64,000 bases of DNA, taken from Coleofasciculus chthonoplastes F2-STO-03. GTDB lineage: Bacteria; Cyanobacteriota; Cyanobacteriia; Cyanobacteriales; Coleofasciculaceae. The DNA is taken from contig JAVJWO010000072.1 in assembly GCA_040222015.1 (NCBI GenBank), positions 1 through 64,000 of the forward strand, read 5' to 3'. A program made the position numbers and the translations under genes. Below are positions 1-64,000 of this stretch, one piece after another. Every line of letters begins with the position of its first letter. Position 1 is the stretch's first letter. The notes beneath the pieces are model-generated. The model worked only from the letters and a program-made list of their open reading frames with translations, made no database searches and was not told where the DNA came from.

Positions 1-2
1 AA

Positions 3-179
3 TGCCAGTATTGTGGGTACACAGCCGATAGGGATGTGGCATCCGCTCAAGTCGTAGAAATTAGAGGAGTCGTAGCCGTGGGACACACGGTTGGTAAGCT
101 TTCTGAGGGTAAAGGTCACGTCCTGGAAGACGCTAAACTCTACCTCCCTGTGACGGAAGAATCCCCCGCGCTCTTATAG
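3..179 (+). CDS. tnpB: C-terminal fragment of TnpB (IS200/IS605 RNA-guided nuclease), truncated by the window edge
   Basis: Frame +3 reads CQYCGYTADRDVASAQVVEIRG...EESPALL*. This matches the zinc-finger CxxCG followed by the DRD RuvC-III motif of TnpB. Not in the supplied ORF track. Confidence 0.85.
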   Translation, partial: CQYCGYTADRDVASAQVVEIRGVVAVGHTVGKLSEGKGHVLEDAKLYLPVTEESPALL

Positions 180-194
180 CCGGGGGAGTGTCAA
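159..194 (+). mobile_element. IS200/IS605 right end / 3' end of the TnpB omegaRNA scaffold
   Basis: GAA-TCCCCCG...CGGGGGA hairpin followed by GTGTCAA, overlapping the tnpB stop. A subterminal hairpin plus terminal TCAA is typical of this family. Confidence 0.8.
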
Positions 195-217
195 TCCAAT
201 TAATCCCTCACATCATT

Positions 218-1099
218 ATGATTCGTCTGCCCACCCAATCTAATCCCCCAGATTCTCCCCGGCAAACCTTGCCGACAATGTACGATTTACCCAGTGATAA
301 TCCGGAGGACCCTGGATTGCCCGATGAGTTTCACTTTTTTCAACCGCTTTTACTCCTTTTAACCTTTCAACCAACTCATTGGAATTGGGAGCAGGTGTTT
401 TCTGCCTGCGATTTGAATCTTTATTATGATGTGAATCATACCCACTGGTACAAGCGTCCTGATTGGTTTGGCGTTGTGGGGATTCCGCGCTTGTATGAAC
501 AGCGAGAGTTGCGCTTAAGTTATGTGATTTGGCAAGAGCAAATTAGTCCTTTTGTCGTGGTGGAGTTATTATCTCCGGGTACGGAGGGTGAGGATTTGGG
601 ACGCACAGTACCCCAAGCGGGAAGTCCACCCTCAAAATGGCAGGTTTACGAAAAGATTTTACGAGTCCCCTACTACGTTATTTTTAGCCGCTATACTCAT
701 GAACTGCAAATTTTCCATTTAGTGGAGGGGAATTATCAACGGGTAAATTTAACCGATAATAGGTTGGTGATACCCGAGTTAGGACTAAGCTTGGGATTAT
801 GGTCAGGACGATTTCGTGAGATTAACGGACGCTGGTTGCGATGGATGACACCTTCAGGAGAGTTGATTCCCACAGATAATGAACAAGCGATATTAACTGA
901 ACAACGGGCAATTGCTGCCCAAGAACAAGCACTATTAGCTGAACAACGGGCAATTGCTGCTGAAGAACGTGCCCAACAGGAAGCCCAACTCGCTCGACTA
1001 GCCCAAGAGCAGGCGATCGCTGCCGAAGAACGCGCCCAGCAATTGGCACAACGTTTGCGAGAATTAGGCATTGATCCCGATAATCTTGGCTCTTTCTAG
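218..1099 (+). CDS. Uma2/DUF820 family putative endonuclease with coiled-coil tail
   Basis: PDWFGV...VVVELLSPGT...KWQVYEKILRVPYYV motifs and a C-terminal EQRA repeat ending LRELGIDP. ATG 218 is preferred over GTG 188, which lies inside the IS end. Confidence 0.85.
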   Translation: MIRLPTQSNPPDSPRQTLPTMYDLPSDNPEDPGLPDEFHFFQPLLLLLTFQPTHWNWEQVFSACDLNLYYDVNHTHWYKRPDWFGVVGIPRLYEQRELRLSYVIWQEQISPFVVVELLSPGTEGEDLGRTVPQAGSPPSKWQVYEKILRVPYYVIFSRYTHELQIFHLVEGNYQRVNLTDNRLVIPELGLSLGLWSGRFREINGRWLRWMTPSGELIPTDNEQAILTEQRAIAAQEQALLAEQRAIAAEERAQQEAQLARLAQEQAIAAEERAQQLAQRLRELGIDPDNLGSF

Positions 1100-1253
1100 T
1101 GCAAGAAGGCAGAAATAACGCCAATAGCTAACGTCTCCCCCGGCTCCCCCAGTTCCCTCTGTTCCCTGGAAGAAATTTGTCAAGAATAAAACTATACAGG
1201 GTAGCATTAACCCCGTACAATGGATCATCCTTGTCTTACTGCCAACAGACCCT

Positions 1254-4200
1254 ATGAGTTCTCTCCTCCACTCATCCAATCAGGAATTGACCATCCCATC
1301 TACATCCCAATCCAAACTCCTGTTGCGTCACCGCATCAAAGTTGTGGAACAGTTGTGGGAGTCGGTTCTCCTTTCTGAATGTGGTCAAGAACTGGTCGAT
1401 TTGCTGGCGTCTTTGCGCCAATTAAGTTCGCCAGAAGGACAAGCCACAGGGTTTTCGCTTTCATCGATTCCGGAAGTGATCGAAGGGCTTGACCTGAACG
1501 CCGCGATTCGGGCATCTCGTGCTTTTGCGCTTTATTTCCAACTGATTAATGGTGTTGAACAACATTACGAACAGCGCGATCAACAACTTTTACGACGGGC
1601 TACCTACAATACATTAACGGGGAGCGATCGCACCTCGATGAAAGCGAATGGCAGTTCACTCCAAGCATCCAAGAACGGTGACGATGCTAAACCATCCGGG
1701 AGTGAACCCATGGCGGATTTATTAGAAAAACGTTGGCAGGACGATAGAAAAGCCACAAATACCAACAGTACCTTCCATTGGCTATTTCCTTATCTACGCA
1801 ACCTCAACGTACCCCCCCAGCATATTCAGCGGCTAATTGATAATCTGGATATTCGCCTAGTCTTTACCGCACACCCGACAGAAATTGTCCGACATACGAT
1901 TCGACAAAAACAACGGCGTATTTCTACAATCCTGCAACAGCTTGACCAAGCCGAGGAAGCATCACGGGCTTTAGGGTTGAACTCATCCTGGGAAGTAGAA
2001 GACTACACCGAACAACTTAGAGAAGAGATTCGGCTGTGGTGGCGTACCGATGAACTGCATCAATTTAAGCCCACGGTTCTGGATGAGGTGGATTACACCC
2101 TCCACTATTTTCAAGAAGTCTTGTTTGATGCCATTCCCCAACTCTATCAGCGCTTAAAACAGGGTATACAATCGTCTTTTCCCTGGCTGAATCCACCCCG
2201 GAAAAACTTCTGTAAGTTTGGCTCTTGGGTGGGAGCGGATCGGGATGGAAACCCCTCAGTTAAACCGGAAGTGACCTGGCAAACGGCTTGTTATCAGAGA
2301 AATCTGGTTCTGGAAAAATATATCTACTCAGTTAAACATCTGACCAATTTGTTGAGCTTATCATTGCACTGGAGTGATGTCCTACCGGAACTATTGGACT
2401 CTCTGGAACAAGATCGCTCCCAAATACCGGAGGTTTATGAACAATTAGCGATTCGTTACCGTCAAGAACCCTATCGCCTCAAACTTTCCTACATTCAGCA
2501 ACGACTGGAAAATACACTGGAGCGTAATCTCCACCTGTCTCAGAGCCAACCCCTACAGCCAATTGGTCTAGAAACAACGAACCCCTGCATTTACAACTCT
2601 GACCAAGAGTTTTTGGCAGAGTTACAACTGATTCAACGTAATCTAGCCGAGACGGGGTTAAGTTGTCAGGAACTTGAGACGCTCATCTGTCAGGTGGAAA
2701 TTTATGGGTTTAATCTGGCACACCTAGACATTCGTCAGGAAAGTTCTCGTCATAGTGATACGCTGCACGAGATTACCGACTATCTACAAATTCTACCCAA
2801 GCCCTATAACGAATTATCTGAAGCCGAACGCACCGAATGGTTAACCAAAGAGTTACCCACGCGCCGCCCTTTAATTCCGGCTGAACTCCCCTTTTCTGCC
2901 GAAGCCTGCGAAATCATTGAAACGTTCCGCATGTTGCGGCGACTACAACAAGAGTTTGGTGAACAAATTTGCCAAACCTATATTATTAGCATGAGTCACG
3001 AAGCCAGCGACTTGTTGGAAGTGTTGCTGTTGGCTCAGGAAGCTGGACTCTATGATCCAGCAACCGGAAGGAGTAGTATTCAGGTTGTCCCCTTATTTGA
3101 AACGGTAGACGACTTAAAACGAGCGCCAAGGGTGATGAAATCCCTGTTTGAGTTACCCCTGTATCGAGCGTGTTTAGCTGGCGGTTATCAGGCGCTAGAG
3201 GATTGCGAAAGAGCGATGGGTGAGGAGGATTCCCCGGCTTTCCCATCTTATCCTCAACCGTTGCAGGAGATAATGCTGGGCTACTCAGACAGTAATAAGG
3301 ATTCTGGGTTCTTAAGCAGTAATTGGGAAATTCACAAAGCCCAAAAAGCCCTACAGCAAATTGCCGAAGACTATGGGATTGCTGTACGTATTTTCCACGG
3401 ACGCGGCGGTTCCGTGGGGCGTGGCGGTGGACCGACGTATGAGGCGATTCTGGCGCAACCGGGGCGGAGTATCCAGGGACGGATTAAGATTACGGAACAG
3501 GGCGAAGTGCTGGCGTCGAAGTATTCTTTGCCAGAGTTGGCGCTGTATCACCTGGAAACCGTAACCACGGCGGTGATTCAAGCAAGTTTGCTGGGAAGTG
3601 GTTTTGACAACCTGGAACCGTGGAACGAAATCATGGAAGAATTGGCGGTGCGATCGCGCCAACATTATCGGGGGTTTGTGTATGAGCAGCCGGATTTCTT
3701 GGATTTCTTTAATGAAGTGACGCCCATTCAGGAAATTAGCCAGTTGCAAATCAGTTCTCGTCCCACCCGTCGCGGTGGTAAGAAAGATTTTAGCAGTCTG
3801 CGGGCAATTCCTTGGGTGTTTAGTTGGACGCAAAGTCGTTTCTTATTACCCAGTTGGTATGGCGTGGGTGCGGCGTTGAAAGGGTTTTTGGATGAGGAAC
3901 CCGAAGAAAATTTGAAACTGTTGCGTTATTTTTACTTCAAGTGGCCCTTTTTTAAGATGGTCATTTCCAAGGTAGAGATGACGTTGGCAAAAGTAGATCT
4001 GCAAATTGCGGGTCATTATGTGGAGAAGTTGTCCCACCCCGATGATCGAGAACGGTTTGATCGGTTATTCCAGCAAATTAGTGAGGAATTTAACCTGACT
4101 TGTGAGTTAATCTCGTTAATTACCGGACATAAGCAGTTACTGGATGGTGATCCAGAGTTACAGCGATCGGTACACTTGCGGAATGGTACGATTGTTCCCC

Positions 4201-4358
4201 TGGGTTTCTTGCAAGTCTCTTTGCTGAAACGGTTGCGCCAGCATAGCAGTCAGATGGCATCGGGGTTTGTTCAATCTCGGTATAGTAAAGGTGAGTTACT
4301 GCGGGGCGCGTTGTTGACGATTAACGGGATTGCTGCGGGTATGCGGAATACAGGTTGA
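1254..4358 (+). CDS. ppc: Phosphoenolpyruvate carboxylase
   Basis: [29 protein letters not shown] and LRAIPWVF motifs, with C-terminal [10 protein letters not shown]. Confidence 0.99.
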
Positions 4359-4360
4359 TT

Positions 4361-4409
4361 GTCATTGGTCATTGGTCATTGGTCATTGGTCATTGGTCAT
4401 TGGTCGTTG
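4361..4409. repeat. STRR heptamer tandem repeat (GTCATTG)n
   Basis: Six perfect copies plus one degenerate copy directly after the ppc stop. Confidence 0.95.
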
Positions 4410-4590
4410 TAGGGGCGACCCGCCTGCACTAATGAACAACACCAATAAACTCAATTGGATCGGGTCGCCCTCAACTGGCGCGGCACGGCTAAAATTGTGG
4501 AATAGATATTACCATTGAATCGGGCGCACGTCGGTGCGCCCCTACGGTGGAAAAGGTTGTAGGTTGGGTTGACGATAGGAAACCCAACAC
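4409..4590. repeat. Cluster of GTAG-type palindromic (REP-like) elements
   Basis: GTAGGGGCGACCCG..CGGGTCGCCC (second copy near 27490-27554); GGGCGCAC..GTGCGCCCCTAC; GTAGGTTGGGTT..AACCCAAC (related copy inverted at 48002-48030). Confidence 0.85.
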
Positions 4591-4617
4591 AAATGACCCA
4601 GCCAATACTCTAGACTT

Positions 4618-5793
4618 ATGCTCCAAGAAATCAATATAGAAAACTACAAATCCATTCAAAAGCTAAAGTTAGGCTTGGGGCGTGTAACTGTATTAATCGG
4701 TGAAAATGGTTCGGGTAAAAGTAATATACTCGAAGCGATCGCTTTAGCCTCAGCCGCTGCAAATGATAAATTAGATAATGAATTCTTGTTTTCAAGGGGC
4801 ATCAGGGTTACCAACCCGGAATATATGCGTTCAGCTTTCGATAAAGAGCAGATTACACAAGGTATAAAAATCAATTTTTACGGGGAAAATTCAGATTTTA
4901 AATTTGGTTATGTCCTTCAAAATAACAATCAACCCTATTCTTCATGGTTGATAGAAAAAGTAGATATAGATGTTGATAAAGAAACAGGAGAAAAAATTGT
5001 CAATAGTGAAATACAACGTTATATAAATCACCTTCAGAGAAATCTGTTGAGGGATGAAGTCATTGATTTCAACGCCATTGATGCTTTAATGGTAAAAGAA
5101 AAAATAATTCTACCAAAAACAATCAAACAAATAGGATTGAATCTTTTTTTGATTTACTCTCCAGAAAATTCTGCGTTGAGACAGTTTGAGAAAGAAGGGC
5201 AAATTCAACCACTAGGAATTAAGGGCGAAGGATTATTTAAACTCCTCAAAGTATTGAGTTTAGATCAAATTAAAATTAATGAACTCAAAGAAAAACTAAG
5301 ACTACTGTTTTGGTTTGAGGATTTCACCATTCATTCCGACTTCCTTGATAGTGAAAAAAGCCTGAAGACAAAAGATAGATATTTAGATCCCGACTTATCT
5401 GCCTTTGACCAAAAAAGTGCAAATGAAGGGTTTTTGTTTTTATTATTTTACTTTGCGCTTTTTATTAGTGACGATACACCGCGTTTTTTTGCAATAGATA
5501 ATATTGACGCTTCGCTGAACCCCAAATTATGCAGCCAGTTAATGCGAGAGTTAGTCCAGTTAGCCAAAAAGTATGATAAGCAATTTATCGTTACCACCCA
5601 TAATCCAGCAATTTTAGATGGATTAGACTTAGATGATCCGGAGCAACAACTCTGGGTTATTTACCGGAATAAATTTGGACATACCAAAGCTAGACCCGTT
5701 GAAAAGCCCACTCCTCTGGAAGGACAAGATCCGGTAAAATTATCAGAAGCATTCATGAGAGGCTACATCGGCGGACTTCCGAAAAATTTCTAG
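4618..5793 (+). CDS. AAA_21/AbiEii-like ABC-type ATPase
   Basis: IENYKSI start, Walker A GENGSGKS, FAIDNIDASLNP and TTHNP H-loop; AT-rich. Confidence 0.9.
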   Translation: MLQEINIENYKSIQKLKLGLGRVTVLIGENGSGKSNILEAIALASAAANDKLDNEFLFSRGIRVTNPEYMRSAFDKEQITQGIKINFYGENSDFKFGYVLQNNNQPYSSWLIEKVDIDVDKETGEKIVNSEIQRYINHLQRNLLRDEVIDFNAIDALMVKEKIILPKTIKQIGLNLFLIYSPENSALRQFEKEGQIQPLGIKGEGLFKLLKVLSLDQIKINELKEKLRLLFWFEDFTIHSDFLDSEKSLKTKDRYLDPDLSAFDQKSANEGFLFLLFYFALFISDDTPRFFAIDNIDASLNPKLCSQLMRELVQLAKKYDKQFIVTTHNPAILDGLDLDDPEQQLWVIYRNKFGHTKARPVEKPTPLEGQDPVKLSEAFMRGYIGGLPKNF

Positions 5794-5794
5794 T

Positions 5795-6084
5795 ATGACG
5801 ACTTTTGGCTTGATAGCAGAAGGCATAACTGATCAAGTGGTTATTGAAAATATTTTAATCGGGTATTTTAATAATCCTGATATTGTGGTTAACCCCCTGT
5901 TACCTCTCAGGGATGAAACCGATAAAAACAGAGTTGAAAATTATAGCAATTGGTTAAAAGTATTTGACTATTGTGCTTCTAGCAAATTTAAAGAAGCGTT
6001 TCAATCCGAAATCCCAGCCTAAAGATTTTTGTAGAAGGAATTCAGGCGAAAAATATTGTTATAGACGATGACCTATTTGAATAG
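5795..6084 (+). pseudogene. Probable internally deleted partner gene of the ATPase (TOPRIM-like IAEGITD start)
   Basis: The 75-aa ORF stops at 6022. A different frame (6010-6084) reads NPSLKIFVEGIQAKNIVIDDDLFE*, which looks like a C-terminus and suggests deletion with frameshift. Confidence 0.6.
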
Positions 6085-6344
6085 AATGTCCCAGACTTCA
6101 TTTAGGTTCGTAGTAGGCACTTTAGTGCCATAAGCGACTATTTTGCCCCCTCAATTCCTGAGACTTAAGTTTCATGTATCACATTCCCCAGTATGAATTT
6201 GTGACAGATGTTAATCAGAGGCACTTCAGCTTTCAGTTGACACTCATAAATGATATTATAGTCCTAACGAATTAATTATCCCTGAGCTATTAGCGGGATA
6301 CCCCTACTATCTAATTGTATCGAGTTAAATTAGAAAATACAAAA

Positions 6345-7295
6345 GTGACGACAGAAAAATATACCCAACGTGATGTCAAACGTCCAACCACAGCAGAAGT
6401 TGTTTGTTTTGGTTCGCTCATGGCTATGGAGTTACTCGTCATTGATGAATGGCCCCAACGAAATTTTGGCGGTCTATTTAAGGAACAACGAGATAGTTTG
6501 GGACAAGATGCCGCCATGATTGCCACAATGTTGCGCGGGTGGGATATTCCCAGTGGTTTGATTGGTTCAGCCTTGGGGAAAGACTATCGAGGACGATGGC
6601 TGGCAGAACACCTTAAATCTAGTGGGGTTTTGGGTGAAGTGCGCTTCGATTCGCAACTGCCAACCACACTGGTGGTCTTAATTTCAGATGCTATGGGGGG
6701 TCGTACTTACTTTTGGCAACCAGATAAAAGAGTATTAGCGACGTTAGATACGGCTGATTTGTCTCTGTTAAATGGAAGCCGTCTCCTGTATGTCGATTGG
6801 TATGACGAAGATCACATTCTCCGTCCTATGGATGAAGCCATTAAACTCAATATTCCTGTCTTTTTAAACCTGGAACATTTGCACGAAGATCCCGATATTT
6901 TAACCCGATATGCGGGACGGGCGACGATTTGTCAAGCCATCACAGATTCTGCCCAACGGGGTGATCAATCGCCTTTAGCGGTAGCCCAGACTTTGCTGGA
7001 TGCGGGTGTAAAAACAGCGCTGATCACGTTAGCGGGAGAAGGATGCTTGGTCGTACAGGAGCAGAATGCGATTCGGGTTCATGCTCCCTCAATTCAGGCA
7101 ATTGATTCATTTGGTGCAGGTGCTACGTTCTCGGCAGGTTTTATCTACGGCTATCTCCAGGGGTGGAGTTTGGAGACAATGGCACGGTTTGCGACAGCTA
7201 CAGCTTCGATCAAATGTAGTCGTGTGGGACTTGAACCGCCTGATTTGATGGAAAGCCAAACCTTAGCAGAACAACTTCAAGTGGACTATCTTTAG
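6345..7295 (+). CDS. PfkB/ribokinase-family kinase (atypical)
   Basis: VVCFGS N-terminus, LITLAGEG and DSFGAGATFSAGFIYG signature, with the canonical GAGD Asp replaced by Ala. Start is uncertain (GTG 6345 or TTG 6315). Confidence 0.85.
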   Translation: MTTEKYTQRDVKRPTTAEVVCFGSLMAMELLVIDEWPQRNFGGLFKEQRDSLGQDAAMIATMLRGWDIPSGLIGSALGKDYRGRWLAEHLKSSGVLGEVRFDSQLPTTLVVLISDAMGGRTYFWQPDKRVLATLDTADLSLLNGSRLLYVDWYDEDHILRPMDEAIKLNIPVFLNLEHLHEDPDILTRYAGRATICQAITDSAQRGDQSPLAVAQTLLDAGVKTALITLAGEGCLVVQEQNAIRVHAPSIQAIDSFGAGATFSAGFIYGYLQGWSLETMARFATATASIKCSRVGLEPPDLMESQTLAEQLQVDYL

Positions 7296-7363
7296 TAAGA
7301 AGGGAATAGGGAATAGGGAATTGGCTTTGCCTATTCTTCTATTGCCCATTCCCCATTTCCTAA

Positions 7364-8833
7364 TTAAAACTTATGGACTTTTTTAGTCATCAATTTTCCT
7401 TGGCTGGAAAATATCTCCACCGTCAATCCATCTAAATCCACGGTGACTCGTGTGAACAGATCAACGGAAACCACTGGACTGGCTTCAGCTAACTCGTAAC
7501 GGTGAGTTGAAAGCGTGACCAATTTACCCTCCATCTGGAAATGTTTCGCTTGCCTGTGAATCAGGGGCCAAGACAAACCTGAAGAGATAACCGAAATTAT
7601 TTTAAAATCAGGCTTCTCCTGACACCGTAATTCAGCACTCATGCCACAAGCGACATCTCCAGCTAAAAAGACGACTCGTTTGATATCATGGTCGAAAATT
7701 AAATCGAGCAGTTCTGTACGTTGCTTTAGGAAGCCGCCCCATTTGTCTGAATCGAGTCCCTCTCCAGACAACTTATCTGGAAAAAAGGGAATGGACGTCA
7801 TCACACATTTGACCCGATCTGAACCATCACATAACCAGGCTTTTAAAGCCTCCATTTGTGCCGAGCTTAACATGGCACGGGTTTCTGTCGTATCACCTAA
7901 CTGCCGTTCTGTGCGACAGTCTAGGGCGAAAAAGTCACAACAACCATCCTGAAAGGTGTACCACAGGCGGCAATTCCCCCAGAAGCCACTATACCGTTCT
8001 CGTTCATCCTGTTCAAGTGCAGGGAATAAGGGACCATGGCTCATTTGGTAGGTTTCATAGGCTTGAAGTGCGGCTGGATAAACAAGTTGCCATTCTTTGT
8101 CCCCAGCATTACGGGGCCAATTGTCCAGGATATCATGGTCATCCAGGGTCATGTAGGTGGGGACTTGTGCCATCAGTTGCCGCACATTGGGTTGAGAAAA
8201 GGTGGTTCGATAGCGGTCAAAATATCGCTCAACGGTTAAGTCAGCATCCGTGACTTCCTCGAAGTTATCGTCAGCATAAATTTGGTCACCCACTAAAAGA
8301 AACGCATCGGTGGCAATCCCTTGCTCAATTTGTTGATTAATTGCCGCAAAGGTTTGCTCCCCATCCTCTACATATCGCCATACTCCGGGCGCTAGTCGCT
8401 GCATATAACGGCAGGCTCCATAGACAAAGGAACGAGGACGCTGGGGATCATTACTTCCGGATTTAAAACGTTGTTGATTAGCTTTTGACCAGTCTATTTT
8501 TAGTTGTGAATCGGGTTCATCTTCACAGACAAACCAACCCATTTGATACTCATAGTCGGTTTCTGGTTTGAGTCCGGTAAACGTGACGACGCCAGACATA
8601 TCAAAATTCGGATTCATTTTAAAGAATTGGGGCGGCTGAAACTCTGACTCTCCCACGGCACGGATACGAGCTACACCAAAACAGGGTTGAAACAGTTGAT
8701 GGGTTTGCACACCCCACCCTGGGGGTAACGCATGAGGTGATGGCAGATATTCAGCCCGTCCAAATATACGAGCGCTTTGGTCAGTCACATGTCCGAGAAT
8801 GGGTCCAACGGTTAGCGGTTTTAATTGAATCAT
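7364..8833 (-). CDS. PhoD-family alkaline phosphatase/phosphodiesterase, no signal peptide
   Basis: GPILGHVT, GDQIYADD, LDDHDILDNW, LDCRTER, DKWGGF and LAGDV motifs. Confidence 0.85.
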   Translation of the reverse strand: MIQLKPLTVGPILGHVTDQSARIFGRAEYLPSPHALPPGWGVQTHQLFQPCFGVARIRAVGESEFQPPQFFKMNPNFDMSGVVTFTGLKPETDYEYQMGWFVCEDEPDSQLKIDWSKANQQRFKSGSNDPQRPRSFVYGACRYMQRLAPGVWRYVEDGEQTFAAINQQIEQGIATDAFLLVGDQIYADDNFEEVTDADLTVERYFDRYRTTFSQPNVRQLMAQVPTYMTLDDHDILDNWPRNAGDKEWQLVYPAALQAYETYQMSHGPLFPALEQDERERYSGFWGNCRLWYTFQDGCCDFFALDCRTERQLGDTTETRAMLSSAQMEALKAWLCDGSDRVKCVMTSIPFFPDKLSGEGLDSDKWGGFLKQRTELLDLIFDHDIKRVVFLAGDVACGMSAELRCQEKPDFKIISVISSGLSWPLIHRQAKHFQMEGKLVTLSTHRYELAEASPVVSVDLFTRVTVDLDGLTVEIFSSQGKLMTKKVHKF

Positions 8834-8918
8834 GGTGTGTATTTGTAATGATGGTTGTTGATTCTATTTTCAGATGGCAGCTAAAGTGTCAAGATATTTG
8901 ATCGTAACGTTGATGTTT

Positions 8919-10400
8919 TTATCGGAAATGGTTAGCCAGTTTTACTTCAACAAACTTTGTGCTAGGTTGTTGGATTAATACATCAGCATAATTGCAGATT
9001 AATTGCCAAGCCTGCTTAACATGATTTCGATCGGTTTGGGCTTGACCAATTGACAGACGTAAGGTGAGTTTATGATTGAGTCGGGTTGGGCTTAAGTAGA
9101 GTTTTCCGGAGGCATTTAGATGCTGGATGAGTGCCTGATTCACGGAGTCGCCACCCTTGAGTCGAAAGCAAACTAAATTAAGGGGAGGATCGACAACTAA
9201 CTCAAAGCGTGGATCAGAGTTGACCCATTGGGCAAACTCTTGGGCTAAGGCAACATGTTTGCGAATATAATGTTGTAAACCTTCAATCCCATAATGGCGA
9301 ATCACAAACCACAACTTGAGGCTTTTGAAGCGGCGAGCGAGGGGAATCTGCCAGTCTCGATAGTCAATCACCTGTCCAGATTCCGTGGCTTCATTTTTCA
9401 GGTAGTCTGGCATGATCGAGAGGGCTTGAACTAATTTTTCCCGATGTTTGACATAGAAGCAATTACAGTCAAAGTTTGTCATCATCCATTTATGGGGATT
9501 GAAGCAATAGCTATCAGCTTGTTCTAATCCCTGGTGAATCCAGCGGAACTCTGGACATAAAGCAGCGGTACCACTCATGGCTGCATCTACATGGAACCAG
9601 AGGTGATACTCTTGCGCGATCGCTCCCAGCTTTGCGATCGGGTCAATTCCGTTGGAGGAGGTGGTTCCCACGGTTGCGGCTAAGTAACAGGGAATCAAAT
9701 CGGCTTGGATATCGGCTTCAATACACTGTTGCAGCGCTTCTTTCCGCATCGCATAATACTCATCCACCTCAATTAAACGCACGTTTTCCGGACGCAACCC
9801 AACAATCTTTGCGGCTCTTTCAATGGAGCAGTGCGCTTCTTTTGACGTGTACGCCACCAACCGATTAATATCAGCTTGAGTTTGTTCTCTGGCGGCGATA
9901 AGAGAAACCACAGCCGCGCTACAAGCTGAATCTTGCAGTACACCTCCCCCAGTTTCTGAGGATTTAAAGTGGGAGGGTAATCCCAACATATCAACCAGCC
10001 AGTCGAGTACATGGGTTTCTAGCTCCGTACAAGCGGGAGAGGCTGCCCACAAAAATCCTAACACCCCCATCCCCGCACTCATTAATTCTCCTAAAATTGA
10101 GGGAGCAGAAGCACCCGCTGGAAAAAAGGCAAAAAAGTTAGGCGATTGCCAGTGCGTTAATCCCGGCACAATGATCTGATCAATATCTTTTAAAATTGCA
10201 TCAAATGATTCACCGGTTTGGGGGGCAGCATCGGGCAAGTTAGCTCTAATCTCTCCGGGTTTAACTTGAGATAGAACGGGTAAATCCTCTACAGTCTGCA
10301 TGTAGTTAGCGATCCAATCAATTGTTTGATATCCCCAATGGCGAAATTCCTCTGGGGACATGTGATAGTTGATTTCTTTCATGGTAATTTCCTCAGTCAT
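8919..10400 (-). CDS. PLP-dependent group II decarboxylase, aromatic-L-amino-acid decarboxylase-like
   Basis: THWQSPNFFAFFP, SPACTELE, HVDAA, NPHKW (PLP Lys) and DWQIPLARRF. Confidence 0.93.
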   Translation of the reverse strand: MTEEITMKEINYHMSPEEFRHWGYQTIDWIANYMQTVEDLPVLSQVKPGEIRANLPDAAPQTGESFDAILKDIDQIIVPGLTHWQSPNFFAFFPAGASAPSILGELMSAGMGVLGFLWAASPACTELETHVLDWLVDMLGLPSHFKSSETGGGVLQDSACSAAVVSLIAAREQTQADINRLVAYTSKEAHCSIERAAKIVGLRPENVRLIEVDEYYAMRKEALQQCIEADIQADLIPCYLAATVGTTSSNGIDPIAKLGAIAQEYHLWFHVDAAMSGTAALCPEFRWIHQGLEQADSYCFNPHKWMMTNFDCNCFYVKHREKLVQALSIMPDYLKNEATESGQVIDYRDWQIPLARRFKSLKLWFVIRHYGIEGLQHYIRKHVALAQEFAQWVNSDPRFELVVDPPLNLVCFRLKGGDSVNQALIQHLNASGKLYLSPTRLNHKLTLRLSIGQAQTDRNHVKQAWQLICNYADVLIQQPSTKFVEVKLANHFR

Positions 10401-10418
10401 TCAATAACAGGATTTTAT

Positions 10419-11771
10419 TCAGCCGACTCTTGTACTTAGATTTAATTCCAATCCCTCATCCTGTTTTAGCGTTGAAGGCACATATAGAGCTAAGGTAATT
10501 GCTCTGATCACCATAAACACTAATAACCCCAACCACAACAGATGAACATTCTCAAACTGCCACGCCGCAATCACTAAAGGAACAAATCCGATAAAGAACG
10601 CGGCGAGGATGCCATTTCGCAGGACAAACATTTGAGTTAAGCCCAAAAAATATCCCTCTAACATATAGACAAAGCCCACCATTACTAACACAGGCAATAG
10701 CCATAAAACATAGTCATTAATTTGGTCAATTACCTCTAAATGATTGGTTAATAAGCCAAACATTTTTTCGGGAAAGGAAATAAAAACCAATGCCAGAGCT
10801 AATCCTAAACTCAAGCTCGTTCCCCCAGACAAGCGCAGTAGGGGAAGCAACTTCTCGTGGCACCCCTCACCGTGAAAATTTCCAGCTAAGGTTTCCGTCG
10901 CAAATGCTGAACCCTCAATTAAAAATACGGCGAGATTGACCACTTCCACCATTAAACTGTTACCCGCTAAAACGACGGTTCCCAGAAAACCACTCAAGCT
11001 CGCAAAGAGCGCAAACGTTGTAATTGTTCCCAGCGAGCGGATCAATACATCGAGATTCATCTGAAATGTGGCTTTTAGCGCCACGGGGTCAAAAATTTGT
11101 CTGGCTACGGCTGGTAATTTTTGCAAATAACCATCTCCAGCTATCAGTATTAGCGCTAAAACGAACATCACATACTGACTAATTGCCGTTGCTGCACCTG
11201 CTCCCGCACTATTCCATCCCCACTGGACAATAAATAAGTAATCTAAAACAATATTGGTGCCATTGCTAATAATGGATAGAGCTAGCACTTTCTTACTCTG
11301 AGATTGCCCTAAAAACCAACCGATTAGCACGAGATTAGATAAAGCTGCGGGTGCTGCCCAAATCCGGGTATTGTAGTAGTCTCTCGCAGCTACTTTTACC
11401 TCTGGTGCAGCACTGAGCAGAGTAAAACCGAGTTCTCTAATGGGGTAATGTAAGAGTAGAATAATTGCCGCAACCATGAGTGCGACTAAACCGTTTCGCA
11501 ACAAGATTAATAACACAGCCTCGTTGTCTGAACGTCCCACTGCCTGAGCCGTTGAACCAGTCGTTGCCATGCGTAAAAACTTACAAGTGCGGTAAAGGTA
11601 ATCGAAAAGAATGACCGCAATAGCGACTCCCGCTAGATAGCGAATATCCGTTAAATGTCCTAAAAATGCTAAATCAACTAACCCGACTAACGGAACAATA
11701 ATATTGGAGATAATGTTAACAACTGTGAGTTTAGTAAAACGAGAGCTAATCTGAAAATCTGTTTCCTGCAT
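10419..11771 (-). CDS. MATE family efflux transporter (DinF-like)
   Basis: PLVGLVDLAFLGHL and FLRMATTG motifs with about 12 hydrophobic segments. Confidence 0.93.
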   Translation of the reverse strand: MQETDFQISSRFTKLTVVNIISNIIVPLVGLVDLAFLGHLTDIRYLAGVAIAVILFDYLYRTCKFLRMATTGSTAQAVGRSDNEAVLLILLRNGLVALMVAAIILLLHYPIRELGFTLLSAAPEVKVAARDYYNTRIWAAPAALSNLVLIGWFLGQSQSKKVLALSIISNGTNIVLDYLFIVQWGWNSAGAGAATAISQYVMFVLALILIAGDGYLQKLPAVARQIFDPVALKATFQMNLDVLIRSLGTITTFALFASLSGFLGTVVLAGNSLMVEVVNLAVFLIEGSAFATETLAGNFHGEGCHEKLLPLLRLSGGTSLSLGLALALVFISFPEKMFGLLTNHLEVIDQINDYVLWLLPVLVMVGFVYMLEGYFLGLTQMFVLRNGILAAFFIGFVPLVIAAWQFENVHLLWLGLLVFMVIRAITLALYVPSTLKQDEGLELNLSTRVG

Positions 11772-12350
11772 ATTATAATTTAAAGGGTCTTACTGTTATT
11801 TGACCGCTGTTTAGATATAATTTGAATCTAATTAAATAAATATTAGAGTGCAAACAGGATAGAAACACCTGAAAATTGAAAATCAGTTCTGATCCTCTAC
11901 TCCCCTGGGGACAAGGAGGTGATCAGTAACTTTTTCCGTCATGCACTAGTAGAGGAAACACTGCAAAAATCTGATGTTTTACCGATAAATAATAGATGTG
12001 AGTCTTGATTCAATTACTCACTAAACAGATTTCACGTTTCATCAGTAATTTTTGTTCAAAAAGCTGGTATCAATTTAATTTTTTACTAAACCTTAACTTT
12101 CATTTAACTGTAGCATTGCATATTCACAACGTCTAGGGAAAAAACATATATTTTTTTTATGTTAAAATCAAGTTTATTAGGATATTCATATACTAAAAAT
12201 CGTACTTTATTGTGTAATACGTGATATGTTAATGATTTACCCAATTTGAAATAGCTTTGCGAGCGCCAAAGCTAAATAACCTAAAATGGTGGAATAGATT
12301 TTACGGTTAAATCTGGCGCACGTCAGTCATCCGTGTCAACTTAAGACACA

Positions 12351-12377
12351 GTAGGGGTTTGGTTACCAAACCCCTAC
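12351..12377. repeat. Perfect GTAG palindrome
   Basis: GTAGGGGTTTGGT-T-ACCAAACCCCTAC abutting the PAP2 stop. Confidence 0.9.
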
Positions 12378-13099
12378 TATACGGATGGTATAGTCTCCTC
12401 TTTCTCAAGTCGTCGCTGACTCCGATGGGGTCTAATCAGCAAACAGACACCAACCGCCCAAGCAATGGATGCCATCCAACCGGCAATAATATCACTGGGG
12501 TAGTGAACCCCTAAATACATCCGAGTCCAACCGATCGCGATCGCAAACACGATACTCCCAATCACAACCAGCCAACGCCAACGGGTATTCCACGTCAAAA
12601 TAATTAATACAATCGCAAAAGTCATGCTTCCCATCGCATGTCCACTGGGAAACGCATAATCAAATTCTGGCGCCGGGGATTCCCAAAGGTTAGGGCGCAC
12701 TCGCTGGAGAACTAATTTCGCCGTGCGATTGATAATCACACTCCCTAATAAAGTTATCAGTGCATAGGTGAGTAATCGCCACTGGCGTCGGAATGCCAAG
12801 AACAGTACTATCGCTACAGATAAGGGCAATACCCCCCAATAGGCACCGAACTTCGTCAGGGTTATCGCAAACGCATCAAGTTGAGGGGACGCTGTTGAGT
12901 GAATCGCTAATAAAATTGGCACATCCCAAGGAAAACCCCCTTCCTTTTCCCAAACCTCTTCGGCTAGTTCTCCGAAGATTTGCAGGGGGAAATAAACACC
13001 CAGAAATAAGACAACCAGAGAACGCCAATGGTGGATCAGTAATTTGCTCAGAAATTTAAAAAATGATTGAATACGCTTTGAGAGTTCATAAATAGACAT
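12377..13099 (-). CDS. PAP2 family membrane phosphatase
   Basis: K..RVRP, FPSGH and TRMYLGVHYPSD motifs. Start is probably ATG 13099 (ORF extends to 13189). Confidence 0.93.
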   Translation of the reverse strand: MSIYELSKRIQSFFKFLSKLLIHHWRSLVVLFLGVYFPLQIFGELAEEVWEKEGGFPWDVPILLAIHSTASPQLDAFAITLTKFGAYWGVLPLSVAIVLFLAFRRQWRLLTYALITLLGSVIINRTAKLVLQRVRPNLWESPAPEFDYAFPSGHAMGSMTFAIVLIILTWNTRWRWLVVIGSIVFAIAIGWTRMYLGVHYPSDIIAGWMASIAWAVGVCLLIRPHRSQRRLEKEETIPSV

Positions 13100-13236
13100 T
13101 AAACCTGCGAAATGTGACTGTGTACAACTTAAAAAAAATGGCGACTTCCTCAAAAGTCTGATTATCCCACATCTGAGGACAAAGGACATAAAGAAATTAT
13201 TTATCCCTCATCCTTATACATACATTTAAAATTAGG

Positions 13237-13365
13237 TCAGGGCGGTTTTTGATTCAACGTTATCATCAATGGCAAAACGAAAGTCCCTAAACTAGCCCAG
13301 TGGTAGGGGCGGGTTTAGTCAAATCTGGGTCTAAAAGAAACGATAGTTGTAAAACCCGCCCCTAC
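13237..13365. repeat. Two adjacent long REP-doublet (REPIN-like) hairpins
   Basis: GGGCGG(G)TTT..about 36-40 nt..AAACCCGCCCCTAC family (first copy degenerate). Other copies at 24695, 24759, 40663, 43630, 50158, 50245, 53315, 55543 and 57810. Confidence 0.9.
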
Positions 13366-13395
13366 AACCTTCAACAATCAAAAGGCTTGTATCTC

Positions 13396-13731
13396 TCATC
13401 GAACAGATACATTTTCTGAAATCCACTGTAAATAAGCCTGAGATCCAGCAATAATCGGCAGGGCAATAATTTCGGGAACCTCGTAACTATGCAACTCCTG
13501 AATTTTGGCAGCTAACTGGTCAAATAGAGATAAATCTGTTTTGATCACCAATTGCCACTCTTGGTCACGATTCACCTTTCCATCCCAGGTATAAATCGAT
13601 CGCACGGGTGTAATACTGACACAAGCTGCCATCCGCCCTTCCACTAAGGATGAAGCGATCGCGTCTGCTTCTTCTTTTGACGTTGCCGTTACCAAGACTA
13701 CACCATAGCTAGAGGTTGATGTCTTTTCCAT
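13396..13731 (-). CDS. cutA: Divalent cation tolerance protein CutA
   Basis: AACV, SIYTWDG and HSYEVPEII motifs. Confidence 0.95.
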   Translation of the reverse strand: MEKTSTSSYGVVLVTATSKEEADAIASSLVEGRMAACVSITPVRSIYTWDGKVNRDQEWQLVIKTDLSLFDQLAAKIQELHSYEVPEIIALPIIAGSQAYLQWISENVSVR

Positions 13732-14083
13732 AGAACCATTCCTCTGTTCCTACGCCTGGTTCATTGTATCAATTCACCCGAAAAAAATATATAGTTACAC
13801 GAGATGATCGTGCGATCGCGGAGTATCTATATCAGAGGTAGGAATAGTACCTCGTGGATAAATCATCCTTTAGCAGGTAGCGTTAATTCCACGTTTTCTG
13901 CTATTGAAACAGGCATTCCTCGTTCCCTATTCTCTCTCACTAAGGGAATTCTCAAAAGCATTATGCTGTTGGCAAAAGCCTGTAACCTCAGAAAACGCCC
14001 AACCCGTTACCGCTACGGTTTAAGCGGCGCGAGAATGGATTCAATTGCTACAGAAGAGTTGACAGGTAGACAATTTTTACTAA

Positions 14084-14104
14084 TTGTAGTATTGTATAAT
14101 ACAA
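14084..14104. promoter_or_regulatory. 21-bp palindromic operator overlapping a TATAAT -10 box, NrtR-box-like
   Basis: TTGTA-GT-ATTGTAT-AA-TACAA upstream of kptA; TATAAT at 14095-14100. Confidence 0.5.
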
Positions 14105-14226
14105 AGTGGCATAGTCCTCACCCATGAGGGTGAACCCATTGATCTGACTCAGACTCAAGGCAACGTTAGCCAACCATTGTTTAGGGTTAGCGAAACTATT
14201 CTTAAAAGCTATTGATTCAATCAACC

Positions 14227-14772
14227 ATGAACTCTACCCGCCTGGTTAAAATTAGCAAATATCTCAGCAAACATCTGCGGCATCAACCCGAACGGATTGG
14301 GTTAACCTTAGAACCAGGGGGTTGGGTCAACGTTAATCAACTTCTATCTGCTTGTAAACAGTATTCCTTTCCTCTTACTCTCAATGAACTTAAAGAAGTC
14401 GTCGCCAACAATGATAAACAACGCTTTTCCTTTGATGCGACAGAAACTCGGATTCGTGCCAATCAAGGACATAGTGTCGCGATTGATTTACAGTTAGAAC
14501 CAACCCTTCCACCAGAGGTACTCTACCACGGTACAGGTCACCGAACTGTGGAAGCGATTCGGCATCAAGGCTTATGTAAAATGTCACGGCATCACGTCCA
14601 CTTATCGCCGGATATCGCCACCGCCAAAAAAGTAGGACAGCGTCATGGCCGTCCGGTGGTTTTGGCTGTCGATGCTAAAGCCATGTCTGAAAAAGGTCAT
14701 ACATTCTACTGTTCCGAAAATGGGGTGTGGTTAGTGAATTTTGTTCCCCCTAAATATCTACAGCAACTCTAA
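14227..14772 (+). CDS. kptA: RNA 2'-phosphotransferase (Tpt1/KptA)
   Basis: LSKHLRH, NDKQRF, IRANQGHS, LYHGT and RHHVHLS motifs. Confidence 0.96.
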   Translation: MNSTRLVKISKYLSKHLRHQPERIGLTLEPGGWVNVNQLLSACKQYSFPLTLNELKEVVANNDKQRFSFDATETRIRANQGHSVAIDLQLEPTLPPEVLYHGTGHRTVEAIRHQGLCKMSRHHVHLSPDIATAKKVGQRHGRPVVLAVDAKAMSEKGHTFYCSENGVWLVNFVPPKYLQQL

Positions 14773-14809
14773 TCCGCCAGGAGTCTCCAACTCAGCAGGA
14801 AAAATAGTG

Positions 14810-16015
14810 ATGAATTCAGAACAGGTTTGGTCTCAAGAAAATTCTCATCAGAATAATCGGCAAGCGAAAGGGTTATTGGGGTTAGGCTGGCGTCCTTTAT
14901 CCCGGCAGTTTGATTTGGATTTCATTTTACATTTGTTGCAAAATGACACATCAGAGTTATTGCAAAATACTCTAGATTTTACCAGTGATGTGGCTGATGC
15001 ATTAGGGCGAAATCACTATAATATTTTTGCCAATGTTTTGAGCTTATTTTCCGAAAATATGCGTTATGAGTGGGATGAGTTCTGGGAATACATTACCCCT
15101 GACCCGCCAGCCCCCAATCATTCTCAGGGGGAGACGATATTCGTCAATACACCCGTCACCCAAACGGTTACCCGTGAGAGTATTCCGATTGAGTATGTCC
15201 TGAATCGACTGCAAGAAGTCACTTTATTTAAAGTCTTAGATATTCTGGGCAGTCCCGATTTAATTACTCAAGATTACATGGATCGCCGCTTTTATTATCC
15301 CCTGGAAAAGTTTGCCAATTGGCAACGCTTAGACGTTTTTGGCACAGTCTATGCCTACTGGTCTAATCCCGAAATTTGGTTACAAATCAATAACCAGGGT
15401 CAAGGACGGCGCTGCTACAGTTTAATGGCGGATGAAATTCGACCTTTAGTGAATAAAGCGACCTATAATGTAGCCGTGATGCTGAGTGGCTATCAAAGTC
15501 GGGTGGGACAGGTTCACAGTCAGTTTCAGATTAGAGATTTTCCCAACGATATTCAACGGTTTACGGATACCGTTCAGCAGGCAATTCTGGATCAAAATCA
15601 GTTAGCAATTGTGGTGCATGGTGAACCGGGAACCGGGAAAACGGTATGGACACAAGCGGTGGCAAAAGAAATTCTTGTACCGTTGGGGTATACTATTTTT
15701 ATTCTGGATCATGATGCGGTAGAAAATTTTGTACCGCCGAGTTATTTGGAACGAGTTGCCCTAATTATTAACGAAGCGGATAACTTAGCCAAAAATCGAG
15801 CTAGTGAAGTGGCGCAATGGAATAATAAAACGGAGCATATTCTCAGTTTGCTGGATGGAACGTTATATCAGAGTGTGATTGATGACACCGGAATTAAAGC
15901 GCAGCAAAAATTAGTGGTATTAATGACTTGTAATACCACAGAACGCTTCGACCCGGCGATGTTACGTAAAGGACGAGTGGATTTGACCTATGAGTTTATG
16001 CATCGATTTGTGTAA
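14810..16015 (+). CDS. AAA+ ATPase with uncharacterised N-terminal domain
   Basis: Walker A GEPGTGKT, Walker B-like LIINEAD and SRH TCNTTERFDPAMLRKGRVD. Confidence 0.88.
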   Translation: MNSEQVWSQENSHQNNRQAKGLLGLGWRPLSRQFDLDFILHLLQNDTSELLQNTLDFTSDVADALGRNHYNIFANVLSLFSENMRYEWDEFWEYITPDPPAPNHSQGETIFVNTPVTQTVTRESIPIEYVLNRLQEVTLFKVLDILGSPDLITQDYMDRRFYYPLEKFANWQRLDVFGTVYAYWSNPEIWLQINNQGQGRRCYSLMADEIRPLVNKATYNVAVMLSGYQSRVGQVHSQFQIRDFPNDIQRFTDTVQQAILDQNQLAIVVHGEPGTGKTVWTQAVAKEILVPLGYTIFILDHDAVENFVPPSYLERVALIINEADNLAKNRASEVAQWNNKTEHILSLLDGTLYQSVIDDTGIKAQQKLVVLMTCNTTERFDPAMLRKGRVDLTYEFMHRFV

Positions 16016-16075
16016 GGCTGAGTAGATTTGACGATTAAATCGGGCGCACGTCGGTGCGCCCCTACCTCAACATTT

Positions 16076-16115
16076 CTACCCCACCCTAACCCTCCCCTTA
16101 TCAAGGGGAAGGAAC
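16076..16115. repeat. Dispersed cyanobacterial repeat CCCCACCCTAACCCTCCCC..GGGGA(A/G)GGAAC
   Basis: Near-identical copy at about 28703-28745. Confidence 0.85.
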
Positions 16116-16307
16116 CGGATAAGATTAAAGCGATGAAATTCAAAGTTTTACAGGGAAAAGTTCTCACCTTAAGTTGACACGGATGCAAACCTCGCGCCCC
16201 GACGAGGCTGATGTAACAATTGAGACATGGTACGCTACTTCAAATAATTTCATCCTAAAGGCATAAGCTAAAATTGACCTTATTTCCTAAAATGAGAGAG
16301 TCTCCGT

Positions 16308-16323
16308 TGTAAGAGTTATTACA
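16308..16323. promoter_or_regulatory. Candidate NtcA box
   Basis: TGTA-AGAGTTAT-TACA (GTA-N8-TAC) upstream of the lipoprotein gene. Confidence 0.4.
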
Positions 16324-16370
16324 TTATGTAAATACCCTAGTAACGAGATAATGAATTCTATAAAAAAGTT

Positions 16371-16664
16371 ATGTCTTTTCTAAAACGACCCCTTCTATTA
16401 CTTCCTCTGGCTTTACTGCTTGTTGTTTCAACAGGTTGTCGCGTGGAAAAAGAGCAAGCCGGGGAAGAACCGGATGTAGATGTAAACGTAGATCCTGGAC
16501 AGTTGCCCGAATATGAAGTTGAAGGACCAGAAGTTGATGTAGGAACTGAGGAAAAAGAGATTACCGTTCCTGATGTGGAGGTAACCCAAGAAGAAAAGAC
16601 GATTACCGCGCCTGATGTTGATATTCAACCTCCAACTGACAATGATTCCCAAGGAAATCAATAA
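16371..16664 (+). CDS. Small acidic lipoprotein with P(D/E)V(D/E)V repeats
   Basis: Hydrophobic signal with STGC lipobox; acidic repeats. Confidence 0.8.
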   Translation: MSFLKRPLLLLPLALLLVVSTGCRVEKEQAGEEPDVDVNVDPGQLPEYEVEGPEVDVGTEEKEITVPDVEVTQEEKTITAPDVDIQPPTDNDSQGNQ

Positions 16665-16676
16665 TAGTAACCGTTA

Positions 16677-16708
16677 GGGAGCTTCTTTTGGCAACTGAGA
16701 AGCTCCCT
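16677..16708 (+). terminator. Stem-loop after the lipoprotein gene
   Basis: AGGGAGCTTCT...AGAAGCTCCCT inverted repeat. Confidence 0.65.
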
Positions 16709-17030
16709 GAATAATTTAGCCTTATTGTGTCCCAGGATAACCATTAGCACCATAAGCGGCTAACTCAAATTTAGTATTTAAACTTCTTATAACGACCTGG
16801 AAAACTGGTATATAATAGTATGCCAGTTTTTGAACTGTCTATACTACCGTTGTAACTTGAACCGTTGCGACTCCAAGCTATTCAGGATGGTGTAATCAAA
16901 GCAACGAAGTGGAGATGGTGACAAAGGAAAAACTGGGCTATTGCATTTCCTATCGAGGAAAGACGTTATCAAAGATGAATGATGAAGTCTATTCCGGCTA
17001 CCTCGGTGTTCCCTGTTTCCCTAATTGCCT

Positions 17031-17972
17031 ATGAGTTCCTCCGTAGAGAATCAGCAAACCCAACAAACCCAATCGTCACCCCTAACCCCTGCAATGATTC
17101 AACGGGTGAAAGAAGGATTGAGTGCAGCCCGCGATCGCAGAGTGCGTGATGCTGTCGAAAATGCTAGGAATAATCTGAATGCGATCGCGAATGGGGAGTC
17201 AGATCAGCGAGTCAGGGGAAGGGTAAGGCGTTTCATCCTGCGATCGTTCATTCATCTGCTGTTCCCCGTGCGAATCGAAAACCCGGAATATATCCCCACT
17301 CAACCCGCGTTACTCGCCGCCAACCATCTCAATCACATTGATCCATTACTGATTCTCGCCGAAGTCCCAGGACATCCCTACTACTACACCCCGGCTGACG
17401 CCCGTACTCTCTATAACCATTGGTGGAAACGCCGGATTTTGGGTTGGGCGGGGGGTGTCATTCCCCTAGAACGGCGCTGGAAAGAAGAAAAAGCGGTTAT
17501 TGAAGCCGCCCAATCAGGGCGTGAAGATTTAGCCGACTTAGCCGCCGCCATTGAAGAGGATGTACCAAGCAACGCCGGATTAGGTACTATGCGACAGATA
17601 GAACGGGTGGTGCAGGCAATTTTTGCCTGTGGGGATGGCGTTTTAATCTTTCCAGAGGGGAGATTGGGTGAGGTTGAAGGTGAATTACAATTGCCCTTAG
17701 CGCGAGGTGTGATTATGTATGCGTTGCGGGCTGGCGTACCGATTGTACCCGTAGCCTTGATTGGCACCCATGACCTTTATTTTCGCAAGCCATTAACCCT
17801 GCGATTTGGCGAACCCTTGCACTTTCCCCAATCCCAACGCCCCAAACCGAAGGAAGTCAAAAAGGCGATGGAAACGTTACAAGAGGCGCTGATTAAACTA
17901 TTACCTAATAACTATCAAGAACCCAACCAACCCAAGCCGCTGCGTCATTGGCTCAATTGCCTATTGTTGTAG
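17031..17972 (+). CDS. Lysophospholipid acyltransferase (PlsC family)
   Basis: NHLNHID, IFPEG and PIVPVAL motifs. Confidence 0.9.
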   Translation: MSSSVENQQTQQTQSSPLTPAMIQRVKEGLSAARDRRVRDAVENARNNLNAIANGESDQRVRGRVRRFILRSFIHLLFPVRIENPEYIPTQPALLAANHLNHIDPLLILAEVPGHPYYYTPADARTLYNHWWKRRILGWAGGVIPLERRWKEEKAVIEAAQSGREDLADLAAAIEEDVPSNAGLGTMRQIERVVQAIFACGDGVLIFPEGRLGEVEGELQLPLARGVIMYALRAGVPIVPVALIGTHDLYFRKPLTLRFGEPLHFPQSQRPKPKEVKKAMETLQEALIKLLPNNYQEPNQPKPLRHWLNCLLL

Positions 17973-18106
17973 GGTTTCACTACTATCGTTTGAAATGGTG
18001 CGTTACGCTTTGCTCTCCTCACCCTACACCCGCTAAACCTACCTCGACAGACAGCAAGCAGTCTTCAACAAAGGACAAATAACAAATGACTAAGGACAAA
18101 TGATAA

Positions 18107-19510
18107 ATGACAAACACTGATTTAGCCTTCACACCCGCCTTAGAACAAGCGCAATTAATTCGCCAAGGTCAAGTATCTCCCTTAGAATTAGTCGAACTTT
18201 ATTTAGCCCGCATTCAACAGTTTAATTCTCAATTGGGCAGTTATTTTAGTGTCGCCACTGATATGGCGTTAGCGGATGCCAAAGCCAAGACTGAACAGTT
18301 GACGCAGATAAAAGACAGTGCTGAACTGCCCCCCTTTTTTGGCGTACCCATTGCCATCAAAGACCTCACAGCTGTCCAGGGTTTACCCTGTAGCTACGGC
18401 ACACCGATTCTCAAAGATAAAATAGCGCCTTATGATGATGGAGTCGTTACCCGGATTAAACAAGCTGGCTTCATTATTTTAGGCAAAACTGCCACCTCAG
18501 AAGTTGGTTCGCTTCCTTATACCGAACCCCCAGGATTTCCCCCAGCCCGTAATCCTTGGAATTTAGAGTACACCCCAGGTGGATCAAGTGGGGGTTCAGC
18601 CGCCGCTGTCGCTGCTGGATTATGCCCCATCGCCCAAGGTTCTGATGGGGGTGGTTCAGTGCGTGGACCCGCCTCCTGCTGCGGAGTGGTGGGGATTAAA
18701 CCTGCACGGGGTCGAGTATCCTTTGCCCCTGTGGGCGATCGCCAAAATGGGATTGCTACTAATGGTGCTTTAGCCCGCACGGTTGCGGATGCGGCGGCGT
18801 TGCTGGATGTGATGTCCGGTTATATTCCCGGTGATCCCTATTGGTTACTTGATCCGGAGGTATCATTTCTGGAAGCCACTCGTCAACCGCTGGGTCAATT
18901 GCGAATTGCCTTTTCTACAGCAATACCCCCTCTAGGAGATGCCGCAGAGGTTTGTCAGCAGGCGGTGCATGAAACGGTGCGGCGATTGGAAGAGATGGGA
19001 CATGAGGTGGAAGCGGGTTGTCCAGATTTTAGCGGTTTAATTGAACCTTTTCAAAAGGTGTGGCAAGCGGGGGTAACGGCTACAGGAATTCCCGTGGCGG
19101 CGTTAAGTCCGATGAATCAGTGGATTGCTGCCCAATCGGGTTCGGCTGGGGAGTATTTGCAAGCCGTTGCCCAGATGCAGATTATATCACGACAGATTGT
19201 CGGATTTTTTGACAAGTTTCAGGTGTTGGTGCTTCCGGTTTATATGGAGCCAACAATTCGGGTGGGGGAATGGGCGTCTTTAAGTCCAGAGGAAACGTTG
19301 CAAAATATTATTCGTTGGATTGCGCCTTGTCCTCCATTTAATGCCAGTGGACTACCCGCGATCGCAATTCCCACGGGATTTGACTCAAAGGGTTTGCCTG
19401 TGGGAGTTCAGCTAGTGGGACGCCCTGCGGCTGAAGCGACGCTGATTGCGTTGGCTACCCGGTTAGAAGCGACAAATCCGGGGATTCACCAGCGTCCAGC
19501 TTTAGAGTAG
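18107..19510 (+). CDS. Amidase signature family protein
   Basis: GVPIAIKD, GGSSGGSAAAVA and GSDGGGSVRGPA. Confidence 0.95.
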   Translation: MTNTDLAFTPALEQAQLIRQGQVSPLELVELYLARIQQFNSQLGSYFSVATDMALADAKAKTEQLTQIKDSAELPPFFGVPIAIKDLTAVQGLPCSYGTPILKDKIAPYDDGVVTRIKQAGFIILGKTATSEVGSLPYTEPPGFPPARNPWNLEYTPGGSSGGSAAAVAAGLCPIAQGSDGGGSVRGPASCCGVVGIKPARGRVSFAPVGDRQNGIATNGALARTVADAAALLDVMSGYIPGDPYWLLDPEVSFLEATRQPLGQLRIAFSTAIPPLGDAAEVCQQAVHETVRRLEEMGHEVEAGCPDFSGLIEPFQKVWQAGVTATGIPVAALSPMNQWIAAQSGSAGEYLQAVAQMQIISRQIVGFFDKFQVLVLPVYMEPTIRVGEWASLSPEETLQNIIRWIAPCPPFNASGLPAIAIPTGFDSKGLPVGVQLVGRPAAEATLIALATRLEATNPGIHQRPALE

Positions 19511-19734
19511 TAAGGATTTGGCGTTTGTTAACATTTCAATCTACACTTGTGGGACAAGTGCCATAATCGAATATTAACAAGGATTAAGCTGTCATGCATT
19601 TAAATTGCGTATTAGTAGCGAGCTTTCTGGCTCGCACTACAAGGATTTCGTCATTGTTGACATTAAGGTTTGAATGCCGAACAGCTTACAGCATTTTTGA
19701 ATTATTTTATTATAGGCACGTCCGCAACCTTGGG

Positions 19735-20025
19735 CTAATTAAGCGTCATACTCTGATTGGTTGCACAATAATCTCGACAATTAATCGCTTGTTCCGAATT
19801 GGCAATAGAGGGATGGATGGTACATTTGAGACGATGATCGTTGGTAAAAAATTGACAGTGGCTACAAGGGATTTGATGCATGCGCTTGGCATTTGCCACA
19901 CCGTCTTTAATCGCCAACAAGACTGTCAGCAGACCCAGGATTACTATTGCCCACGCTAGACAAAAGCACAGAGGTATGAGAAAAGGCTGAATCGCCTGAA
20001 TTAGGGGGTAGAGAACTTGAAACAC
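19735..20025 (-). CDS. Small cyanobacterial membrane protein with Cys-rich C-terminus
   Basis: TM segment followed by IPCSHCQFF..KCTIHP..NCRDY. Confidence 0.75.
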   Translation of the reverse strand: MFQVLYPLIQAIQPFLIPLCFCLAWAIVILGLLTVLLAIKDGVANAKRMHQIPCSHCQFFTNDHRLKCTIHPSIANSEQAINCRDYCATNQSMTLN

Positions 20026-20285
20026 AATCTATCCTGTCTGACAAATCAACCAAACCAATAGTATTATTAAACCTAATCTGAATGATTAGTTTTGGCAATT
20101 ATATCAAATTATGCCCGATCACAAGTACCGCAAGCTTGGCAGTCAATCTGTCTTAGTCTGCACGTTCCGACGCATGTACAGATATGACTATGTGTGCATA
20201 GTTCTGCATAGATTTTTCGGAACGGTGCATGGGTACTCCAGGAAAGAAGGAGATAAGAGAGAATTGTCCCAATCCCCAATTACCC

Positions 20286-20852
20286 TTAAAAAGGAATATC
20301 ATCTAAATCTTTCTGGGTATCGGGAACCGGGGTAACGTTTGGCACAGTAGTCGGTTCATAAGTCGGCTGATCCATTGGCGATGAATAATCATAGTCCTGA
20401 TTTCTCGGTGCTGAGACAGGTGCCGGGGTTGGAGGGGTTGGGCGCGATCGCATGGGAACAACATTCTCGTGAGGCTTGGGTGATGATGGGATTGTTGTCG
20501 TCTGCATCGTTGGGGAAACGGTAGCTGTTTGTAGCCCCATGTCCGTATCTGCACCCAGTTTATGAACTCGATAAGTGGTTAATTCAGCCCGTTTTTCTTT
20601 AAATCCTTCGGGGCGCTCAATTGTATTCATACTCAGACGCCCTTCAAGGACTACAAGATCACCAACCCCATAGTTTTCCTTGATTTCTTGAGCCAAATTG
20701 CCCCAACCGACTACTTTGAGTGTTGAAGGTGGATCTTCGGATCGCACACTGGGAAACTGCACCAGCATTTGGGCAATAGGGGTTTGATTATCCGAGGTGT
20801 AACGCAGTTCTGGATCTTGAATAATTTGTGCCATCAAGACGCAGCTATTCAT
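20286..20852 (-). CDS. ssb: Single-stranded DNA-binding protein
   Basis: MNSCVLMAQI..PELRYT OB fold and acidic C-terminal DDIPF. Confidence 0.93.
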   Translation of the reverse strand: MNSCVLMAQIIQDPELRYTSDNQTPIAQMLVQFPSVRSEDPPSTLKVVGWGNLAQEIKENYGVGDLVVLEGRLSMNTIERPEGFKEKRAELTTYRVHKLGADTDMGLQTATVSPTMQTTTIPSSPKPHENVVPMRSRPTPPTPAPVSAPRNQDYDYSSPMDQPTYEPTTVPNVTPVPDTQKDLDDIPF

Positions 20853-21156
20853 CGTTAATATCTCCTGGCGCTTTAGGTAATAGATCTAGTCACTGATTGA
20901 CCGTGACTGCTAGTTGAGTCGCGCTTATGTTTGGGACAATTGGTCATTTAAAAAACCATATTAGCCCATTCTATCATCACTCTGATAGGAGCTATTGACT
21001 CTTTACCCAGCAGACTTATGTTGACCAACGAAAAAAGAGTCCGTTGCTATAACTCAACGGCTTCCTTCTTTAAGGTTAGAACAAAAGTACTATATTGTCA
21101 GGAGGGGAGAGAAAGTTTTGGCCCAACGTGCTTTCTCAAGGGAACCTGGAACAGTC

Positions 21157-23697
21157 TTAGACAGTCGATTCAGCTTTGGGCAGTTCTAACCCTTGCTCTT
21201 GTTCAATGAACTCTTGCACATAGGTGCGATATTTTCTCAGATTTGCATCGACCCAATCCCGATCATCGCTGTTGGCAAAGACATGGACTAGCGGTTCTCC
21301 AGCATCCGGCAAAATCAATACCCAACTGTCTGTGTACCGATCCACAATTTTAACCCCATCAATGAGTTCTAAGTCGTCATTAGCATGGGTTTCGACTAAG
21401 TGGCGCATTAATGCCCCTTTCACCGTCCAAGGACAGCGCATGGTATAGATTTTGTGGCAAACCCGAGGCAATTCGCTGCGAATCTGACCTAAGGATCGCT
21501 CTTGAATCGTCAACATCTCAATCAACTTGGCGATGCAGAACATGGCATCAAATCCGGGATGGAGTTGGGGGAAAATAAAGCCCATTTCCTCAGAACCACC
21601 CAATATCACATTAGGATTAGTTTGAGACGCTTCCATCAACGCCGCCGGATTCGCTTTAGTACGAATCACTCGACCATCATGACGACGGGCGATTTGTTCC
21701 ACAGCACCGGAGGTATGAACCGGAACCACTACGGTACTGCGAGGATGAGCCGTCAGCATCACGCTAACCATCAGCGCGGTTAGGGTTTCCCCCCGCACGG
21801 GCATTCCGGATTCATCCACTAAAATGAGTTGTTCCCCATTCGCGGACACCTGCACACCAAAATTACCTTTAAGGGCTTCAACCACTTGACCGAGTTGGGT
21901 GAGCAATCCTTCTCGTTCATCGGCGGACAGGGACATTTGATGTAAGCTGGCATTTAGGACAACTGCATCACAGCCAAATTTTGTCAATAAGACAGGGAGA
22001 ACCGCCCCAGATACTGCATAGGCATAATCAATCACTAATTTCGCGCCACTATTGCGAATCGCTTGCACATTTAAATGCCGCTCAAAGCCGACGCTATAGA
22101 GATCAAGTAATTGACTGGGATAGTTAACATTACCGATTTCTGGAATTGGCGATCGGCGCAAGTCTTCTTTGAAGTAAGCCCCTTCAATTTTCTTCTCCTT
22201 CGCCTTGGAGATATTGATGCCGTGGGAATCAAAAATTTCAATCAGAATATAGTCGGGGCGATCGGGGTGTACCCGGGCATGAATCCCCCCGGTAACGGCT
22301 AGGGTGGGTACAACTAAACGAGCAATGGGGATGGCTGTATCTTCCAAATTCTGGACGTGAACCCCCACAGACATCAACCCGGCAATTAGCGATCGCGATA
22401 CCATGCGAGAGATACTGCGCTGGTCACGAGAAACGGTGACTTGAGACCCCGCTTTTAAGGTTGATCCGTAAGCTGCACCCAATTTGACGGCAAACTCTGG
22501 CGTAATATCAATATTCGCCAAGCCTTGAACGCCGCGCTGACCAAAAAGATTCCGTTGCGCTGTATTTCCCCAAATCAGGTTCATGTTTAACATGGCACCC
22601 GATTCAATTTTCTTGCTGGGCCAAACCCTCACACTGGGGCTAATTTGCGCTTCTTCTCCCACGGTGGACAAAGCACCCACAACCGCACCTTCTAAGACAT
22701 GGGCACGACGATCCACCCGGGTTCCTCGGCAAATGACACAAGCCCGCAGATGGACTTCATCGCCAATAATTGAACCATTCCAGAGAATCGGACGCTTCAG
22801 GTCAGCGTAAGCCCCAACGGTGACATTATCCCCAATGACGGTTCCTGCCTCAATATTCACCCCTGGACCAATGCGACAATTACTGCCAATCAGGGCTGGG
22901 GTTTCGATTTTAGCCGTAGGATCAATGGATGTATTTTGTCCCACCCATAGTCCTGATCTCTGTTCTTCGTAGGCAAAGTCAATCTCTACTTTTCTATCTA
23001 AGGCATCGTAATGGGATTCGCGGTAAGCATCCAGGTGTCCCACATCACACCAATATCCATCCGCGACAAAGCCATACATGGGTTCCCCTTTTTCTAGGAG
23101 TAGGGGAAACAGGTCTTTAGAAAAGTCAGATTCTGTGTTTTCGGGCAGGTAATCTAGGACAGAGGGTTCTAAGATGTAAGTCCCGGTGTTTACTGTATCT
23201 GAGAAAATCTCACTGGTTGAGGGTTTTTCTAAAAAGCGGCGAATCCGCATTTGCTCATCGGTAATCACTACGCCGAATTCCACGGGATTGGGGACGCGGT
23301 AGAGAACAATGGTGGCTTTCGAGTTACGGCTTTTGTGGAATTCAATGGCGGCTTGCAAATCGAAGTCGGTGATGCTGTCACCACTGATGACGATGAAGGT
23401 ATCATCAAGTAATTCGGCAATGTTTTTCACGCATCCGGCAGTACCTAGGGGTTGGTCTTCTTCAACGGCATAAGTCATTTGTACACCAAAGTCACTACCA
23501 TCTTGGAAATAATCCCGCATCACATCGGGGAGGTAGTAAAGTGTAGCAATGACTTCGGTGATGTTATGGCGTTTGAGTAGGTTGATAATGTGTTCGGCGA
23601 TCGGTCGATTGAGTACCGGCACCATGGGTTTGGGCAGATCACAGGTTAGTGGTCTCAAACGTGTTCCCGAACCGCCTGCCATCAGCACTGCTCGCAT
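21157..23697 (-). CDS. Mannose-1-phosphate guanylyltransferase / phosphomannomutase-like fusion
   Basis: [17 protein letters not shown] nucleotidyltransferase, hexapeptide repeats and a C-terminal PGM/PMM-like region. Confidence 0.93.
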
Positions 23698-23780
23698 AAG
23701 TCCTCCTAAAAATTTTTGGCTTCACGGTGTTTGAACCGTATATTTTTCTATTTATTGTCTCGTTTAACTAAGCTAGCAAG

Positions 23781-23870
23781 TTGACATCCTCACCGCCTAC
23801 AAGGAAGGTGATTCCCAAAAGCGTCAAACAGCGATAGCTGAATGTACTTTCGGTGGGGTCATGCTACAAC
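23781..23870 (-). mobile_element. Orphan IS200/IS605-type right end (no tnpA/tnpB ORF)
   Basis: Minus strand reads GGAATCACCTTCCTTGTAGGCGGTGAGGATGTCAA, the same GAATC-hairpin-TGTCAA layout as 159-194. Confidence 0.65.
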
Positions 23871-24153
23871 TGAACCATAGATGGATGGATGAATAGGTAG
23901 ACTAGAACTGAACTTAATGCTACTTTGACTTGTATCCGGGATCAATTCTACCTAGGACTGAAATGTTGAATTAAAAAAGCTGAAAGCTTTATTTTACAAT
24001 TAATTCAAGGATTCGTATATCTCCAGATATAACCGGAGACGTTTTGGGAGAGTTGGTCTAAAATGAGTGAATTAGTAGGTTCGCTTTTGCTCGGCTGAGG
24101 CTTTGCGGTCGGTGTGAAACAGTCCCTGATTCGGTTTCTTGGGGGTTAATTGG

Positions 24154-24348
24154 ATGAAAGTATTAGTTTTGCTTCTCGTGTTGGGAATTTATGGCTACGG
24201 CGCTTGGAAGTTCTGGACGGGGTTCAATCGGACGAACTTCTCCCGTGGCTTGCCTAACCGGATTTATTTGTCTCTGTTGTGGCCCGCTTTAATTGTGGCA
24301 AATAAGTCTTATCGGAAAAACTTTACCAAAGCGCTGAAAGGTCGGTAG
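24154..24348 (+). CDS. Small membrane protein
   Basis: Two hydrophobic segments; ends 3 nt before the cobK start. Confidence 0.7.
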   Translation: MKVLVLLLVLGIYGYGAWKFWTGFNRTNFSRGLPNRIYLSLLWPALIVANKSYRKNFTKALKGR

Positions 24349-24351
24349 GTA

Positions 24352-25278
24352 ATGCCTGCGAGTCAACGGCGTCTGTGGCTGATTGGTGGAACAAGTGAGA
24401 GTGTACAGTTAGCAGAGGCGATCGCGTCTGTAGATCTACCTTATCTGGTTACGGTGACAACAGCCGCAGCCAAGTCACTTTATCCTCAAACGCCAAATTT
24501 ACAGATACAAGTGGGGCGCTTGAATGGGAAGCAGATTGAGCAGCTTTGTCAACAGCAGCCTATTACAGCCATACTTGATGCCTCTCATCCCTATGCGGTG
24601 GAAATTTCCCGAATTGCGATCGCGACGGCACAACGTTTCCAAATTCCCTACCTGCGTTTTGAACGTCCTAGGGTTGAGGGAGATGGGGGAGATGAGGGCG
24701 GGTTTAGTAACATCAGGGTGACAACAACCGAGAATAGTGAAACCCGCCCCTACAAATCGGTCAGGGCGGGTTTTGAACAAACGTTATCATCAACAGCGAA
24801 ACCAAATTCCCTAAACCCGCCCCTACAGAGGAATAATCAACCTGCGGTAATTACCTTAGACAGCTTTGAAACCTTGGTGGCGGGTGACTATTTAAATCAA
24901 CAACGGGTACTATTAACCGTTGGGTATAAAGTTTTATCCTTATTTCAAGACTGGCAAGCGCGATCGACTCTATTTGCCCGGATTCTTCCCGGGGTTACGT
25001 CTCTAGAGGCGGTTATAGCAGCAGGATTTAGTCGCGATCGCATTATAGCCCTACGCCCCCCTGTACCCGTTGAATTGGAAATGGCACTCTGGCGTCACTG
25101 GGATATTTCACTGGTGGTGACTAAGGCGTCTGGGGTAGCTGGGGGAGAGACGACGAAGCGACAAGTGGCGGCGCAGTTGGGAATTCCATTACTTGTCATT
25201 GATCGTCCGGTGGTAACGTATCCACAACAAACCAGTGATGTCGCTGTAGCGTTGGAGTTTTGCCAGAGATATTTATGA
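24352..25278 (+). CDS. cobK: Precorrin-6A/cobalt-precorrin-6A reductase with in-frame repeat insertion
   Basis: LIGGTSE, LDASHPYA, YLRFERP and LVVTKASG motifs; about 45-50 extra residues from repeats at 24681-24826. Confidence 0.93.
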   Translation: MPASQRRLWLIGGTSESVQLAEAIASVDLPYLVTVTTAAAKSLYPQTPNLQIQVGRLNGKQIEQLCQQQPITAILDASHPYAVEISRIAIATAQRFQIPYLRFERPRVEGDGGDEGGFSNIRVTTTENSETRPYKSVRAGFEQTLSSTAKPNSLNPPLQRNNQPAVITLDSFETLVAGDYLNQQRVLLTVGYKVLSLFQDWQARSTLFARILPGVTSLEAVIAAGFSRDRIIALRPPVPVELEMALWRHWDISLVVTKASGVAGGETTKRQVAAQLGIPLLVIDRPVVTYPQQTSDVAVALEFCQRYL

Positions 25279-25371
25279 ATGAGCGAAACATAGACCTGAA
25301 TCCTTACAATTGGATATTAGTATGTTCAGAAACAGAAATGACCGTGATGTTGACCTCAGTGGTGCCCCCTA

Positions 25372-25875
25372 TCACCCTGTTGCTTTAATCCAATTGTTCA
25401 GCCGGGTAAAAATGGATTGAGTCAACTGATTAAACTGTTGCTGGCGATACCACTTTTGAAACGCTTTCTCATAAGCGTCTCCTTGAAGTTGATAAGTATT
25501 CCACGTCTTCAAACCCAGTCCGGCTCCCCAAAACAAGAGAATATACAACGCCCAGGAAAGCTGACCAGCACTGAGCAAATTAATCACAACTAAAAAGCTA
25601 TTAACGATAATATATTTGCCAAACCGCTGCTTTAATTGGCTGCGTCGATAGTGTTCAAACTCCTGGCGCTTGTACTGCTGTTGTTGCTGAAGCCGCCATT
25701 CCTGTTCCGCTAGTTGGAGGTTCGCTGGCGAGATTCCCAATTCAGCTGCAATTTCTACAAGCTGCGTCCGGGAAAACTCACCGCCATTGGCTTGACGGAC
25801 GATCGCGAGATTCAGGATTTGCTGGAGTTCTTCTTGGTGATAAGACTGGATAGTGGTGTGTTCAGAAACAGACAT
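25372..25875 (-). CDS. 2TM domain-containing protein
   Basis: YIIVNSFLVVINLL..WALYILLFWGAGL pattern. Confidence 0.8.
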   Translation of the reverse strand: MSVSEHTTIQSYHQEELQQILNLAIVRQANGGEFSRTQLVEIAAELGISPANLQLAEQEWRLQQQQQYKRQEFEHYRRSQLKQRFGKYIIVNSFLVVINLLSAGQLSWALYILLFWGAGLGLKTWNTYQLQGDAYEKAFQKWYRQQQFNQLTQSIFTRLNNWIKATG

Positions 25876-26143
25876 GACCTATATTAAGAGTATGAGTGAG
25901 CTGAAGATGAAAACAACAAATAGTGGCACATTGAGGTTGTCCTTCCTCTATTATTATCAACGACACCTAGACAGACAGCACAGACTGGCGGATGTTCACA
26001 ACCGAACCCCTAGGGTCGGATTTTACGAAAAATAATAGTGGAACGGAAGTTTTACATTTCGTTACGATAGATTCAGACCCCAAGGAGGACACTATAACAA
26101 CTATAAAAACGTTTTCTTTGACAGTAGATTTGAGGTAATTCGT

Positions 26144-27265
26144 ATGAACGGTAGTATTCGTGTTGGTAATTTATTGGGGATTCCCTTTTATGTAAATCCC
26201 TCCTGGTTTTTAGTTCTAGCTTTGGTCACCTTTGAGTTTGGGGGGTATCTCGGCGGGTTTGCCGGATTGACAGGTCTTTTACCCTGGGTGCTAGGATTCG
26301 TGGGTGCGCTGTTGCTATTTGCTTCGGTTTTAGCCCATGAATTGGGGCATAGTTTAGTCGCCATTCGCCAGGGCATTGAGGTGAAATCGATTACCCTGTT
26401 TCTCTTTGGGGGTCTAGCCAGCTTAGAAAAGGAATCTCAAACGCCAGCCGACGCATTCTGGGTCGCGATCGCGGGTCCTTTAGTTAGTTTAGCCCTTTTT
26501 GCCCTATTTACGGGTATCGGCGTGAGCAGCGGCGTCTCTGGTCCCTTGGCAGCCATTCTCAGTTTACTGGCTTCGATCAATTTAGTCTTAGCCCTGTTCA
26601 ACCTGATTCCTGGCTTACCTTTAGATGGTGGCAATATCCTCAAGTCCGTGGTTTGGAAAATCACCGGGAATCCCTATCGAGGTGTTGTTTTTGCCAGCCG
26701 GGTTGGTCAGGTTGTAGGATGGATGGGAATCAGCATCGGTATCCTTTCTGTCTTGGGACTGAGTAATTTTGGTAGTATCTGGACGCTATTAATTGGGGTA
26801 TTCCTGCTGCAAAATGCGGGTATGTCGGCGCAATCAGCCACCCTACAAGAAAAACTTCAGGATCTCAAAGCTGAAGATGCGGTAATTCCAGAGAGTCCAA
26901 TTATCTCGGCTGATCTGTCGCTGCGGGAATTTGCCAACAACTACATTATTGGCAAAAAAGAATGGCGCAAGTTCTTGGTGACTGATGAACAGGGACAATT
27001 GATCGGTGCGATCGCGGTTGATGATCTCAAAACTGTCCCCACCTCGAACTGGACAACGACTCTAGTCAGCGAACTGATCCAGCCTGTAGATTTGGATGCG
27101 ATCGTCAAATCCGATCAGTCTCTGTTAGAAGTGATTACGCTGCTGGAACAAGGCAAATTTACTCAATTGCCTGTGGTGCGCGAAAATGGAGTCCTGGTTG
27201 GACTATTGGAAAAGGCATCAATTGTTAGTCTCCTAGAGAAGCGAACTCAAACCAATCCCGCTTAA
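26144..27265 (+). CDS. Site-2 protease (M50) with CBS domains
   Basis: HELGH and NLIPGLPLDGG motifs with a C-terminal CBS pair. Confidence 0.95.
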   Translation: MNGSIRVGNLLGIPFYVNPSWFLVLALVTFEFGGYLGGFAGLTGLLPWVLGFVGALLLFASVLAHELGHSLVAIRQGIEVKSITLFLFGGLASLEKESQTPADAFWVAIAGPLVSLALFALFTGIGVSSGVSGPLAAILSLLASINLVLALFNLIPGLPLDGGNILKSVVWKITGNPYRGVVFASRVGQVVGWMGISIGILSVLGLSNFGSIWTLLIGVFLLQNAGMSAQSATLQEKLQDLKAEDAVIPESPIISADLSLREFANNYIIGKKEWRKFLVTDEQGQLIGAIAVDDLKTVPTSNWTTTLVSELIQPVDLDAIVKSDQSLLEVITLLEQGKFTQLPVVRENGVLVGLLEKASIVSLLEKRTQTNPA

Positions 27266-27300
27266 ACCTATTGGCGTCACTGAAATTAAAGACTTAAGCT

Positions 27301-27329
27301 TGATCCCTCGACTAAAGTTCGGGGGATTT
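27301..27329 (+). terminator. Stem-loop after the M50 protease gene
   Basis: ATCCCTCGA..TCGGGGAT followed by T's. Confidence 0.55.
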
Positions 27330-27605
27330 ATCGTAAAAGGCGACAAGGCTACAAGGCACAAGGGCAGAAGGTAGAAGGTTTATTACGGGTACGTGGCATT
27401 TGGGTTGTCAAGAAAGTCCTAACCTTTATAGCGACAGCTATATAATATTATTGGCATCGTTTCGTAAAAGAAACACCATTGGTTCTCTTGTAGGGGCGAC
27501 CCGCTGGCATCAATTAATAACGGTAGTCTACTAAGTTTTTCGGGTCGCCCTCTACTCAAACCCTCGTTTTGTAAAAGGTGTATTAGGAGGTTAAAGAGTG
27601 ATTCA

Positions 27606-28649
27606 GTGAAAACAAAACTTAAGCGATTAATCTTTTGGTCACGAAAGTTCTCAGTTCATTTCGTCGCTTATTTTTGGAAGTTACCCACTTGGTCTGTTGT
27701 TTTCGGCGCAACGGTTCTAGTTATCACTGTTATCTTGATAACGGATGAAACCTCTAAATTATATAAAATCATAAATAATGTCGAAGCGATTAGTATTTTT
27801 GCGGCGGTTGTTTTATTTTTAAAAGAAACGCCGAATCGAAAGAAACAATTCTATTACCAAGCTTGGCGCACAATAGACGCTGCCCATGGACGACAAACTA
27901 GCTATGCCCGGGTTCAAGCCCTGCAAGATTTGAATGAAGAGGGGGTGAGTTTGAGAGGACTTAATGTTCCGGGCACTAATTTACAACGGATTAATTTACC
28001 GAAAGCATTTCTCTATGAAGCTAACTTACAAGAAGCTAATTTAATTACCGCTGATCTGAGTAACAGTCACCTGGATAAAGCGAAACTGAATAAAGCGAAA
28101 CTGAATTCTGCAAAACTAACAGACGCTTGCTTGATTGCGACGGATTTGAGTGAAGCGGATCTAAGTGAAGTTAACTTGAAAGGGGCTGATTTGATTGATG
28201 CAAACCTGAACCATGCGAATCTTATTGGTGCGAATTTAAGGGGGGCTGATTTGAGTCGAGCAGATTTGAGTCATGCTAATCTGAGTCGAACAGATTTGAG
28301 TCAAGCTGATTTTATGGATACTAACCTAAGTGATGCTGACTTGAGTGGAGCGAATCTGAGTCATGCTGACTTTAATAATGCGGATTTGAGTGATGCGGAT
28401 TTGAGTGGGGCTAATCTGAGAAATACTGATTTTACCGATGCTAATTTAAGTGGTGCTAACTTAAGCGGGGCGGATTTGAGGGGGGCGGATTTGAGTGATG
28501 CGGATTTGAGTGATGCGAATCTGAGTGATGCGAATCTGAGTCAAGTTGATCTCAGCAACGCTTATCTTGATGGGGCTAATTTCCCCCCCACTCCCTTAAA
28601 AAAAAACGAGACTATTGTCTATAATCCAGACGCTAGAAAAAAGGTTTAA
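27606..28649 (+). CDS. Pentapeptide repeat protein with N-terminal membrane segments
   Basis: Long A(D/N)LS repeats after two hydrophobic helices. Confidence 0.92.
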   Translation: MKTKLKRLIFWSRKFSVHFVAYFWKLPTWSVVFGATVLVITVILITDETSKLYKIINNVEAISIFAAVVLFLKETPNRKKQFYYQAWRTIDAAHGRQTSYARVQALQDLNEEGVSLRGLNVPGTNLQRINLPKAFLYEANLQEANLITADLSNSHLDKAKLNKAKLNSAKLTDACLIATDLSEADLSEVNLKGADLIDANLNHANLIGANLRGADLSRADLSHANLSRTDLSQADFMDTNLSDADLSGANLSHADFNNADLSDADLSGANLRNTDFTDANLSGANLSGADLRGADLSDADLSDANLSDANLSQVDLSNAYLDGANFPPTPLKKNETIVYNPDARKKV

Positions 28650-28814
28650 AACGGGTAAATTCAAATAAAAATGTAGGGGCACGGCATTGCCGTGCCCAGG
28701 TAGCTCTACCCCACCCTAACCCTCCCCTGATCAAGGGGAGGGAACATAAGGGGGGTTATTAAGATTTGTTTGTGGCATCACTCTTGTTTGTTCCCAGATC
28801 CGAGAAGGGAATGC

Positions 28815-29441
28815 CTATCTTGAGACTTTGCCTCCCTTTTCGAGCGATCGCAGCAATCGAATCAAACTTATTCCAGTTAACCCTGCAACTAACATCCACG
28901 TTACCCCTAAACCCAGAACTTCGCTGAGAAACATCTGGGTAAAGCGGCGCAAAAGTCCACCGACAATCCAACCTACGGCTAAACTAATTGACCAGTATAG
29001 ACTATTGGCAAAAATCCATCCCCAAGCTTTGCTAACATACTGTCTCAGAACCCACCATTGCGCCATTCCCAGGATTAGCCCCAAGGTTGCGCCATCGACG
29101 ACTCCATAAACCAACCGAGGGAAAAGACGCATCGTTCGGGGAGCAAACCAACCGATGACTCCAAAGGAACTCAACCCCATGACTCCCCAACCGAGGAAAC
29201 TTACAATAATCCACCACCAGGCGGCGGAAAGGTGTCGTCTCAAGACTAGCCATTGGGCGAATCCGATTATCGTCCCACCGATGATTCCCTCAATTATACC
29301 GATATCCGGTCTTTCTCCGATCTCAATCCAAAATAGACTTGCCACAAAACCTAATAGTGTCACCAATAGCCACTGTAAACAGAAGCTACCGCTAGTTTCG
29401 ATGGGTTTGATTGGGGATTGATAGTTGATGGTTACAGGCAC
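28815..29441 (-). CDS. Hypothetical multi-pass membrane protein
   Basis: Repeated G..QW.VLR motif with several TM segments. Confidence 0.75.
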   Translation of the reverse strand: MPVTINYQSPIKPIETSGSFCLQWLLVTLLGFVASLFWIEIGERPDIGIIEGIIGGTIIGFAQWLVLRRHLSAAWWWIIVSFLGWGVMGLSSFGVIGWFAPRTMRLFPRLVYGVVDGATLGLILGMAQWWVLRQYVSKAWGWIFANSLYWSISLAVGWIVGGLLRRFTQMFLSEVLGLGVTWMLVAGLTGISLIRLLRSLEKGGKVSR

Positions 29442-29644
29442 GCTGATTCTAGAACTTAAGAATAGTTTAATCGATAATTTGCCAAATTTAACGGAATAAA
29501 TTTTAACCCGCCTGGGTAATTGAGAGGGGAGATTTTGTTGTCCGGTTTAGCGTGCGATCGCGCTCGAATTATTCGGTTAATTTTATGATCGAATTTGGCG
29601 TTAATCTATCCATCTCAGGAATTACGAAAGCCTCTATCTGTCTG

Positions 29645-29752
29645 TAGTGGGCTGACCCACCTAAAATGGTGAATTAGAATTGTAGGGGCGCACGGCGTGC
29701 GCCCATTCTAATAGTAAAATCTATTGCACAATTTTAGCTGGGTCACGCCGCC
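29645..29752 (-). mobile_element. About 108-bp MITE-like composite carrying a GGGCGCACG REP
   Basis: Reverse complement of the units at 37579-37841; partial copies at about 4476, 12281 and 16019. Confidence 0.7.
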
Positions 29753-29886
29753 ATCGTGCGTTACGCTTCGCTCTCCCCACCCTTCTCTCTATAGATGGTG
29801 TAGCTGCGTAAGTCCCCAAGCATTGCCAATTGAAGTGAAGATTGAGTATAATCAGGCAATTGCTCAGAAAAATCGGAGCAGTTTCC

Positions 29887-32800
29887 ATGTTTAAGTGGTG
29901 CCGGATTCCATTTCCCTCCTGGTTTTGGCTGATTATCGCCCTCGTAGACGGGCAAGCTCATCCCCTCAACGCCCAATCGATAACAGCCGAACCGGATGGC
30001 ATGGGTACAATTGTCACGATTGATGGAGAGCAGTTTAACATTTCAGGTGGCTCTTTATCCGGGGATGGCAGCAATCTATTCCACAGTTTCGATGATTTTG
30101 GGCTAGATGCCAATCAAGTGGCGAACTTTTTGTCCAATCCCCAAATTCAGAACATTTTAGGGCGCGTGGTTGGCGGAAATGCTTCCATTATCAATGGGTT
30201 AATTCAGGTGACTGGCGGCAACTCTAATCTTTATTTAATCAACCCATCGGGGTTTATTTTTGGCGAGAATGCCAGTCTGAATGTACCGGGAAGTTTTACC
30301 GCAACGACAGCCAATGGGATTGGGTTTGATAGCGGCTGGTTTAATGCGGTGGGGGATAGTAACTATCAGGTGTTAACAGGTTCTCCCAATCAGTTTACCT
30401 TTGGTACACAGCTAGGGGCGATTATTAATGCCGGGGATTTAGCCGTAACCGAGGGGCAGAATTTAACTTTACTGGGAAGTACAGTAGTGAATACCGGAGC
30501 AATCACTGCACCAGGAGGAAATATTACCATTGCGGCTGTTCCGGGGGAGAATTTAGTCCGGATTAGTCAACCGGGAAACCTGTTGAGTTTGGAAATTGCA
30601 CCGATTGAGGATAGTACGGGACAACTGTTACCGGTGAGTCCCTTGGATTTAGCCGCATTGCTGACAGGAGATGGCAGCGAAACTGTGGAAACCGGGTTGA
30701 GTGTTACCTCAAATCAACAGGTGCAGTTAGCTGAATCTGAGGTGGAGATACCGACTGATAGGGGAGTGGTTGTGGCATCGGGTAGTCTGGATGCATCCGG
30801 TGAAATGGGTGGTACGGTTAATGTGTTGGGTGAGACAGTTAGTTTAATTGATGCCGATATTAATGCATCTGGGGTCAATGGCGGTGGCGTAATTCGTATT
30901 GGTGGCGATGAGCAGGGTCAGGGACTTGTCCCTAATGCTCAGTTTACTATTGTTGATGCCAATACGATAATTAATGCCAATGCCTTGACTCAAGGCAATG
31001 GGGGTAGAGTCATTGTTTGGGCAGATCATACTACAGATTTTTCTGGCACAATTACCGCACGGGGCGGCAATTTAGGGGGTGATGGCGGGTTTGCCGAAGT
31101 GTCGGGTGCAAATACGTTGCAGTATCAGGGGTTAACTGATTTAATTGCCCCGAATGGAACGACGGGGAATTTATTATTAGACCCCGCTACTTGGGTGATT
31201 GCTAATTCTGGGGGAGATATCACACCAGCCGACGTGGTAACTGCTCTGATGACGGCAAATGTGACTTATGATGCGACTGATTTTCTCACGGTTAGTGATG
31301 GGATTGATTCCAGTAGTGGTAACAATTTAACCCTGGATGCGCCGACGATTAATTTGGATGCGTCGATTAGTTTGACGGGTCAACTGATGGGGACAGCCAA
31401 CACTGTGAATGTGGGTACGGGTGGCTGGGTACAAAATGGGGTGGATGTCGCAGTAGATGGGGCAACAGTGAATCTGGCTGCGGGAGAGTTTATTGATCCC
31501 ACCACAATAGAGATTAACAAATCCCTAACGTTGATGGGTGCAGGGGCTGAGAATACAACGGTAAGTGGTGATAATACCCGTCAGGTGTTGAATATCTCTG
31601 GTGGGGATGTGACGTTAGATGGCTTAACTATTGCCAATGGAAATAATGCTGAGTTTGGTGCAGGCGTTTACTACAACGGTACAGGTACGCTGACGATAAC
31701 TAATGCTACCTTCTCTGGCAATAGTGCGATCGGTGGTGATGGTGGTGATGGCATCGACAGTGGTGGCGGCGGTGGTGGCGGTGCCGGACTTGGAGGGGGT
31801 ATCTTTTTCGACGGTGGTGGTACAGTTACGGTTAGCAACTCCACGTTTATTGGTAATCAAGCCATGGGCGGGAATGGCGGTAATGGCGACGGTAATTTCG
31901 GCGGGAATGGCAACGGCGGTATGGGCGGCGGTTCCTTTGGCGGTATGGGCGGGAATGGGGGTAATGGGGGTAATGGGGAATTCGGTGGCGGTGGTGGCGG
32001 CGGTAGCGGCAGCGGCGGGCAGAGTTTGGGCATCTCACTTAACAACGGTGGCGGATTCGGTGGTGGCAGTGGTGGCGGTTTATACGCCAGTTTGCAGAAT
32101 AGTCCCAGTGGTCCCGTTACCTTTTTAGGCAGCGGCAACAGCGGCGGCAAAGGCGGATTTGGCGGCGGCGGTGGCGGATTTGGCGGCGGATTTGGCGAGT
32201 TGTTGGGCGGCGGCGAAGGCGGTAGTGGTGGCGGTGGCGGCGGCGGTATGGGCGGCGCAATTTTTGTCAACTCTGGCTCAATTTCAGTAAGAGACAGCAC
32301 TTTCACTAACAACAACGCTACGGAGGGTAAAGGTGGTACAGGTGATTTTGATAATAGTAAAAACGGTCAAGGATTCGGTGGTGCAATTTTTATCAATACA
32401 GGAAATGCCGAACTGACCAATAGTACGATGAGCGACAACAGCGCCACTGACAATGGTGGTGGCATTTATAGCCGGAATGCCACAGTTAATCTCAGAAACA
32501 CGACGATTGAAAATCCTGGCAGTAGCGCGTTGCATGGTGGGACAGAAGAGCTTACCTTAACAGGAGATGAACTAGACATCACGGGTAGAATTTCTGGCAG
32601 CGGCAATCTAATCATTGAACCGGAAACCTTAAGCCAAAGTATTCAAATTGGGGGCACGGATAGCGGTGATACGACTATTTTGGATTTGAGTCAGACAAAA
32701 TTGAATCAAATTCAAGGAAGTTTTAACTTGATTACCATCGGACGTACTGACAGTACAGGCACAGTTACCATCAAGGATGACGCCAGCTTCAATAATTCCG

Positions 32801-35800
32801 TGAATATAGCCGGCGGGTCAACCTTGGTAGGCCCCAATCAAGAGACCATCTGGAACCTCACGGATACGAATCAAGGAAACCTGAATTCTATTTTTCCCAA
32901 TGAATTAACCTTCAGTAATATTGAAAACTTAATCGGTGGCACAGCCAATGATACCTTTGTCTTTAGTAGCGGTGTCAGATTCAATGGCAATTTAGATGGT
33001 GATGCCGGAAACCTGAGTCTCAGAGGCGATGAAATTGATGTCACAGGGACAATTTCTGGTAGTGGTAATCTAATTATTGAACCGGAAACCGCCAGCCAAG
33101 GGATTCAAGTTGGTGGCACAGATAGCGGCAGTACCACGATTCTCGATTTAACCGAGACAAAATTGAATCAAATTCAACCCGGTTTTAGCACGATTACTAT
33201 CGGGCGTACTGACGGCACAGGTACAGTTACACTCAAGGATGGCGTCACCATTAATCTTCCCGTGAATATAGCCGGTGGGTCAACGTTAGTCGGTCAAAAT
33301 CAAGACACCACCTGGAACATCACGGATGCGAATCAAGGAAACCTAAATTCTATCTTTGCTAATGGATTAAGCTTCAGCAATATAGAAAACTTAATCGGTG
33401 GCACAGCCAATGATACCTTTATCTTTAGTAACGGTGTCAGATTCAGTGGCAATGTGGATGGGGGTGCGGGAAACCTGAGTCTCAGAGGCGATGAAATTGA
33501 TGTCACGGGGACAATTTCTGGCAGTGGAACTCTCACCATTGAACCGGAAACCGTCAGCCAAGAGATTCAAATTGGTGGCACAGATAGCGGCAGTACCACG
33601 ACTCTCGATTTAACCGAGACAAAACTCAGCCAACTTCAAGGGAATTTTAGCACAATTACCATCGGCTCTCCTGATGGCACAGGCACGGTTACACTCAAGG
33701 ATGGCGTTAACTTTAATGCTCCCGTAACTCTAGCTGGTGGCTCAACATTGGTCGGCCAAAATCAAGACACCACCTGGAACATCACGGATACAAATCAAGG
33801 AAACCTAAATAATTCTACCTTGACCAATGGCTTAAGCTTCAGCAACATTGAAAACTTAATCGGTGGTACAGCCAACGATACCTTTACCTTTAGTAACGGT
33901 GCGACATTAACCGGAACAATTAATGACAGTGGTGGTACGAGTCTTCTCGACTACTCCAATACCTCCACCCCCCTGAGTGTAAACATAACGGGCATCGACC
34001 AATTTACGATTAATAACACCCTGACTGTCAATCAAGTCAGCAACATTGTGGGGAGTCGTGCCGATGATACTATTTTATTCAGTAACGGTGCCCAGTTCAG
34101 TGGCAATTTAGATGGGGGTGCAGGAAATCTGAGTCTCAGAGGCGATGAAATTGATGTCACAGGGACAATTTCTGGCAGTGGGAATCTACTCATTGAACCA
34201 GAAACCGCCAGCCAAAGCATTCAAATTGGTGGCAGCAATAGCACGACTTCTCTAGATTTAACCGCGACAAAACTCAGCCAAATCCAACCCGGATTTAGTG
34301 CGATTACCATTGGTAGAACTGATGGCAGTGGTGTGATTTATCTCGGCGGAAATACCGAGTTTAACCGTCCTGTTATCCTACAATCTCTGGGCGAGGGCGG
34401 TACAATTAACACCACAGGCGGTACACTCACTAATCCAAATGGCAATATTACCCTAGACGCCAATCAAACCATCACTACAGCAAATATTACTGCACCCGGT
34501 CAACAAATTAGCCTCACCAGTGAAAATGGCAGTATTGATACTAGCGTCGGTATTCTCAATGGCAGCAATATTACCCTCAACGCCAACCAAGGCATTACCA
34601 CCGCCGATATCACCGCATCGGAATCCATTAACCTCACCAGCGACAATGGCACCATTAATACCAACTCTGGCATCCTCAATGGCAGCAATATTACCCTAAA
34701 CGCCAATCAAGATATCACCACCGCCGATATCACCGCATCGGAATCCATTAACCTCACCAGTGACGATGGCGAGATTAATACCAGCACGGGCACCCTCAAT
34801 GGCAGCACTATTACCCTAAATGCTAATCAAGATATTACCACCGCAAATATTACCGCATCCGATTCAATTAACCTCACCAGCGATAATGGCAATATTAATA
34901 CTAGCGCGGGCATCCTGGATACCAGCAGTACCACCGGAAATGGTGGCAACCTAACTCTCAGAAGTCCCAACGGAGAAATCACCACCGATGATATTAATAC
35001 AAATGGCGCCACAGATGGCGGAGATATCACCATTGAAGCCCAAATTCAAATCACCACAGGCGCAATTAACTCCCAAGGTGAGACAGGCAAAGGCGGAAAT
35101 GTTACCCTTGATCCCGAAGGGGATATCCAAGTCACCTCAATTAACGCCGAAGGTGGCACCACTGGCGGTGACGTAGACATTACCACCGAAAGCTATTTCC
35201 GCGCCACCGAAAGCTTCAGCGCCGCCAATGGCACAGCCGCCAGCATTTCCACCATGGGTGGAGAAGAAGGCGGAGATATCATCATCCGTCATGGCGGATT
35301 TTTGGATAAAACCCCCTTCGATATCGGCAACGCCACCACCAACGGTACAATCGCCGCCATCACCAGTGGCGAGTTTACCCTGACTCCCTTGCAATCCTTC
35401 TCCTTCACTCATATCGAAGGAAACATTCAAATTCTGACAGGCTTAAATTCCCTCTCCGCTGATATCATTCAAAGCCTCGGTTTAGGCGAGAATATCAGTA
35501 TCAACGATGGCACCATGGCTGACGCCCTGAACACCGGATACACCTCCGCCCCCTCCCTGAAAATTATTGGTGCTGTCGATAGTAATACCAGTGGTAACGC
35601 TAGTGGGAATACCAGTGGTAACGCTAGTGGGAATACCAGTAATACTGACAATGCCAGCAATAGTACCACCCGTTATATTGAATCCCTCGAACAACTGCGA
35701 CTCAAAGAATTTGCTGATTATTTTGGTGAAGACTTCTCCCAATACTCGATTTCGCTCAATAGCATCCAAGATATCTTAAGGCAAATTCAACAACAAACTG

Positions 35801-36879
35801 GCAACCGTAGTGCAGTTATCTACGGAGTTGCCCAACCGGATAAATTAACCTTGGTTCTCTTCACCGCCGACGTTGAACCCATCACCGTTAATGTCTTAGT
35901 TCCCCACGCAGAACTCCAAAAAGCCACTCAGCAACTGCGTGTCGCTTTAACTGATAGTTTCCGTCGTCAAGGAACCGGCTATTTACAACCCGCCCAAAAC
36001 CTGTATAACTGGTTAATTAAACCCATCGCCAATGAATTAGCCGACGCCAATATTGATACCTTACTCTTCTCCCTGGATGGAGGCTTACGCACTGTACCTT
36101 TGGCAGCACTTCATGACGGGGAAAACTTCCTAATTGAAACCTATAGCCTGAGTCTAATTCCCACATTCAGTCTGATGAATACCGACTACCAACCCATCCC
36201 AGACGCCAAAATCTTGGCAATGGGGGCATCAGAGTTTGAGGAATTAAATCCCTTACCTGCTGTACCTGTAGAATTATCCACAATTACCCAACAAATGGGG
36301 ACAGGTGAAGTGTTTCTCAATCAAGAGTTCACCAAACAGAACTTAATTCAACAACGCCAGGTTACTCCCTATCAAATTATCCACCTAGGAACTCATGGAA
36401 ACTTTAACGAGGGAGACGCGAGTCATTCTTATGTGCAACTGTGGGACGATAAGTTGGATTTAACCGAAATGCGACAGTTAAATTGGGATAATCCGCCGGT
36501 GGAGTTATTAGTCTTGTCGGCTTGTCGCACGGCTATCGGTAGCAAAGATGCCGAGTTAGGATTTGCTGGATTAGCGGTGGCGTCTGGGGTAAAAACGGCA
36601 TTGGGGAGTATTTGGCAGGTGAGTGATGGGGGAACATTGGTATTAATGAGTGAGTTTTATACTCATTTGGGTGAAACTCAGATTAAAGCAGAGGCACTCA
36701 GACAGGCACAATTATCGATGCTGCGGGGAGATGTGGTGATTGAAGGGGGACAATTGCGAGGTGAGGGGGTACCGGATAATCTGATGTTACCGCCGGAGTT
36801 AGCGGAAACGTTAGACAAGGTTGATTTATCTAATCCCTACTATTGGTCAGCGTTTACCTTAATTGGCAGTCCCTGGTAA
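29887..36879 (+). CDS. Filamentous haemagglutinin N-terminal (TPS) domain protein with Gly-rich and beta-helix repeats and a C-terminal CHAT protease domain
   Basis: NLFHSF and LYLINPSG TPS motifs; internal tandem repeats; CHAT dyad IIHLGTHG / LVLSAC; terminal PYYWSAF. Start uncertain (29842 or 29887). Confidence 0.93.
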   Translation: MFKWCRIPFPSWFWLIIALVDGQAHPLNAQSITAEPDGMGTIVTIDGEQFNISGGSLSGDGSNLFHSFDDFGLDANQVANFLSNPQIQNILGRVVGGNASIINGLIQVTGGNSNLYLINPSGFIFGENASLNVPGSFTATTANGIGFDSGWFNAVGDSNYQVLTGSPNQFTFGTQLGAIINAGDLAVTEGQNLTLLGSTVVNTGAITAPGGNITIAAVPGENLVRISQPGNLLSLEIAPIEDSTGQLLPVSPLDLAALLTGDGSETVETGLSVTSNQQVQLAESEVEIPTDRGVVVASGSLDASGEMGGTVNVLGETVSLIDADINASGVNGGGVIRIGGDEQGQGLVPNAQFTIVDANTIINANALTQGNGGRVIVWADHTTDFSGTITARGGNLGGDGGFAEVSGANTLQYQGLTDLIAPNGTTGNLLLDPATWVIANSGGDITPADVVTALMTANVTYDATDFLTVSDGIDSSSGNNLTLDAPTINLDASISLTGQLMGTANTVNVGTGGWVQNGVDVAVDGATVNLAAGEFIDPTTIEINKSLTLMGAGAENTTVSGDNTRQVLNISGGDVTLDGLTIANGNNAEFGAGVYYNGTGTLTITNATFSGNSAIGGDGGDGIDSGGGGGGGAGLGGGIFFDGGGTVTVSNSTFIGNQAMGGNGGNGDGNFGGNGNGGMGGGSFGGMGGNGGNGGNGEFGGGGGGGSGSGGQSLGISLNNGGGFGGGSGGGLYASLQNSPSGPVTFLGSGNSGGKGGFGGGGGGFGGGFGELLGGGEGGSGGGGGGGMGGAIFVNSGSISVRDSTFTNNNATEGKGGTGDFDNSKNGQGFGGAIFINTGNAELTNSTMSDNSATDNGGGIYSRNATVNLRNTTIENPGSSALHGGTEELTLTGDELDITGRISGSGNLIIEPETLSQSIQIGGTDSGDTTILDLSQTKLNQIQGSFNLITIGRTDSTGTVTIKDDASFNNSVNIAGGSTLVGPNQETIWNLTDTNQGNLNSIFPNELTFSNIENLIGGTANDTFVFSSGVRFNGNLDGDAGNLSLRGDEIDVTGTISGSGNLIIEPETASQGIQVGGTDSGSTTILDLTETKLNQIQPGFSTITIGRTDGTGTVTLKDGVTINLPVNIAGGSTLVGQNQDTTWNITDANQGNLNSIFANGLSFSNIENLIGGTANDTFIFSNGVRFSGNVDGGAGNLSLRGDEIDVTGTISGSGTLTIEPETVSQEIQIGGTDSGSTTTLDLTETKLSQLQGNFSTITIGSPDGTGTVTLKDGVNFNAPVTLAGGSTLVGQNQDTTWNITDTNQGNLNNSTLTNGLSFSNIENLIGGTANDTFTFSNGATLTGTINDSGGTSLLDYSNTSTPLSVNITGIDQFTINNTLTVNQVSNIVGSRADDTILFSNGAQFSGNLDGGAGNLSLRGDEIDVTGTISGSGNLLIEPETASQSIQIGGSNSTTSLDLTATKLSQIQPGFSAITIGRTDGSGVIYLGGNTEFNRPVILQSLGEGGTINTTGGTLTNPNGNITLDANQTITTANITAPGQQISLTSENGSIDTSVGILNGSNITLNANQGITTADITASESINLTSDNGTINTNSGILNGSNITLNANQDITTADITASESINLTSDDGEINTSTGTLNGSTITLNANQDITTANITASDSINLTSDNGNINTSAGILDTSSTTGNGGNLTLRSPNGEITTDDINTNGATDGGDITIEAQIQITTGAINSQGETGKGGNVTLDPEGDIQVTSINAEGGTTGGDVDITTESYFRATESFSAANGTAASISTMGGEEGGDIIIRHGGFLDKTPFDIGNATTNGTIAAITSGEFTLTPLQSFSFTHIEGNIQILTGLNSLSADIIQSLGLGENISINDGTMADALNTGYTSAPSLKIIGAVDSNTSGNASGNTSGNASGNTSNTDNASNSTTRYIESLEQLRLKEFADYFGEDFSQYSISLNSIQDILRQIQQQTGNRSAVIYGVAQPDKLTLVLFTADVEPITVNVLVPHAELQKATQQLRVALTDSFRRQGTGYLQPAQNLYNWLIKPIANELADANIDTLLFSLDGGLRTVPLAALHDGENFLIETYSLSLIPTFSLMNTDYQPIPDAKILAMGASEFEELNPLPAVPVELSTITQQMGTGEVFLNQEFTKQNLIQQRQVTPYQIIHLGTHGNFNEGDASHSYVQLWDDKLDLTEMRQLNWDNPPVELLVLSACRTAIGSKDAELGFAGLAVASGVKTALGSIWQVSDGGTLVLMSEFYTHLGETQIKAEALRQAQLSMLRGDVVIEGGQLRGEGVPDNLMLPPELAETLDKVDLSNPYYWSAFTLIGSPW
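32545..34340 (+). repeat. Intragenic long tandem repeats (about 460-480 bp units)
   Basis: GDEIDVTGTISGSG..EPET..QIGG recurs four times with high DNA identity. Confidence 0.9.
34540..34900 (+). repeat. Intragenic 120-bp tandem repeat (3 copies)
   Basis: LNGS(N/T)ITLNANQ.ITTA.ITAS(E/D)SINLTSD units. Confidence 0.9.
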
Positions 36880-36972
36880 TTTGTAAAGCTTTTGTGTAAA
36901 TAACTCAGAGTTTTGAAAATTTTCTATTATCATGGACTTAAGCGTATTGATGAAGTTTTGTATATCTACAGG

Positions 36973-37506
36973 ATGAATAGATTAAAATCTTTTAAGTGCT
37001 TGAGTCTAGTGACCGGAGTATTCACGACAATCGGGGTAATGGGAATCGGCTGGCAACCCCCGCTACAAGCCCAGCCGGATGCAGAAAGCGTAAACACATT
37101 GACCGCCCAGGTTCCATCGCGCGATCGCGGCGCTGGCTTGCGCGGTGATGGATGCGGCGAAGCCACGATTACTCCCTTGATGTCCACCAAAGAACCCGGA
37201 GTCTATATAGCCAAACTGAACTCGCCAGTAACACTCTCCTGGCAAATACCGGAAACCAAGGTTACCACTGCCGAATTTCTCCTGGTTGATCAGAGTTGGA
37301 ATCCCGTGTATCAAACAATGATTGAGGTTCCCGAAACAGGGGGTGAGATGACAATCAATCTCCCTGATGACCTGTCTATAGAAACGCAAACAGATTATTA
37401 CTGGCAGTTTGCCTTAGTCTGTGATGCCAATGATCGCACCAAAGATAATGCGATCCAAGGGGCACTACAGTTTACCACCCCAGAGACGTCCACGTCCCAA
37501 AACTAA
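36973..37506 (+). CDS. DUF928-like exported protein
   Basis: Signal-like N-terminus, GAGLRGDGC and YYWQFALVC..DR motif; adjacent to the CHAT gene. Confidence 0.75.
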   Translation: MNRLKSFKCLSLVTGVFTTIGVMGIGWQPPLQAQPDAESVNTLTAQVPSRDRGAGLRGDGCGEATITPLMSTKEPGVYIAKLNSPVTLSWQIPETKVTTAEFLLVDQSWNPVYQTMIEVPETGGEMTINLPDDLSIETQTDYYWQFALVCDANDRTKDNAIQGALQFTTPETSTSQN

Positions 37507-37578
37507 GCAGGTAGGGGCTGTAGAGACGTTCCGGTGGAACGTCTGGCAGCAATGGTACATTAGTTTATTTCCACCAAC

Positions 37579-37841
37579 CTACTGGACTGACACAGCTAAA
37601 ATGGTGGAATAGATTTGACGTTTAACCCTGAATTTCGACAGGCTCAATTGCCGCGAAGTCGAAGGGTTAAACCGGGCGCACGCCGTGCGCCCCTACAATT
37701 CTAATCCACCAATTAAGGTGTGCCACGACACTACTGGACTGACACAGCTAAAATGGTGGAATAGATATTACCATTGAATCGGGCGCACGCCATGCGCCCC
37801 TACAATTCTAATTCATCTTGCTAAGGTGTGCCACGCCACTA
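37579..37841 (+). mobile_element. Tandem pair of MITE-like units, the first with a nested insertion
   Basis: CTACTGGACTGACACAGCTAAAATGGTGGAATAGAT occurs at 37579 and 37731; insert TTAACCCT..AGGGTTAA at 37622-37670. Confidence 0.8.
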
Positions 37842-37890
37842 CTTAACTTTAATCACTCATCGAACCGAGACACTTCAGGGTGGATAATTT

Positions 37891-40617
37891 ATGAAAGAAG
37901 CCTTTATTTCTTACTCCCGGCGCAATAAGGAATTTGTATGGAAACTGCGGGAGGCATTTAAAAACGCTAATCGTGAGGTTTGGGTGGATTGGGAAGGCAT
38001 TCCCCTAACCGCTGATTGGCGACAAGAAATATACCAGGGCATTGATGAGTCCAATAACATGATCTTTGTGATTAGTCCAGATTCAGTAGCATCCAAAGAG
38101 TGTGGTGTGGAAGTGGAATGCGCCCTGAAACAAAATAAGCGAATTCTGCCGATACTCTATCTGGATGTTGATCCAGACGCGATGCATCCAGAGATGAGAG
38201 AACTCCCTCAGATTGATTTTCGCGAGGGGACAAATTTTGAGCAAGCGTTTCAAGAACTGCTGCAAGCGATTGATACCAATAAAAAAGGAACCCAAGAACA
38301 TACCCGCTTGTTAGTCAAAGCCTGGGAATGGGAGAAAAAAGGACGCAATAGTAGCCTTTTATTACACGGGAGTGAACTGACATCAGCAGAATATTGGCTG
38401 GTGTGGAGCTGTGCAAAAATACCCTTCCCCACAGCCTTGCATCGAGAGTATATTGGGATGAGTCGGCAATGGGCAACCCGTCAGGCAAAACGGTCGATTA
38501 TTGGGGTTAGTGTGGCGCTGGGTGTGTCTACTCTCTTAGGACTTGTCGCGTTCTGGCAATATCAGCGATCGCAAAAACTTTATGTGCAAGCCCAGCAAGA
38601 ACAGCTTATTGTCCAAAGTACCACCTCCGACGCTTTATTTGTATCCCAACAAAAATTTCCTGCCCTCTTAGAATCCCTAGAGGCGGCTAAAACGCTGCAA
38701 CAAGCCAACTGGGTTAGCCGAGATCCTCAACTTCATTCAACGATTTCCACGGCGTTACTTCAGTCTGTCTATTGGGTGAATCAATCCAACCAATTAGACG
38801 GGCATACAAATAAAGTTCGTAGCGTTAGTTTTAGCCCCGACGGTGAACGTATTGCCTCCGCCAGTAGTGACCATACGATTAAACTTTGGCAGCGAGATGG
38901 GAGTTTAATCAAAACCTTAGCAGGACATCGCGATCGCGTCCGAGAGGTCAGCTTCAGCCCTGATGGTGAAATGATTGCCTCCGCTAGCCGGGATGGGACA
39001 GTAAACCTGTGGACAAAAGATGGGGCAAAGCTACATAGCATTAATGCCCATGATAATGATATTTACCACGTCAGTTTTTCCCCCGATAGCCAAATTATTG
39101 CCTCAGCCAGCCAGGATGGGACGGTAAAACTGTGGAGTCGAGAGGGTGAACTCCTCAATTCCTTAACTGGACATAATGCCCCAATTCTCAGTGTCAGCTT
39201 CTCGGCTGACGGTCAACGCTTGGCATCGGCTAGCGCTGATCAAACCGTGAAACTCTGGACAATTGAGGGTGAAGAACTACAAACCCTGACAGGACACCAA
39301 GGAGAAGTCACAAGTGTGAGTTTTTCCGGGGATGGTCAACTCATCGCCACCGCCAGTCAGGATAAAACGGCGAAACTCTGGACAATTGAGGGAGAAGAAC
39401 TGCAAACGCTAACCGGTCACAAGGATGGCATCTGGCAGGTGACATTTAGCCCAGATAGTCAACGCCTTGCCACCAGTAGTAAAGACAAAACCATCAAACT
39501 CTGGGATCGGGAGGGAACCCTACTCAATACCCTCACCGGACATAGCAGTCAGGTATTTGGTGTGGATTTCAGTCCAGATGGGCAAACTCTAGCATCAGCG
39601 AGTGATGACAAAACCGTGAAACTCTGGAAACTGGACAATCCTTTAGTCAAAACCTTCCCCCGATCTGGTCGTAGTCCCAGTTTTAGCCCCAATGGGGAGT
39701 TAATCGCGATCGCATCCGAAATGAATGTCACCCTTTGGAGTCCAGACGGCAAGAAATTGAACACCCTGTCTGGACATCAAAATTGGGTGCAAAGTGTCAG
39801 TTTTTCTCCCGACGGTGAAACCATTGCCTCAGCCAGTGATGACCAAACCGTGAAACTCTGGACAAAAGACGGGAAAGAATTACAGACGCTAAACGGGCAT
39901 GAGGGAATCGTCTGGACGGTACAATTTTCTCCCGATGGAAAGTATCTTGCCTCAGGGAGTCGAGATGGAACCGTGAAACTCTGGACTCCTGACGGCGAAC
40001 TGGTGCAAACTCTCGAAGGTCATCAGGATATGGTCTTAGAAGTCCGCTTCAGCCCCGATGGTCAAACCCTCGCCTCCGCCAGTCAAGATGGCACCGTGAA
40101 ACTATGGCGTCTAGATGGAGAGACGCGCCATGGCGCGTCTCTACAGACGATTGAAGGACATGATGCCGCCATTGGCAGTGTCAGCTTCAGCCCCGATGGT
40201 CAAATCATTGCCACCGCCAGTGATGACCAAACCGTGAAACTGTGGACAACTGAGGGCAAGTTACTTCAGACTCTGGAAGGACATCGCGATCGCGTTTATC
40301 GCGTCACCTTTCGACCCGATGGTCAGTTCCTAGCTACTGCCAGTTTAGACGGTACAGTGAAACTTTGGACGCTTGATGGCACAGAAGTCGTTACCTTGAA
40401 CGGACATCAAGCAGGCGTTGAACATCTCAGTTTCAGTTCCGATGGCAAAACCCTGGCATCTACAGATAAAAACGACACCATGATTCTCTGGAATTTAGAG
40501 TATTTGGATGACCAATTACTCGACCATCTCATCGTAACCGGTTGTAATTGGGCAGGAGACTATCTGCAAACTAACTCACCGTCTCAAGACATTTGTACAA
40601 CAGACGGCAGTTCGTAG
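37891..40617 (+). CDS. TIR domain - transmembrane helix - WD40 repeat protein
   Basis: AFISYSR..VWVD..SKECGVE TIR, one hydrophobic segment and about 14 GH..SFSPDG..KLW repeats. Confidence 0.93.
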   Translation: MKEAFISYSRRNKEFVWKLREAFKNANREVWVDWEGIPLTADWRQEIYQGIDESNNMIFVISPDSVASKECGVEVECALKQNKRILPILYLDVDPDAMHPEMRELPQIDFREGTNFEQAFQELLQAIDTNKKGTQEHTRLLVKAWEWEKKGRNSSLLLHGSELTSAEYWLVWSCAKIPFPTALHREYIGMSRQWATRQAKRSIIGVSVALGVSTLLGLVAFWQYQRSQKLYVQAQQEQLIVQSTTSDALFVSQQKFPALLESLEAAKTLQQANWVSRDPQLHSTISTALLQSVYWVNQSNQLDGHTNKVRSVSFSPDGERIASASSDHTIKLWQRDGSLIKTLAGHRDRVREVSFSPDGEMIASASRDGTVNLWTKDGAKLHSINAHDNDIYHVSFSPDSQIIASASQDGTVKLWSREGELLNSLTGHNAPILSVSFSADGQRLASASADQTVKLWTIEGEELQTLTGHQGEVTSVSFSGDGQLIATASQDKTAKLWTIEGEELQTLTGHKDGIWQVTFSPDSQRLATSSKDKTIKLWDREGTLLNTLTGHSSQVFGVDFSPDGQTLASASDDKTVKLWKLDNPLVKTFPRSGRSPSFSPNGELIAIASEMNVTLWSPDGKKLNTLSGHQNWVQSVSFSPDGETIASASDDQTVKLWTKDGKELQTLNGHEGIVWTVQFSPDGKYLASGSRDGTVKLWTPDGELVQTLEGHQDMVLEVRFSPDGQTLASASQDGTVKLWRLDGETRHGASLQTIEGHDAAIGSVSFSPDGQIIATASDDQTVKLWTTEGKLLQTLEGHRDRVYRVTFRPDGQFLATASLDGTVKLWTLDGTEVVTLNGHQAGVEHLSFSSDGKTLASTDKNDTMILWNLEYLDDQLLDHLIVTGCNWAGDYLQTNSPSQDICTTDGSS

Positions 40618-40802
40618 AGACGTTGCCTGCAACGTCTCTACAGATGGGGGAGATGAGGGAATTGTCGGGGCGGGTTTTACCACTAACGTTGGCTTTGCAC
40701 CCTGATATAACTCGCGCCCGCCCCAACGGATTACCTGTATTCTGTAACAAAGGACGAATGACGAATAACCAAGGACGAATGACCAAGGACGAATAACAAA
40801 AC

Positions 40803-43547
40803 ATGGCTGACATTTTTATTTCCTACTCCTCCCCAGACAAAGAGGCAATTCAGAGAATCTGTGATGCCCTGAACCAAGAGAACCGAAACATTTGGATTAA
40901 CTGGCAAGAAAATCCTCTAACGCAGACTGAACCAGAAATAGAAGCCGCCCACACCTGTATTTTTTTTATTAGTCCCCACGCCATTCAATCGGAGTGCTGT
41001 ACTCAAGAACTGGAGTACGCAATTCAACGCTGCAAACGCATTATCCCAATTGTGCTGCGGGATGATCAACTCCAAGGCGTACATCCAGAATTAGCTAGGC
41101 TAAACTGGGTATTCTTCCGCGAAACCGATAATTTTAATGGGTCATTGGAGTCCCTTCTCAAAACCCTAGATACCGATTTAGATCATATTAAGAAACATAG
41201 CCGCTGGCAACAACTGGCGAAAGAGTGGGATAAGAAACAACGCAATAACCACCTTTTACTCCGAGGAAGTGAACTCGAAGCTGCCGAACAATGGTTGACA
41301 ACCAATGCGGAAATCGAACCCAAACCCACCCAACTTCAACGAGAGTATATTGATGCAGGACGAAAAGCCAGAACCCGTGGTCAAAGACGACTCTTGGCTG
41401 GCGTTAGTGTGGCGTTAGGCGCTTCGGTTATTTTAGGCGGAGTGGCATTCGGGCAATATTTAAGAGCAGAACGACTGCGGATGCTTGCCCTAACCGGGCA
41501 GATTATTAGCCACAGTAAAACAGCAGAAGCTTTGTTTGCTTCCGGTCAAGGCTTTGAAGCCCAATTAGAAGCCCTGAAAGCGGGTCATAAACTGCAAACC
41601 GCGAACTGGACTCGTAATGATCCGTCATTAAACGCCACCGTAATCACCGCCCTCCATCACAGCTTGGCTTGGGGTAGAGAACGGAACCAATTAGAGGGTC
41701 ATACGGACAGAGTATGGGATGTCAGTTATAGTCCCGATGGGGAATGGATTGCTACGGCGAGTAATGACCAAACCGTAAAACTTTGGCGTCCAGATGGTAC
41801 TTTAGTTCGTACCCTCACCGGACACAATCAGCAAGTCCGGGGCGTAAGTTTCTCTCCAGATGGGCAAACCCTTGCCAGTGGCAGTTTAGATGGGACGGTT
41901 AACCTGTGGAATCAAGAGGGAACCGTGATTAAAACCATCGCCGCCCATGATAATGCTGTCAATAGCGTCAGGTTTAGCCCCGATGGTGAACTCCTCGCCA
42001 CCGCCAGTGATGACCAAACTGTGAAACTTTGGCAGCTAGATGGCAGGTTGGTGGGTACTCTAGAAGGACATCAGGGTCAAGTGTATGGCGTCAGTTTTAG
42101 CCCTGATGGTGAAACCTTGGCGACAGCGAGTTGGGATGGTATGGTAAAGGTTTGGACGCTAGAGGGTGAAGAACTGTTAACCCTCACGGGTCATGACGCT
42201 GGCGTTACCGGGGTTAGCTTTAGTCCAGATGGGCAAATTATTGCCTCAAGTGGTGCAGACAATACAATCAAACTCTGGAGTCAAGACGGCAGGCTGATTG
42301 CCACGCTCAGGGGACATGATAGCCTAATCAATAGCGTGGTTTGGAGTCCCGATGGACAAACTCTCGCCTCCAGTAGTGATGACCAAACCGTGAAACTCTG
42401 GCGTTTAGATGTAGAGACGTTGCATGCAACGTCTCTACAACAGACGCTGACTGGACATCAGGGTGCGGTTTATGGGATGAGTTTTAGTCCCGATGGGCAG
42501 ACGTTGGCGTCGGCGAGTTTAGATAAGAGTGTAAAACTGTGGCAACTGGGTGAACGTCAGCTGGTTGATACGCTTAAGGGACATCAGGATGCTGTTAATA
42601 GTGTCCGGTTTAGTCCCCAGGGGAATTATTTGGCATCGGCGAGTTCAGACAATACGGTGAAACTCTGGCAAAGTGATGGGAAAGAGTTAGCGACGCTGCA
42701 AGAGAATAGCGATCGCGTCTATGATGTGAACTTTAGCCCCGACGGTGAGACGATCGTCACGGTGGGTGATGACAAACTCCTGCGCTTGTGGAACCGAGCG
42801 GGGAAACTCCTGAAGACTTTGCCAGGGGAAGAAAATCTAGAGGATAGACATCGCGATCGCATAAATCGGGTGAGTTTTTCTCCAGATGGTGAAACCATTG
42901 CCACGGCGAGTGAGGATGCGACGGTTAAGTTGTGGAATCGCGACGGAACCCTACTGAAAACCCTCAATGAACATAGTAGTGGCGTCAATGATATTAGTTT
43001 CTCCCCCGACGGTGAGATGATTGCTTCAGTTAGTGATGACAACACCGTGATTTGGGATAAAACTGGCACAGTACTCTCATCATGGCAGGCATACGAGGAA
43101 CCGATCAAAGCCGTGAGTTTTGCCCCTGACGGTGAGACGATTGCCACGGCTAGTGAGGATAAAACGGTGAAACTCTGGAATAAAGACGGTGTTTTATTAA
43201 ATACGCTTGAAGGTCATGATAATCCAGTTTATGCGGTAGCATTTTCTCCTGACGGTCAAACCATTGCATCCGGAAGTTTAGACGGACAGATCAAACTCTG
43301 GCAACGTGATGGCACGCCAATTGTCACCCTTAAAGGGCATCAGGATGAAATCAGAGGGTTGAGTTTTCACCCCGATAAGCAATTGTTGGCATCTGCCAGT
43401 TTGGACAACAGCATCATTTTGTGGAATTTGGAGGATGTTAATCAAACTGTTCTGGATAATCTCCTGGTTCGCAGTTGTGACTGGGTAGGGAATTATCTGA
43501 AGACTAACCCCAATGTAACAGACCGCGATCGCGCCCTTTGCAACTAA
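40803..43547 (+). CDS. TIR domain - transmembrane helix - WD40 repeat protein (paralog)
   Basis: DIFISYS..SECCTQELEYA TIR, TM segment and about 14 WD40 repeats. Confidence 0.93.
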   Translation: MADIFISYSSPDKEAIQRICDALNQENRNIWINWQENPLTQTEPEIEAAHTCIFFISPHAIQSECCTQELEYAIQRCKRIIPIVLRDDQLQGVHPELARLNWVFFRETDNFNGSLESLLKTLDTDLDHIKKHSRWQQLAKEWDKKQRNNHLLLRGSELEAAEQWLTTNAEIEPKPTQLQREYIDAGRKARTRGQRRLLAGVSVALGASVILGGVAFGQYLRAERLRMLALTGQIISHSKTAEALFASGQGFEAQLEALKAGHKLQTANWTRNDPSLNATVITALHHSLAWGRERNQLEGHTDRVWDVSYSPDGEWIATASNDQTVKLWRPDGTLVRTLTGHNQQVRGVSFSPDGQTLASGSLDGTVNLWNQEGTVIKTIAAHDNAVNSVRFSPDGELLATASDDQTVKLWQLDGRLVGTLEGHQGQVYGVSFSPDGETLATASWDGMVKVWTLEGEELLTLTGHDAGVTGVSFSPDGQIIASSGADNTIKLWSQDGRLIATLRGHDSLINSVVWSPDGQTLASSSDDQTVKLWRLDVETLHATSLQQTLTGHQGAVYGMSFSPDGQTLASASLDKSVKLWQLGERQLVDTLKGHQDAVNSVRFSPQGNYLASASSDNTVKLWQSDGKELATLQENSDRVYDVNFSPDGETIVTVGDDKLLRLWNRAGKLLKTLPGEENLEDRHRDRINRVSFSPDGETIATASEDATVKLWNRDGTLLKTLNEHSSGVNDISFSPDGEMIASVSDDNTVIWDKTGTVLSSWQAYEEPIKAVSFAPDGETIATASEDKTVKLWNKDGVLLNTLEGHDNPVYAVAFSPDGQTIASGSLDGQIKLWQRDGTPIVTLKGHQDEIRGLSFHPDKQLLASASLDNSIILWNLEDVNQTVLDNLLVRSCDWVGNYLKTNPNVTDRDRALCN

Positions 43548-43746
43548 TTAAAGGCAGAAGGCAGAAGGCAGAAGGTAGAAGGGAACCTGGCGCGTGTTCC
43601 TTCGCTTCGCTAGTCGGACATGATATTGTGTAGGGGCGGGTTTAGGGACTTTCTTTTGGCTAGGGATGATAACGTTTGTTCAAAACCCGCCCTGACATGG
43701 CTTCTCAAGGGAGCGAGTATGACATAAGACATAAGACATAAGACCA

Positions 43747-45306
43747 TCAACTTCTCGGACGCCCTAGAGTAGTAATATAAAGAACCGCCTCATCCGGAGG
43801 AATCCCCAAAACCTCATTCACTTGCTGATCAAAGAACCCGCCAATACCACTTACCCCCAACCTTAAATAAATCGCCGCTAAATTGAGCCGTTGTCCCAAA
43901 TGTCCCGCATCCAGATGCAGGTAACGATAAGCGCGATCGCCATACTTGGCGACAGCTTTTTTCAAGTCGGCTGTGTGAAAGAGAACCACACTAGCATCCC
44001 GCCCTAACTCTTGTCCTAAGCACAAATAATGTAATTCTCGGCGAAAGTTCTTAAAGCGGATTTGCCGCAATTCTTGAGCTTTTGGGGCATAATAATAGCA
44101 GCCTTCGTCTAAACCCATCACTCCTGAAATTGCCACAAAGGTTTCAATTAAACTCAGATCCAAATAATCAGGAGAAGGTTCAAATCCTTGCTCGCTGTAG
44201 TGTTGGGGTTGGTAGGTGAAATCGAGGAGCAATTTAAGTTCATCTAAGGATAGCGGCGCACCAGTATAAGCGCGAGTTGATCGCCGTTTGAGAATCGTAT
44301 TTTCCAAAGCTTGAGGCGCATATCCTTCCCTGGTAACACTACCCCATTGAATCGGTGATGTAGTCGTAGAGATTTTGGTGCAGAAGGGAAAATTATACTT
44401 GTCTTCACCTACCTTTTCTGACTCTGATTCCCCAGATGGTGGCGATTCGATTTCCTGCTTATCTGTCGGTTCAATTTGCGTCGCTTGATGCAGGTAAGCC
44501 AGCAATTCCCCATCAGGAAGTTCGGGATAGTCAAACTGCGTCGCTGACGGTAAAGCAGTGGGCTGAGAGGGGTTGCTTTGTCCCTGAAATTGATCCGCGA
44601 GGGGAACAACTGCGATCGCGCCTTCTTGTTCCGGGTTAAGATAAAGCAGATCATTCACCTTCTGATCGACAAAGCCACCAATCAGAGAGGGACGATACCC
44701 GGTTAACGCACCCGCGAGTTCAATATTGCCTAACAAATGACCCGTATCCAGAAATACTCGACGATAGGCGCGGTCTTCATAGCGCCAAGCTGAACGATAA
44801 AATATAGCGGTGGTGATAATCGCCAGTTCTGTTGTCTCTAAGCTAGGATGCTGGAAACAAGCCTCTTTTAGCCCTGACCAAACCTCGCTATCCCAAAAAC
44901 GCACTAGAGAATGGCTAGGACACTGATAGTTATACAGTCCTGGAGCTAATATAGAAGTCCCCCTGGAAATTAAATAGACTTCCGCCGGATACAATCCCCC
45001 GGCTGAAGGCGCCGCCCTTAAATAAACCGGAGGTCCAATCATAGTTGCCATCTTAGCCGTTAAGCCATAGCTGCACAAGAGCAACCGTGACAACCGCCAC
45101 CAACTTTTACCGGGTTCCTGGGCGAACGCCTGGGGATCTTCTTTGAGATAGGGCTTCAGATCAATGGTTGTTCCTAGTTTATACTCTTTAAAGGGTATCG
45201 GTTGATTGTCCCAGTCTAATCGCTTATTTTTGGACGCGATCGTCTCCGGATCATATTTGGTGCGCTCGTGATAATGTTGAGCAATGGATAATTGTGGGTT
45301 GGACAT
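43747..45306 (-). CDS. SagB/ThcOx-family (tandem nitroreductase-fold) dehydrogenase
   Basis: RAAPSAGGLYP, RYEDRAYR, RRSTR and KYGDRAYRY..DAGH. Confidence 0.9.
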   Translation of the reverse strand: MSNPQLSIAQHYHERTKYDPETIASKNKRLDWDNQPIPFKEYKLGTTIDLKPYLKEDPQAFAQEPGKSWWRLSRLLLCSYGLTAKMATMIGPPVYLRAAPSAGGLYPAEVYLISRGTSILAPGLYNYQCPSHSLVRFWDSEVWSGLKEACFQHPSLETTELAIITTAIFYRSAWRYEDRAYRRVFLDTGHLLGNIELAGALTGYRPSLIGGFVDQKVNDLLYLNPEQEGAIAVVPLADQFQGQSNPSQPTALPSATQFDYPELPDGELLAYLHQATQIEPTDKQEIESPPSGESESEKVGEDKYNFPFCTKISTTTSPIQWGSVTREGYAPQALENTILKRRSTRAYTGAPLSLDELKLLLDFTYQPQHYSEQGFEPSPDYLDLSLIETFVAISGVMGLDEGCYYYAPKAQELRQIRFKNFRRELHYLCLGQELGRDASVVLFHTADLKKAVAKYGDRAYRYLHLDAGHLGQRLNLAAIYLRLGVSGIGGFFDQQVNEVLGIPPDEAVLYITTLGRPRS

Positions 45307-45676
45307 AGTTTTTTCAGGATAGTGTTTGCTCTAGCTTTTATCTAGAAGTTTTTAATATAACTATCGTTATCCTAATTCGTAGCTGGTATATCTCGCCCAT
45401 ATACAGCATGGACGGGGTCGTTGACTTATGAGTTAATCATTTCCAACTTTGATAATAAAACATTTCTACATAGAACACCAAGCCTACTTTCATGATTATA
45501 GGATAAAAAAATATCGTCGTTTGCATACCAAGAAACCCAGTTGATTAGCCTTGATTTTGAAGACTTGACCGATACTCTCAAACCAGCTCTCTTTAATCAC
45601 AAAAGCTTTTATTTGTCAATCTACATCAAGAATTAAATATAAATCTTGATAATCCTTAAAAAAAAATTAGGAAAAA

Positions 45677-45692
45677 TGTAGCTTTCGCTACA
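45677..45692. promoter_or_regulatory. Candidate NtcA box
   Basis: TGTAGC-TTTC-GCTACA (GTA-N8-TAC, palindromic) in a divergent intergenic region. Confidence 0.5.
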
Positions 45693-45796
45693 ATGCCTTA
45701 CCCTTAATACAGGGTTTTAATCATAAATCTATAGTGACCTTATCAGGCAGATTAAATTGGGAAGAGGAAGAAGAACCTTCCAGAGTCACAGAGCAG

Positions 45797-46360
45797 ATGG
45801 AGAAGATTGGTAGAACAGAGTTACTAGCTCAATATGCTAAGGGTAGACGCGACTTCAGTGCGATTGATATCAGTGAGGCAGACTTATTTGAAGCGGATCT
45901 ACAAGGCATTAATTTGAATGGCTCTTACTTACAAAAGAGTTATTTGCCTTACTCTAACCTCAGTCAAGCCCAACTCCAACACGCTCAACTGCAAGCAGCT
46001 GAGTTGAGCGATACTAAATTATGCCAGAGTAATCTATCTCAGGCAAATTTACAACAAGCGAATCTATCACGGGCAACATTACGTCGTGCCAATTTACGGG
46101 GTGCTAATTTAGCCTATACCAACTTGCAAGGGGCTGATTTAGGCAATGCTGATCTAAGGGATGCCAATTTGAATTATGCTAACTTAAGCGGTGCTAATTT
46201 AACTCGGGCAAATTTAAGTCAAGCTAAGTTAAAGGGAGCAATTTTTTTTCGCAGCCATAATGTTGATTTTTCTAATGCTTATGTCGATTGTTCAACTATT
46301 TATCCAGATGGACATCGACATGATTGTAAAGCATCGCCAGGAAATCAATTTCCTGGCTAA
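45797..46360 (+). CDS. Pentapeptide repeat protein
   Basis: ELLAQYAKGRRDFS followed by ANL repeats. Start is 45797 or 45734. Confidence 0.9.
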   Translation: MEKIGRTELLAQYAKGRRDFSAIDISEADLFEADLQGINLNGSYLQKSYLPYSNLSQAQLQHAQLQAAELSDTKLCQSNLSQANLQQANLSRATLRRANLRGANLAYTNLQGADLGNADLRDANLNYANLSGANLTRANLSQAKLKGAIFFRSHNVDFSNAYVDCSTIYPDGHRHDCKASPGNQFPG

Positions 46361-46533
46361 AAGCTAAAGTAAGCTAAAGCTTACTATATTTAATGTTCCC
46401 AGCCATTTTAGCCTTTTATATAAAAATATAAAAAATCAGCTTAAAAATTATAAATCATCATTAATGTAACAAATAATTGATAATGACTCCAAAGTCTCGA
46501 AGAAGTAAGGAATTAAAATTATCTATGTAGCTC

Positions 46534-47844
46534 ATGACTAAGATCCGGTTTATTGATTTGTTTGCAGGCATAGGTGGGATGCGCCTAGCCTTTGAACAAG
46601 GAGCTAACACCTTAAACTACAAAACTGAATGTGTTTTCGCAAGTGAAATCAGTCCAGAATGTCAATGGGTTTACAAAAATAATTTTAACCATGAGATATT
46701 AGGAGATATCCGAGCAATTAACCAATTACCAGCCCATGACGTTTTATTGGCAGGTTTTCCTTGTCAGTCTTTTTCCTATGCGGGTAAGAAGGCAGGATTT
46801 GGAGACACGAGAGGAACATTGTTTTTTGAAATATTGAGATTAATCGATACCTGTAAACCTCAAGCATTAATTTTTGAAAATGTTCGTGGTCTTTATAGTC
46901 ATGATCAGGGTAAAACGCTACAAACAATCAAGCGTGAAATTAAAGAACGAGGCTATAGCTTTGATACATTTCTGCTAAACGCTGCTCATTTTGGATTACC
47001 GCAAAACCGGGTTCGCCTGTACATGGTCGGGATTTTAGGTGCTTCGCCAAAATTTGAGTTAGTTTCTGATGTGGGTCCGCCCGATTCCCATTCTTATAAT
47101 TGTCAGCAGCTATCCTTATTTAATCCCTTGACCCAACCTGTTGCCGTGGCTGATATATTAGAAGATAATCCTGATTCTAAATATGATTGTTCCCCGGAGT
47201 TTGTTGAAGCTCTAAAAAGTCGATTAAACAATAATTTGAATCAATTGCATGGTCGGCGGCTGATTGATTATCGTGGCGGAAATTCTCTGCACTCATGGGA
47301 ACTGGGTTTACGGGGAAAATGTAGTCCAGAAGAAATTGAGTTAATGAATCGTTTTATTTTGAAGCGCCGGAATAAAGTATTCGGTCGTAATCAAGATGGT
47401 AAGTTGCTGAGTCGAGAGCAAATCGCTAGCTTTTTTAATTATCCCCATTTAGAACAAATTCTTGACTCACTCGTGGCTAAAAAATATTTACAAATTGTTG
47501 ATGGTAAATACAAACCTGTATCAGGGAACTTCTCCTTTGAAGTTTACAAGTTTTTAGATCCCCGAAAAATATCAGTCACGTTGGTTGCTAGCGATGCCAA
47601 TCGATTAGGAATTTATCACAATGATCGTGTTCGGAGAATCACACCGCGAGAAGCTGCACGTCTCCAGGGATTTCCCGATGAGTTTATTTTGCATAGTAAC
47701 GATGATAAAGTGTACTATCAGTTAGGTAATTCTGTCAGTATCAATGTTGTGAAAGCTGTCGCCCGCGACGTTATTTTGAATACATTATCATGTCAAAGCA
47801 GAAACAAAAGTCTGATGACGCTCAACTCTCTATCTGGAAAGTGA
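46534..47844 (+). CDS. DNA (cytosine-5) methyltransferase, apparently orphan
   Basis: Motifs FAGIGG, GFPCQ, ENV, PQNRVR, REAARLQGFP and GNSV. Confidence 0.96.
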   Translation: MTKIRFIDLFAGIGGMRLAFEQGANTLNYKTECVFASEISPECQWVYKNNFNHEILGDIRAINQLPAHDVLLAGFPCQSFSYAGKKAGFGDTRGTLFFEILRLIDTCKPQALIFENVRGLYSHDQGKTLQTIKREIKERGYSFDTFLLNAAHFGLPQNRVRLYMVGILGASPKFELVSDVGPPDSHSYNCQQLSLFNPLTQPVAVADILEDNPDSKYDCSPEFVEALKSRLNNNLNQLHGRRLIDYRGGNSLHSWELGLRGKCSPEEIELMNRFILKRRNKVFGRNQDGKLLSREQIASFFNYPHLEQILDSLVAKKYLQIVDGKYKPVSGNFSFEVYKFLDPRKISVTLVASDANRLGIYHNDRVRRITPREAARLQGFPDEFILHSNDDKVYYQLGNSVSINVVKAVARDVILNTLSCQSRNKSLMTLNSLSGK

Positions 47845-47902
47845 TTATTGGGAACATATCAAGTTTGCACCAAATGTTCAAGCTAACCAAGGGAGTTGGG
47901 TT

Positions 47903-48001
47903 GGGAGCATCCCGTTTTGGACAAAGCATTACCTAAAGTAACGCAATTGCAAGGGTTTCAGCCCCATTCAAAGAGCCAACGTGCCAAATTGGGATGCTCC
48001 C
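47903..48001. mobile_element. 99-bp MITE with 18-bp terminal inverted repeats and 8-bp target duplication
   Basis: GGGAGCATCCCGTTTTGG...CCAAATTGGGATGCTCCC (16/18 match) flanked by direct GTTGGGTT at 47895-47902 and 48002-48009. Confidence 0.88.
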
Positions 48002-48206
48002 GTTGGGTTTCGTGCCTCAACCCAACCTACAATGTTGATATGCACCGTGATTATTGGCGCGATCGCGTTTACTATCTTGAGTTACTCTAGCTTTACAGGT
48101 AGCGCAGTTGCGGCTAATCTGCACTCCTGTTCTAATTTAGCGAAGGGTAGGATTATAACGATGATTTCACCAGATACCAAACTTAACGTTTATTGTGCCT
48201 ACCTAC

Positions 48207-49271
48207 TTAACCATGTTTAGGTCGTCGTACCCAGTGAGAACGCAGGGGACTGAGAACGCGGTTGAGTAGGCGAATTTGTTCGGCTGTCCCCATGCAGATG
48301 AGTACATCTCCAGATAATAGGAGGGTTTCACCATTGGGTCCAGCAATCAGATTGCCATCGGCGCGGCGAATTGCCAAAACTAATGCCCCGGTTTGCGATC
48401 GCAAATGAGCTTCCCGTAGGGTTTTTCCGATCAAAGGACAGCTTGAGGGGTCAATCAGAAACTCTTCCATGTAAAATGAACGATCAGCCCCGGTGATAAT
48501 CCCATCTACAAAGTCCATCACCTGGGGTCTCAGGGCAGCCGATGCCATGCGCTTACCCCCGGTGATGTAGGGAGACACCACCGCATCTGCACCCGCACGT
48601 TGAAGCTTTTTCAGGGCGTCTTCAGAACTCGCCCGGGCAATGGCGCGGATTTTAGGATTGAGGGTTTTGGCAGAGAGGATGGTATACAAATTTTCTGCAT
48701 CAGAGGGTAACGCCGCCACTAAACAAATTGCCTTTTCGATACTCACCGCATGTAGAGTATTATCCAAAGTAGCATCCCCTTGGACAACAATGTAACCCAA
48801 CTCCCGCGCCTCTTCTACCTGATCAGCTTGAGAGTCGATCGTGACAAACGGAATCCCCTCAGCCTTAAATTCTAGGGCAATCTGACGCCCTGTACGTCCA
48901 AAGCCGCAGAGGATATAGTGGTTGGTTAAGGTATCAATCAAGCGTCGTCGTTGCCTCAGTCGAATTCCTTGTTGAAAGTAGCCTTGAATTAGGGCTTCTG
49001 TAAAGCGATTGACAATATAACCAATGGCGATAAGACCCATTAAGATCAGGGAAATGGTGAACAAGCGTCCGCGATCGCCCAGAGGATTTGTCTCTCCATA
49101 GCCAACGGTTGCCAGAGTAATGATCGTCATGTAGGCAGCATCTGACCATGACCACCCCTCTACCAGTTTGTACCATAACGTACCGATGAGAGCGACTCCC
49201 AAGAGGGCAAGTCCACCACCAATCAGTTCTTTCCGCAGGCGTTGATATTTCTCTTCTAGAGTTGAGTACAC
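48207..49271 (-). CDS. Potassium channel with RCK (TrkA-N/TrkA-C) domains
   Basis: TVGYG selectivity filter and CGFGRTG Rossmann motif. Confidence 0.95.
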   Translation of the reverse strand: MYSTLEEKYQRLRKELIGGGLALLGVALIGTLWYKLVEGWSWSDAAYMTIITLATVGYGETNPLGDRGRLFTISLILMGLIAIGYIVNRFTEALIQGYFQQGIRLRQRRRLIDTLTNHYILCGFGRTGRQIALEFKAEGIPFVTIDSQADQVEEARELGYIVVQGDATLDNTLHAVSIEKAICLVAALPSDAENLYTILSAKTLNPKIRAIARASSEDALKKLQRAGADAVVSPYITGGKRMASAALRPQVMDFVDGIITGADRSFYMEEFLIDPSSCPLIGKTLREAHLRSQTGALVLAIRRADGNLIAGPNGETLLLSGDVLICMGTAEQIRLLNRVLSPLRSHWVRRPKHG

Positions 49272-49396
49272 GCAGATGAATGATGGATAACTGTTCCCAT
49301 AATTAAGCTATTTTCACAGTAAAATAAAATTTTTGCATTGCGTCCCTGGAGTATAAATAACGGATGTTCATCCCGAAAATCGGTAAACTGACCTGT

Positions 49397-49705
49397 TTAT
49401 GCCTCATCCACCGCCCCATAACAAAACAATACTGCGATCGCGCCACAAAAAATGCGAGAGGGAGGAAGGGAGGTGTGGCGTCGAATGACCAGTAAACTTA
49501 ACGCAATTAAGCCAATAATCAACAGTTGTAGGGCTTGGACTAACAAAGGAATCGTCATTTGCCCATTCTTATGAAACAGGGGATACGCCTTTCCCCTCAC
49601 CACAATCCCCCACAGATAAATCAATCCCAGACTAATTTCTAAACCAATCACCCCCCACAGCAACCAGACGCCAGAGGGGTGAGTCGTAGGGGATTTAATT
49701 CTCAT
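49397..49705 (-). CDS. Hypothetical membrane protein, possibly truncated
   Basis: Three hydrophobic segments; overlaps the uvrC stop; ends abruptly at VDEA. Confidence 0.5.
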
Positions 49706-51729
49706 GGATGGAAATAGGTATAAATATCTTCGGCTAAACGCGAACCAATTCCCGGAACTTGAGCAAGCTGTTGTACCGATGCTTCTCGAATATAATCAAT
49801 AGACCGAAAATGTGCCAATAGCTGTTTTTGACGCGCAAATCCTAATCCGGGAATTTCATCTAAGCGAGAACGGCGTAACGTTTCACTGCGTTGTTTTCGA
49901 TGGAAACTCACAGCAAAACGGTGCGCCTCATCGCGTAAACGCCGCAATAATTGTACCCCTGGTTGTTCAGCGTCGGTGGGGAGGGGAAAGGATTCACCCG
50001 GGAGAAAAATTTCTTCCCGTTGTTTAGCTAAACTTACTACCCGAACTTTATCTAACAGGTTCATATCCTGTAATACCGCAACCACGGCGGAGAGTTGTCC
50101 TTTACCACCATCAATCATAATTAAATCGGGAAAATCATCAGAGATTCCCTGTTTTCTGGGAAGGGCGGGTTTAGTTAGGGTATCGGTTTGTGGCGAAATG
50201 GTATCTGTTAAACCCGCCCCTACATCGGGGTTTTCCTGATGGTTGGGAAGGGCGGGTAAGGTAAGGTTATCGGTTTGCAGCGAAATGGTATCTGTTAAAC
50301 CCGCCCCTACGTCTTTATATTGGCGAAAACGGCGACGAATCACTTCTGCTAAACTGGCAAAATCATCGGAATGACCAATCGTTACCGTAGGATTTTTTAT
50401 CTTATAATGTCGATAATGTTGCTTCGCTTGCGTCCCATTAATAAACACCACCTGAGACGCTACCGGATTAGCTCCATGAATGTGAGAAATATCATACCCT
50501 TCAATCCGATGGGGTAAATCGGGTAAATCTAAAATTGCAGCTAAATCTTGCATCGCTTGGCTATTGCGGTCAGCTAATTTCTGAGTTCGTTCTAACTCAT
50601 ACTTCGCATTCCGTTCCACCATTTCAATTAATTCAGCTTTGGTTTGCCGTTGGGGAACTAAAATAGTAACTTTGCGCCCTTTCCGTTCACTTAACCAATC
50701 TGCCAATAAGTCTGTATCTGTTAACTCATGCTGGACTAAAATCTCACTGGGAATTTCTACAGCGTCAACGGTTTGATAATGATCTTCTAATACTCGTTGT
50801 AAAATTGCCCCTAGTTCAATTCCCCCTGATGGAACTTCAGCAAAAAATCCCAATCGCCCCACCAACCGACCGGCACGAATCTGGAATAATTGAATACAAG
50901 CATGATGGGCATCTGCCGAAAGCGCGATCGCATCCCGTGATACGGTATCATCGGGTAGGGCGACTTTTTGGTCAGCACTGAGGGCGTTCAACCCTTTAAT
51001 CTGATCCCGAATTTTCGCCGCTAACTCAAAGTTCAGCGATTCCGCTGCTTGTTCCATAGTCTGAGTTAGGATATCAATCAGTTCCCCCGTTCGCCCCTGA
51101 AACACCATCGCTATTTTTTGCACGGTATGGCGATACTCCTGCGGTGAAACAAGCTGTTGACAAACCCCAGGACAACGCCCAATATCATAGTTAAGACAGG
51201 GACGGTCTTTAAACAGGGGACGGGGGCGCTGACGTTGGGGAAAAATCTGCTTGAGTAGGTGTAATGTACTTCGCAGCAAGCCGACATCTACATAAGGACC
51301 ATAATAGCGATCCTTTTCTTTTCTCAGGTTACGCTTGCGGGTAATAAAGATACGCGGATAGTCTTCTGACCAAGTAATACAAATATACGGATATTTCTTA
51401 TCATCTTTGAGCAGCACATTGAAATACGGCTGATGCTGCTTGACTAAATTCGCTTCTAATGCTAGGGCTTCCGCTTCGGTATCGGTAACAATAAACTCAA
51501 TCTCCGCCACCTGACGCACCATCATGGCGATCCGGGGACTCAGGGGTTGGGCGTTACGGAAATAAGAACGAACGCGCGATCGCAGCTTCTTTGATTTACC
51601 AATATAGAGGATGCGATCGCTCCCGTCACGCATTAAATAAACCCCAGGTTCAGCCGGGATTTCTTTCAGGCGACGTTCTAGGCGATCGGGATTATTGACT
51701 AGAGGGGTTACTTTAGCCGAGGATATCAC
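49702..51729 (-). CDS. uvrC: Excinuclease ABC subunit C with in-frame repeat insertion
   Basis: [33 protein letters not shown] and HhH motifs. Confidence 0.98.
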
Positions 51730-51892
51730 AGATACTGATCATCTCGCTTACTCATCTTATCTCTATGATAAAACCTTTTTTTAATTCATGAGACCTGGAA
51801 CATTTCATTAGGACAAGAGGTCAAAGGGGAAGTCTAACCATTTAAATGCTTAATCTTTTAAGATTTTGTCACAACTAGTAGGAGTTTTCTCA

Positions 51893-52714
51893 ATGAAAAA
51901 ACTACTCATGATTGCCGCCAGCCTATTTATCATATCAGCAGAATCGGCTCAAGCTTGTAGTTGTATGCGAGCTACCCCTGAGCAACATTTTGAATCCGCC
52001 AATGCTGTCTTTTCGGGTCGAGTTGTTAATGTGATCACTCCCCGGCGAACTCGCCGACGTCCCCAATTATCGTTCCCGCAAAAACGAGTCATGTTTGAAG
52101 TGTCCGACGTGTGGAAAGGACAAGAAAGACGCCGATTAATGGTGATGACATCCGATTCCAGTGCTAGTTGCGGTTTCAATTTTACTGAAGGAGAATCTTA
52201 CCTCGTCTATGCCTCACGTTCAGATAATCGCTTAACCACATCCCTGTGTAGTGGCACAAAACTATTAAGCCAAGCCAAAGAGGATTTAAGGATGTTAGAA
52301 GACCAAGAAACCCCATCCAATACTGTTGCGTTTGAAACCCTAGAAAAAAGCTGGAATAGTGGAATAGCAGAACCCTTTCAGACAGTCATTCGTGAGCAAG
52401 CGACATGGGAGCAATTTGGGGCGAATCTTCATTCAATTGATAAGCCAACGCCATCTTCTCTAAATGTTGACTTTACTGAAAACATGGTGATTGGAGTTGG
52501 ACTAGGGAATCAACCCAGTGGTGGTTATAGTGTTGAAATTAAAGATATCGTGATGGAGGATGGTAAGCTGGTGATTAACGCTGTAGAACAGCAACCGGGA
52601 CGGAACTGTCTGACGACCATGGCAATCACTCAACCGTATCACTTAGTTACGGTAGAAAAATCCGATTTACCCGTTGAATTTAACCGTCAAACTGAAATCG
52701 TGAACTGTGAGTAA
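51893..52714 (+). CDS. Secreted protein: TIMP/NTR-like domain fused to a PrcB C-terminal-like domain
   Basis: Signal peptide then ACSC..AVFSGRV..SCGFNF..YLVYA..LCSGT; later VDF..GNQPSGGYSVEI..MAITQPYH. Confidence 0.75.
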   Translation: MKKLLMIAASLFIISAESAQACSCMRATPEQHFESANAVFSGRVVNVITPRRTRRRPQLSFPQKRVMFEVSDVWKGQERRRLMVMTSDSSASCGFNFTEGESYLVYASRSDNRLTTSLCSGTKLLSQAKEDLRMLEDQETPSNTVAFETLEKSWNSGIAEPFQTVIREQATWEQFGANLHSIDKPTPSSLNVDFTENMVIGVGLGNQPSGGYSVEIKDIVMEDGKLVINAVEQQPGRNCLTTMAITQPYHLVTVEKSDLPVEFNRQTEIVNCE

Positions 52715-52819
52715 CGTCAAGAAAGGGAACCGGCAACGAGATTGAAATTCCATTTCAGGAAAGGTGCGATCGCACCTTTTGCCACGGTGATTGAAATTGT
52801 TGCGACACCGATGCAGTAT

Positions 52820-53197
52820 TCAAGCCGACATGATAGTATGAGTTAAGCGATCGAGGCGTTCGGAATAACTTTTCATCACATTGAGCGCAAACATAGGTGT
52901 TTCCTGAACCGCAAACAGGAATCGCTGCTGATCCAGAAATGCCAAAGTACAATCTGTTTTCGCGATCGCGCTATAGGTTCTGTCGTCTACTCCAATCAAT
53001 GTTCCGGTACCAAACACCTCACCCTTGCCGATGGTTTCCACAATCTTACCATTGACAGAGATGTTGACTTCTCCCTCCAATATGCCATACATATAGTTTG
53101 CTGGATCACCTTCTTGGAAAATGACCTGATCGGCAGAAAATGTCTTAGGTTCAGCCTGTTGTTGTAAGATGCTGACTGTGTTTGCGGGTTCTAACAT
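52820..53197 (-). CDS. Stand-alone cyclic nucleotide-binding domain protein
   Basis: IFQEGD..GEVFG..RTYSAIAKTDC. Confidence 0.9.
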   Translation of the reverse strand: MLEPANTVSILQQQAEPKTFSADQVIFQEGDPANYMYGILEGEVNISVNGKIVETIGKGEVFGTGTLIGVDDRTYSAIAKTDCTLAFLDQQRFLFAVQETPMFALNVMKSYSERLDRLTHTIMSA

Positions 53198-53418
53198 GGT
53201 CTGTATGCCAGATCATTTTATGTTGGGTTATTATTATACCGAAAGGAGGCAAAATACCAGATATAGCCAAAGTATAGCCAAAGGCAAAAAACAGAGGGCA
53301 TGGCGTGGGATTCTGTAGGGGCGGGTTTCACTATTATCGCTTCGGTTGCACCCAGATGTGACTCAACCCGCCCCTACACACCAGGTTCCCGCAAAGGTGG
53401 TGAACGGAATTTCATTCT

Positions 53419-55497
53419 TCAACGCACCCCAACTAACAAATTCTGATACGCCGCCTCAATCCGTTCCACTTCCGATGACACATCTGTCTCTAATTTATTC
53501 AACCGCTCTAATTCCGTCCCTTGATTAATCTCATGCGACTCTTTTTGGGCGATTAAATTATCTAACTCTGACTGGCGAGCATTAATATCATCATTCATCC
53601 GTTCCGTCACTTCTCGCTCATAAACATCAAAGCATTCTTTCACCGCATCGTGAATCGGTTGCCATTGTTCTCGTGCGACTTGAGGCAAATATTTAACTAA
53701 CTCTTTCTTCGCCGCTTTCACCAACTCCTTCCGCGCTTGATCCGCTTGCACAACCCCAACGCCTAACCCCAATAACGCCAATCCCACGGGTCCCAAAACC
53801 ACCCCTGACACCGCTGTAATCATCGCCCCAACACCCATCACCGTAATAAAATTAAGGGCGATATTTTTCCAATCAAACCCCGCTCCCGCCATGGCTACCC
53901 CGGCAATATTTCCTCTTGCCAAGGAAAAGAGTCCTGCTGCCCATTTTGCCCAAGCGGGAGCATTATCTTCTGGGGTTGTACCAATCACCGGAGAGATGCC
54001 TTGTCCGGTTAACTTTTCGGTAATTTTATCCGTCACCTTGGTATAAGATGCACCATAACTTGCTGCACTTTTGGATAACTGCAAAAACGCACTATCCATT
54101 TCTTTTTCAGCGATTAGACTCCACGCCGATAACTTATCATTTATATACTGCTCAAATGCCTGTTGCAGTCCAGCTTCAAAGGCTTCGCGTCTCCCTTTGT
54201 TCAAAAAATCCATAAATCGCAAATCGGGCTGATACTGCATGAAATCAGCTTCAAACGTATTTCCCAAGTTTAAAGTGTATGTGCGGAAGGAATCAGCCAC
54301 CGCTTTTGCCTTACTATCCCGTACCGATTTGATTTCAGCTTGGAACTGCTGACAGATTTCATTGAGTTTATTGAATTCAGGTTCTACGGAATTAATCCGC
54401 TCTTTTAACTCCTTAACATCCTGTTCCAGCAACGGAATTCGCCGTTCAATCGCTTCCCGAACATGACGATACCCTTGACGCGCCAAGGTTCTGGCTTGGC
54501 GGAATTCAGCCACGGCGCGTTCGCTGGTCAAAAATGTACTTAATGCGCCCAAAAACTCTGGAAATCCGGTTCCTTCTAGAGACGCCGTTGGCTGCTTGAC
54601 TCGTAACCGCAGCGCTTTAATCGCGGAAATCTCAAACACTCGTTCATCATAAATATCATGCCCATCGACTTGACAGTAATCGGCTAAGTTAGCTCGAAAT
54701 ACACGCCGCACTTTATCTTCCGATTCTGCTAATTCTTCGGTATCATCCGGATCAATCAAACTTTCGCGAATCTGATCCCAAGCATTAATTAAAAAGAAAA
54801 CCGATAATCCTCGATCCTTAATGTAATTTTCTAAATAACGGCGTTCAGCCAAGGTACAAGGTTGGGTTGCCCGCAGTACAAATAAAATCGCATGGCAATT
54901 ATTGATATATCCCAGGGATAACTCGTTCCGGGCTTCAGTATCATTAAGTCCAGGGCTATCGACGATTTCGATACCTTTTTGTAATAACGGTAAGGGATAC
55001 TCTACGACAGCATAATCAACATTAGGGAATGCCTGTTTCTTCTGTTGTTCCAGTTGCTTGGCTTCGGCGGGGTCAATCGTGTAGCGCCGCTTAAAACTTT
55101 TAAAGTCAATATCTTCCGGGGGTGTCCCATCATTAAAATGAACGGTAACTTTTTTTTCTGTCCCATACCGCAACACCGTTAATAAGGCGGTACAGGGATT
55201 CACATCGGAGGGTAATAAGTTCTCGCCAATTAAGGCATTTAGAAACGTACTTTTGCCCCGTTTCATATCGCCCAAAACCAGTAATCTGAATACACCTTGT
55301 TGTAAATTTTTACTGGCTCGGCTTAAATCATCAATATCCCGTTCTAACCCCAAACTGCCAGAGGTATCCTTTCCCCTGGTTTCCCCTTGTTCCAGGGTTT
55401 GAGCGATTTCACCCAGACTGGTGGCGACTTGCGATCGCACTCTGGCAACTCGCTCTAAATTATTCAGGAAACTGTCTGTTTCTATTTTGTAACTCAT
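53419..55497 (-). CDS. Bacterial dynamin-like protein (BDLP)
   Basis: GDMKRGKS, VNPCTA, DSPG and INAWD GTPase motifs; hydrophobic paddle; 692 aa. Confidence 0.95.
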   Translation of the reverse strand: MSYKIETDSFLNNLERVARVRSQVATSLGEIAQTLEQGETRGKDTSGSLGLERDIDDLSRASKNLQQGVFRLLVLGDMKRGKSTFLNALIGENLLPSDVNPCTALLTVLRYGTEKKVTVHFNDGTPPEDIDFKSFKRRYTIDPAEAKQLEQQKKQAFPNVDYAVVEYPLPLLQKGIEIVDSPGLNDTEARNELSLGYINNCHAILFVLRATQPCTLAERRYLENYIKDRGLSVFFLINAWDQIRESLIDPDDTEELAESEDKVRRVFRANLADYCQVDGHDIYDERVFEISAIKALRLRVKQPTASLEGTGFPEFLGALSTFLTSERAVAEFRQARTLARQGYRHVREAIERRIPLLEQDVKELKERINSVEPEFNKLNEICQQFQAEIKSVRDSKAKAVADSFRTYTLNLGNTFEADFMQYQPDLRFMDFLNKGRREAFEAGLQQAFEQYINDKLSAWSLIAEKEMDSAFLQLSKSAASYGASYTKVTDKITEKLTGQGISPVIGTTPEDNAPAWAKWAAGLFSLARGNIAGVAMAGAGFDWKNIALNFITVMGVGAMITAVSGVVLGPVGLALLGLGVGVVQADQARKELVKAAKKELVKYLPQVAREQWQPIHDAVKECFDVYEREVTERMNDDINARQSELDNLIAQKESHEINQGTELERLNKLETDVSSEVERIEAAYQNLLVGVR

Positions 55498-55646
55498 TGT
55501 TTATTTTTCCCTTAACTATGTTCCTACCCAGTTATCTGAGAGAAGGGCGGGTTGAGTCAAGTTATCAGTTTTTGGCAAAACGTTATCGGTAAAACCCGCC
55601 CCGACAACTGATAAAGACAATACCCAATCCGACCAATCCTTTCCGT

Positions 55647-57728
55647 TTAACCTGGGAACAATAATAACTCCTCATACACAGATTCAACCTGCCGACATTC
55701 AGCTAAAATATCAGCATCTAAACCTCTCAACCGTTTTAACTCAGTTTGCCGATTAATCTCACGGGATTCTTTTTGTTCGAGCAAGTTATCTAACTCGGCT
55801 TTACGGGATTTAATATCATCATTAATCCGCTGAATTACTTCCTTTTCGTAACTATCAAAAGAATCTTTCACCGCTTGACGAATCGGTTCTTGTTGTTCCT
55901 GGCTGAGTTGCGGTAAATATTTAACAAACTCTTTTTTCGTCACTTTAATCACCTCTTGGCGGGCTTGTTCGGCTTGCAGTGCGCCCACACCCAAACCCAT
56001 CAACGCTAATCCAATAGGATTCCAAAACGTCAGCCCCGTAAAAATTAATAAAAAGCTGCTAATTCCAATTACCGCTAACCAATTCACCAGGATATTTTGC
56101 CAAGTAAACCCAGCCGCCGCTAACGCCACACCCGCCACATTTCCTGACGCTAAGGAGAAAAACCCCATCGCCCATTTTGCCCAAGTGGGTGACTCTTCCC
56201 CTGCATCAACCCGAACTCCCGGCGGTATCGTTTGTCCAATTAACTTTTCGGTCATGGAATCAACAATTTGATTATAGGTTGCACCGTAGTTAGCGGCACT
56301 TTGGGCAAGTTGGGAAAACCCCTCTTGTAAATACTCCTCCGCCGTGCGTTCCCACTCGGCTAATTTATTCTGAATATACTGCTCAAACGCTTGCTTTAAT
56401 GCCGCATTAAACGCCTCCCGTCTCTCCGCTTGCAAGAACTCCAGAAAATCAATTGTCGGCTGATAGCCTAAGAAATCAGATTCAAATGTCTTTTCTAAGT
56501 TCAGCACATAAGTGCGAAACGAATCCGCCACCGCTTTGACTTTTGTATCCCGCATCGTCCGAATTTCATCCTGGAATTGATCGCGGATTTGGGTCAATTG
56601 CTCAAACTCCGGTTCAACCCCCTGAATCCGTTGTTTCAATTCTTCAATATCTTGGTCGAGTAAGGGAATTCGCCGTTCAATCGCTTCGTGAGTGCGGCTA
56701 TAAACTTGACGCGCTAATGTTCTCGCTTGGCGTAATTGTGCCACGGCGCGTTCTTGGGTCAAAAAGGTATTCAGCGCCCCTAAAAATGCTGGGAATCCTG
56801 TTCCTTCTAGGGAAGCTTCTGAATCTTTTACCCGCCGCCGCAAGGCTTCCAGAGAGGAAATCTCAAACACTCGCTCATCATCGCGATTTTGTCCATCTTT
56901 TTGACAGTAATCAGTTAGATAGGTTTGGAATACCGTGCGTAACCGATTTTGTGCTTCTTCGAGTTCATCAGGATCATCGGGATCAATCAATCCTTTGCCG
57001 ATTTCATCCCAAGCGTTAATTAGAAAGAAAACAGTTAATCCGCGCCCTTTAATGTAATTTTCTAAATAGCGGCGTTCTTCTAGGGTACAAGGCTGCATCG
57101 CCCTGAATAAAAACAAGATAGCGTGGCAGTTGTGGATATAGTTGAGTGATAATTCATTCCGGGCTTCGGTATCGTTCAGCCCTGGACTATCAACAATTTC
57201 AATCCCTTTTTCTAAGAGGGGTAAAGGGTATTCGACAACGGCATAGTCAACGTCGGGAAATGCCGAACTTTTCTCGGCTTCGAGGCGTTTGGCTTCGGTG
57301 GGATCGATGGTATAGTTTTGCTTAAAAGTGGCAAAATCGAGGGATTCTGGCGGTTTATCTCCTTTAAAGTAAACCGTGACTTTTTTTTGAGTTCCGTAGC
57401 GCAAAACTGTCAGCATCGCTGTACAAGGATTCACATCGGCTGGCAATAGGTTCTCCCCAATTAAGGCATTGAGTAACGTACTTTTACCTCGTTTCAAGTC
57501 TCCCAATACCAGCAGGCGAAATAAACCCTTCTGCAAATTGTCGCTGGCAATCCGGATATCTTCGCTTTCCCGCTCTAGACTCAATTTCCCGGAGGTTTCT
57601 TCAGCGTCCAATTCGGCTTGGTTTAGCCGTTTGGCAATTTGACTCAGATGCGTCGCCGCTTGATGGCGCACTCTCACCACTCGCTCCAAATCCCTGAGTA
57701 AGCTGGTATTATCCACGGTATAGCTCAT
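55647..57728 (-). CDS. Bacterial dynamin-like protein (paralog)
   Basis: GDLKRGKS, DSPG and INAWD; 693 aa; collinear with its neighbour. Confidence 0.95.
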   Translation of the reverse strand: MSYTVDNTSLLRDLERVVRVRHQAATHLSQIAKRLNQAELDAEETSGKLSLERESEDIRIASDNLQKGLFRLLVLGDLKRGKSTLLNALIGENLLPADVNPCTAMLTVLRYGTQKKVTVYFKGDKPPESLDFATFKQNYTIDPTEAKRLEAEKSSAFPDVDYAVVEYPLPLLEKGIEIVDSPGLNDTEARNELSLNYIHNCHAILFLFRAMQPCTLEERRYLENYIKGRGLTVFFLINAWDEIGKGLIDPDDPDELEEAQNRLRTVFQTYLTDYCQKDGQNRDDERVFEISSLEALRRRVKDSEASLEGTGFPAFLGALNTFLTQERAVAQLRQARTLARQVYSRTHEAIERRIPLLDQDIEELKQRIQGVEPEFEQLTQIRDQFQDEIRTMRDTKVKAVADSFRTYVLNLEKTFESDFLGYQPTIDFLEFLQAERREAFNAALKQAFEQYIQNKLAEWERTAEEYLQEGFSQLAQSAANYGATYNQIVDSMTEKLIGQTIPPGVRVDAGEESPTWAKWAMGFFSLASGNVAGVALAAAGFTWQNILVNWLAVIGISSFLLIFTGLTFWNPIGLALMGLGVGALQAEQARQEVIKVTKKEFVKYLPQLSQEQQEPIRQAVKDSFDSYEKEVIQRINDDIKSRKAELDNLLEQKESREINRQTELKRLRGLDADILAECRQVESVYEELLLFPG

Positions 57729-57890
57729 AATTGTTGTTGATTAACGCTATTTGGGAGATAAAGGCAGGTTTAACCTTCATTTTGTTCAAGGAACCTGGTG
57801 CGTGAGGGTGTAGGGGCGGGTTTTACAATTATCGTGTTTGACCTCAACCCGATGCAACTAAACCCGCCCCGATCAAATGCAAGAGTTAAA

Positions 57891-57962
57891 TTCCCTGTTC
57901 CCTGTTCCCTGTTCCCTGTGACACACCGAGCGAAGTCGAGGTGTTCCCTGTTCCCTGTTCCC
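57891..57962. repeat. STRR (TGTTCCC)n interrupted by a 22-bp insert
   Basis: Heptamer run with GACACACCGAGCGAAGTCGAGG at 57920-57941. Confidence 0.9.
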
Positions 57963-58285
57963 TAAGACTTCTTGCCATCGCCTTCCAGGAAAATCTTATA
58001 GCCAATAAAGCCAATAACGCCGATAATCATAATCGTCGCGATCGCAGCACTCACCCGTACAACCAGAACAGCCGCCACGACAAAGGCTAAGAACTTACCA
58101 AACATCACTAGCTTTCTCCCCCACCGTTGCAGCTTTCCTTCCGGTTGCTCATGCTTAACGGTTTGGTAGAGAGGAGGTTGATTAATTTCCGCTTCCAGTT
58201 CGCGTAGTCGGAGTTCTCGCTCTCGTTGGATCAGGTCGTGTTCCCGGCGCTGAAGCTCCCGGTCTTCATTATTGGGAGAAGTCAT
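57962..58285 (-). CDS. Small coiled-coil plus two-TM hypothetical protein
   Basis: RERELRLRELEAEI followed by hydrophobic helices. Confidence 0.75.
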   Translation of the reverse strand: MTSPNNEDRELQRREHDLIQRERELRLRELEAEINQPPLYQTVKHEQPEGKLQRWGRKLVMFGKFLAFVVAAVLVVRVSAAIATIMIIGVIGFIGYKIFLEGDGKKS

Positions 58286-58480
58286 GTCAGTTCATCCTAG
58301 TCTGAGATCGATCACAATAGGTTATGAAAAGGTTAAAACTTTTTAGCAATTCACCATAAATTTTCTCTTACTTTAACCTTAGAGCCTCAGCATCTGCTAG
58401 ATCTGGTTAAAAAACTTTAGGGCAAACCTCCACTCCGGGAACCGCTTCACCCTCATCCCCTGCACCACCGCACACCTACT

Positions 58481-58633
58481 TAAGTAGGTTGGTGGAAATA
58501 AAATCAACTATATTAAGTTATGTGAATAGACCTCAAACCCTTACATAAACAAATGACGTAGCTTGCTTCTCGCTCTCGCGAGTATGACGAATGACGATCT
58601 GTGCCGTTAACTTTTATTGTCCCTACCTACTTA
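58481..58633. mobile_element. MITE with TAAGTAGGT..ACCTACTTA termini
   Basis: Terminal inverted repeats plus subterminal AATAAAA/TTTTATT; internal GTAGCTTGCTTCTCGC..GCGAGTA mini-element within an ATGAC repeat. Confidence 0.75.
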
Positions 58634-58638
58634 GATCA

Positions 58639-59079
58639 CTATTCTTGTTGGGTTGGCTGATGTTCAGCATCAACCAGGGTTTCTTTAGATTGATCGAGCA
58701 TACCCTTACCAGAAGACGTGCGCTTTTTGGCATTAGTTGACGATTCTACATGACGGATGTCGTCATGCAGATGAATCTGAATTTTCGGTCCGGAACTAGC
58801 TAAACGGATAATCATCCCATCCACAACAGACATCTGGGTAATGCGTTTTTCATCGATATAGGTTCCGTTAGCACCTAAGCTGATAATTCGCCAACCTGAA
58901 CCATTCCGCCGAAGTTCAACATGGTGACGTGAAACGACGGCGCTGTATAAAATGACATCATTATCCGTAGACCGCCCAATCCGAATCACCGATTCCGATT
59001 TAAACGGCCAACTTTGAACAGGTACAGACTGGAGAGGATGCAGCAGGGTCAGAGTAATCACCGGTGTTACATCATTCAA
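58639..59079 (-). CDS. FHA domain protein
   Basis: IGRS..VSRHH..GANGTY. Confidence 0.92.
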   Translation of the reverse strand: MNDVTPVITLTLLHPLQSVPVQSWPFKSESVIRIGRSTDNDVILYSAVVSRHHVELRRNGSGWRIISLGANGTYIDEKRITQMSVVDGMIIRLASSGPKIQIHLHDDIRHVESSTNAKKRTSSGKGMLDQSKETLVDAEHQPTQQE

Positions 59080-59304
59080 AAACGTGGGTCCTTTCGACTG
59101 ACTGAATACTTCTAGAGATTCCCATGAGTCTAGGAACTGAATTTAACAGGTTTTCCTTAAGGGATACCATCGATCAACCCTAACTATTTGTCAATGGTTA
59201 GGAGTCAACACGGTAAAAGATTTTTCCGGAAATATTATAGAAGTTACCTGTAAATCAGGCTTTTATTATTAACCCCCCTCAGTTTCAGTACATAGTCAAG
59301 GGAC

Positions 59305-60084
59305 TTAGGACTCTTGGAACAAAAACGTTACCATGTCCCCTTTGCCTAGGCTAATGCGATCGCCTTTGCGTAAGCGATGGCGATCACCTTTCGGTAACGG
59401 GGTATGGTTGATGTATGTGCCATTGGCGCTGCCCACATCTTCAAGATAGTAGGTATCTCCCTCGACGCGAAGATCTGCATGAACTCGCGAAACAATTTCA
59501 GAATTCGGAAAGCCAGACACATCAATATCCGGGGGAATCTGATCGTTGGGTTTACCGATATGAATCACACTGATATGAGAGGGGAGTTCTATATTGGTCT
59601 GGGTTTGTAGATGGAGCAGATAAACAGACTGCACCTGCAACTGCGTGACACTACCTGGCGTTGGTGTCGCGACAGGGGGTGGGGGGGGTGCTGTTTCCGG
59701 CTCCGGTGGGGCTGGCTTTTCTTCTTCTTCTGTTGTCGTTCCGGATTGACCCACCTGGGTAACGGGTAGCTCAGGAGGGGGATCAGGTTGCGGGTCAGGG
59801 ATGGGTGATTGGGAACTCATTGAAAGAGGCTCGGGTTCAATTAGAGGGTCAGGGGGGTCTAAATCGGGTACATCGGGAACCGACACTGGAGCTGGTGTAT
59901 CTGGGCTTCCCGTTGAGCCACTGGCTTTCAGGTTAAAACCACATTGACCGCAGAAGCTAGCGTCTGTTTGAACTGTTGTACCACAGTTGGGACAACTCAT
60001 GCTTGCCGGTAAAGGTGTATAGCAGGCTTCGCATTGAGTCGCACCGTCTGGATTTTGGTGATTGCAGTTAGGGCAAACAATCAT
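59305..60084 (-). CDS. fraH: Double zinc ribbon / Pro-rich / FHA protein (FraH-like)
   Basis: MIVCPNCNHQN..CEAC..CPNC..CGQC, Pro-rich linker and FHA VSRVHA..SANGT. Confidence 0.85.
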   Translation of the reverse strand: MIVCPNCNHQNPDGATQCEACYTPLPASMSCPNCGTTVQTDASFCGQCGFNLKASGSTGSPDTPAPVSVPDVPDLDPPDPLIEPEPLSMSSQSPIPDPQPDPPPELPVTQVGQSGTTTEEEEKPAPPEPETAPPPPPVATPTPGSVTQLQVQSVYLLHLQTQTNIELPSHISVIHIGKPNDQIPPDIDVSGFPNSEIVSRVHADLRVEGDTYYLEDVGSANGTYINHTPLPKGDRHRLRKGDRISLGKGDMVTFLFQES

Positions 60085-60301
60085 AAGCTATTCAAGATTC
60101 ACACATTCAAAATTACCAACAAAAGCGGTTTGACAAAGAATTGTTGTAGAGACGTTGCATGCAACGTCTCTACTGAGGGCAAAACCGCCGAAATCCTTCG
60201 AGTCAGCATCAGCCTTCCTCCTTCATCAAAACACAGTTAACCGTTCTACCTTAATAACTTGTTACATCAGGCTCACGGGTTCTCTGTCGTGGAAATGAGC
60301 A

Positions 60302-61027
60302 TTAGCCTTTCACAGCTTGACCCGCTTGCTGATCTAAAAGCCACCACAATTCCCCTTGAGGCTGAATGAACCGCGCCGGATAGGTCAAGGGATCAGCTTC
60401 ATCGGCAAAGATTTGAGCCAACGCAGGTTGCTTTCCGGCTCCCGCCACCAGAAACATCACGCAATGGGCTTGGTTAATCAAGGGTACAGTAAAAGTTATC
60501 CGAGGTTGACCATCTTTATTGCCCACAGTCACCCGGCGATCGCAAACCTGTAGCGCTTGGGTATGAGGAAATAAAGATGCCGTATGGGCGTCGTCACCAA
60601 TGCCCAGTAAAATCACATCAAATTGGGGAAACTCGCCAGCAGCTACACCAAAGAACTCCCCCAGTTCAGTATCATGCTTCGAGGCGTCGGCTTCCGGAGA
60701 CTCCCCGTCTGTGGGAATTGGGTGAATATTCGTGGGTGGGATATCAACGTGATCCAACCAAGTCTGACGCGCCATCGCTTGATTGCTATCCGGGTGATCG
60801 GCTGGGACATAGCGTTCATCGCCCCAAAAGATGTGCAGTTTATCCCAGGGTAGATCCTGGCTAGCTAGGGCTTCATAGAGGGGCTTTGGTGTACCGCCCC
60901 CGGCTAAAGCCAGGGTACAGCGCCCTGAGCGTTGGATTGCCTCCTGTATCTTTGTTAGGACAACATCACGCGATCGCTCAATCAGCGCGGCTTGATCAGG
61001 CAAAACTTCGACAATTTTCTTCATCAA
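60302..61027 (-). CDS. pgl: 6-phosphogluconolactonase
   Basis: GGGTPK, WGDERYV and HTASLFP motifs. Confidence 0.96.
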   Translation of the reverse strand: MMKKIVEVLPDQAALIERSRDVVLTKIQEAIQRSGRCTLALAGGGTPKPLYEALASQDLPWDKLHIFWGDERYVPADHPDSNQAMARQTWLDHVDIPPTNIHPIPTDGESPEADASKHDTELGEFFGVAAGEFPQFDVILLGIGDDAHTASLFPHTQALQVCDRRVTVGNKDGQPRITFTVPLINQAHCVMFLVAGAGKQPALAQIFADEADPLTYPARFIQPQGELWWLLDQQAGQAVKG

Positions 61028-61200
61028 TCTGTGATCCTCCTCCTCAACAGGTTACTTGGTCTAGCCGACCATTTCATTAGATAATTGCAGTAGACCCCTA
61101 GGGTAATCATTCAAATATCCATGAGTTACTATGGGCAAGTCATACATGAACCCTAATTGTCCCATACAGTATGGGGTACACTCGGTTCTAGGGTAAAAAA

Positions 61201-61400
61201 TTCCACTACCCCACTGTGTAGACGGCGGGGATGGCTAAGGACTTGCCTTAGTCACGCAAGTGTTGAATAGACCCCAAGCTGCTAGCTGGTATGTACTTCC
61301 AGATACTTCCCTAGCCTGGATGATTATCTACCAACCCTTAGGTCTGGGTTCGTCTAAAAGGTGGAGATCTTGCTAGTAGTGGTATCGTTGGGACTAAAAC
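61201..61400 (+). ncRNA. HEARO/omegaRNA-like structured RNA (IscB/IsrB type) with no associated ORF
   Basis: Six compatible helices and a TCCC/GGGA pseudoknot candidate. The motif order ACTACCCC..GGGG, TTGAATAG, ACTTCC.GATACTTCCCTAG.CTGGA, GGGACT matches my recollection of cyanobacterial iscB/isrB leaders. Confidence 0.7.
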
Positions 61401-61510
61401 AGGTTTTGCAGGTTCCTGGGTTTTTCACCATTAAAAACCTGCTTGTAAACCATAGTGGGCGCGATTTCGGACCCAACGTAAGACGATGGGGTATCCGTCG
61501 CGGAATCAGG

Positions 61511-62269
61511 ATGAAAAGTAGTACTATGTATTCGTCGTTCGCGGGTTTAGCACTTAAAATAGTCGGACTGATCATGATCCTATCGTCCCTGTTGGATTAT
61601 CTGATCCTGATTATTCCCTCTCCTGGTGTTAGCCCCCTTCAGAATGAATGGCAGCTTAATTTAACCACCCAGCTTGTTGATCGAGGTGTTATCCCGATGG
61701 TGGGAATTGCCTTTTTGATAGCAGGATATTGGATCAGCAATAACAGTGGTGGCTCATTACCGGAGCGAAAATCCTCAATCACTGACTTGAGATTTTGGGC
61801 ATTTTTACTCTCCAGCCTATTGGGTTTACTCTTCCTGTTGCTTGTCCCCTTGCACTTTAACAATGTCCGCATCCAAAGCAATCAAGCGATAGAACAGATT
61901 ACTCAGCAAGCCCAGCAAGCTGAAACCCAACTGGAAACGCAAGTTCAGCAAATTGATACTCTGCTTCAAGATCCACAACAGCTAGAACGACTAGACCAAG
62001 CCATTGAAAGCGGTCAAGCTCAAGGAGAGCAACTCCAGCGACTCCAGGCACTCCGAGAACAATTGCAGGCGCTCAGAACAGATCCCGAAGCGATCGCTCA
62101 AAGAACAGAGCAAGCTCAGACTCAAATCCGGGGTCGTAAACAAGAACTTGAGCAACGCGCCCGAACTGAGGCATTAAAAAGAGGTATCCGCATCGGTTTA
62201 AGCAGCTTACTCTTAGCCATTGGCTACAGTATCATTGGCTGGATGGGATTGCGGAACTTGAGCAGTTAA
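61511..62269 (+). CDS. hpsJ: HpsJ-family membrane protein (hormogonium polysaccharide associated)
   Basis: WQ..TTQLVDRGVIPMVG, LLVPLHFNN and a Gln-rich coiled coil. The GTG 61361 start falls inside the RNA element. Confidence 0.75.
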   Translation: MKSSTMYSSFAGLALKIVGLIMILSSLLDYLILIIPSPGVSPLQNEWQLNLTTQLVDRGVIPMVGIAFLIAGYWISNNSGGSLPERKSSITDLRFWAFLLSSLLGLLFLLLVPLHFNNVRIQSNQAIEQITQQAQQAETQLETQVQQIDTLLQDPQQLERLDQAIESGQAQGEQLQRLQALREQLQALRTDPEAIAQRTEQAQTQIRGRKQELEQRARTEALKRGIRIGLSSLLLAIGYSIIGWMGLRNLSS

Positions 62270-62551
62270 TCTTCAAGTTATTGCTATGCGAGCAACAGGC
62301 AAAAAGGTTTGATAACAGTCTCTAAATTGTCAGTTGATCGAGATTTACGATTCAAAGAAGATACACATAAGCTTCCTAATCACCCATTCCGAGATAACAA
62401 ATAATCTCTATTCGAGCCAGTTGCCAACTGCTGTAGGTAATCCCCAGTTCTGCTTTTATGTGTCATCGGTTACGATTGGCATTGAGGCGGATTGGGGTTC
62501 TCAATTTGACCAAACCGCTTTAGCTAGACTAATTTTTTTACAACCTTTGAC

Positions 62552-63406
62552 ATGTTCTCGATTTATATCCTCACCTACAACGAAGAACGAGATATTGAAG
62601 CGTGCATTCAGTCAGCGCGGCTGTCGGATGACATCATTTTGGTGGATTCATGTAGTAGCGATCGCACGGTAGAACTTGCCCAAGGCTATCCTGTGCGAGT
62701 TGTATCTCATGCCTTTGAAAGTCATGGGCGTCAGCGTACTTGGATGCTGGAGAACGTCTCCACTAAGTATGAATGGGCTTACATCCTAGAAGCCGATGAA
62801 CGGATGACCCCAGCCCTATTTGCTGAATGCCTAGAGGCGATCAAGGACAACCAGTACGTAGGATATTATGTCGCTGAACGGGTCATGTTCATGAATCAAT
62901 GGATTCGTCACTGTACTCAGTATCCCCGTTACCAACTTCGTTTACTGCGAAAAGGTCAAGTCTGGTTTACCGATTATGGTCATACTGAACGGGAAGTTTC
63001 TCAGGGTTCTATCGGCTTTTTGAAAGAAACCTACCCGCACTATACCTGTAGTAAGGGGTTTACGCGCTGGATTGAAAAACACAACCGCTACTCCACCGAT
63101 GAAGCCCGGGAAACCTTACGCCAACTTGAACAAGGCACCGTCAACTGGGGGAATTTGCTGCTGGGGCGATCAGAAGTAGAACGGCGTCATGCCCTCAAAG
63201 ATCTGTCGTTACGCTTGCCCTTTCGTCCATTACTACGCTTTCTCTATATGTACATTTTCCTCGGAGGCTTCCTGGATGGACGTGCTGGCTTTACCTGGTG
63301 TACCTTACAGGCATTTTATGAATATCTAATTACCCTCAAGGTTTGGGAACTCAAGGATCAACAACTGCCCACCCTTGAGGCAACCGATTCCCAACTCTCT
63401 TTCTAA
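62552..63406 (+). CDS. Glycosyltransferase family 2
   Basis: ILTYNEE, VDSCSSDRT, LEADER and GFLDGRAG. Confidence 0.93.
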   Translation: MFSIYILTYNEERDIEACIQSARLSDDIILVDSCSSDRTVELAQGYPVRVVSHAFESHGRQRTWMLENVSTKYEWAYILEADERMTPALFAECLEAIKDNQYVGYYVAERVMFMNQWIRHCTQYPRYQLRLLRKGQVWFTDYGHTEREVSQGSIGFLKETYPHYTCSKGFTRWIEKHNRYSTDEARETLRQLEQGTVNWGNLLLGRSEVERRHALKDLSLRLPFRPLLRFLYMYIFLGGFLDGRAGFTWCTLQAFYEYLITLKVWELKDQQLPTLEATDSQLSF

Positions 63407-63681
63407 AGACCAACACCCTTGGACAAGCTTAAATAGAGACATCAATACTTGCAACAATTCTTAACAAGCTTTACAACTAGAGATAGAACCCTCGACCAGG
63501 AGTACTGCTTCACTGGGGCAGCAAAAGGGAAAAGGGGGTTGAGCAGGAGTTCATCCCCCTCAACGGCTGGGAAAGCTGGCAGTGATTGCCGTGATCAGGT
63601 CAAGGTTTCAACAGCTTATACCAGTAATTGAGGGAGCAATGACAGACGTTTAAGAGCCATTGTAAGGAGAGTCAGTACTCT

Positions 63682-64000
63682 GTGATCCAACGCTTCAAGC
63701 AGGACTTAAAAAACGACCTAATCGCCGGTCTCCTGGTAGTGATTCCCCTCGCTACCACAATCTGGCTGACGATTACCATCGCCAATTGGGTGATCAATTT
63801 TCTCACCCGTATCCCTAAGCAACTCAACCCCTATAATAACCTCCACCCCATTTTGGTCAATCTCTTGAATTTACTGGTCGGGCTAACGGTGCCCCTCCTG
63901 TGCATTCTACTGATTGGCTTAATGGCACGTAATATTGTCGGGCGGTGGTTGCTGGATTTAGGGGAACGAGTGTTGCAGGCAATTCCCCTGGCTGGATCAG
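63682..64000 (+). CDS. DUF502 family membrane protein (partial, runs off the window)
   Basis: AAGGAG then GTG; translation begins IQRFKQDLKNDLIAGLLVVIPLATTIW..LIGLMARN. Not in the ORF track. Confidence 0.85.
   Translation, partial: MIQRFKQDLKNDLIAGLLVVIPLATTIWLTITIANWVINFLTRIPKQLNPYNNLHPILVNLLNLLVGLTVPLLCILLIGLMARNIVGRWLLDLGERVLQAIPLAGS

Follow-up and report, generated by a model that had tools for sequence, protein, structure and literature searches.

Four neighbouring genes of the cyanobacterium Coleofasciculus chthonoplastes F2-STO-03 encode a PfkB-like protein, a PhoD-like protein, an aromatic amino acid decarboxylase (AADC) and a MATE transporter. The locus raises the question of whether these genes belong together and, if so, what they would make. 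An earlier note on this DNA had proposed decarboxylation, reversible phosphorylation and export of an amine, possibly as a pro-drug/self-protection scheme. Our analysis retains the unit, the decarboxylase and the export; the phosphorylation and pro-drug part lost ground. Throughout, "the window" denotes the whole 64,000-nucleotide stretch that was analysed.

Layout and limits of the four-gene block

The MATE, AADC and PhoD-like genes are co-oriented, and the ORF list gives gaps of 18 bp between the first two (10401-10418) and of 85 bp between AADC and the PhoD-like gene (8834-8918), matching what the earlier note had described. Its claim that they converge on a PfkB gene was equally borne out, the two facing genes being separated by 68 bp (Table 1). 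Folding of positions 7285-7375 gave a hairpin of -26.6 kcal/mol (z -2.87; 3 of 200 shuffles were equally good) in this spacer, which a simple terminator scan did not list. The start proposed for the PfkB-like gene also stood: G001, a second genome of the genus, reads TAG where the window has the upstream TTG, and related proteins begin at the position of the GTG or later, so that the GTG is the better start. Only 50 bp of the DNA upstream of this gene is common to the window and G001.

Upstream of MATE, where an AT-rich region of about 500 bp had been reported, we found a 605-bp spacer (11772-12376) with a GC content of 0.28 to 0.37 in 300-bp windows, versus 0.40 to 0.50 in the genes. Its cassette-proximal part (GC 0.28 to 0.34) lies inside the block common to the window and G001, and is presumed to be the promoter or regulatory region of MATE-AADC-PhoD. 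An Rfam search of the AT-rich region gave no match at E<=1, and its promoter-like sites were not above those in shuffles (16 versus 13.3 ± 3.7).

Table 1. Features of the four-gene block and its surroundings (window positions)
Feature	Position	Strand	Remarks
PfkB-like gene	6345-7295	+	GTG start, 316 aa; ORF 6315..7295 = 326 aa from TTG
PhoD-like gene	7364-8833	-	489 aa
Aromatic amino acid decarboxylase (AADC) gene	8919-10400	-	493 aa
MATE gene	10419-11771	-	450 aa; DinF/GntT-like efflux transporter
Four-gene cassette	6295..12231	no strand	limits from comparison with second genome of genus
Hairpin between convergent PfkB-like and PhoD-like genes	7302..7353	no strand	terminator-like for both genes
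AT-rich region upstream of MATE	11772..12231	no strand	moves with cassette
AAA_21 ATPase gene and remnant of RloB-like partner	4618..6074	+	island cargo beside cassette, not cassette member

The block sits in a variable island or hot spot, whose content differs among strains, beside defence-type genes. One of these encodes an AAA_21 ATPase (Pfam score 80.6 bits); G007 carries both this gene and a complete RloB-like gene (220 aa) whose two ends are all that the window retains, and G008 lacks the region 4595-6027.

Occurrence in other genomes

The four-gene block was found in three of nine genomes of the genus, in two distinct chromosomal settings, with a size of 5.9 kb and sharp edges. A blastn comparison with G001 (L088) gave a single match of 5,997 columns at 90.8% identity, covering exactly the cassette, and nothing on either side. 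The G001 flanks are different: P450 and GH9 genes on one side, and an M48 peptidase, an IS200-like transposase and AIM24 on the other. G008 and G001 carry all four genes at 91 to 96% protein identity. No terminal inverted or direct repeats and no transposon ends were found at the cassette ends. The same block is present on two metagenome contigs, in full on L113 and in part on L112. Assembled metatranscriptome contigs, about 94% identical, span 6295-11761 and hence all four genes in four of four runs; the cassette is apparently transcribed in hypersaline or marine mats, DNA carry-over being possible in a comparison without a silent control stretch.

The set also occurs in G284, a genome of another cyanobacterial family (identities: AADC 75%, PhoD-like 72%, PfkB-like 71%, MATE 65%). 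There, the four genes are contiguous and all co-directional in a changed order, with the PfkB-like gene inside the run and with unrelated flanks. The ORFs of all four genes are full length. Among 61 relatives, AADC was found in five at >=73% identity, a sixth match reaching just 30%, and the PhoD-like protein in five. None of 80 AADC loci elsewhere had the cassette partners, AADC homologs being mostly solitary genes, and 77 of 80 PfkB-like loci elsewhere lacked them too.

Among 401 sampled genomes of the order, the PfkB-like protein was present in 5 (E<=1e-20) and the PhoD-like protein in 10 (E<=1e-60). Both occurred together in four genomes, and were adjacent in all four, while about 0.12 genomes would be expected if they were independent (5x10/401). 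The grouping therefore goes beyond chance, although it represents two independent lineages, because three of the four genomes belong to one genus. In principle, a conserved island fragment could carry unrelated genes, and a chance juxtaposition on a piece of DNA spread within one genus would fit a hot spot of varying content and a block that no transposon ends mark. We nevertheless consider this highly improbable: it is already contradicted by G284, where the same four families are neighbours in a changed order and in other surroundings, as well as by the excess of genomes with both rare proteins, and three of the proteins have matching clades. Across two cyanobacterial lineages that are far apart, these data show the four genes occurring together as one unit. 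The neighbourhood conservation that the earlier note had put forward as a check was thus found, in the genus and in G284. The note had not recognised the cluster as a described one, and our literature search likewise found no published description of it. We conclude that this is a real small amine cassette, previously undescribed.

A decarboxylase with intact catalytic residues, a MATE transporter and two altered proteins

AADC matched Pyridoxal_deC (PF00282) with 397.7 bits (cut-off 27) over the whole 375-position profile, and plant and human AADCs in the PDB with E values of 1e-135 to 1e-152. In the alignment it keeps the PLP-binding Lys304 (NPHK), the small-loop His190 and the large-loop catalytic Tyr333, which align with their counterparts in human DDC (Y332 for the Tyr) and PsTyDC (Y350); AtPAAS has Phe at the Tyr site. 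The roles of these residues, including that of Phe in aldehyde synthases, are given in 10.1101/404970. By these residues, AADC is a genuine aromatic amino acid decarboxylase of group II whose catalytic set is complete, as the earlier note had assumed. Ala355 occupies the indole/phenol selectivity site (Ser372 in PsTyDC, Gly354 in human DDC), which is Ser in G284. Ala or Ser was found at this position in 6 of 121 sequences, all of one clade, and Gly in the other 115; further members of the Ala355 clade are P0048, P0054 and P0055. The cluster-linked AADCs form one clade with support of 100/99. Because Ala or Ser replaces the indole-favouring Gly, a phenolic substrate of the tyrosine or DOPA type is favoured, under a Gly/Ser rule that 10.1101/404970 derives from plant enzymes, with Ala not among the variants there.

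The transporter matched MatE (PF01554) in two stretches (96.2 bits; cut-off 24.9), TIGR00797 (225.5 bits; cut-off 147.4) and the GntT model NF041358 (551.9 bits; cut-off 525). MATE transporters typically export organic cations. The closest copies adjoin PfkB-like genes, in G284 (65% identity) and on L115 (63%), whereas the second copy of the source genome is only 46% identical; the cluster-linked MATEs group together, apart from 13 other GntT-like MATEs. The analogy with the guanitoxin cluster drawn in the earlier note carries no weight, since proteins above the cut-off of the GntT model occur in 68 of 201 genomes of the order, and the source genome has a second copy that scores higher. None of the other guanitoxin models matched among 11 proteins scanned around MATE, and we rejected membership in a guanitoxin cluster because the other gnt genes are absent nearby and the GntT model is unspecific.

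The PfkB-like protein (P0004) matched PfkB (PF00294) with 84.9 bits (cut-off 25.8), and its AlphaFold2 model (pLDDT 88.2, pTM 0.87) has a ribokinase fold with a lid. The best Foldseek matches were acarbose kinase Mak1, ribokinase and YdjH (TM 0.74-0.78, E ~1e-22, identity 12-23%), and alignment pairs its glycine-rich anion hole and its nucleotide-binding C-terminal segments with those of the kinases. However, residues 267-270 read GAGA in place of GXGD with its catalytic Asp, and align with GAGD of 3h49, 3hj6 and 3pl2 and with AAGD of 4x8f, four solved kinases. Asp was found at this position in 0 of 120 homologs (A 117, G 2, T 1) and in none of the 75 out of 80 metagenome loci in which the motif was located (A in 74, G in 1). 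PMC5931981 names this Asp as the catalytic residue of the PfkB family. The NXXE motif was not recognisable: the 4x8f alignment places R202-A-T-I at NETE and the 3hj6 alignment V209-T-D-A, in different registers. The invariant T210-D211 may substitute for it, to judge from the sequence. The PfkB-like protein may not be a kinase at all.

The subfamily comprises over 1,600 homologs. At 82 PfkB-like loci, we counted MttB-like genes (54), DAO+GCV_T dehydrogenase-like genes (48), GbcA-like Rieske oxygenases (21) and choline-kinase-like genes (13). In G227, the neighbours are an NRPS-like A-MT-T-R gene, a methyltransferase and an SDR, and on L115 an A domain, a PCP, a MATE and a sulfotransferase. Three settings beyond the cassette thus place the family beside amine chemistry. 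Outside cyanobacteria it stands mainly beside genes for methylated-amine demethylation, a DeoR regulator, a permease and a binding protein, which, with the location of the cassette beside defence-type genes, would suit a catabolic or detoxifying role, in which an aromatic compound from outside or from stress, such as an aromatic amino acid bearing a phosphate or another modification, is processed and the amine expelled. This seems quite improbable to us, given that genes for an importer, a regulator or downstream amine oxidation are missing from the cassette, that MATE proteins export, and that the cyanobacterial PfkB-like relatives lie in biosynthetic-looking clusters (NRPS-like, methyltransferases, sulfotransferase).

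The PhoD-like protein matched PhoD (PF09423) with 95.2 bits (cut-off 27). A search with its family profile reached B. subtilis PhoD (2yeq) at E 3.3e-17, and the alignment pairs the DDHE and GDVH motifs; the single sequence gave only E 3e-4. The open frame of 499 codons for 489 aa leaves 10 codons upstream of the start and therefore no room for a signal peptide, Tat included, and homologs of equal length align with the protein from its first residue on. The cytoplasmic location given in the earlier note is thus supported. GDVH is present in 116 of 120 homologs, and GDVA only in the four hits at >=70% identity; GDVA was read in the window, G001, G008, G284, L113 and P0125-P0128. The His of GDVH is a predicted Fe3+ ligand, by analogy with purple acid phosphatases. 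From motif reading rather than a tool alignment, C141, D183 and Y186 are candidate Cys, Asp and Tyr ligands. That analogy for the PhoD metal site appears in PMC4223295, where the neighbouring Asp of the motif is essential in B. subtilis PhoD (D436A); in the family alignment, the Asp of GDVA corresponds to D436. Having lost a predicted metal ligand, the PhoD-like protein may be inactive or changed.

A literal phospho-amine or pro-drug/self-protection cycle, in which PfkB phosphorylates the AADC amine with ATP, PhoD dephosphorylates it and MATE exports it, would agree with the linkage of the four genes in two lineages, the ribokinase fold and anion hole, Mak1 as a best structural match that acts on a natural product, and the choline-kinase-like and methyltransferase genes adjoining family members elsewhere. 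We regard it as unlikely. The GXGD Asp is missing in 120 of 120 homologs and is catalytic according to PMC5931981, GDVH has become GDVA in the cluster-linked PhoD-like proteins, next to an Asp that is essential in B. subtilis PhoD (D436A; PMC4223295), and reversible phosphorylation is weakened on both counts. Moreover, if a kinase and a phosphatase acted on one and the same ester within a single compartment, the result would be a futile cycle. In known pro-drug schemes, such as those of the streptomycin or acarbose type, an intracellular kinase is paired with a phosphatase outside the cell; here, the PfkB-like protein is without the catalytic Asp and the phosphatase-like one without a signal peptide.

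Could the two altered proteins be passengers, only AADC and MATE cooperating in the secretion of a biogenic amine for signalling, pH control or allelopathy? The 18-bp gap between these two genes, the mostly solitary AADC homologs (partners at 0 of 80 loci), the convergent PfkB-like gene and the damaged-looking catalytic motifs of both tailoring candidates would be compatible with this. Still, we think it distinctly unlikely, since the four genes are intact in G284 at 65 to 75% identity despite reordering, with the PfkB-like gene in the co-directional run, GDVA and GAGA are conserved rather than decaying in full-length ORFs, and L115, a third and different cluster, again pairs a PfkB-like gene with a MATE.

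A proposed route and its relation to known systems

The cassette probably makes and exports a modified aromatic amine, as far as sequence can tell. We see about an even chance that it is an accessory specialised-metabolism cassette that moved as a block, with amine formation by AADC, tailoring inside the cell and export by MATE. AADC would turn an aromatic amino acid into the amine, and MATE would export this amine or a compound derived from it. With weaker backing, the Asp-less PfkB-like and His-less cytoplasmic PhoD-like proteins would tailor the amine inside the cell by non-textbook chemistry. This could be a phosphoryl transfer, dependent on ATP, onto a nucleophile that reacts without a general base (phenol, phosphate or carboxylate), after which the altered PhoD-like enzyme would cleave or transfer.

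More tentatively, and with the odds somewhat against it, the locus may make a modified aromatic amine for export by a novel route with two repurposed enzymes: a base-less PfkB-fold protein from a methylated-amine-linked family, and a cytoplasmic PhoD-fold protein that lost its iron ligand on joining the cluster. If true, both would perform chemistry so far unassigned to their families, and the wider PfkB-like subfamily would be an unrecognised class of amine-directed enzymes. Genome mining for NRPS, PKS or RiPP genes easily overlooks small amine clusters. The present one, with its compact 5.9 kb, is conserved in two cyanobacterial families and suited to heterologous expression, and the Ala/Ser-for-Gly switch of AADC offers a direct handle on substrate choice. 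Beyond the locus, a large PfkB subfamily without the catalytic aspartate, consistently among quaternary/methylated-amine genes, and a PhoD lineage inside the cell, one branch of which has an altered metal site, could reveal new enzymology.

Compared with PsTyDC (6eem), CrTDC (6eew) and human DDC (3rbf), AADC matches over its full length and has the PLP Lys, His and Tyr alike. It differs from other AADCs in Ala355 (Ser in G284), where 115 of 121 relatives have Gly, and in its four-gene block, 80 of 80 other loci being without those partners. The PfkB-like protein shares the fold with lid, the anion hole and the nucleotide-binding segments with Mak1, AcbK, YdjH and ribokinase, but has GAGA in place of GAGD, and the ribose-binding Asn/Asp and GG-Lys positions of ribokinase are not conserved in the 4x8f alignment. 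The PhoD-like protein exceeds the Pfam PhoD cut-off and its family profile matches 2yeq, yet the protein has Ala where PhoD has the GDVH His, and no Tat signal, whereas B. subtilis PhoD is extracytoplasmic (PMC4223295). MATE exceeds the cut-off of the guanitoxin GntT model, but that name covers merely a common cyanobacterial DinF-type MATE. The psilocybin pathway combines a decarboxylase and a kinase to give a phosphorylated tryptamine, and lactic acid bacteria have tyrosine decarboxylase/antiporter operons. Both couple an AADC to a kinase-like enzyme or an amine transporter and serve as analogies only: their kinase and transporter families are unrelated to those of the cassette, which has no hydroxylase or methyltransferase and whose kinase-like protein is without a catalytic base.

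A discrete four-gene block in a variable island

The MATE, decarboxylase and PhoD-like genes share one strand, with gaps of 18 and 85 bp between them, and a 605-bp spacer with a GC content of 0.28-0.37 lies upstream of the MATE gene. ORF, GC and Pfam analyses thus bore out the layout described in the earlier note, namely three co-oriented genes with short gaps, AT-rich upstream DNA and a convergent PfkB gene. The convergent ends of the PfkB-like and PhoD-like genes are 68 bp apart, and folding predicts a strong hairpin there. Matches to promoter and terminator patterns were not above those in shuffled sequences (16 versus 13.3 and 6 versus 6.3, respectively), and an Rfam scan of 5800-12600 at E<=1 detected neither a riboswitch nor any other RNA family.

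Features of the cassette and of the surrounding DNA, with their positions in the window
Feature	Position	Strand	Basis
PfkB-like gene	start TTG 6315 or GTG 6345, end 7295	+	ORF, Pfam above cut-off
PhoD-like gene, 489 aa	7364-8833	-	ORF, Pfam above cut-off
Group II PLP decarboxylase gene, 493 aa	8919-10400	-	ORF, Pfam above cut-off
MATE transporter gene, 450 aa	10419-11771	-	ORF, Pfam above cut-off
CCCCTAC motif at left edge of cassette, related to the palindrome in the next row	6295-6311		
Perfect 14+14 nt palindrome directly past the PAP2 gene stop, terminator-like	12350-12378		
AAA_21 ATPase, with only both ends left of its RloB-like partner	4618-6074		
Short dispersed intergenic repeats, ~45-150 bp	4354-4550, 6104-6136, 12281-12345, 13228-13383		
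Very long ORF, 2,345 aa	29842-36879		ORF list
Several ORFs of 850-915 aa	farther along than 29842-36879		ORF list

All four genes were found in three of the nine genomes of the genus (G000, G001 and G008), at 91 to 96% protein identity. In G008 the flanks match those in the window, except that 4595-6027 is absent, while G001 shares only 6295-12231 (90.8% nucleotide identity) and differs on both sides. What recurs in two settings is therefore a discrete block of 5.9 kb, made up of the four genes and 460 bp of the AT-rich spacer. A search of its ends for terminal inverted or direct repeats found none. In G007, a genome of the genus without the cassette, the stretch bounded by PAP2 and PEP carboxylase carries a CHAT-TPR protein and an AAA_21/RloB pair instead; this interval is a variable island. 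The best matches of the decarboxylase (97% identity) and of the PhoD-like protein (99%) are Coleofasciculus proteins by source name.

The AAA_21/RloB pair, reduced in the window, is intact at the G007 locus (L204, G007:C89, 2181-10619), together with the CHAT-TPR protein and two proteins without a Pfam family; G008 has neither the pair nor its remnant at the island. The short dispersed repeats occur in dozens of copies per genome in five genomes of the genus, some as tandem arrays, and form very deep pile-ups among RNA-library contigs.

Co-occurrence of the four genes in other genomes, on which the earlier note had made its pathway depend, was found in G001, G008 and G284. The decisive result on the conservation of the grouping is G284, a genome from another family of the same order, in which the four genes lie contiguously on one strand at L103 8316-13971, in an order unlike that of the window, flanked by genes for a TPR protein and a uracil phosphoribosyltransferase. 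Identities are 75% for the decarboxylase, 72% for the PhoD-like protein, 71% for the PfkB-like protein and 65% for the MATE; a PhoD-like protein of the G284 type bears the source name Rippkaea orientalis PCC 8801.

The grouping is not conserved broadly. We inspected 80 loci of close decarboxylase relatives (59 to 76% identity; four cyanobacterial, the remainder mostly Acidobacteriota and Chloroflexota), up to 10 kb on either side where the contig was long enough, and relatives of the other three proteins were present at none (tblastn E<=1e-5). The neighbouring genus has two solitary decarboxylase copies, in G032 and G009. The PfkB-like protein was found in 5/401 and the PhoD-like protein in 10/401 genomes of the order. 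Genomes with both numbered four, with the two genes always adjacent, against about 0.12 expected under independence. The cluster-type PhoD occurred in 2/401 genomes of the phylum-wide sample, which yielded no additional one. The PhoD-like homologs P0127 and P0128 and the PfkB-like homologs P0248-P0250 (63 to 72% identity) suggest that there are more lineages.

The decarboxylase and its relatives

Full-length matches to plant and human aromatic amino acid decarboxylases of solved structure (E 1e-135 to 1e-152), together with the alignment of Lys304 (NPHK), His190 and loop Tyr333 with catalytic residues, support the earlier note's assignment of the enzyme to the group II aromatic amino acid decarboxylases. 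The preprint 10.1101/404970 describes catalytic roles for the loop Tyr and the His, the conversion to an aldehyde synthase by a Tyr-to-Phe change, and one position (370 in CrTDC, 372 in PsTyDC) at which Gly favours indolic and Ser phenolic substrates. The corresponding residue 355 is Ala in the window, G001 and G008 and Ser in G284, and the position holds Gly in 115 of 121 sequences. Because Ala or Ser replaces the usual Gly, the cassette enzyme is predicted to have a changed, probably phenolic, substrate preference, the Gly/Ser rule being one for plant enzymes that does not cover Ala.

The decarboxylases found within a four-gene cassette form one clade (support 100/99) inside the cyanobacterial group; P0006 was counted among them on account of its near identity to the G284 copy. 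Three homologs with Ala at 355 (P0048, P0054 and P0055) join this clade (FastTree support 0.988).

In 18/121 close homologs, including G032, G009, L001-L004, P0007, P0008, P0013, P0037 and P0044, the catalytic loop Tyr is replaced by Phe (PEFLKN), and those in the 32-sequence subset are all solitary cyanobacterial genes. If the Tyr-to-Phe rule of plant enzymes (10.1101/404970) holds for them, they would be aromatic acetaldehyde synthases and not decarboxylases.

Altered motifs in the PfkB-like and PhoD-like proteins

The PfkB-like protein has a ribokinase fold (model pLDDT 88.2), and its model matched acarbose kinase Mak1, ribokinase, YdjH and ketohexokinase with Foldseek E values of about 1e-22. 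Four profile alignments to solved kinases place GAGA at the position of the GXGD motif, with Ala270 where the Asp would be. According to PMC5931981, the Asp of GXGD acts as the catalytic residue in this family and NXXE as the Mg site. None of the best 120 homologs has Asp at this position (A 117, G 2, T 1), and GAGA was found in 74 of 80 metagenome loci. NXXE is not recognisable in these alignments, which disagree in register. Judging from its more than 1,676 matches at E<=1e-20, the subfamily is large and conserved, and the gene is not a decaying one; matches in the ESM Atlas were to unnamed PfkB clusters only, commonest in Chloroflexota. One possibility for the reaction would be phosphoryl transfer to an acceptor for which no general base is required.

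The reading frame of the PhoD-like protein leaves no space for a signal peptide, and the protein is a member of a widespread signal-less subfamily. Its DDHE motif and the GDVH position were aligned to B. subtilis PhoD by a profile of the PhoD-like family. The His of GDVH is presumably equivalent to the histidine that binds Fe3+ in purple acid phosphatases, an assumption that draws partly on the ligand set stated in PMC4223295. The Asp of the motif corresponds to D436 of B. subtilis PhoD, whose replacement abolishes activity (PMC4223295). Every cluster-linked copy reads GDVA (window, G001, G008, G284, the locus L113 and homologs P0125-P0128), and GDVH is found in 116 of 120 homologs and at all four solitary cyanobacterial loci. 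In the window protein the Ala of GDVA is residue 395. Across these sequences the GDVH-to-GDVA change is both cluster-specific and conserved, which suggests that the function of the protein changed on its recruitment to the cluster. The neighbours of solitary homologs (L096, L097, L104 and L105) include no common partner.

With GAGA in place of GXGD and GDVA in place of GDVH, the phosphorylation and dephosphorylation of an amine by these two proteins, as proposed in the earlier note, is unsupported as stated. The two proteins could be passengers. We consider altered chemistry more likely than the phosphorylation and dephosphorylation of an amine.

Amine chemistry is the common thread of the PfkB-like neighbourhoods. 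Among 82 loci, many on short contigs, the conserved same-strand neighbours were an MttB-superfamily methyltransferase (54 loci), a DAO+GCV_T dehydrogenase of the dimethylglycine/sarcosine type (48), a GbcA-like Rieske oxygenase (21), a binding protein (20), a DeoR regulator (14) and a choline-kinase-like protein (13).

A conserved metagenome operon, present in L131, L159, L132, L142, L151, L184 and others (around 4,600-14,900 of each), encodes DeoR, in some cases the choline-kinase-like protein, the dehydrogenase and in some cases the Rieske oxygenase, followed by the Asp-less PfkB-like protein, an MttB-like methyltransferase, a 312-aa protein, a permease and a binding protein. The operon may represent an undescribed catabolic pathway for a methylated or quaternary amine, and no paper among the literature matches listed combines MttB and PfkB. 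Three more small clusters of cyanobacterial type are built around a PfkB-like gene: L111 (G227:C91, 642-7899), with a methyltransferase, an NRPS-like A-MT-T-R protein and an SDR; L115 (2798-12650), with TauD, a CmcI-like methyltransferase, a hydrolase, an A domain, a PCP, a MATE, a sulfotransferase and a strictosidine-synthase-like protein; and L116 (6876-9991), with a 2OG oxygenase and a methyltransferase. At the Calothrix-like locus L114, the neighbours are housekeeping genes only.

The cassette in RNA libraries and its relation to the guanitoxin cluster

In all four metatranscriptome runs examined (hypersaline lake and marine, one year), assembled contigs covered 6295-11761 at about 94% identity. 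These contigs start exactly at 6295, and one of 3.7 kb reaches from the PfkB-like gene to within the decarboxylase gene. Such contigs indicate presence in RNA libraries only, not strand, level, transcript ends or one continuous transcript, and some DNA may have been carried over. The flanks seen in the window are not covered, since the organism sampled by those runs carries different ones, and so supply no silent control.

Overall, there is good support for the block being a real functional unit and, as predicted from its genes, for its starting from an aromatic amino acid and ending with export. A literature search located no paper with this four-gene combination, in agreement with the earlier note, which had not recognised a described cluster.

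The earlier note had also likened the MATE to GntT of the guanitoxin cluster, and the protein does exceed the cut-off of the NCBIfam GntT equivalog (551.9; cut-off, 525). This label is uninformative because proteins in 68/201 genomes of the order pass the cut-off, among them a second copy in this genome that scores higher, and none of 11 neighbouring proteins scanned matched another guanitoxin model. We therefore rejected a guanitoxin link through this unspecific model. A FastTree phylogeny places the window, G001, G008 and G284 MATEs with the one at metagenome locus L115, which adjoins a PfkB-like gene, and apart from 13 other GntT-like MATEs, including the genome's second copy (46% identity). 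One metagenomic neighbour matched the GntI model below its cut-off; GntI of the guanitoxin cluster is itself a choline-kinase-type protein, unlike the PfkB-type protein of the cassette.

Follow-up and report, generated by a model that had tools for sequence, protein, structure and literature searches.

In the solved IsrB complex (PMC9581776), the omegaRNA is made up of a 20-nt guide segment and a scaffold comprising residues 21-282, and the same article gives 5′-NTGA-3′ as the TAM of IsrB. For IscB-type elements, a preprint (Meers et al., 10.1101/2023.03.14.532601) reports that the scaffold is itself the transposon end and that the guide lies outside it, so that transcription must start outside the element. 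The preprint further states that PATEs 'often encode omegaRNAs', which are necessarily used in trans, and it gives TTCAT as the TAM of Geobacillus elements.

The DNA considered here, referred to as the window, is the whole 64,000-nucleotide stretch from Coleofasciculus chthonoplastes F2-STO-03 that was analysed. A preliminary description, made from the letters of the window, had proposed an ORF-less IscB/IsrB-type omegaRNA at 61174-61450. We found a real element of a known kind at this place: an insertion of 310 nt (61201-61510) that consists of an omegaRNA scaffold and a 109-nt tail and contains no protein gene (Table 1). Since the insertion runs from the first base of the scaffold to an ATGA, and since three congeners have empty sites, we read it as an ORF-less mini-element of the IS200/IS605 type (PATE); that it is an omegaRNA-bearing, non-autonomous miniature member of the IS200/IS605 family is very probable. 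In all likelihood it arose by loss of the isrB gene, with the scaffold, as the guide-side transposon end, and the tail being retained. The preliminary description had missed that the scaffold is one end of a mobile mini-element seated on the hpsJ start codon; its interval does contain the scaffold, and the last part of that interval, 61402-61450, is the start of the tail. The element is notable mainly for its relatives, which have repeatedly landed on start codons.

Table 1. Features of the mini-element and its surroundings in the window.
Feature	Position	Strand	Remarks
J-Box-like extended -10, GGGTACACT	61174-61182	+	plausible host hpsJ promoter, outside the mobile element
Guide-equivalent left flank, 16 nt	61185-61200	+	host DNA directly 5′ of the scaffold; 20-nt version 61181-61200
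IsrB-type omegaRNA scaffold	61201-61401	+	profile HMM, covariance model and covariation
P1	61201-61206/61262-61267	+	one C.U mismatch
Scaffold 5′ hairpins	61209-61216/61223-61230 and 61232-61240/61246-61254	+	
Nested 3′ hairpin	61327-61337/61346-61365	+	
Pseudoknot	61308-61311/61390-61393	+	central hairpin loop with strand 3′ of the long-range stem
Terminal hairpin, 61408-61414/61436-61442	61402-61442	+	encloses isrB ribosome-binding/start relic; folding z -2.06
Right-hand mini-element end, imperfect palindrome 61460-61502	61443-61510	+	presumed TnpA-recognised end
ATGA	61511-61514	+	TAM of the insertion (TCAT when read on the minus strand); also the start codon of hpsJ and the base after it
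hpsJ, 252 codons plus stop	61511-62269	+	NCBIfam NF050014

The Rfam HEARO model (RF02033, gathering score 83 bits) did not match the window at its gathering score, and at E ≤ 10 on 60950-61650 the sole Rfam match was an archaeal snoRNA model (E 9.3). Across the whole genome RF02033 gave 40 matches elsewhere and none on C72, the contig of the window; 26 HEARO copies lie above its cut-off, and a profile of 24 canonical copies likewise had no match at the locus. In contrast, a four-sequence subfamily profile from which the window was excluded matched 61205-61398 in an nhmmer search (profile positions 5-195 of 196; E 2.2e-8 against the 7.7-Mb genome), the copy in the window being the weakest-scoring full-length member of the subfamily at 35 bits, compared with 53-154. 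Similarly, a covariance model (R1) of the 3′ domains of 13 copies from the same genome, again without the window and searched with filters off, matched 61264-61399 over its full length (model positions 1-132 of 132; 56.6 bits, E 1.1e-12), with the next-best match in the 64-kb window at 8.8 bits. The covariance-model check that had been proposed for the locus was therefore negative for the Rfam family and positive for the subfamily's own model. Judged by sequence, the copy belongs to a second, divergent omegaRNA subfamily of the same genome. The subfamily counts about 14 full-length copies, none of them at the RF02033 cut-off, and four members score weakly with that model (28-57 bits).

The preliminary description had also suggested looking in the genome for copies linked to iscB or isrB, and six such relatives were found. 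They are on C103, C162, C170, C178, C179 and C216, and each precedes an ORF of 327-432 aa by about 25 nt, with the exception of C216, where the ATG is about 95 nt downstream. All six ORFs contain RRXRR (PF14239) and none contains HNH at E ≤ 0.01, whereas the two canonical HEARO-linked ORFs that were tested carry RRXRR plus HNH. The earlier assignment to an IscB/IsrB type can thus be narrowed: this is an omegaRNA, homologous to copies in front of RRXRR-only genes, and it is of the IsrB and not the IscB type. Congener G004 has a copy that is 72% identical to the scaffold in the window and is followed by an IsrB-type ORF. The IsrB-linked scaffolds of the own genome share only 43-58% identity with it, and C55, the one own-genome relative of its clade, has a scaffold truncated at its 5′ end and an ORF with an internal deletion. 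The copy may therefore have no cognate protein, and the genome appears to hold no close cognate IsrB in intact form. These data indicate that an entire IsrB-linked omegaRNA subfamily of a cyanobacterial genome escapes the Rfam HEARO model, and because of this blindness OMEGA elements are undercounted in cyanobacterial annotation.

Six helices had been named in the preliminary description, and all proved complementary: 61209-61217/61222-61230 (eight of nine pairs, with one A.C), 61232-61240/61246-61254 (nine pairs, one G-U), the long-range stem 61278-61286/61372-61380 (nine pairs, two G-U), the central hairpin 61298-61302/61316-61320 (five pairs), 61327-61332/61360-61365 (six pairs) and 61333-61337/61346-61350 (five pairs). 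The folding energy of the region was not beyond chance in a comparison with 200 shuffles (z -0.74 on the plus strand, where 45 of the 200 fold as well), and the minus strand was likewise not set apart from shuffles (z -1.69). Because single-sequence folding energy is uninformative here, the case for structure beyond chance is a comparative one. For this purpose 17 homologous copies were aligned, the window being among the rows, which gives a slight bias. The consensus structure of this alignment has the same helices, so that each of the six corresponds to a covarying helix of the family, and compensatory changes occur in 29 of its 38 predicted pairs. With the pseudoknot included, 92.2% of cells are paired, compared with 71.9% in shuffles (none of 500 reached 92.2%), and sliding the registers by 1-3 columns gave 32-48%. 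The earlier suggestion that a TCCC loop pairs with a GGGA further downstream was borne out as well. This is the family pseudoknot (alignment columns 159-163/268-272), which is paired in 89% of cells and changed on both sides in two of its five pairs (C-G to U-A in three rows, U-A to C-G in one); the window keeps four of the pairs, the fifth being T.T. Of the 38 consensus pairs, 34 form in the copy in the window, and 32-38 in each of the other 15 non-orthologous rows. Its defects are the C.U in P1, an A.C in the central hairpin and a pseudoknot of 4 rather than 5 bp; furthermore, it has GAG at 61364-61366, where GAC is otherwise conserved.

The boundaries of the insertion were defined by comparison with eight congeners. 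In three of these (G001, G004 and G006) the flanks adjoin with 0-4 nt between them, so that exactly 61201-61510 is absent, without target duplication; the empty sites read ...GGGTAAAAAA directly followed by ATGAAAAG. Alignment of empty and filled sites places the boundary between 61200 and 61201, that is, at the first base of the scaffold, in agreement with the earlier proposal that the guide comes from the 5′ flank (about 61181-61200). The left flanks of other copies are mutually unrelated. The whole element is present in G007 at 96% identity, with 8 substitutions counted in the 310 nt, and since the split from G007 one helix pair has changed on both sides: G61233-C61253 of the window is T-A in G007, in G002 and in the family consensus. 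Shortened forms occur in G002, which is without 61260-61377, and in a strain seen only in RNA-library run X1, which is without 61213-61334. Presence at this locus in relatives, another check that had been proposed, was therefore confirmed for some of them, whole or deleted, and not for those with an empty site. The pattern may reflect either gain or precise excision, which are not separable from it. Sister copies likewise have scarless empty counterparts in the own genome, namely at CP12, metallothionein and orf59. The atpC locus does not give a clean empty/filled pair, since 58 nt of the own genome have no equivalent in the filled G007 site. With its filled and empty sites, the hpsJ locus provides a clean natural example for an IsrB-type element: it confirms a scaffold start at the transposon boundary, a guide made of flanking DNA and ATGA as the TAM.

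The first piece of the tail, which forms the terminal hairpin, is common to the window, C160 and copies in relatives. The ...GAGGATTATCTCC-ATG of ORF-bearing copies corresponds to TGGGTTTTTCACC-ATT in the window and to TGGGATTATCTCC-ATT in C160; from this correspondence, the ATT at 61430-61432 can be read as the relic of the isrB start codon. We also considered the tail as a relic of the IsrB N-terminal coding region (in-frame LQVP...RRW). Beyond the Shine-Dalgarno/start relic this was rejected, because the homologous C160-type tail has stops and is without such similarity, and because the RRW codons overlap the terminal palindrome. This palindrome lies 8 nt from the boundary, and the right-hand end ...GGATGAA occurs at three independent loci. 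Hairpins are predicted in minus-strand DNA near both ends (z -2.89 and -1.98), and 2 of 200 shuffles were as good as the right-hand one (z -2.89). In TnpA terms the tail would be the left end, read on the minus strand. A tail profile matched only C72, C85 and C160 in the own genome; the tail was looked for downstream of own-genome isrB ORFs and not found, and no full-length parent element with the same right end was identified. ATGA follows the right end in 12 of the 14 C160-type copies and at all three WIN-type loci, and G001 and G002 carry independent insertions at two ATGA sites that are 7 nt apart. TnpA genes are present in the own genome, with 17 matches to Y1_Tnp (PF01797), 16 of them over the cut-off. 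The element was presumably inserted by a Y1 transposase acting in trans, and no target sequence was duplicated. Read on the minus strand, the insertion lies 3′ of TCAT; on the plus strand, it immediately precedes the ATGA that opens hpsJ.

The ORF-less unit of scaffold plus tail is also found at G008:C20 and at C160 of the own genome. The C160 type, whose element end reads ...AAAGGAG-TTTCG, is represented by 14 full or near-full copies, 90-100% identical, in eight of the nine genomes of the genus. Thirteen insertions could be distinguished as independent, and in eight of them the junction ATG opens an ORF of at least 55 aa; of the ATGA sites in the whole genome, by comparison, only 6.5% provide the first ATG of such an ORF. 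By family profiles, the junction ATG is the true N-terminus in four of the eight (HpsJ, prokaryotic metallothionein, CP12 and ATP synthase epsilon). Since the TAM is ATGA, the elements would be able to insert in sense orientation directly before host starts that read ATG-A. We tentatively propose, with somewhat less than even confidence, that IsrB-type omegaRNA mini-elements follow a start-codon strategy, in which the host promoter would transcribe guide and scaffold, and the element end would replace the ribosome-binding site, keeping the host gene expressed and the insertion tolerated. If this is true, the leaders of hpsJ, atpC and cp12 carry a nuclease-binding RNA, and their expression could couple to IsrB. 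Such a start-codon preference would be a new twist, by which transcription of the element is secured while the host gene is spared. That other host genes, too, have sister mini-elements seated right on their start codons may be a new observation: among the literature matches listed, as far as their titles and the opening parts of their abstracts go, targeting of start codons or ribosome-binding sites by IS605, PATE or IsrB elements is not described, which is weak evidence.

As had been noted earlier, no PLMP/RRXRR ORF follows the scaffold and the next gene is hpsJ. The HpsJ assignment rests on NCBIfam NF050014 (299.1 bits, cut-off 260), with residues 8-249 on profile positions 2-253; Pfam gave no match on this protein. 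The preliminary description had likened GGGTACACT to a SigJ-type -10 element. The resemblance holds, since seven of nine positions agree with the published J-Box GGGaAtacT, including the GGG, the A and the final T, and the GGG...ACACT core is kept in seven of the eight congeners, with the element and without it alike (the GGG is GGT in G005). By motif and conservation, a J-Box-like hpsJ promoter is plausible. In the published J-Box (PMC6495340), 10 bp separate the centre of aAtacT from the transcription start, and the motif would predict a start near 61189-61190 in the window. A sigma-70 promoter scan of 60900-61700 returned no sites, and two terminator-like hits both lie outside the element. 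In the empty-site congeners hpsJ starts about 20 nt after the J-Box; in the window the gene and its promoter are now apart, with the element between them in the orientation of hpsJ. RNA-library contigs cover the element (X2, 61109-61470; X4, 61370-61562; X1, 61335-61763), and X4 and X1 bridge to hpsJ; these contigs carry neither strand nor ends nor level nor proof of RNA origin, gaps in the cover of single runs are uninformative, and one contig begins further upstream than the predicted promoter.

Because the element has the orientation of hpsJ and lies downstream of the J-Box-like promoter, one host RNA is expected, which would comprise a flank of about 11-12 nt (the guide), then the scaffold, the tail and hpsJ. 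A transcript started at the J-Box would thus carry a guide of only that length, compared with the 20 nt of the solved IsrB complex. IsrB made elsewhere could load the scaffold, and the flank-derived guide would then direct nicking of the scarless empty site (a guide match followed by ATGA) after excision. Nicking of the empty site would favour re-installation of the element; this is a known selfish activity and the sole one that its anatomy predicts. We consider it rather unlikely that the copy in the window is still a working guide in this strain; otherwise it would be an inert passenger in the hpsJ leader. In either case, a motility-polysaccharide gene that has a structured leader of 320 nt in some strains and not in close relatives offers a natural experiment on the effect of a leader.

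The preliminary description had allowed for a scaffold domesticated as the leader of hpsJ. On that account it would now serve as a structured 5′ UTR through which hpsJ is controlled in hormogonium development, with IsrB binding or RNA processing gating translation, for example. The deletions in G002 and in the X1 strain are independent and fold-destroying, and hpsJ is kept. Because of these deletions in two related strains, and because no close cognate IsrB appears to be intact, we judge domestication to be very unlikely, even though the element lies in sense between a conserved -10 motif and the hpsJ start, RNA-library contigs bridge tail and gene, and the pair 61233/61253 has changed on both sides. 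The DtIsrB PLMP domain is reported to contact the Shine-Dalgarno sequence in the terminal hairpin (PMC9581776), and exapted TnpB regulators exist according to the title of a paper, both of which would suit a regulatory leader; however, the relic Shine-Dalgarno sequence in the terminal hairpin is 80 nt from the hpsJ ATG. Furthermore, the same site is without the element in three of eight congeners, divergence of the element from G007 is not clearly lower than that of the flanks, and the same kind of element stands before unrelated genes.

The other earlier reading was a trans-acting guide, a stand-alone omegaRNA that sends IsrB to a host or foreign site other than the donor, in regulation or defence. 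A search of the own genome gave no target: the 16-nt guide matches at 15 other places with up to two mismatches, and none of them is followed by ATGA; one of these, C177:16721, precedes a TTGA, and guide position 15 is mismatched there. A 12-nt guide has five other exact sites, again none followed by ATGA. The guide sequence is no more than the flank of the insertion, and the predicted transcript would carry only about 11-12 nt of it. Thus, while six IsrB-type ORFs of intact length are present in the genome and stand-alone omegaRNAs that work with IscB in trans have been reported (PMC9581776, citing Altae-Tran 2021), this role is highly improbable. That there is no omegaRNA at all, and that chance helices or ordinary leader structure produced a spurious HEARO-like similarity, has a negligible probability. 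Such a reading could draw on the unremarkable folding z-scores and on the failure of Rfam families and of the canonical HEARO profile to match; it is opposed by the matches of a profile (E 2e-8) and a covariance model (E 1e-12) that both excluded the window, by the covariation of each helix in the family and by the insertion boundary, which falls on scaffold base 1.

The omegaRNA-bearing mini-element can be compared most closely with the IsrB omegaRNA of Desulfovirgula thermocuniculi as described in PMC9581776. The two are alike in a 5′ guide derived from the flank, in a TAM (the ATGA of the window fits NTGA), in a terminal hairpin where the isrB Shine-Dalgarno sequence lies and in sister copies that precede RRXRR-only proteins. 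Both also have a scaffold of several helices, in which a long-range stem, embedded hairpins and a pseudoknot between a loop and a 3′ strand are combined; an equivalence of single helices with S1-4, SL1-8 and the adaptor and nexus pseudoknots of that article would be one of analogy only. The scaffold core in the window measures about 200 nt, or about 240 nt when the terminal hairpin is counted, compared with the roughly 300 nt reported for the IsrB omegaRNA, and, unlike at an IsrB locus, no isrB gene follows it, only the relic of its start region. With HEARO (RF02033), the IscB-type omegaRNA, the scaffold shares a 5′ domain closed by P1, a long-range stem and a central hairpin whose loop is conserved, as well as the genomic role; it differs in that the copy in the window is not matched by the model and that the proteins linked to its subfamily are without HNH. 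Like the stand-alone omegaRNAs used with IscB, as related in PMC9581776, it has no adjacent nuclease gene and nuclease genes elsewhere in the genome, although here the nearest nuclease-linked scaffolds are only 43-58% identical. Finally, the mini-element agrees with the PATEs described by Meers et al. (10.1101/2023.03.14.532601) in having no protein gene, in keeping both presumed transposon ends, in an omegaRNA that would be used in trans, in a scarless empty site without target duplication and in a short TAM adjoining the insertion. The PATEs of that preprint relate to Geobacillus ISGst1 and ISGst5, whereas the element in the window represents an IsrB-type cyanobacterial family; in contrast to them, it keeps a relic of the nuclease start region and, together with its relatives, sits on host start codons.

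The intergenic region 61028-61510, between a 6-phosphogluconolactonase-type gene and hpsJ, had been proposed in the preliminary description to carry an IscB/IsrB-type omegaRNA. We find there a 310-nt ORF-less insertion consisting of a scaffold and a 109-nt tail. Known models gave nothing at this place: no Rfam family matched the whole 64-kb window at gathering scores, no HEARO match was found in 60950-61650 at E<=10, and none of the 40 HEARO (RF02033) matches in the strain's own genome (26 above the Rfam cut-off and 14 weaker) fell on the window's contig. A profile HMM built from 24 canonical own-genome HEARO copies likewise gave no match here, also when every filter was disabled. By score, the element falls outside Rfam HEARO. 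The own-genome (G000) HEARO matches (e.g. C216:71112-71332, C215:33427-33647, C49:8539-8785, C177:6622-6850 and C40:62869-63138) are followed by PLMP-type ORFs in at least 9 of the 40 cases; many others have no ORF and lie just 5′ of housekeeping-looking genes (metK-like, trigger-factor-like, and ribosomal proteins S15, L18 and S21, judged by eye from N-termini).

Features of the locus, related copies, host genes at insertion junctions and RNA-library contigs (positions in the window unless a contig is named)
Feature	Position	Strand	Detail
6-phosphogluconolactonase-type gene	60302-61027	minus	PF01182, 248 bits
J-Box-like GGGTACACT	61174-61182	plus	7/9 positions of GGGaAtacT
Scaffold	61201-61401	plus
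Fold defect, C.U in P1	61204 with 61264
Fold defect, A.C	central hairpin
Fold defect, T.T	pseudoknot end
Tail	61402-61510	plus
Hairpin at tail start	61408-61414/61436-61442		predicted fold
Imperfect palindrome at tail end	61460-61502		8 nt from boundary
hpsJ	start ATG 61511	plus	NCBIfam NF050014 HpsJ, 299 bits, cut-off 260
blastn-matched copy	C210:35327-35523		RF02033 57 bits
blastn-matched copy	C87:10168-10372		RF02033 32 bits
Prokaryotic metallothionein	junction ATG start		PF02069, profile 1-51 on residues 3-53
CP12	junction ATG start		PF02672, profile 1-70 on residues 4-73
ATP synthase epsilon	junction ATG start		PF02823, profile 1-80 on residues 3-81
X1 contig	61145-61212 joined to 61335-61763
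X2 contig	61109-61470
X3 contig	61253-61403
X4 contig	61370-61562

When the intergenic region was compared with the own genome by blastn, weak, collinear matches were found on sub-threshold HEARO matches. The copies on contigs C210, C87, C162 and C170 are alike and distinct from canonical HEARO. A profile of these four sequences, with the window left out, gave 19 matches at E<1e-3 in the whole own genome, of which 14 are complete or almost so; it matched C72:61205-61398 in the window (positions 5-195 of 196, E 2.2e-8, 35 bits), the lowest score of the full-length members. A covariance model for the 3′ domain, built on 13 own-genome members and likewise excluding the window, matched 61264-61399 end to end (56.6 bits, E 1.1e-12, filters off), and the runner-up within the window reached 8.8 bits. 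The covariance-model hit called for earlier is thus obtained with this model and not with Rfam HEARO. Downstream of six subfamily members are ORFs of 327-432 aa with the N-terminus M.RVPV.S..G.PLMPTKPSRARRW, about 25 nt from the scaffold in five and with the ATG about 95 nt downstream in the C216 copy. All six encode RRXRR (PF14239) and none matched an HNH family at E<=0.01, whereas the two canonical HEARO-linked ORFs examined (C214 and C77) encode RRXRR plus HNH; the NCBIfam IscB model gives 301 bits for the C214 protein but only 97 bits for that of C162. Three further members have truncated ORFs, and the rest, in front of ordinary genes, have none. A copy in the congener genome G004, 72% identical to the window scaffold, is still upstream of an IsrB-type ORF. 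By the comparisons that could be run, the element belongs to this IsrB-linked subfamily, and the profile and covariance matches, together with the copies upstream of RRXRR-only ORFs, bear out the core identification as an IscB/IsrB-type omegaRNA, here of the IsrB type.

Folding energy by itself does not set the region apart (z-scores of -0.74 for the plus and -1.69 for the minus strand). The six helices named in the preliminary description are all complementary at the positions given there. RNAalifold, applied to 17 sequences (the window, its G007 ortholog, 13 own-genome members and two congener copies), predicted 38 pairs, with compensatory changes in 29. With the pseudoknot between loop and 3′ strand added, 92.2% of cells are paired, versus 71.9% in shuffles (0 of 500 equal) and 32-48% with the registers slid, and 31 of 43 pairs changed on both sides. 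Of the 38 consensus pairs, 34 are formed in the window (32-38 in the other rows), and the suggested pairing of TCCC (61308-61311) with GGGA (61390-61393) corresponds to the window's four of five pairs of a covarying family pseudoknot.

The boundaries were located by searching 41 genomes (40 relatives and the own genome) with 60900-61700 and realigning the matches. In congeners G001, G004 and G006 the flanks adjoin with 0-4 nt between them, exactly 61201-61510 being missing; the entire stretch is present in G007 (96% identity), G002 has it minus 61260-61377, a different leader of 57-62 nt occupies the insertion site in G005 and G008, and in G003 the locus is split across contigs. The empty site reads ...GGGTAAAAAA|ATGAAAAG and the filled site has no duplication; from this comparison the left boundary is scaffold base 1, while the right boundary adjoins the hpsJ start codon. 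As far as could be run, the comparison identifies a scarless IS200/IS605-type insertion. The alternative leader of G005:C177 and G008:C85 occupies the stretch from the J-Box region to the hpsJ ATG (site 61200/61511) and may represent either a remnant or an older state; in G005 it comes after TTCCA, the five bases with which the element opens. In G007:C141 and G002:C43, four additional bases separate the hpsJ ATG from the element end (window 61509-61511; junction ...CAGGTTCAATG versus ...CAGGATG in the window), which alters the spacing of AGG, a candidate ribosome-binding site.

The ORF-less unit of scaffold and tail also occurs at G008:C20. Eight of the nine genus genomes contain a related ORF-less mini-element of approximately 297 nt, typified by a copy on contig C160. 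Its 14 complete or almost complete copies match the query at 90-100% identity across species, and their left flanks are all different. These copies start with TTCACCAACC (TTTACCAACC in two copies; one is 5′-truncated) and end ...AAAGGAGTTTCG, with ATGA coming next in 12 of the 14; the other two are orthologous to a third copy, which does have it. Three loci of the window type end ...GGATGAA, and one locus has two ATGA sites, 7 nt apart, that were used independently in G001 and G002. Y1-transposase matches number 17 in the own genome, 16 above cut-off.

Copies of the C160 type (G002:C31:50966-51262, G007:C119:4696-4992, G006:C50:1197-1493, G007:C55:36229-36522, G001:C128:82072-82344 and others, loci L083-L099) have inserted immediately before the start codons of genes that include those for metallothionein, CP12 and ATP synthase epsilon, with an SD-like AAAGGAG 5 nt ahead of the host ATG. 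Family profiles identify the junction ATG of sister copies as the start of real host genes. Precise empty sites exist in the own genome at the CP12, metallothionein and 59-aa-ORF loci, with a native ribosome-binding region directly 5′ of the ATG. In the own genome (G000:C69:57240-57345), 58 nt not present in the filled G007 site separate the atpC start from the gene preceding it; since this stretch begins with ATGA, the atpC history is no simple filled/empty pair. In 8 of 13 insertions that we judged independent (10 C160-type loci grouped by flanks and three of the window type), the junction ATG opens an ORF of at least 55 aa, a pilM-upstream locus of unmeasured ORF length being entered as a miss. 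The own-genome background, 4,381 of 67,767 ATGA sites (6.5%) being the first ATG of such an ORF, gives an expectation of about 0.8 in 13. Part of the excess can stem from survivorship, because in-gene insertions are lost.

Within the hairpin at the start of the tail lies what corresponds to the ribosome-binding region and start codon of isrB (GAGGATTATCTCC-ATG in ORF-bearing copies, TGGGTTTTTCACC-ATT in the window), and the terminal palindrome has a z-score of -2.89 as a minus-strand DNA fold. A tail profile found only three places in the own genome, namely the window, the ORF-less C160 copy and C85:59461-59563, a solo relic 5′ of a pilM-like gene; it found no tail behind any own-genome isrB ORF, and a full-length parent is therefore not identified. 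The pilM-upstream relic, of the window type and 5′-truncated (about 60 nt from the scaffold's 3′ end, plus the tail), is shared by seven genomes (G000:C85:59380-59600 and orthologous places in G001, G003, G004, G005, G006 and G007, L070-L075); in the own genome the tail alone is left, preceded by tandem heptamer repeats of the GACGAAT/GACGAAG type.

Upstream of the element, the proposed resemblance to a SigJ-type -10 element holds at the level of sequence: beside the match to the J-Box consensus (PMC6495340), the core GGG...ACACT is conserved in seven of eight congeners, element present or absent, with GGT for GGG in G005. With the spacing given in that paper, transcription would start near 61189-61190, leaving only about 11-12 nt of guide; in the solved IsrB complex, 20 nt precede scaffold residue 21 (PMC9581776). 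A mechanical ORF list makes hpsJ 50 codons longer, from a GTG inside the omegaRNA (61361-62269), the tail being free of stops in the hpsJ frame. Use of this GTG has no support; the alignment of all congeners begins at ATG 61511, and HpsJ residue 8 aligns with profile position 2. Contigs of four metatranscriptome libraries (X1-X4) map to the region and establish presence and contiguity with hpsJ, but do not give strand, ends, level or RNA nature. The X1 strain has a 122-nt internal deletion of the element. Position 61392 is C for G in the X1, X2 and X4 contigs, which would disrupt the pseudoknot pair C61309-G61392 in those strains.

The preliminary description offered two roles, a trans-acting guide RNA or a scaffold domesticated as the hpsJ leader. 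That the window's fold is largely kept is a point for function, and the pair G61233-C61253, T-A in G007 and so changed on both sides since the split, is another. Two independent internal deletions in close relatives point the other way (61260-61377 absent in G002:C43, 61213-61334 skipped in the X1 contig), element ends and hpsJ being retained in both, as does the divergence from G007 of 8 substitutions in 310 nt beside an overall identity of 96%. Also counted against function are the scaffold's identity of only 43-58% to own-genome members and the state of C55, the only own-genome relative of the window clade, in which RNA and ORF are both truncated. The C55 element (G000:C55:9400-9950) is a degenerate IsrB element, a 5′-truncated omegaRNA followed by an ORF in which a PLMP-type N-terminus is fused to a C-terminal portion and from which the RuvC region seems to have been lost. 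A trans-acting guide is not supported, since no other own-genome site within two mismatches of the 16-nt guide is followed by ATGA, which also counts against function; one two-mismatch site precedes TTGA. The empty site in G001, G004 and G006 and the deletions in G002 and the X1 strain speak against a domesticated leader. Nothing indicates a host function; the element is, we conclude, a selfish mini-transposon that an IsrB may or may not still be able to use.

Structurally, the element is an omegaRNA-bearing palindrome-associated transposable element (PATE) of the IS200/IS605 superfamily, a kind already known, to which the window copy adds a member; PATEs "often encode omegaRNAs" for use in trans (Meers et al. 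preprint). The IscB elements described in that preprint have a scaffold derived from the transposon end and the guide beyond the boundary, the same arrangement as here, and their transcription has to come from outside the element. The ATGA of the mini-elements fits the target-adjacent motif published for IsrB, 5′-NTGA-3′ (PMC9581776), and its complement is resembled by the TTCAT motif of Geobacillus elements (Meers et al. preprint). The element would work like an IsrB omegaRNA locus whose nuclease gene has been lost.
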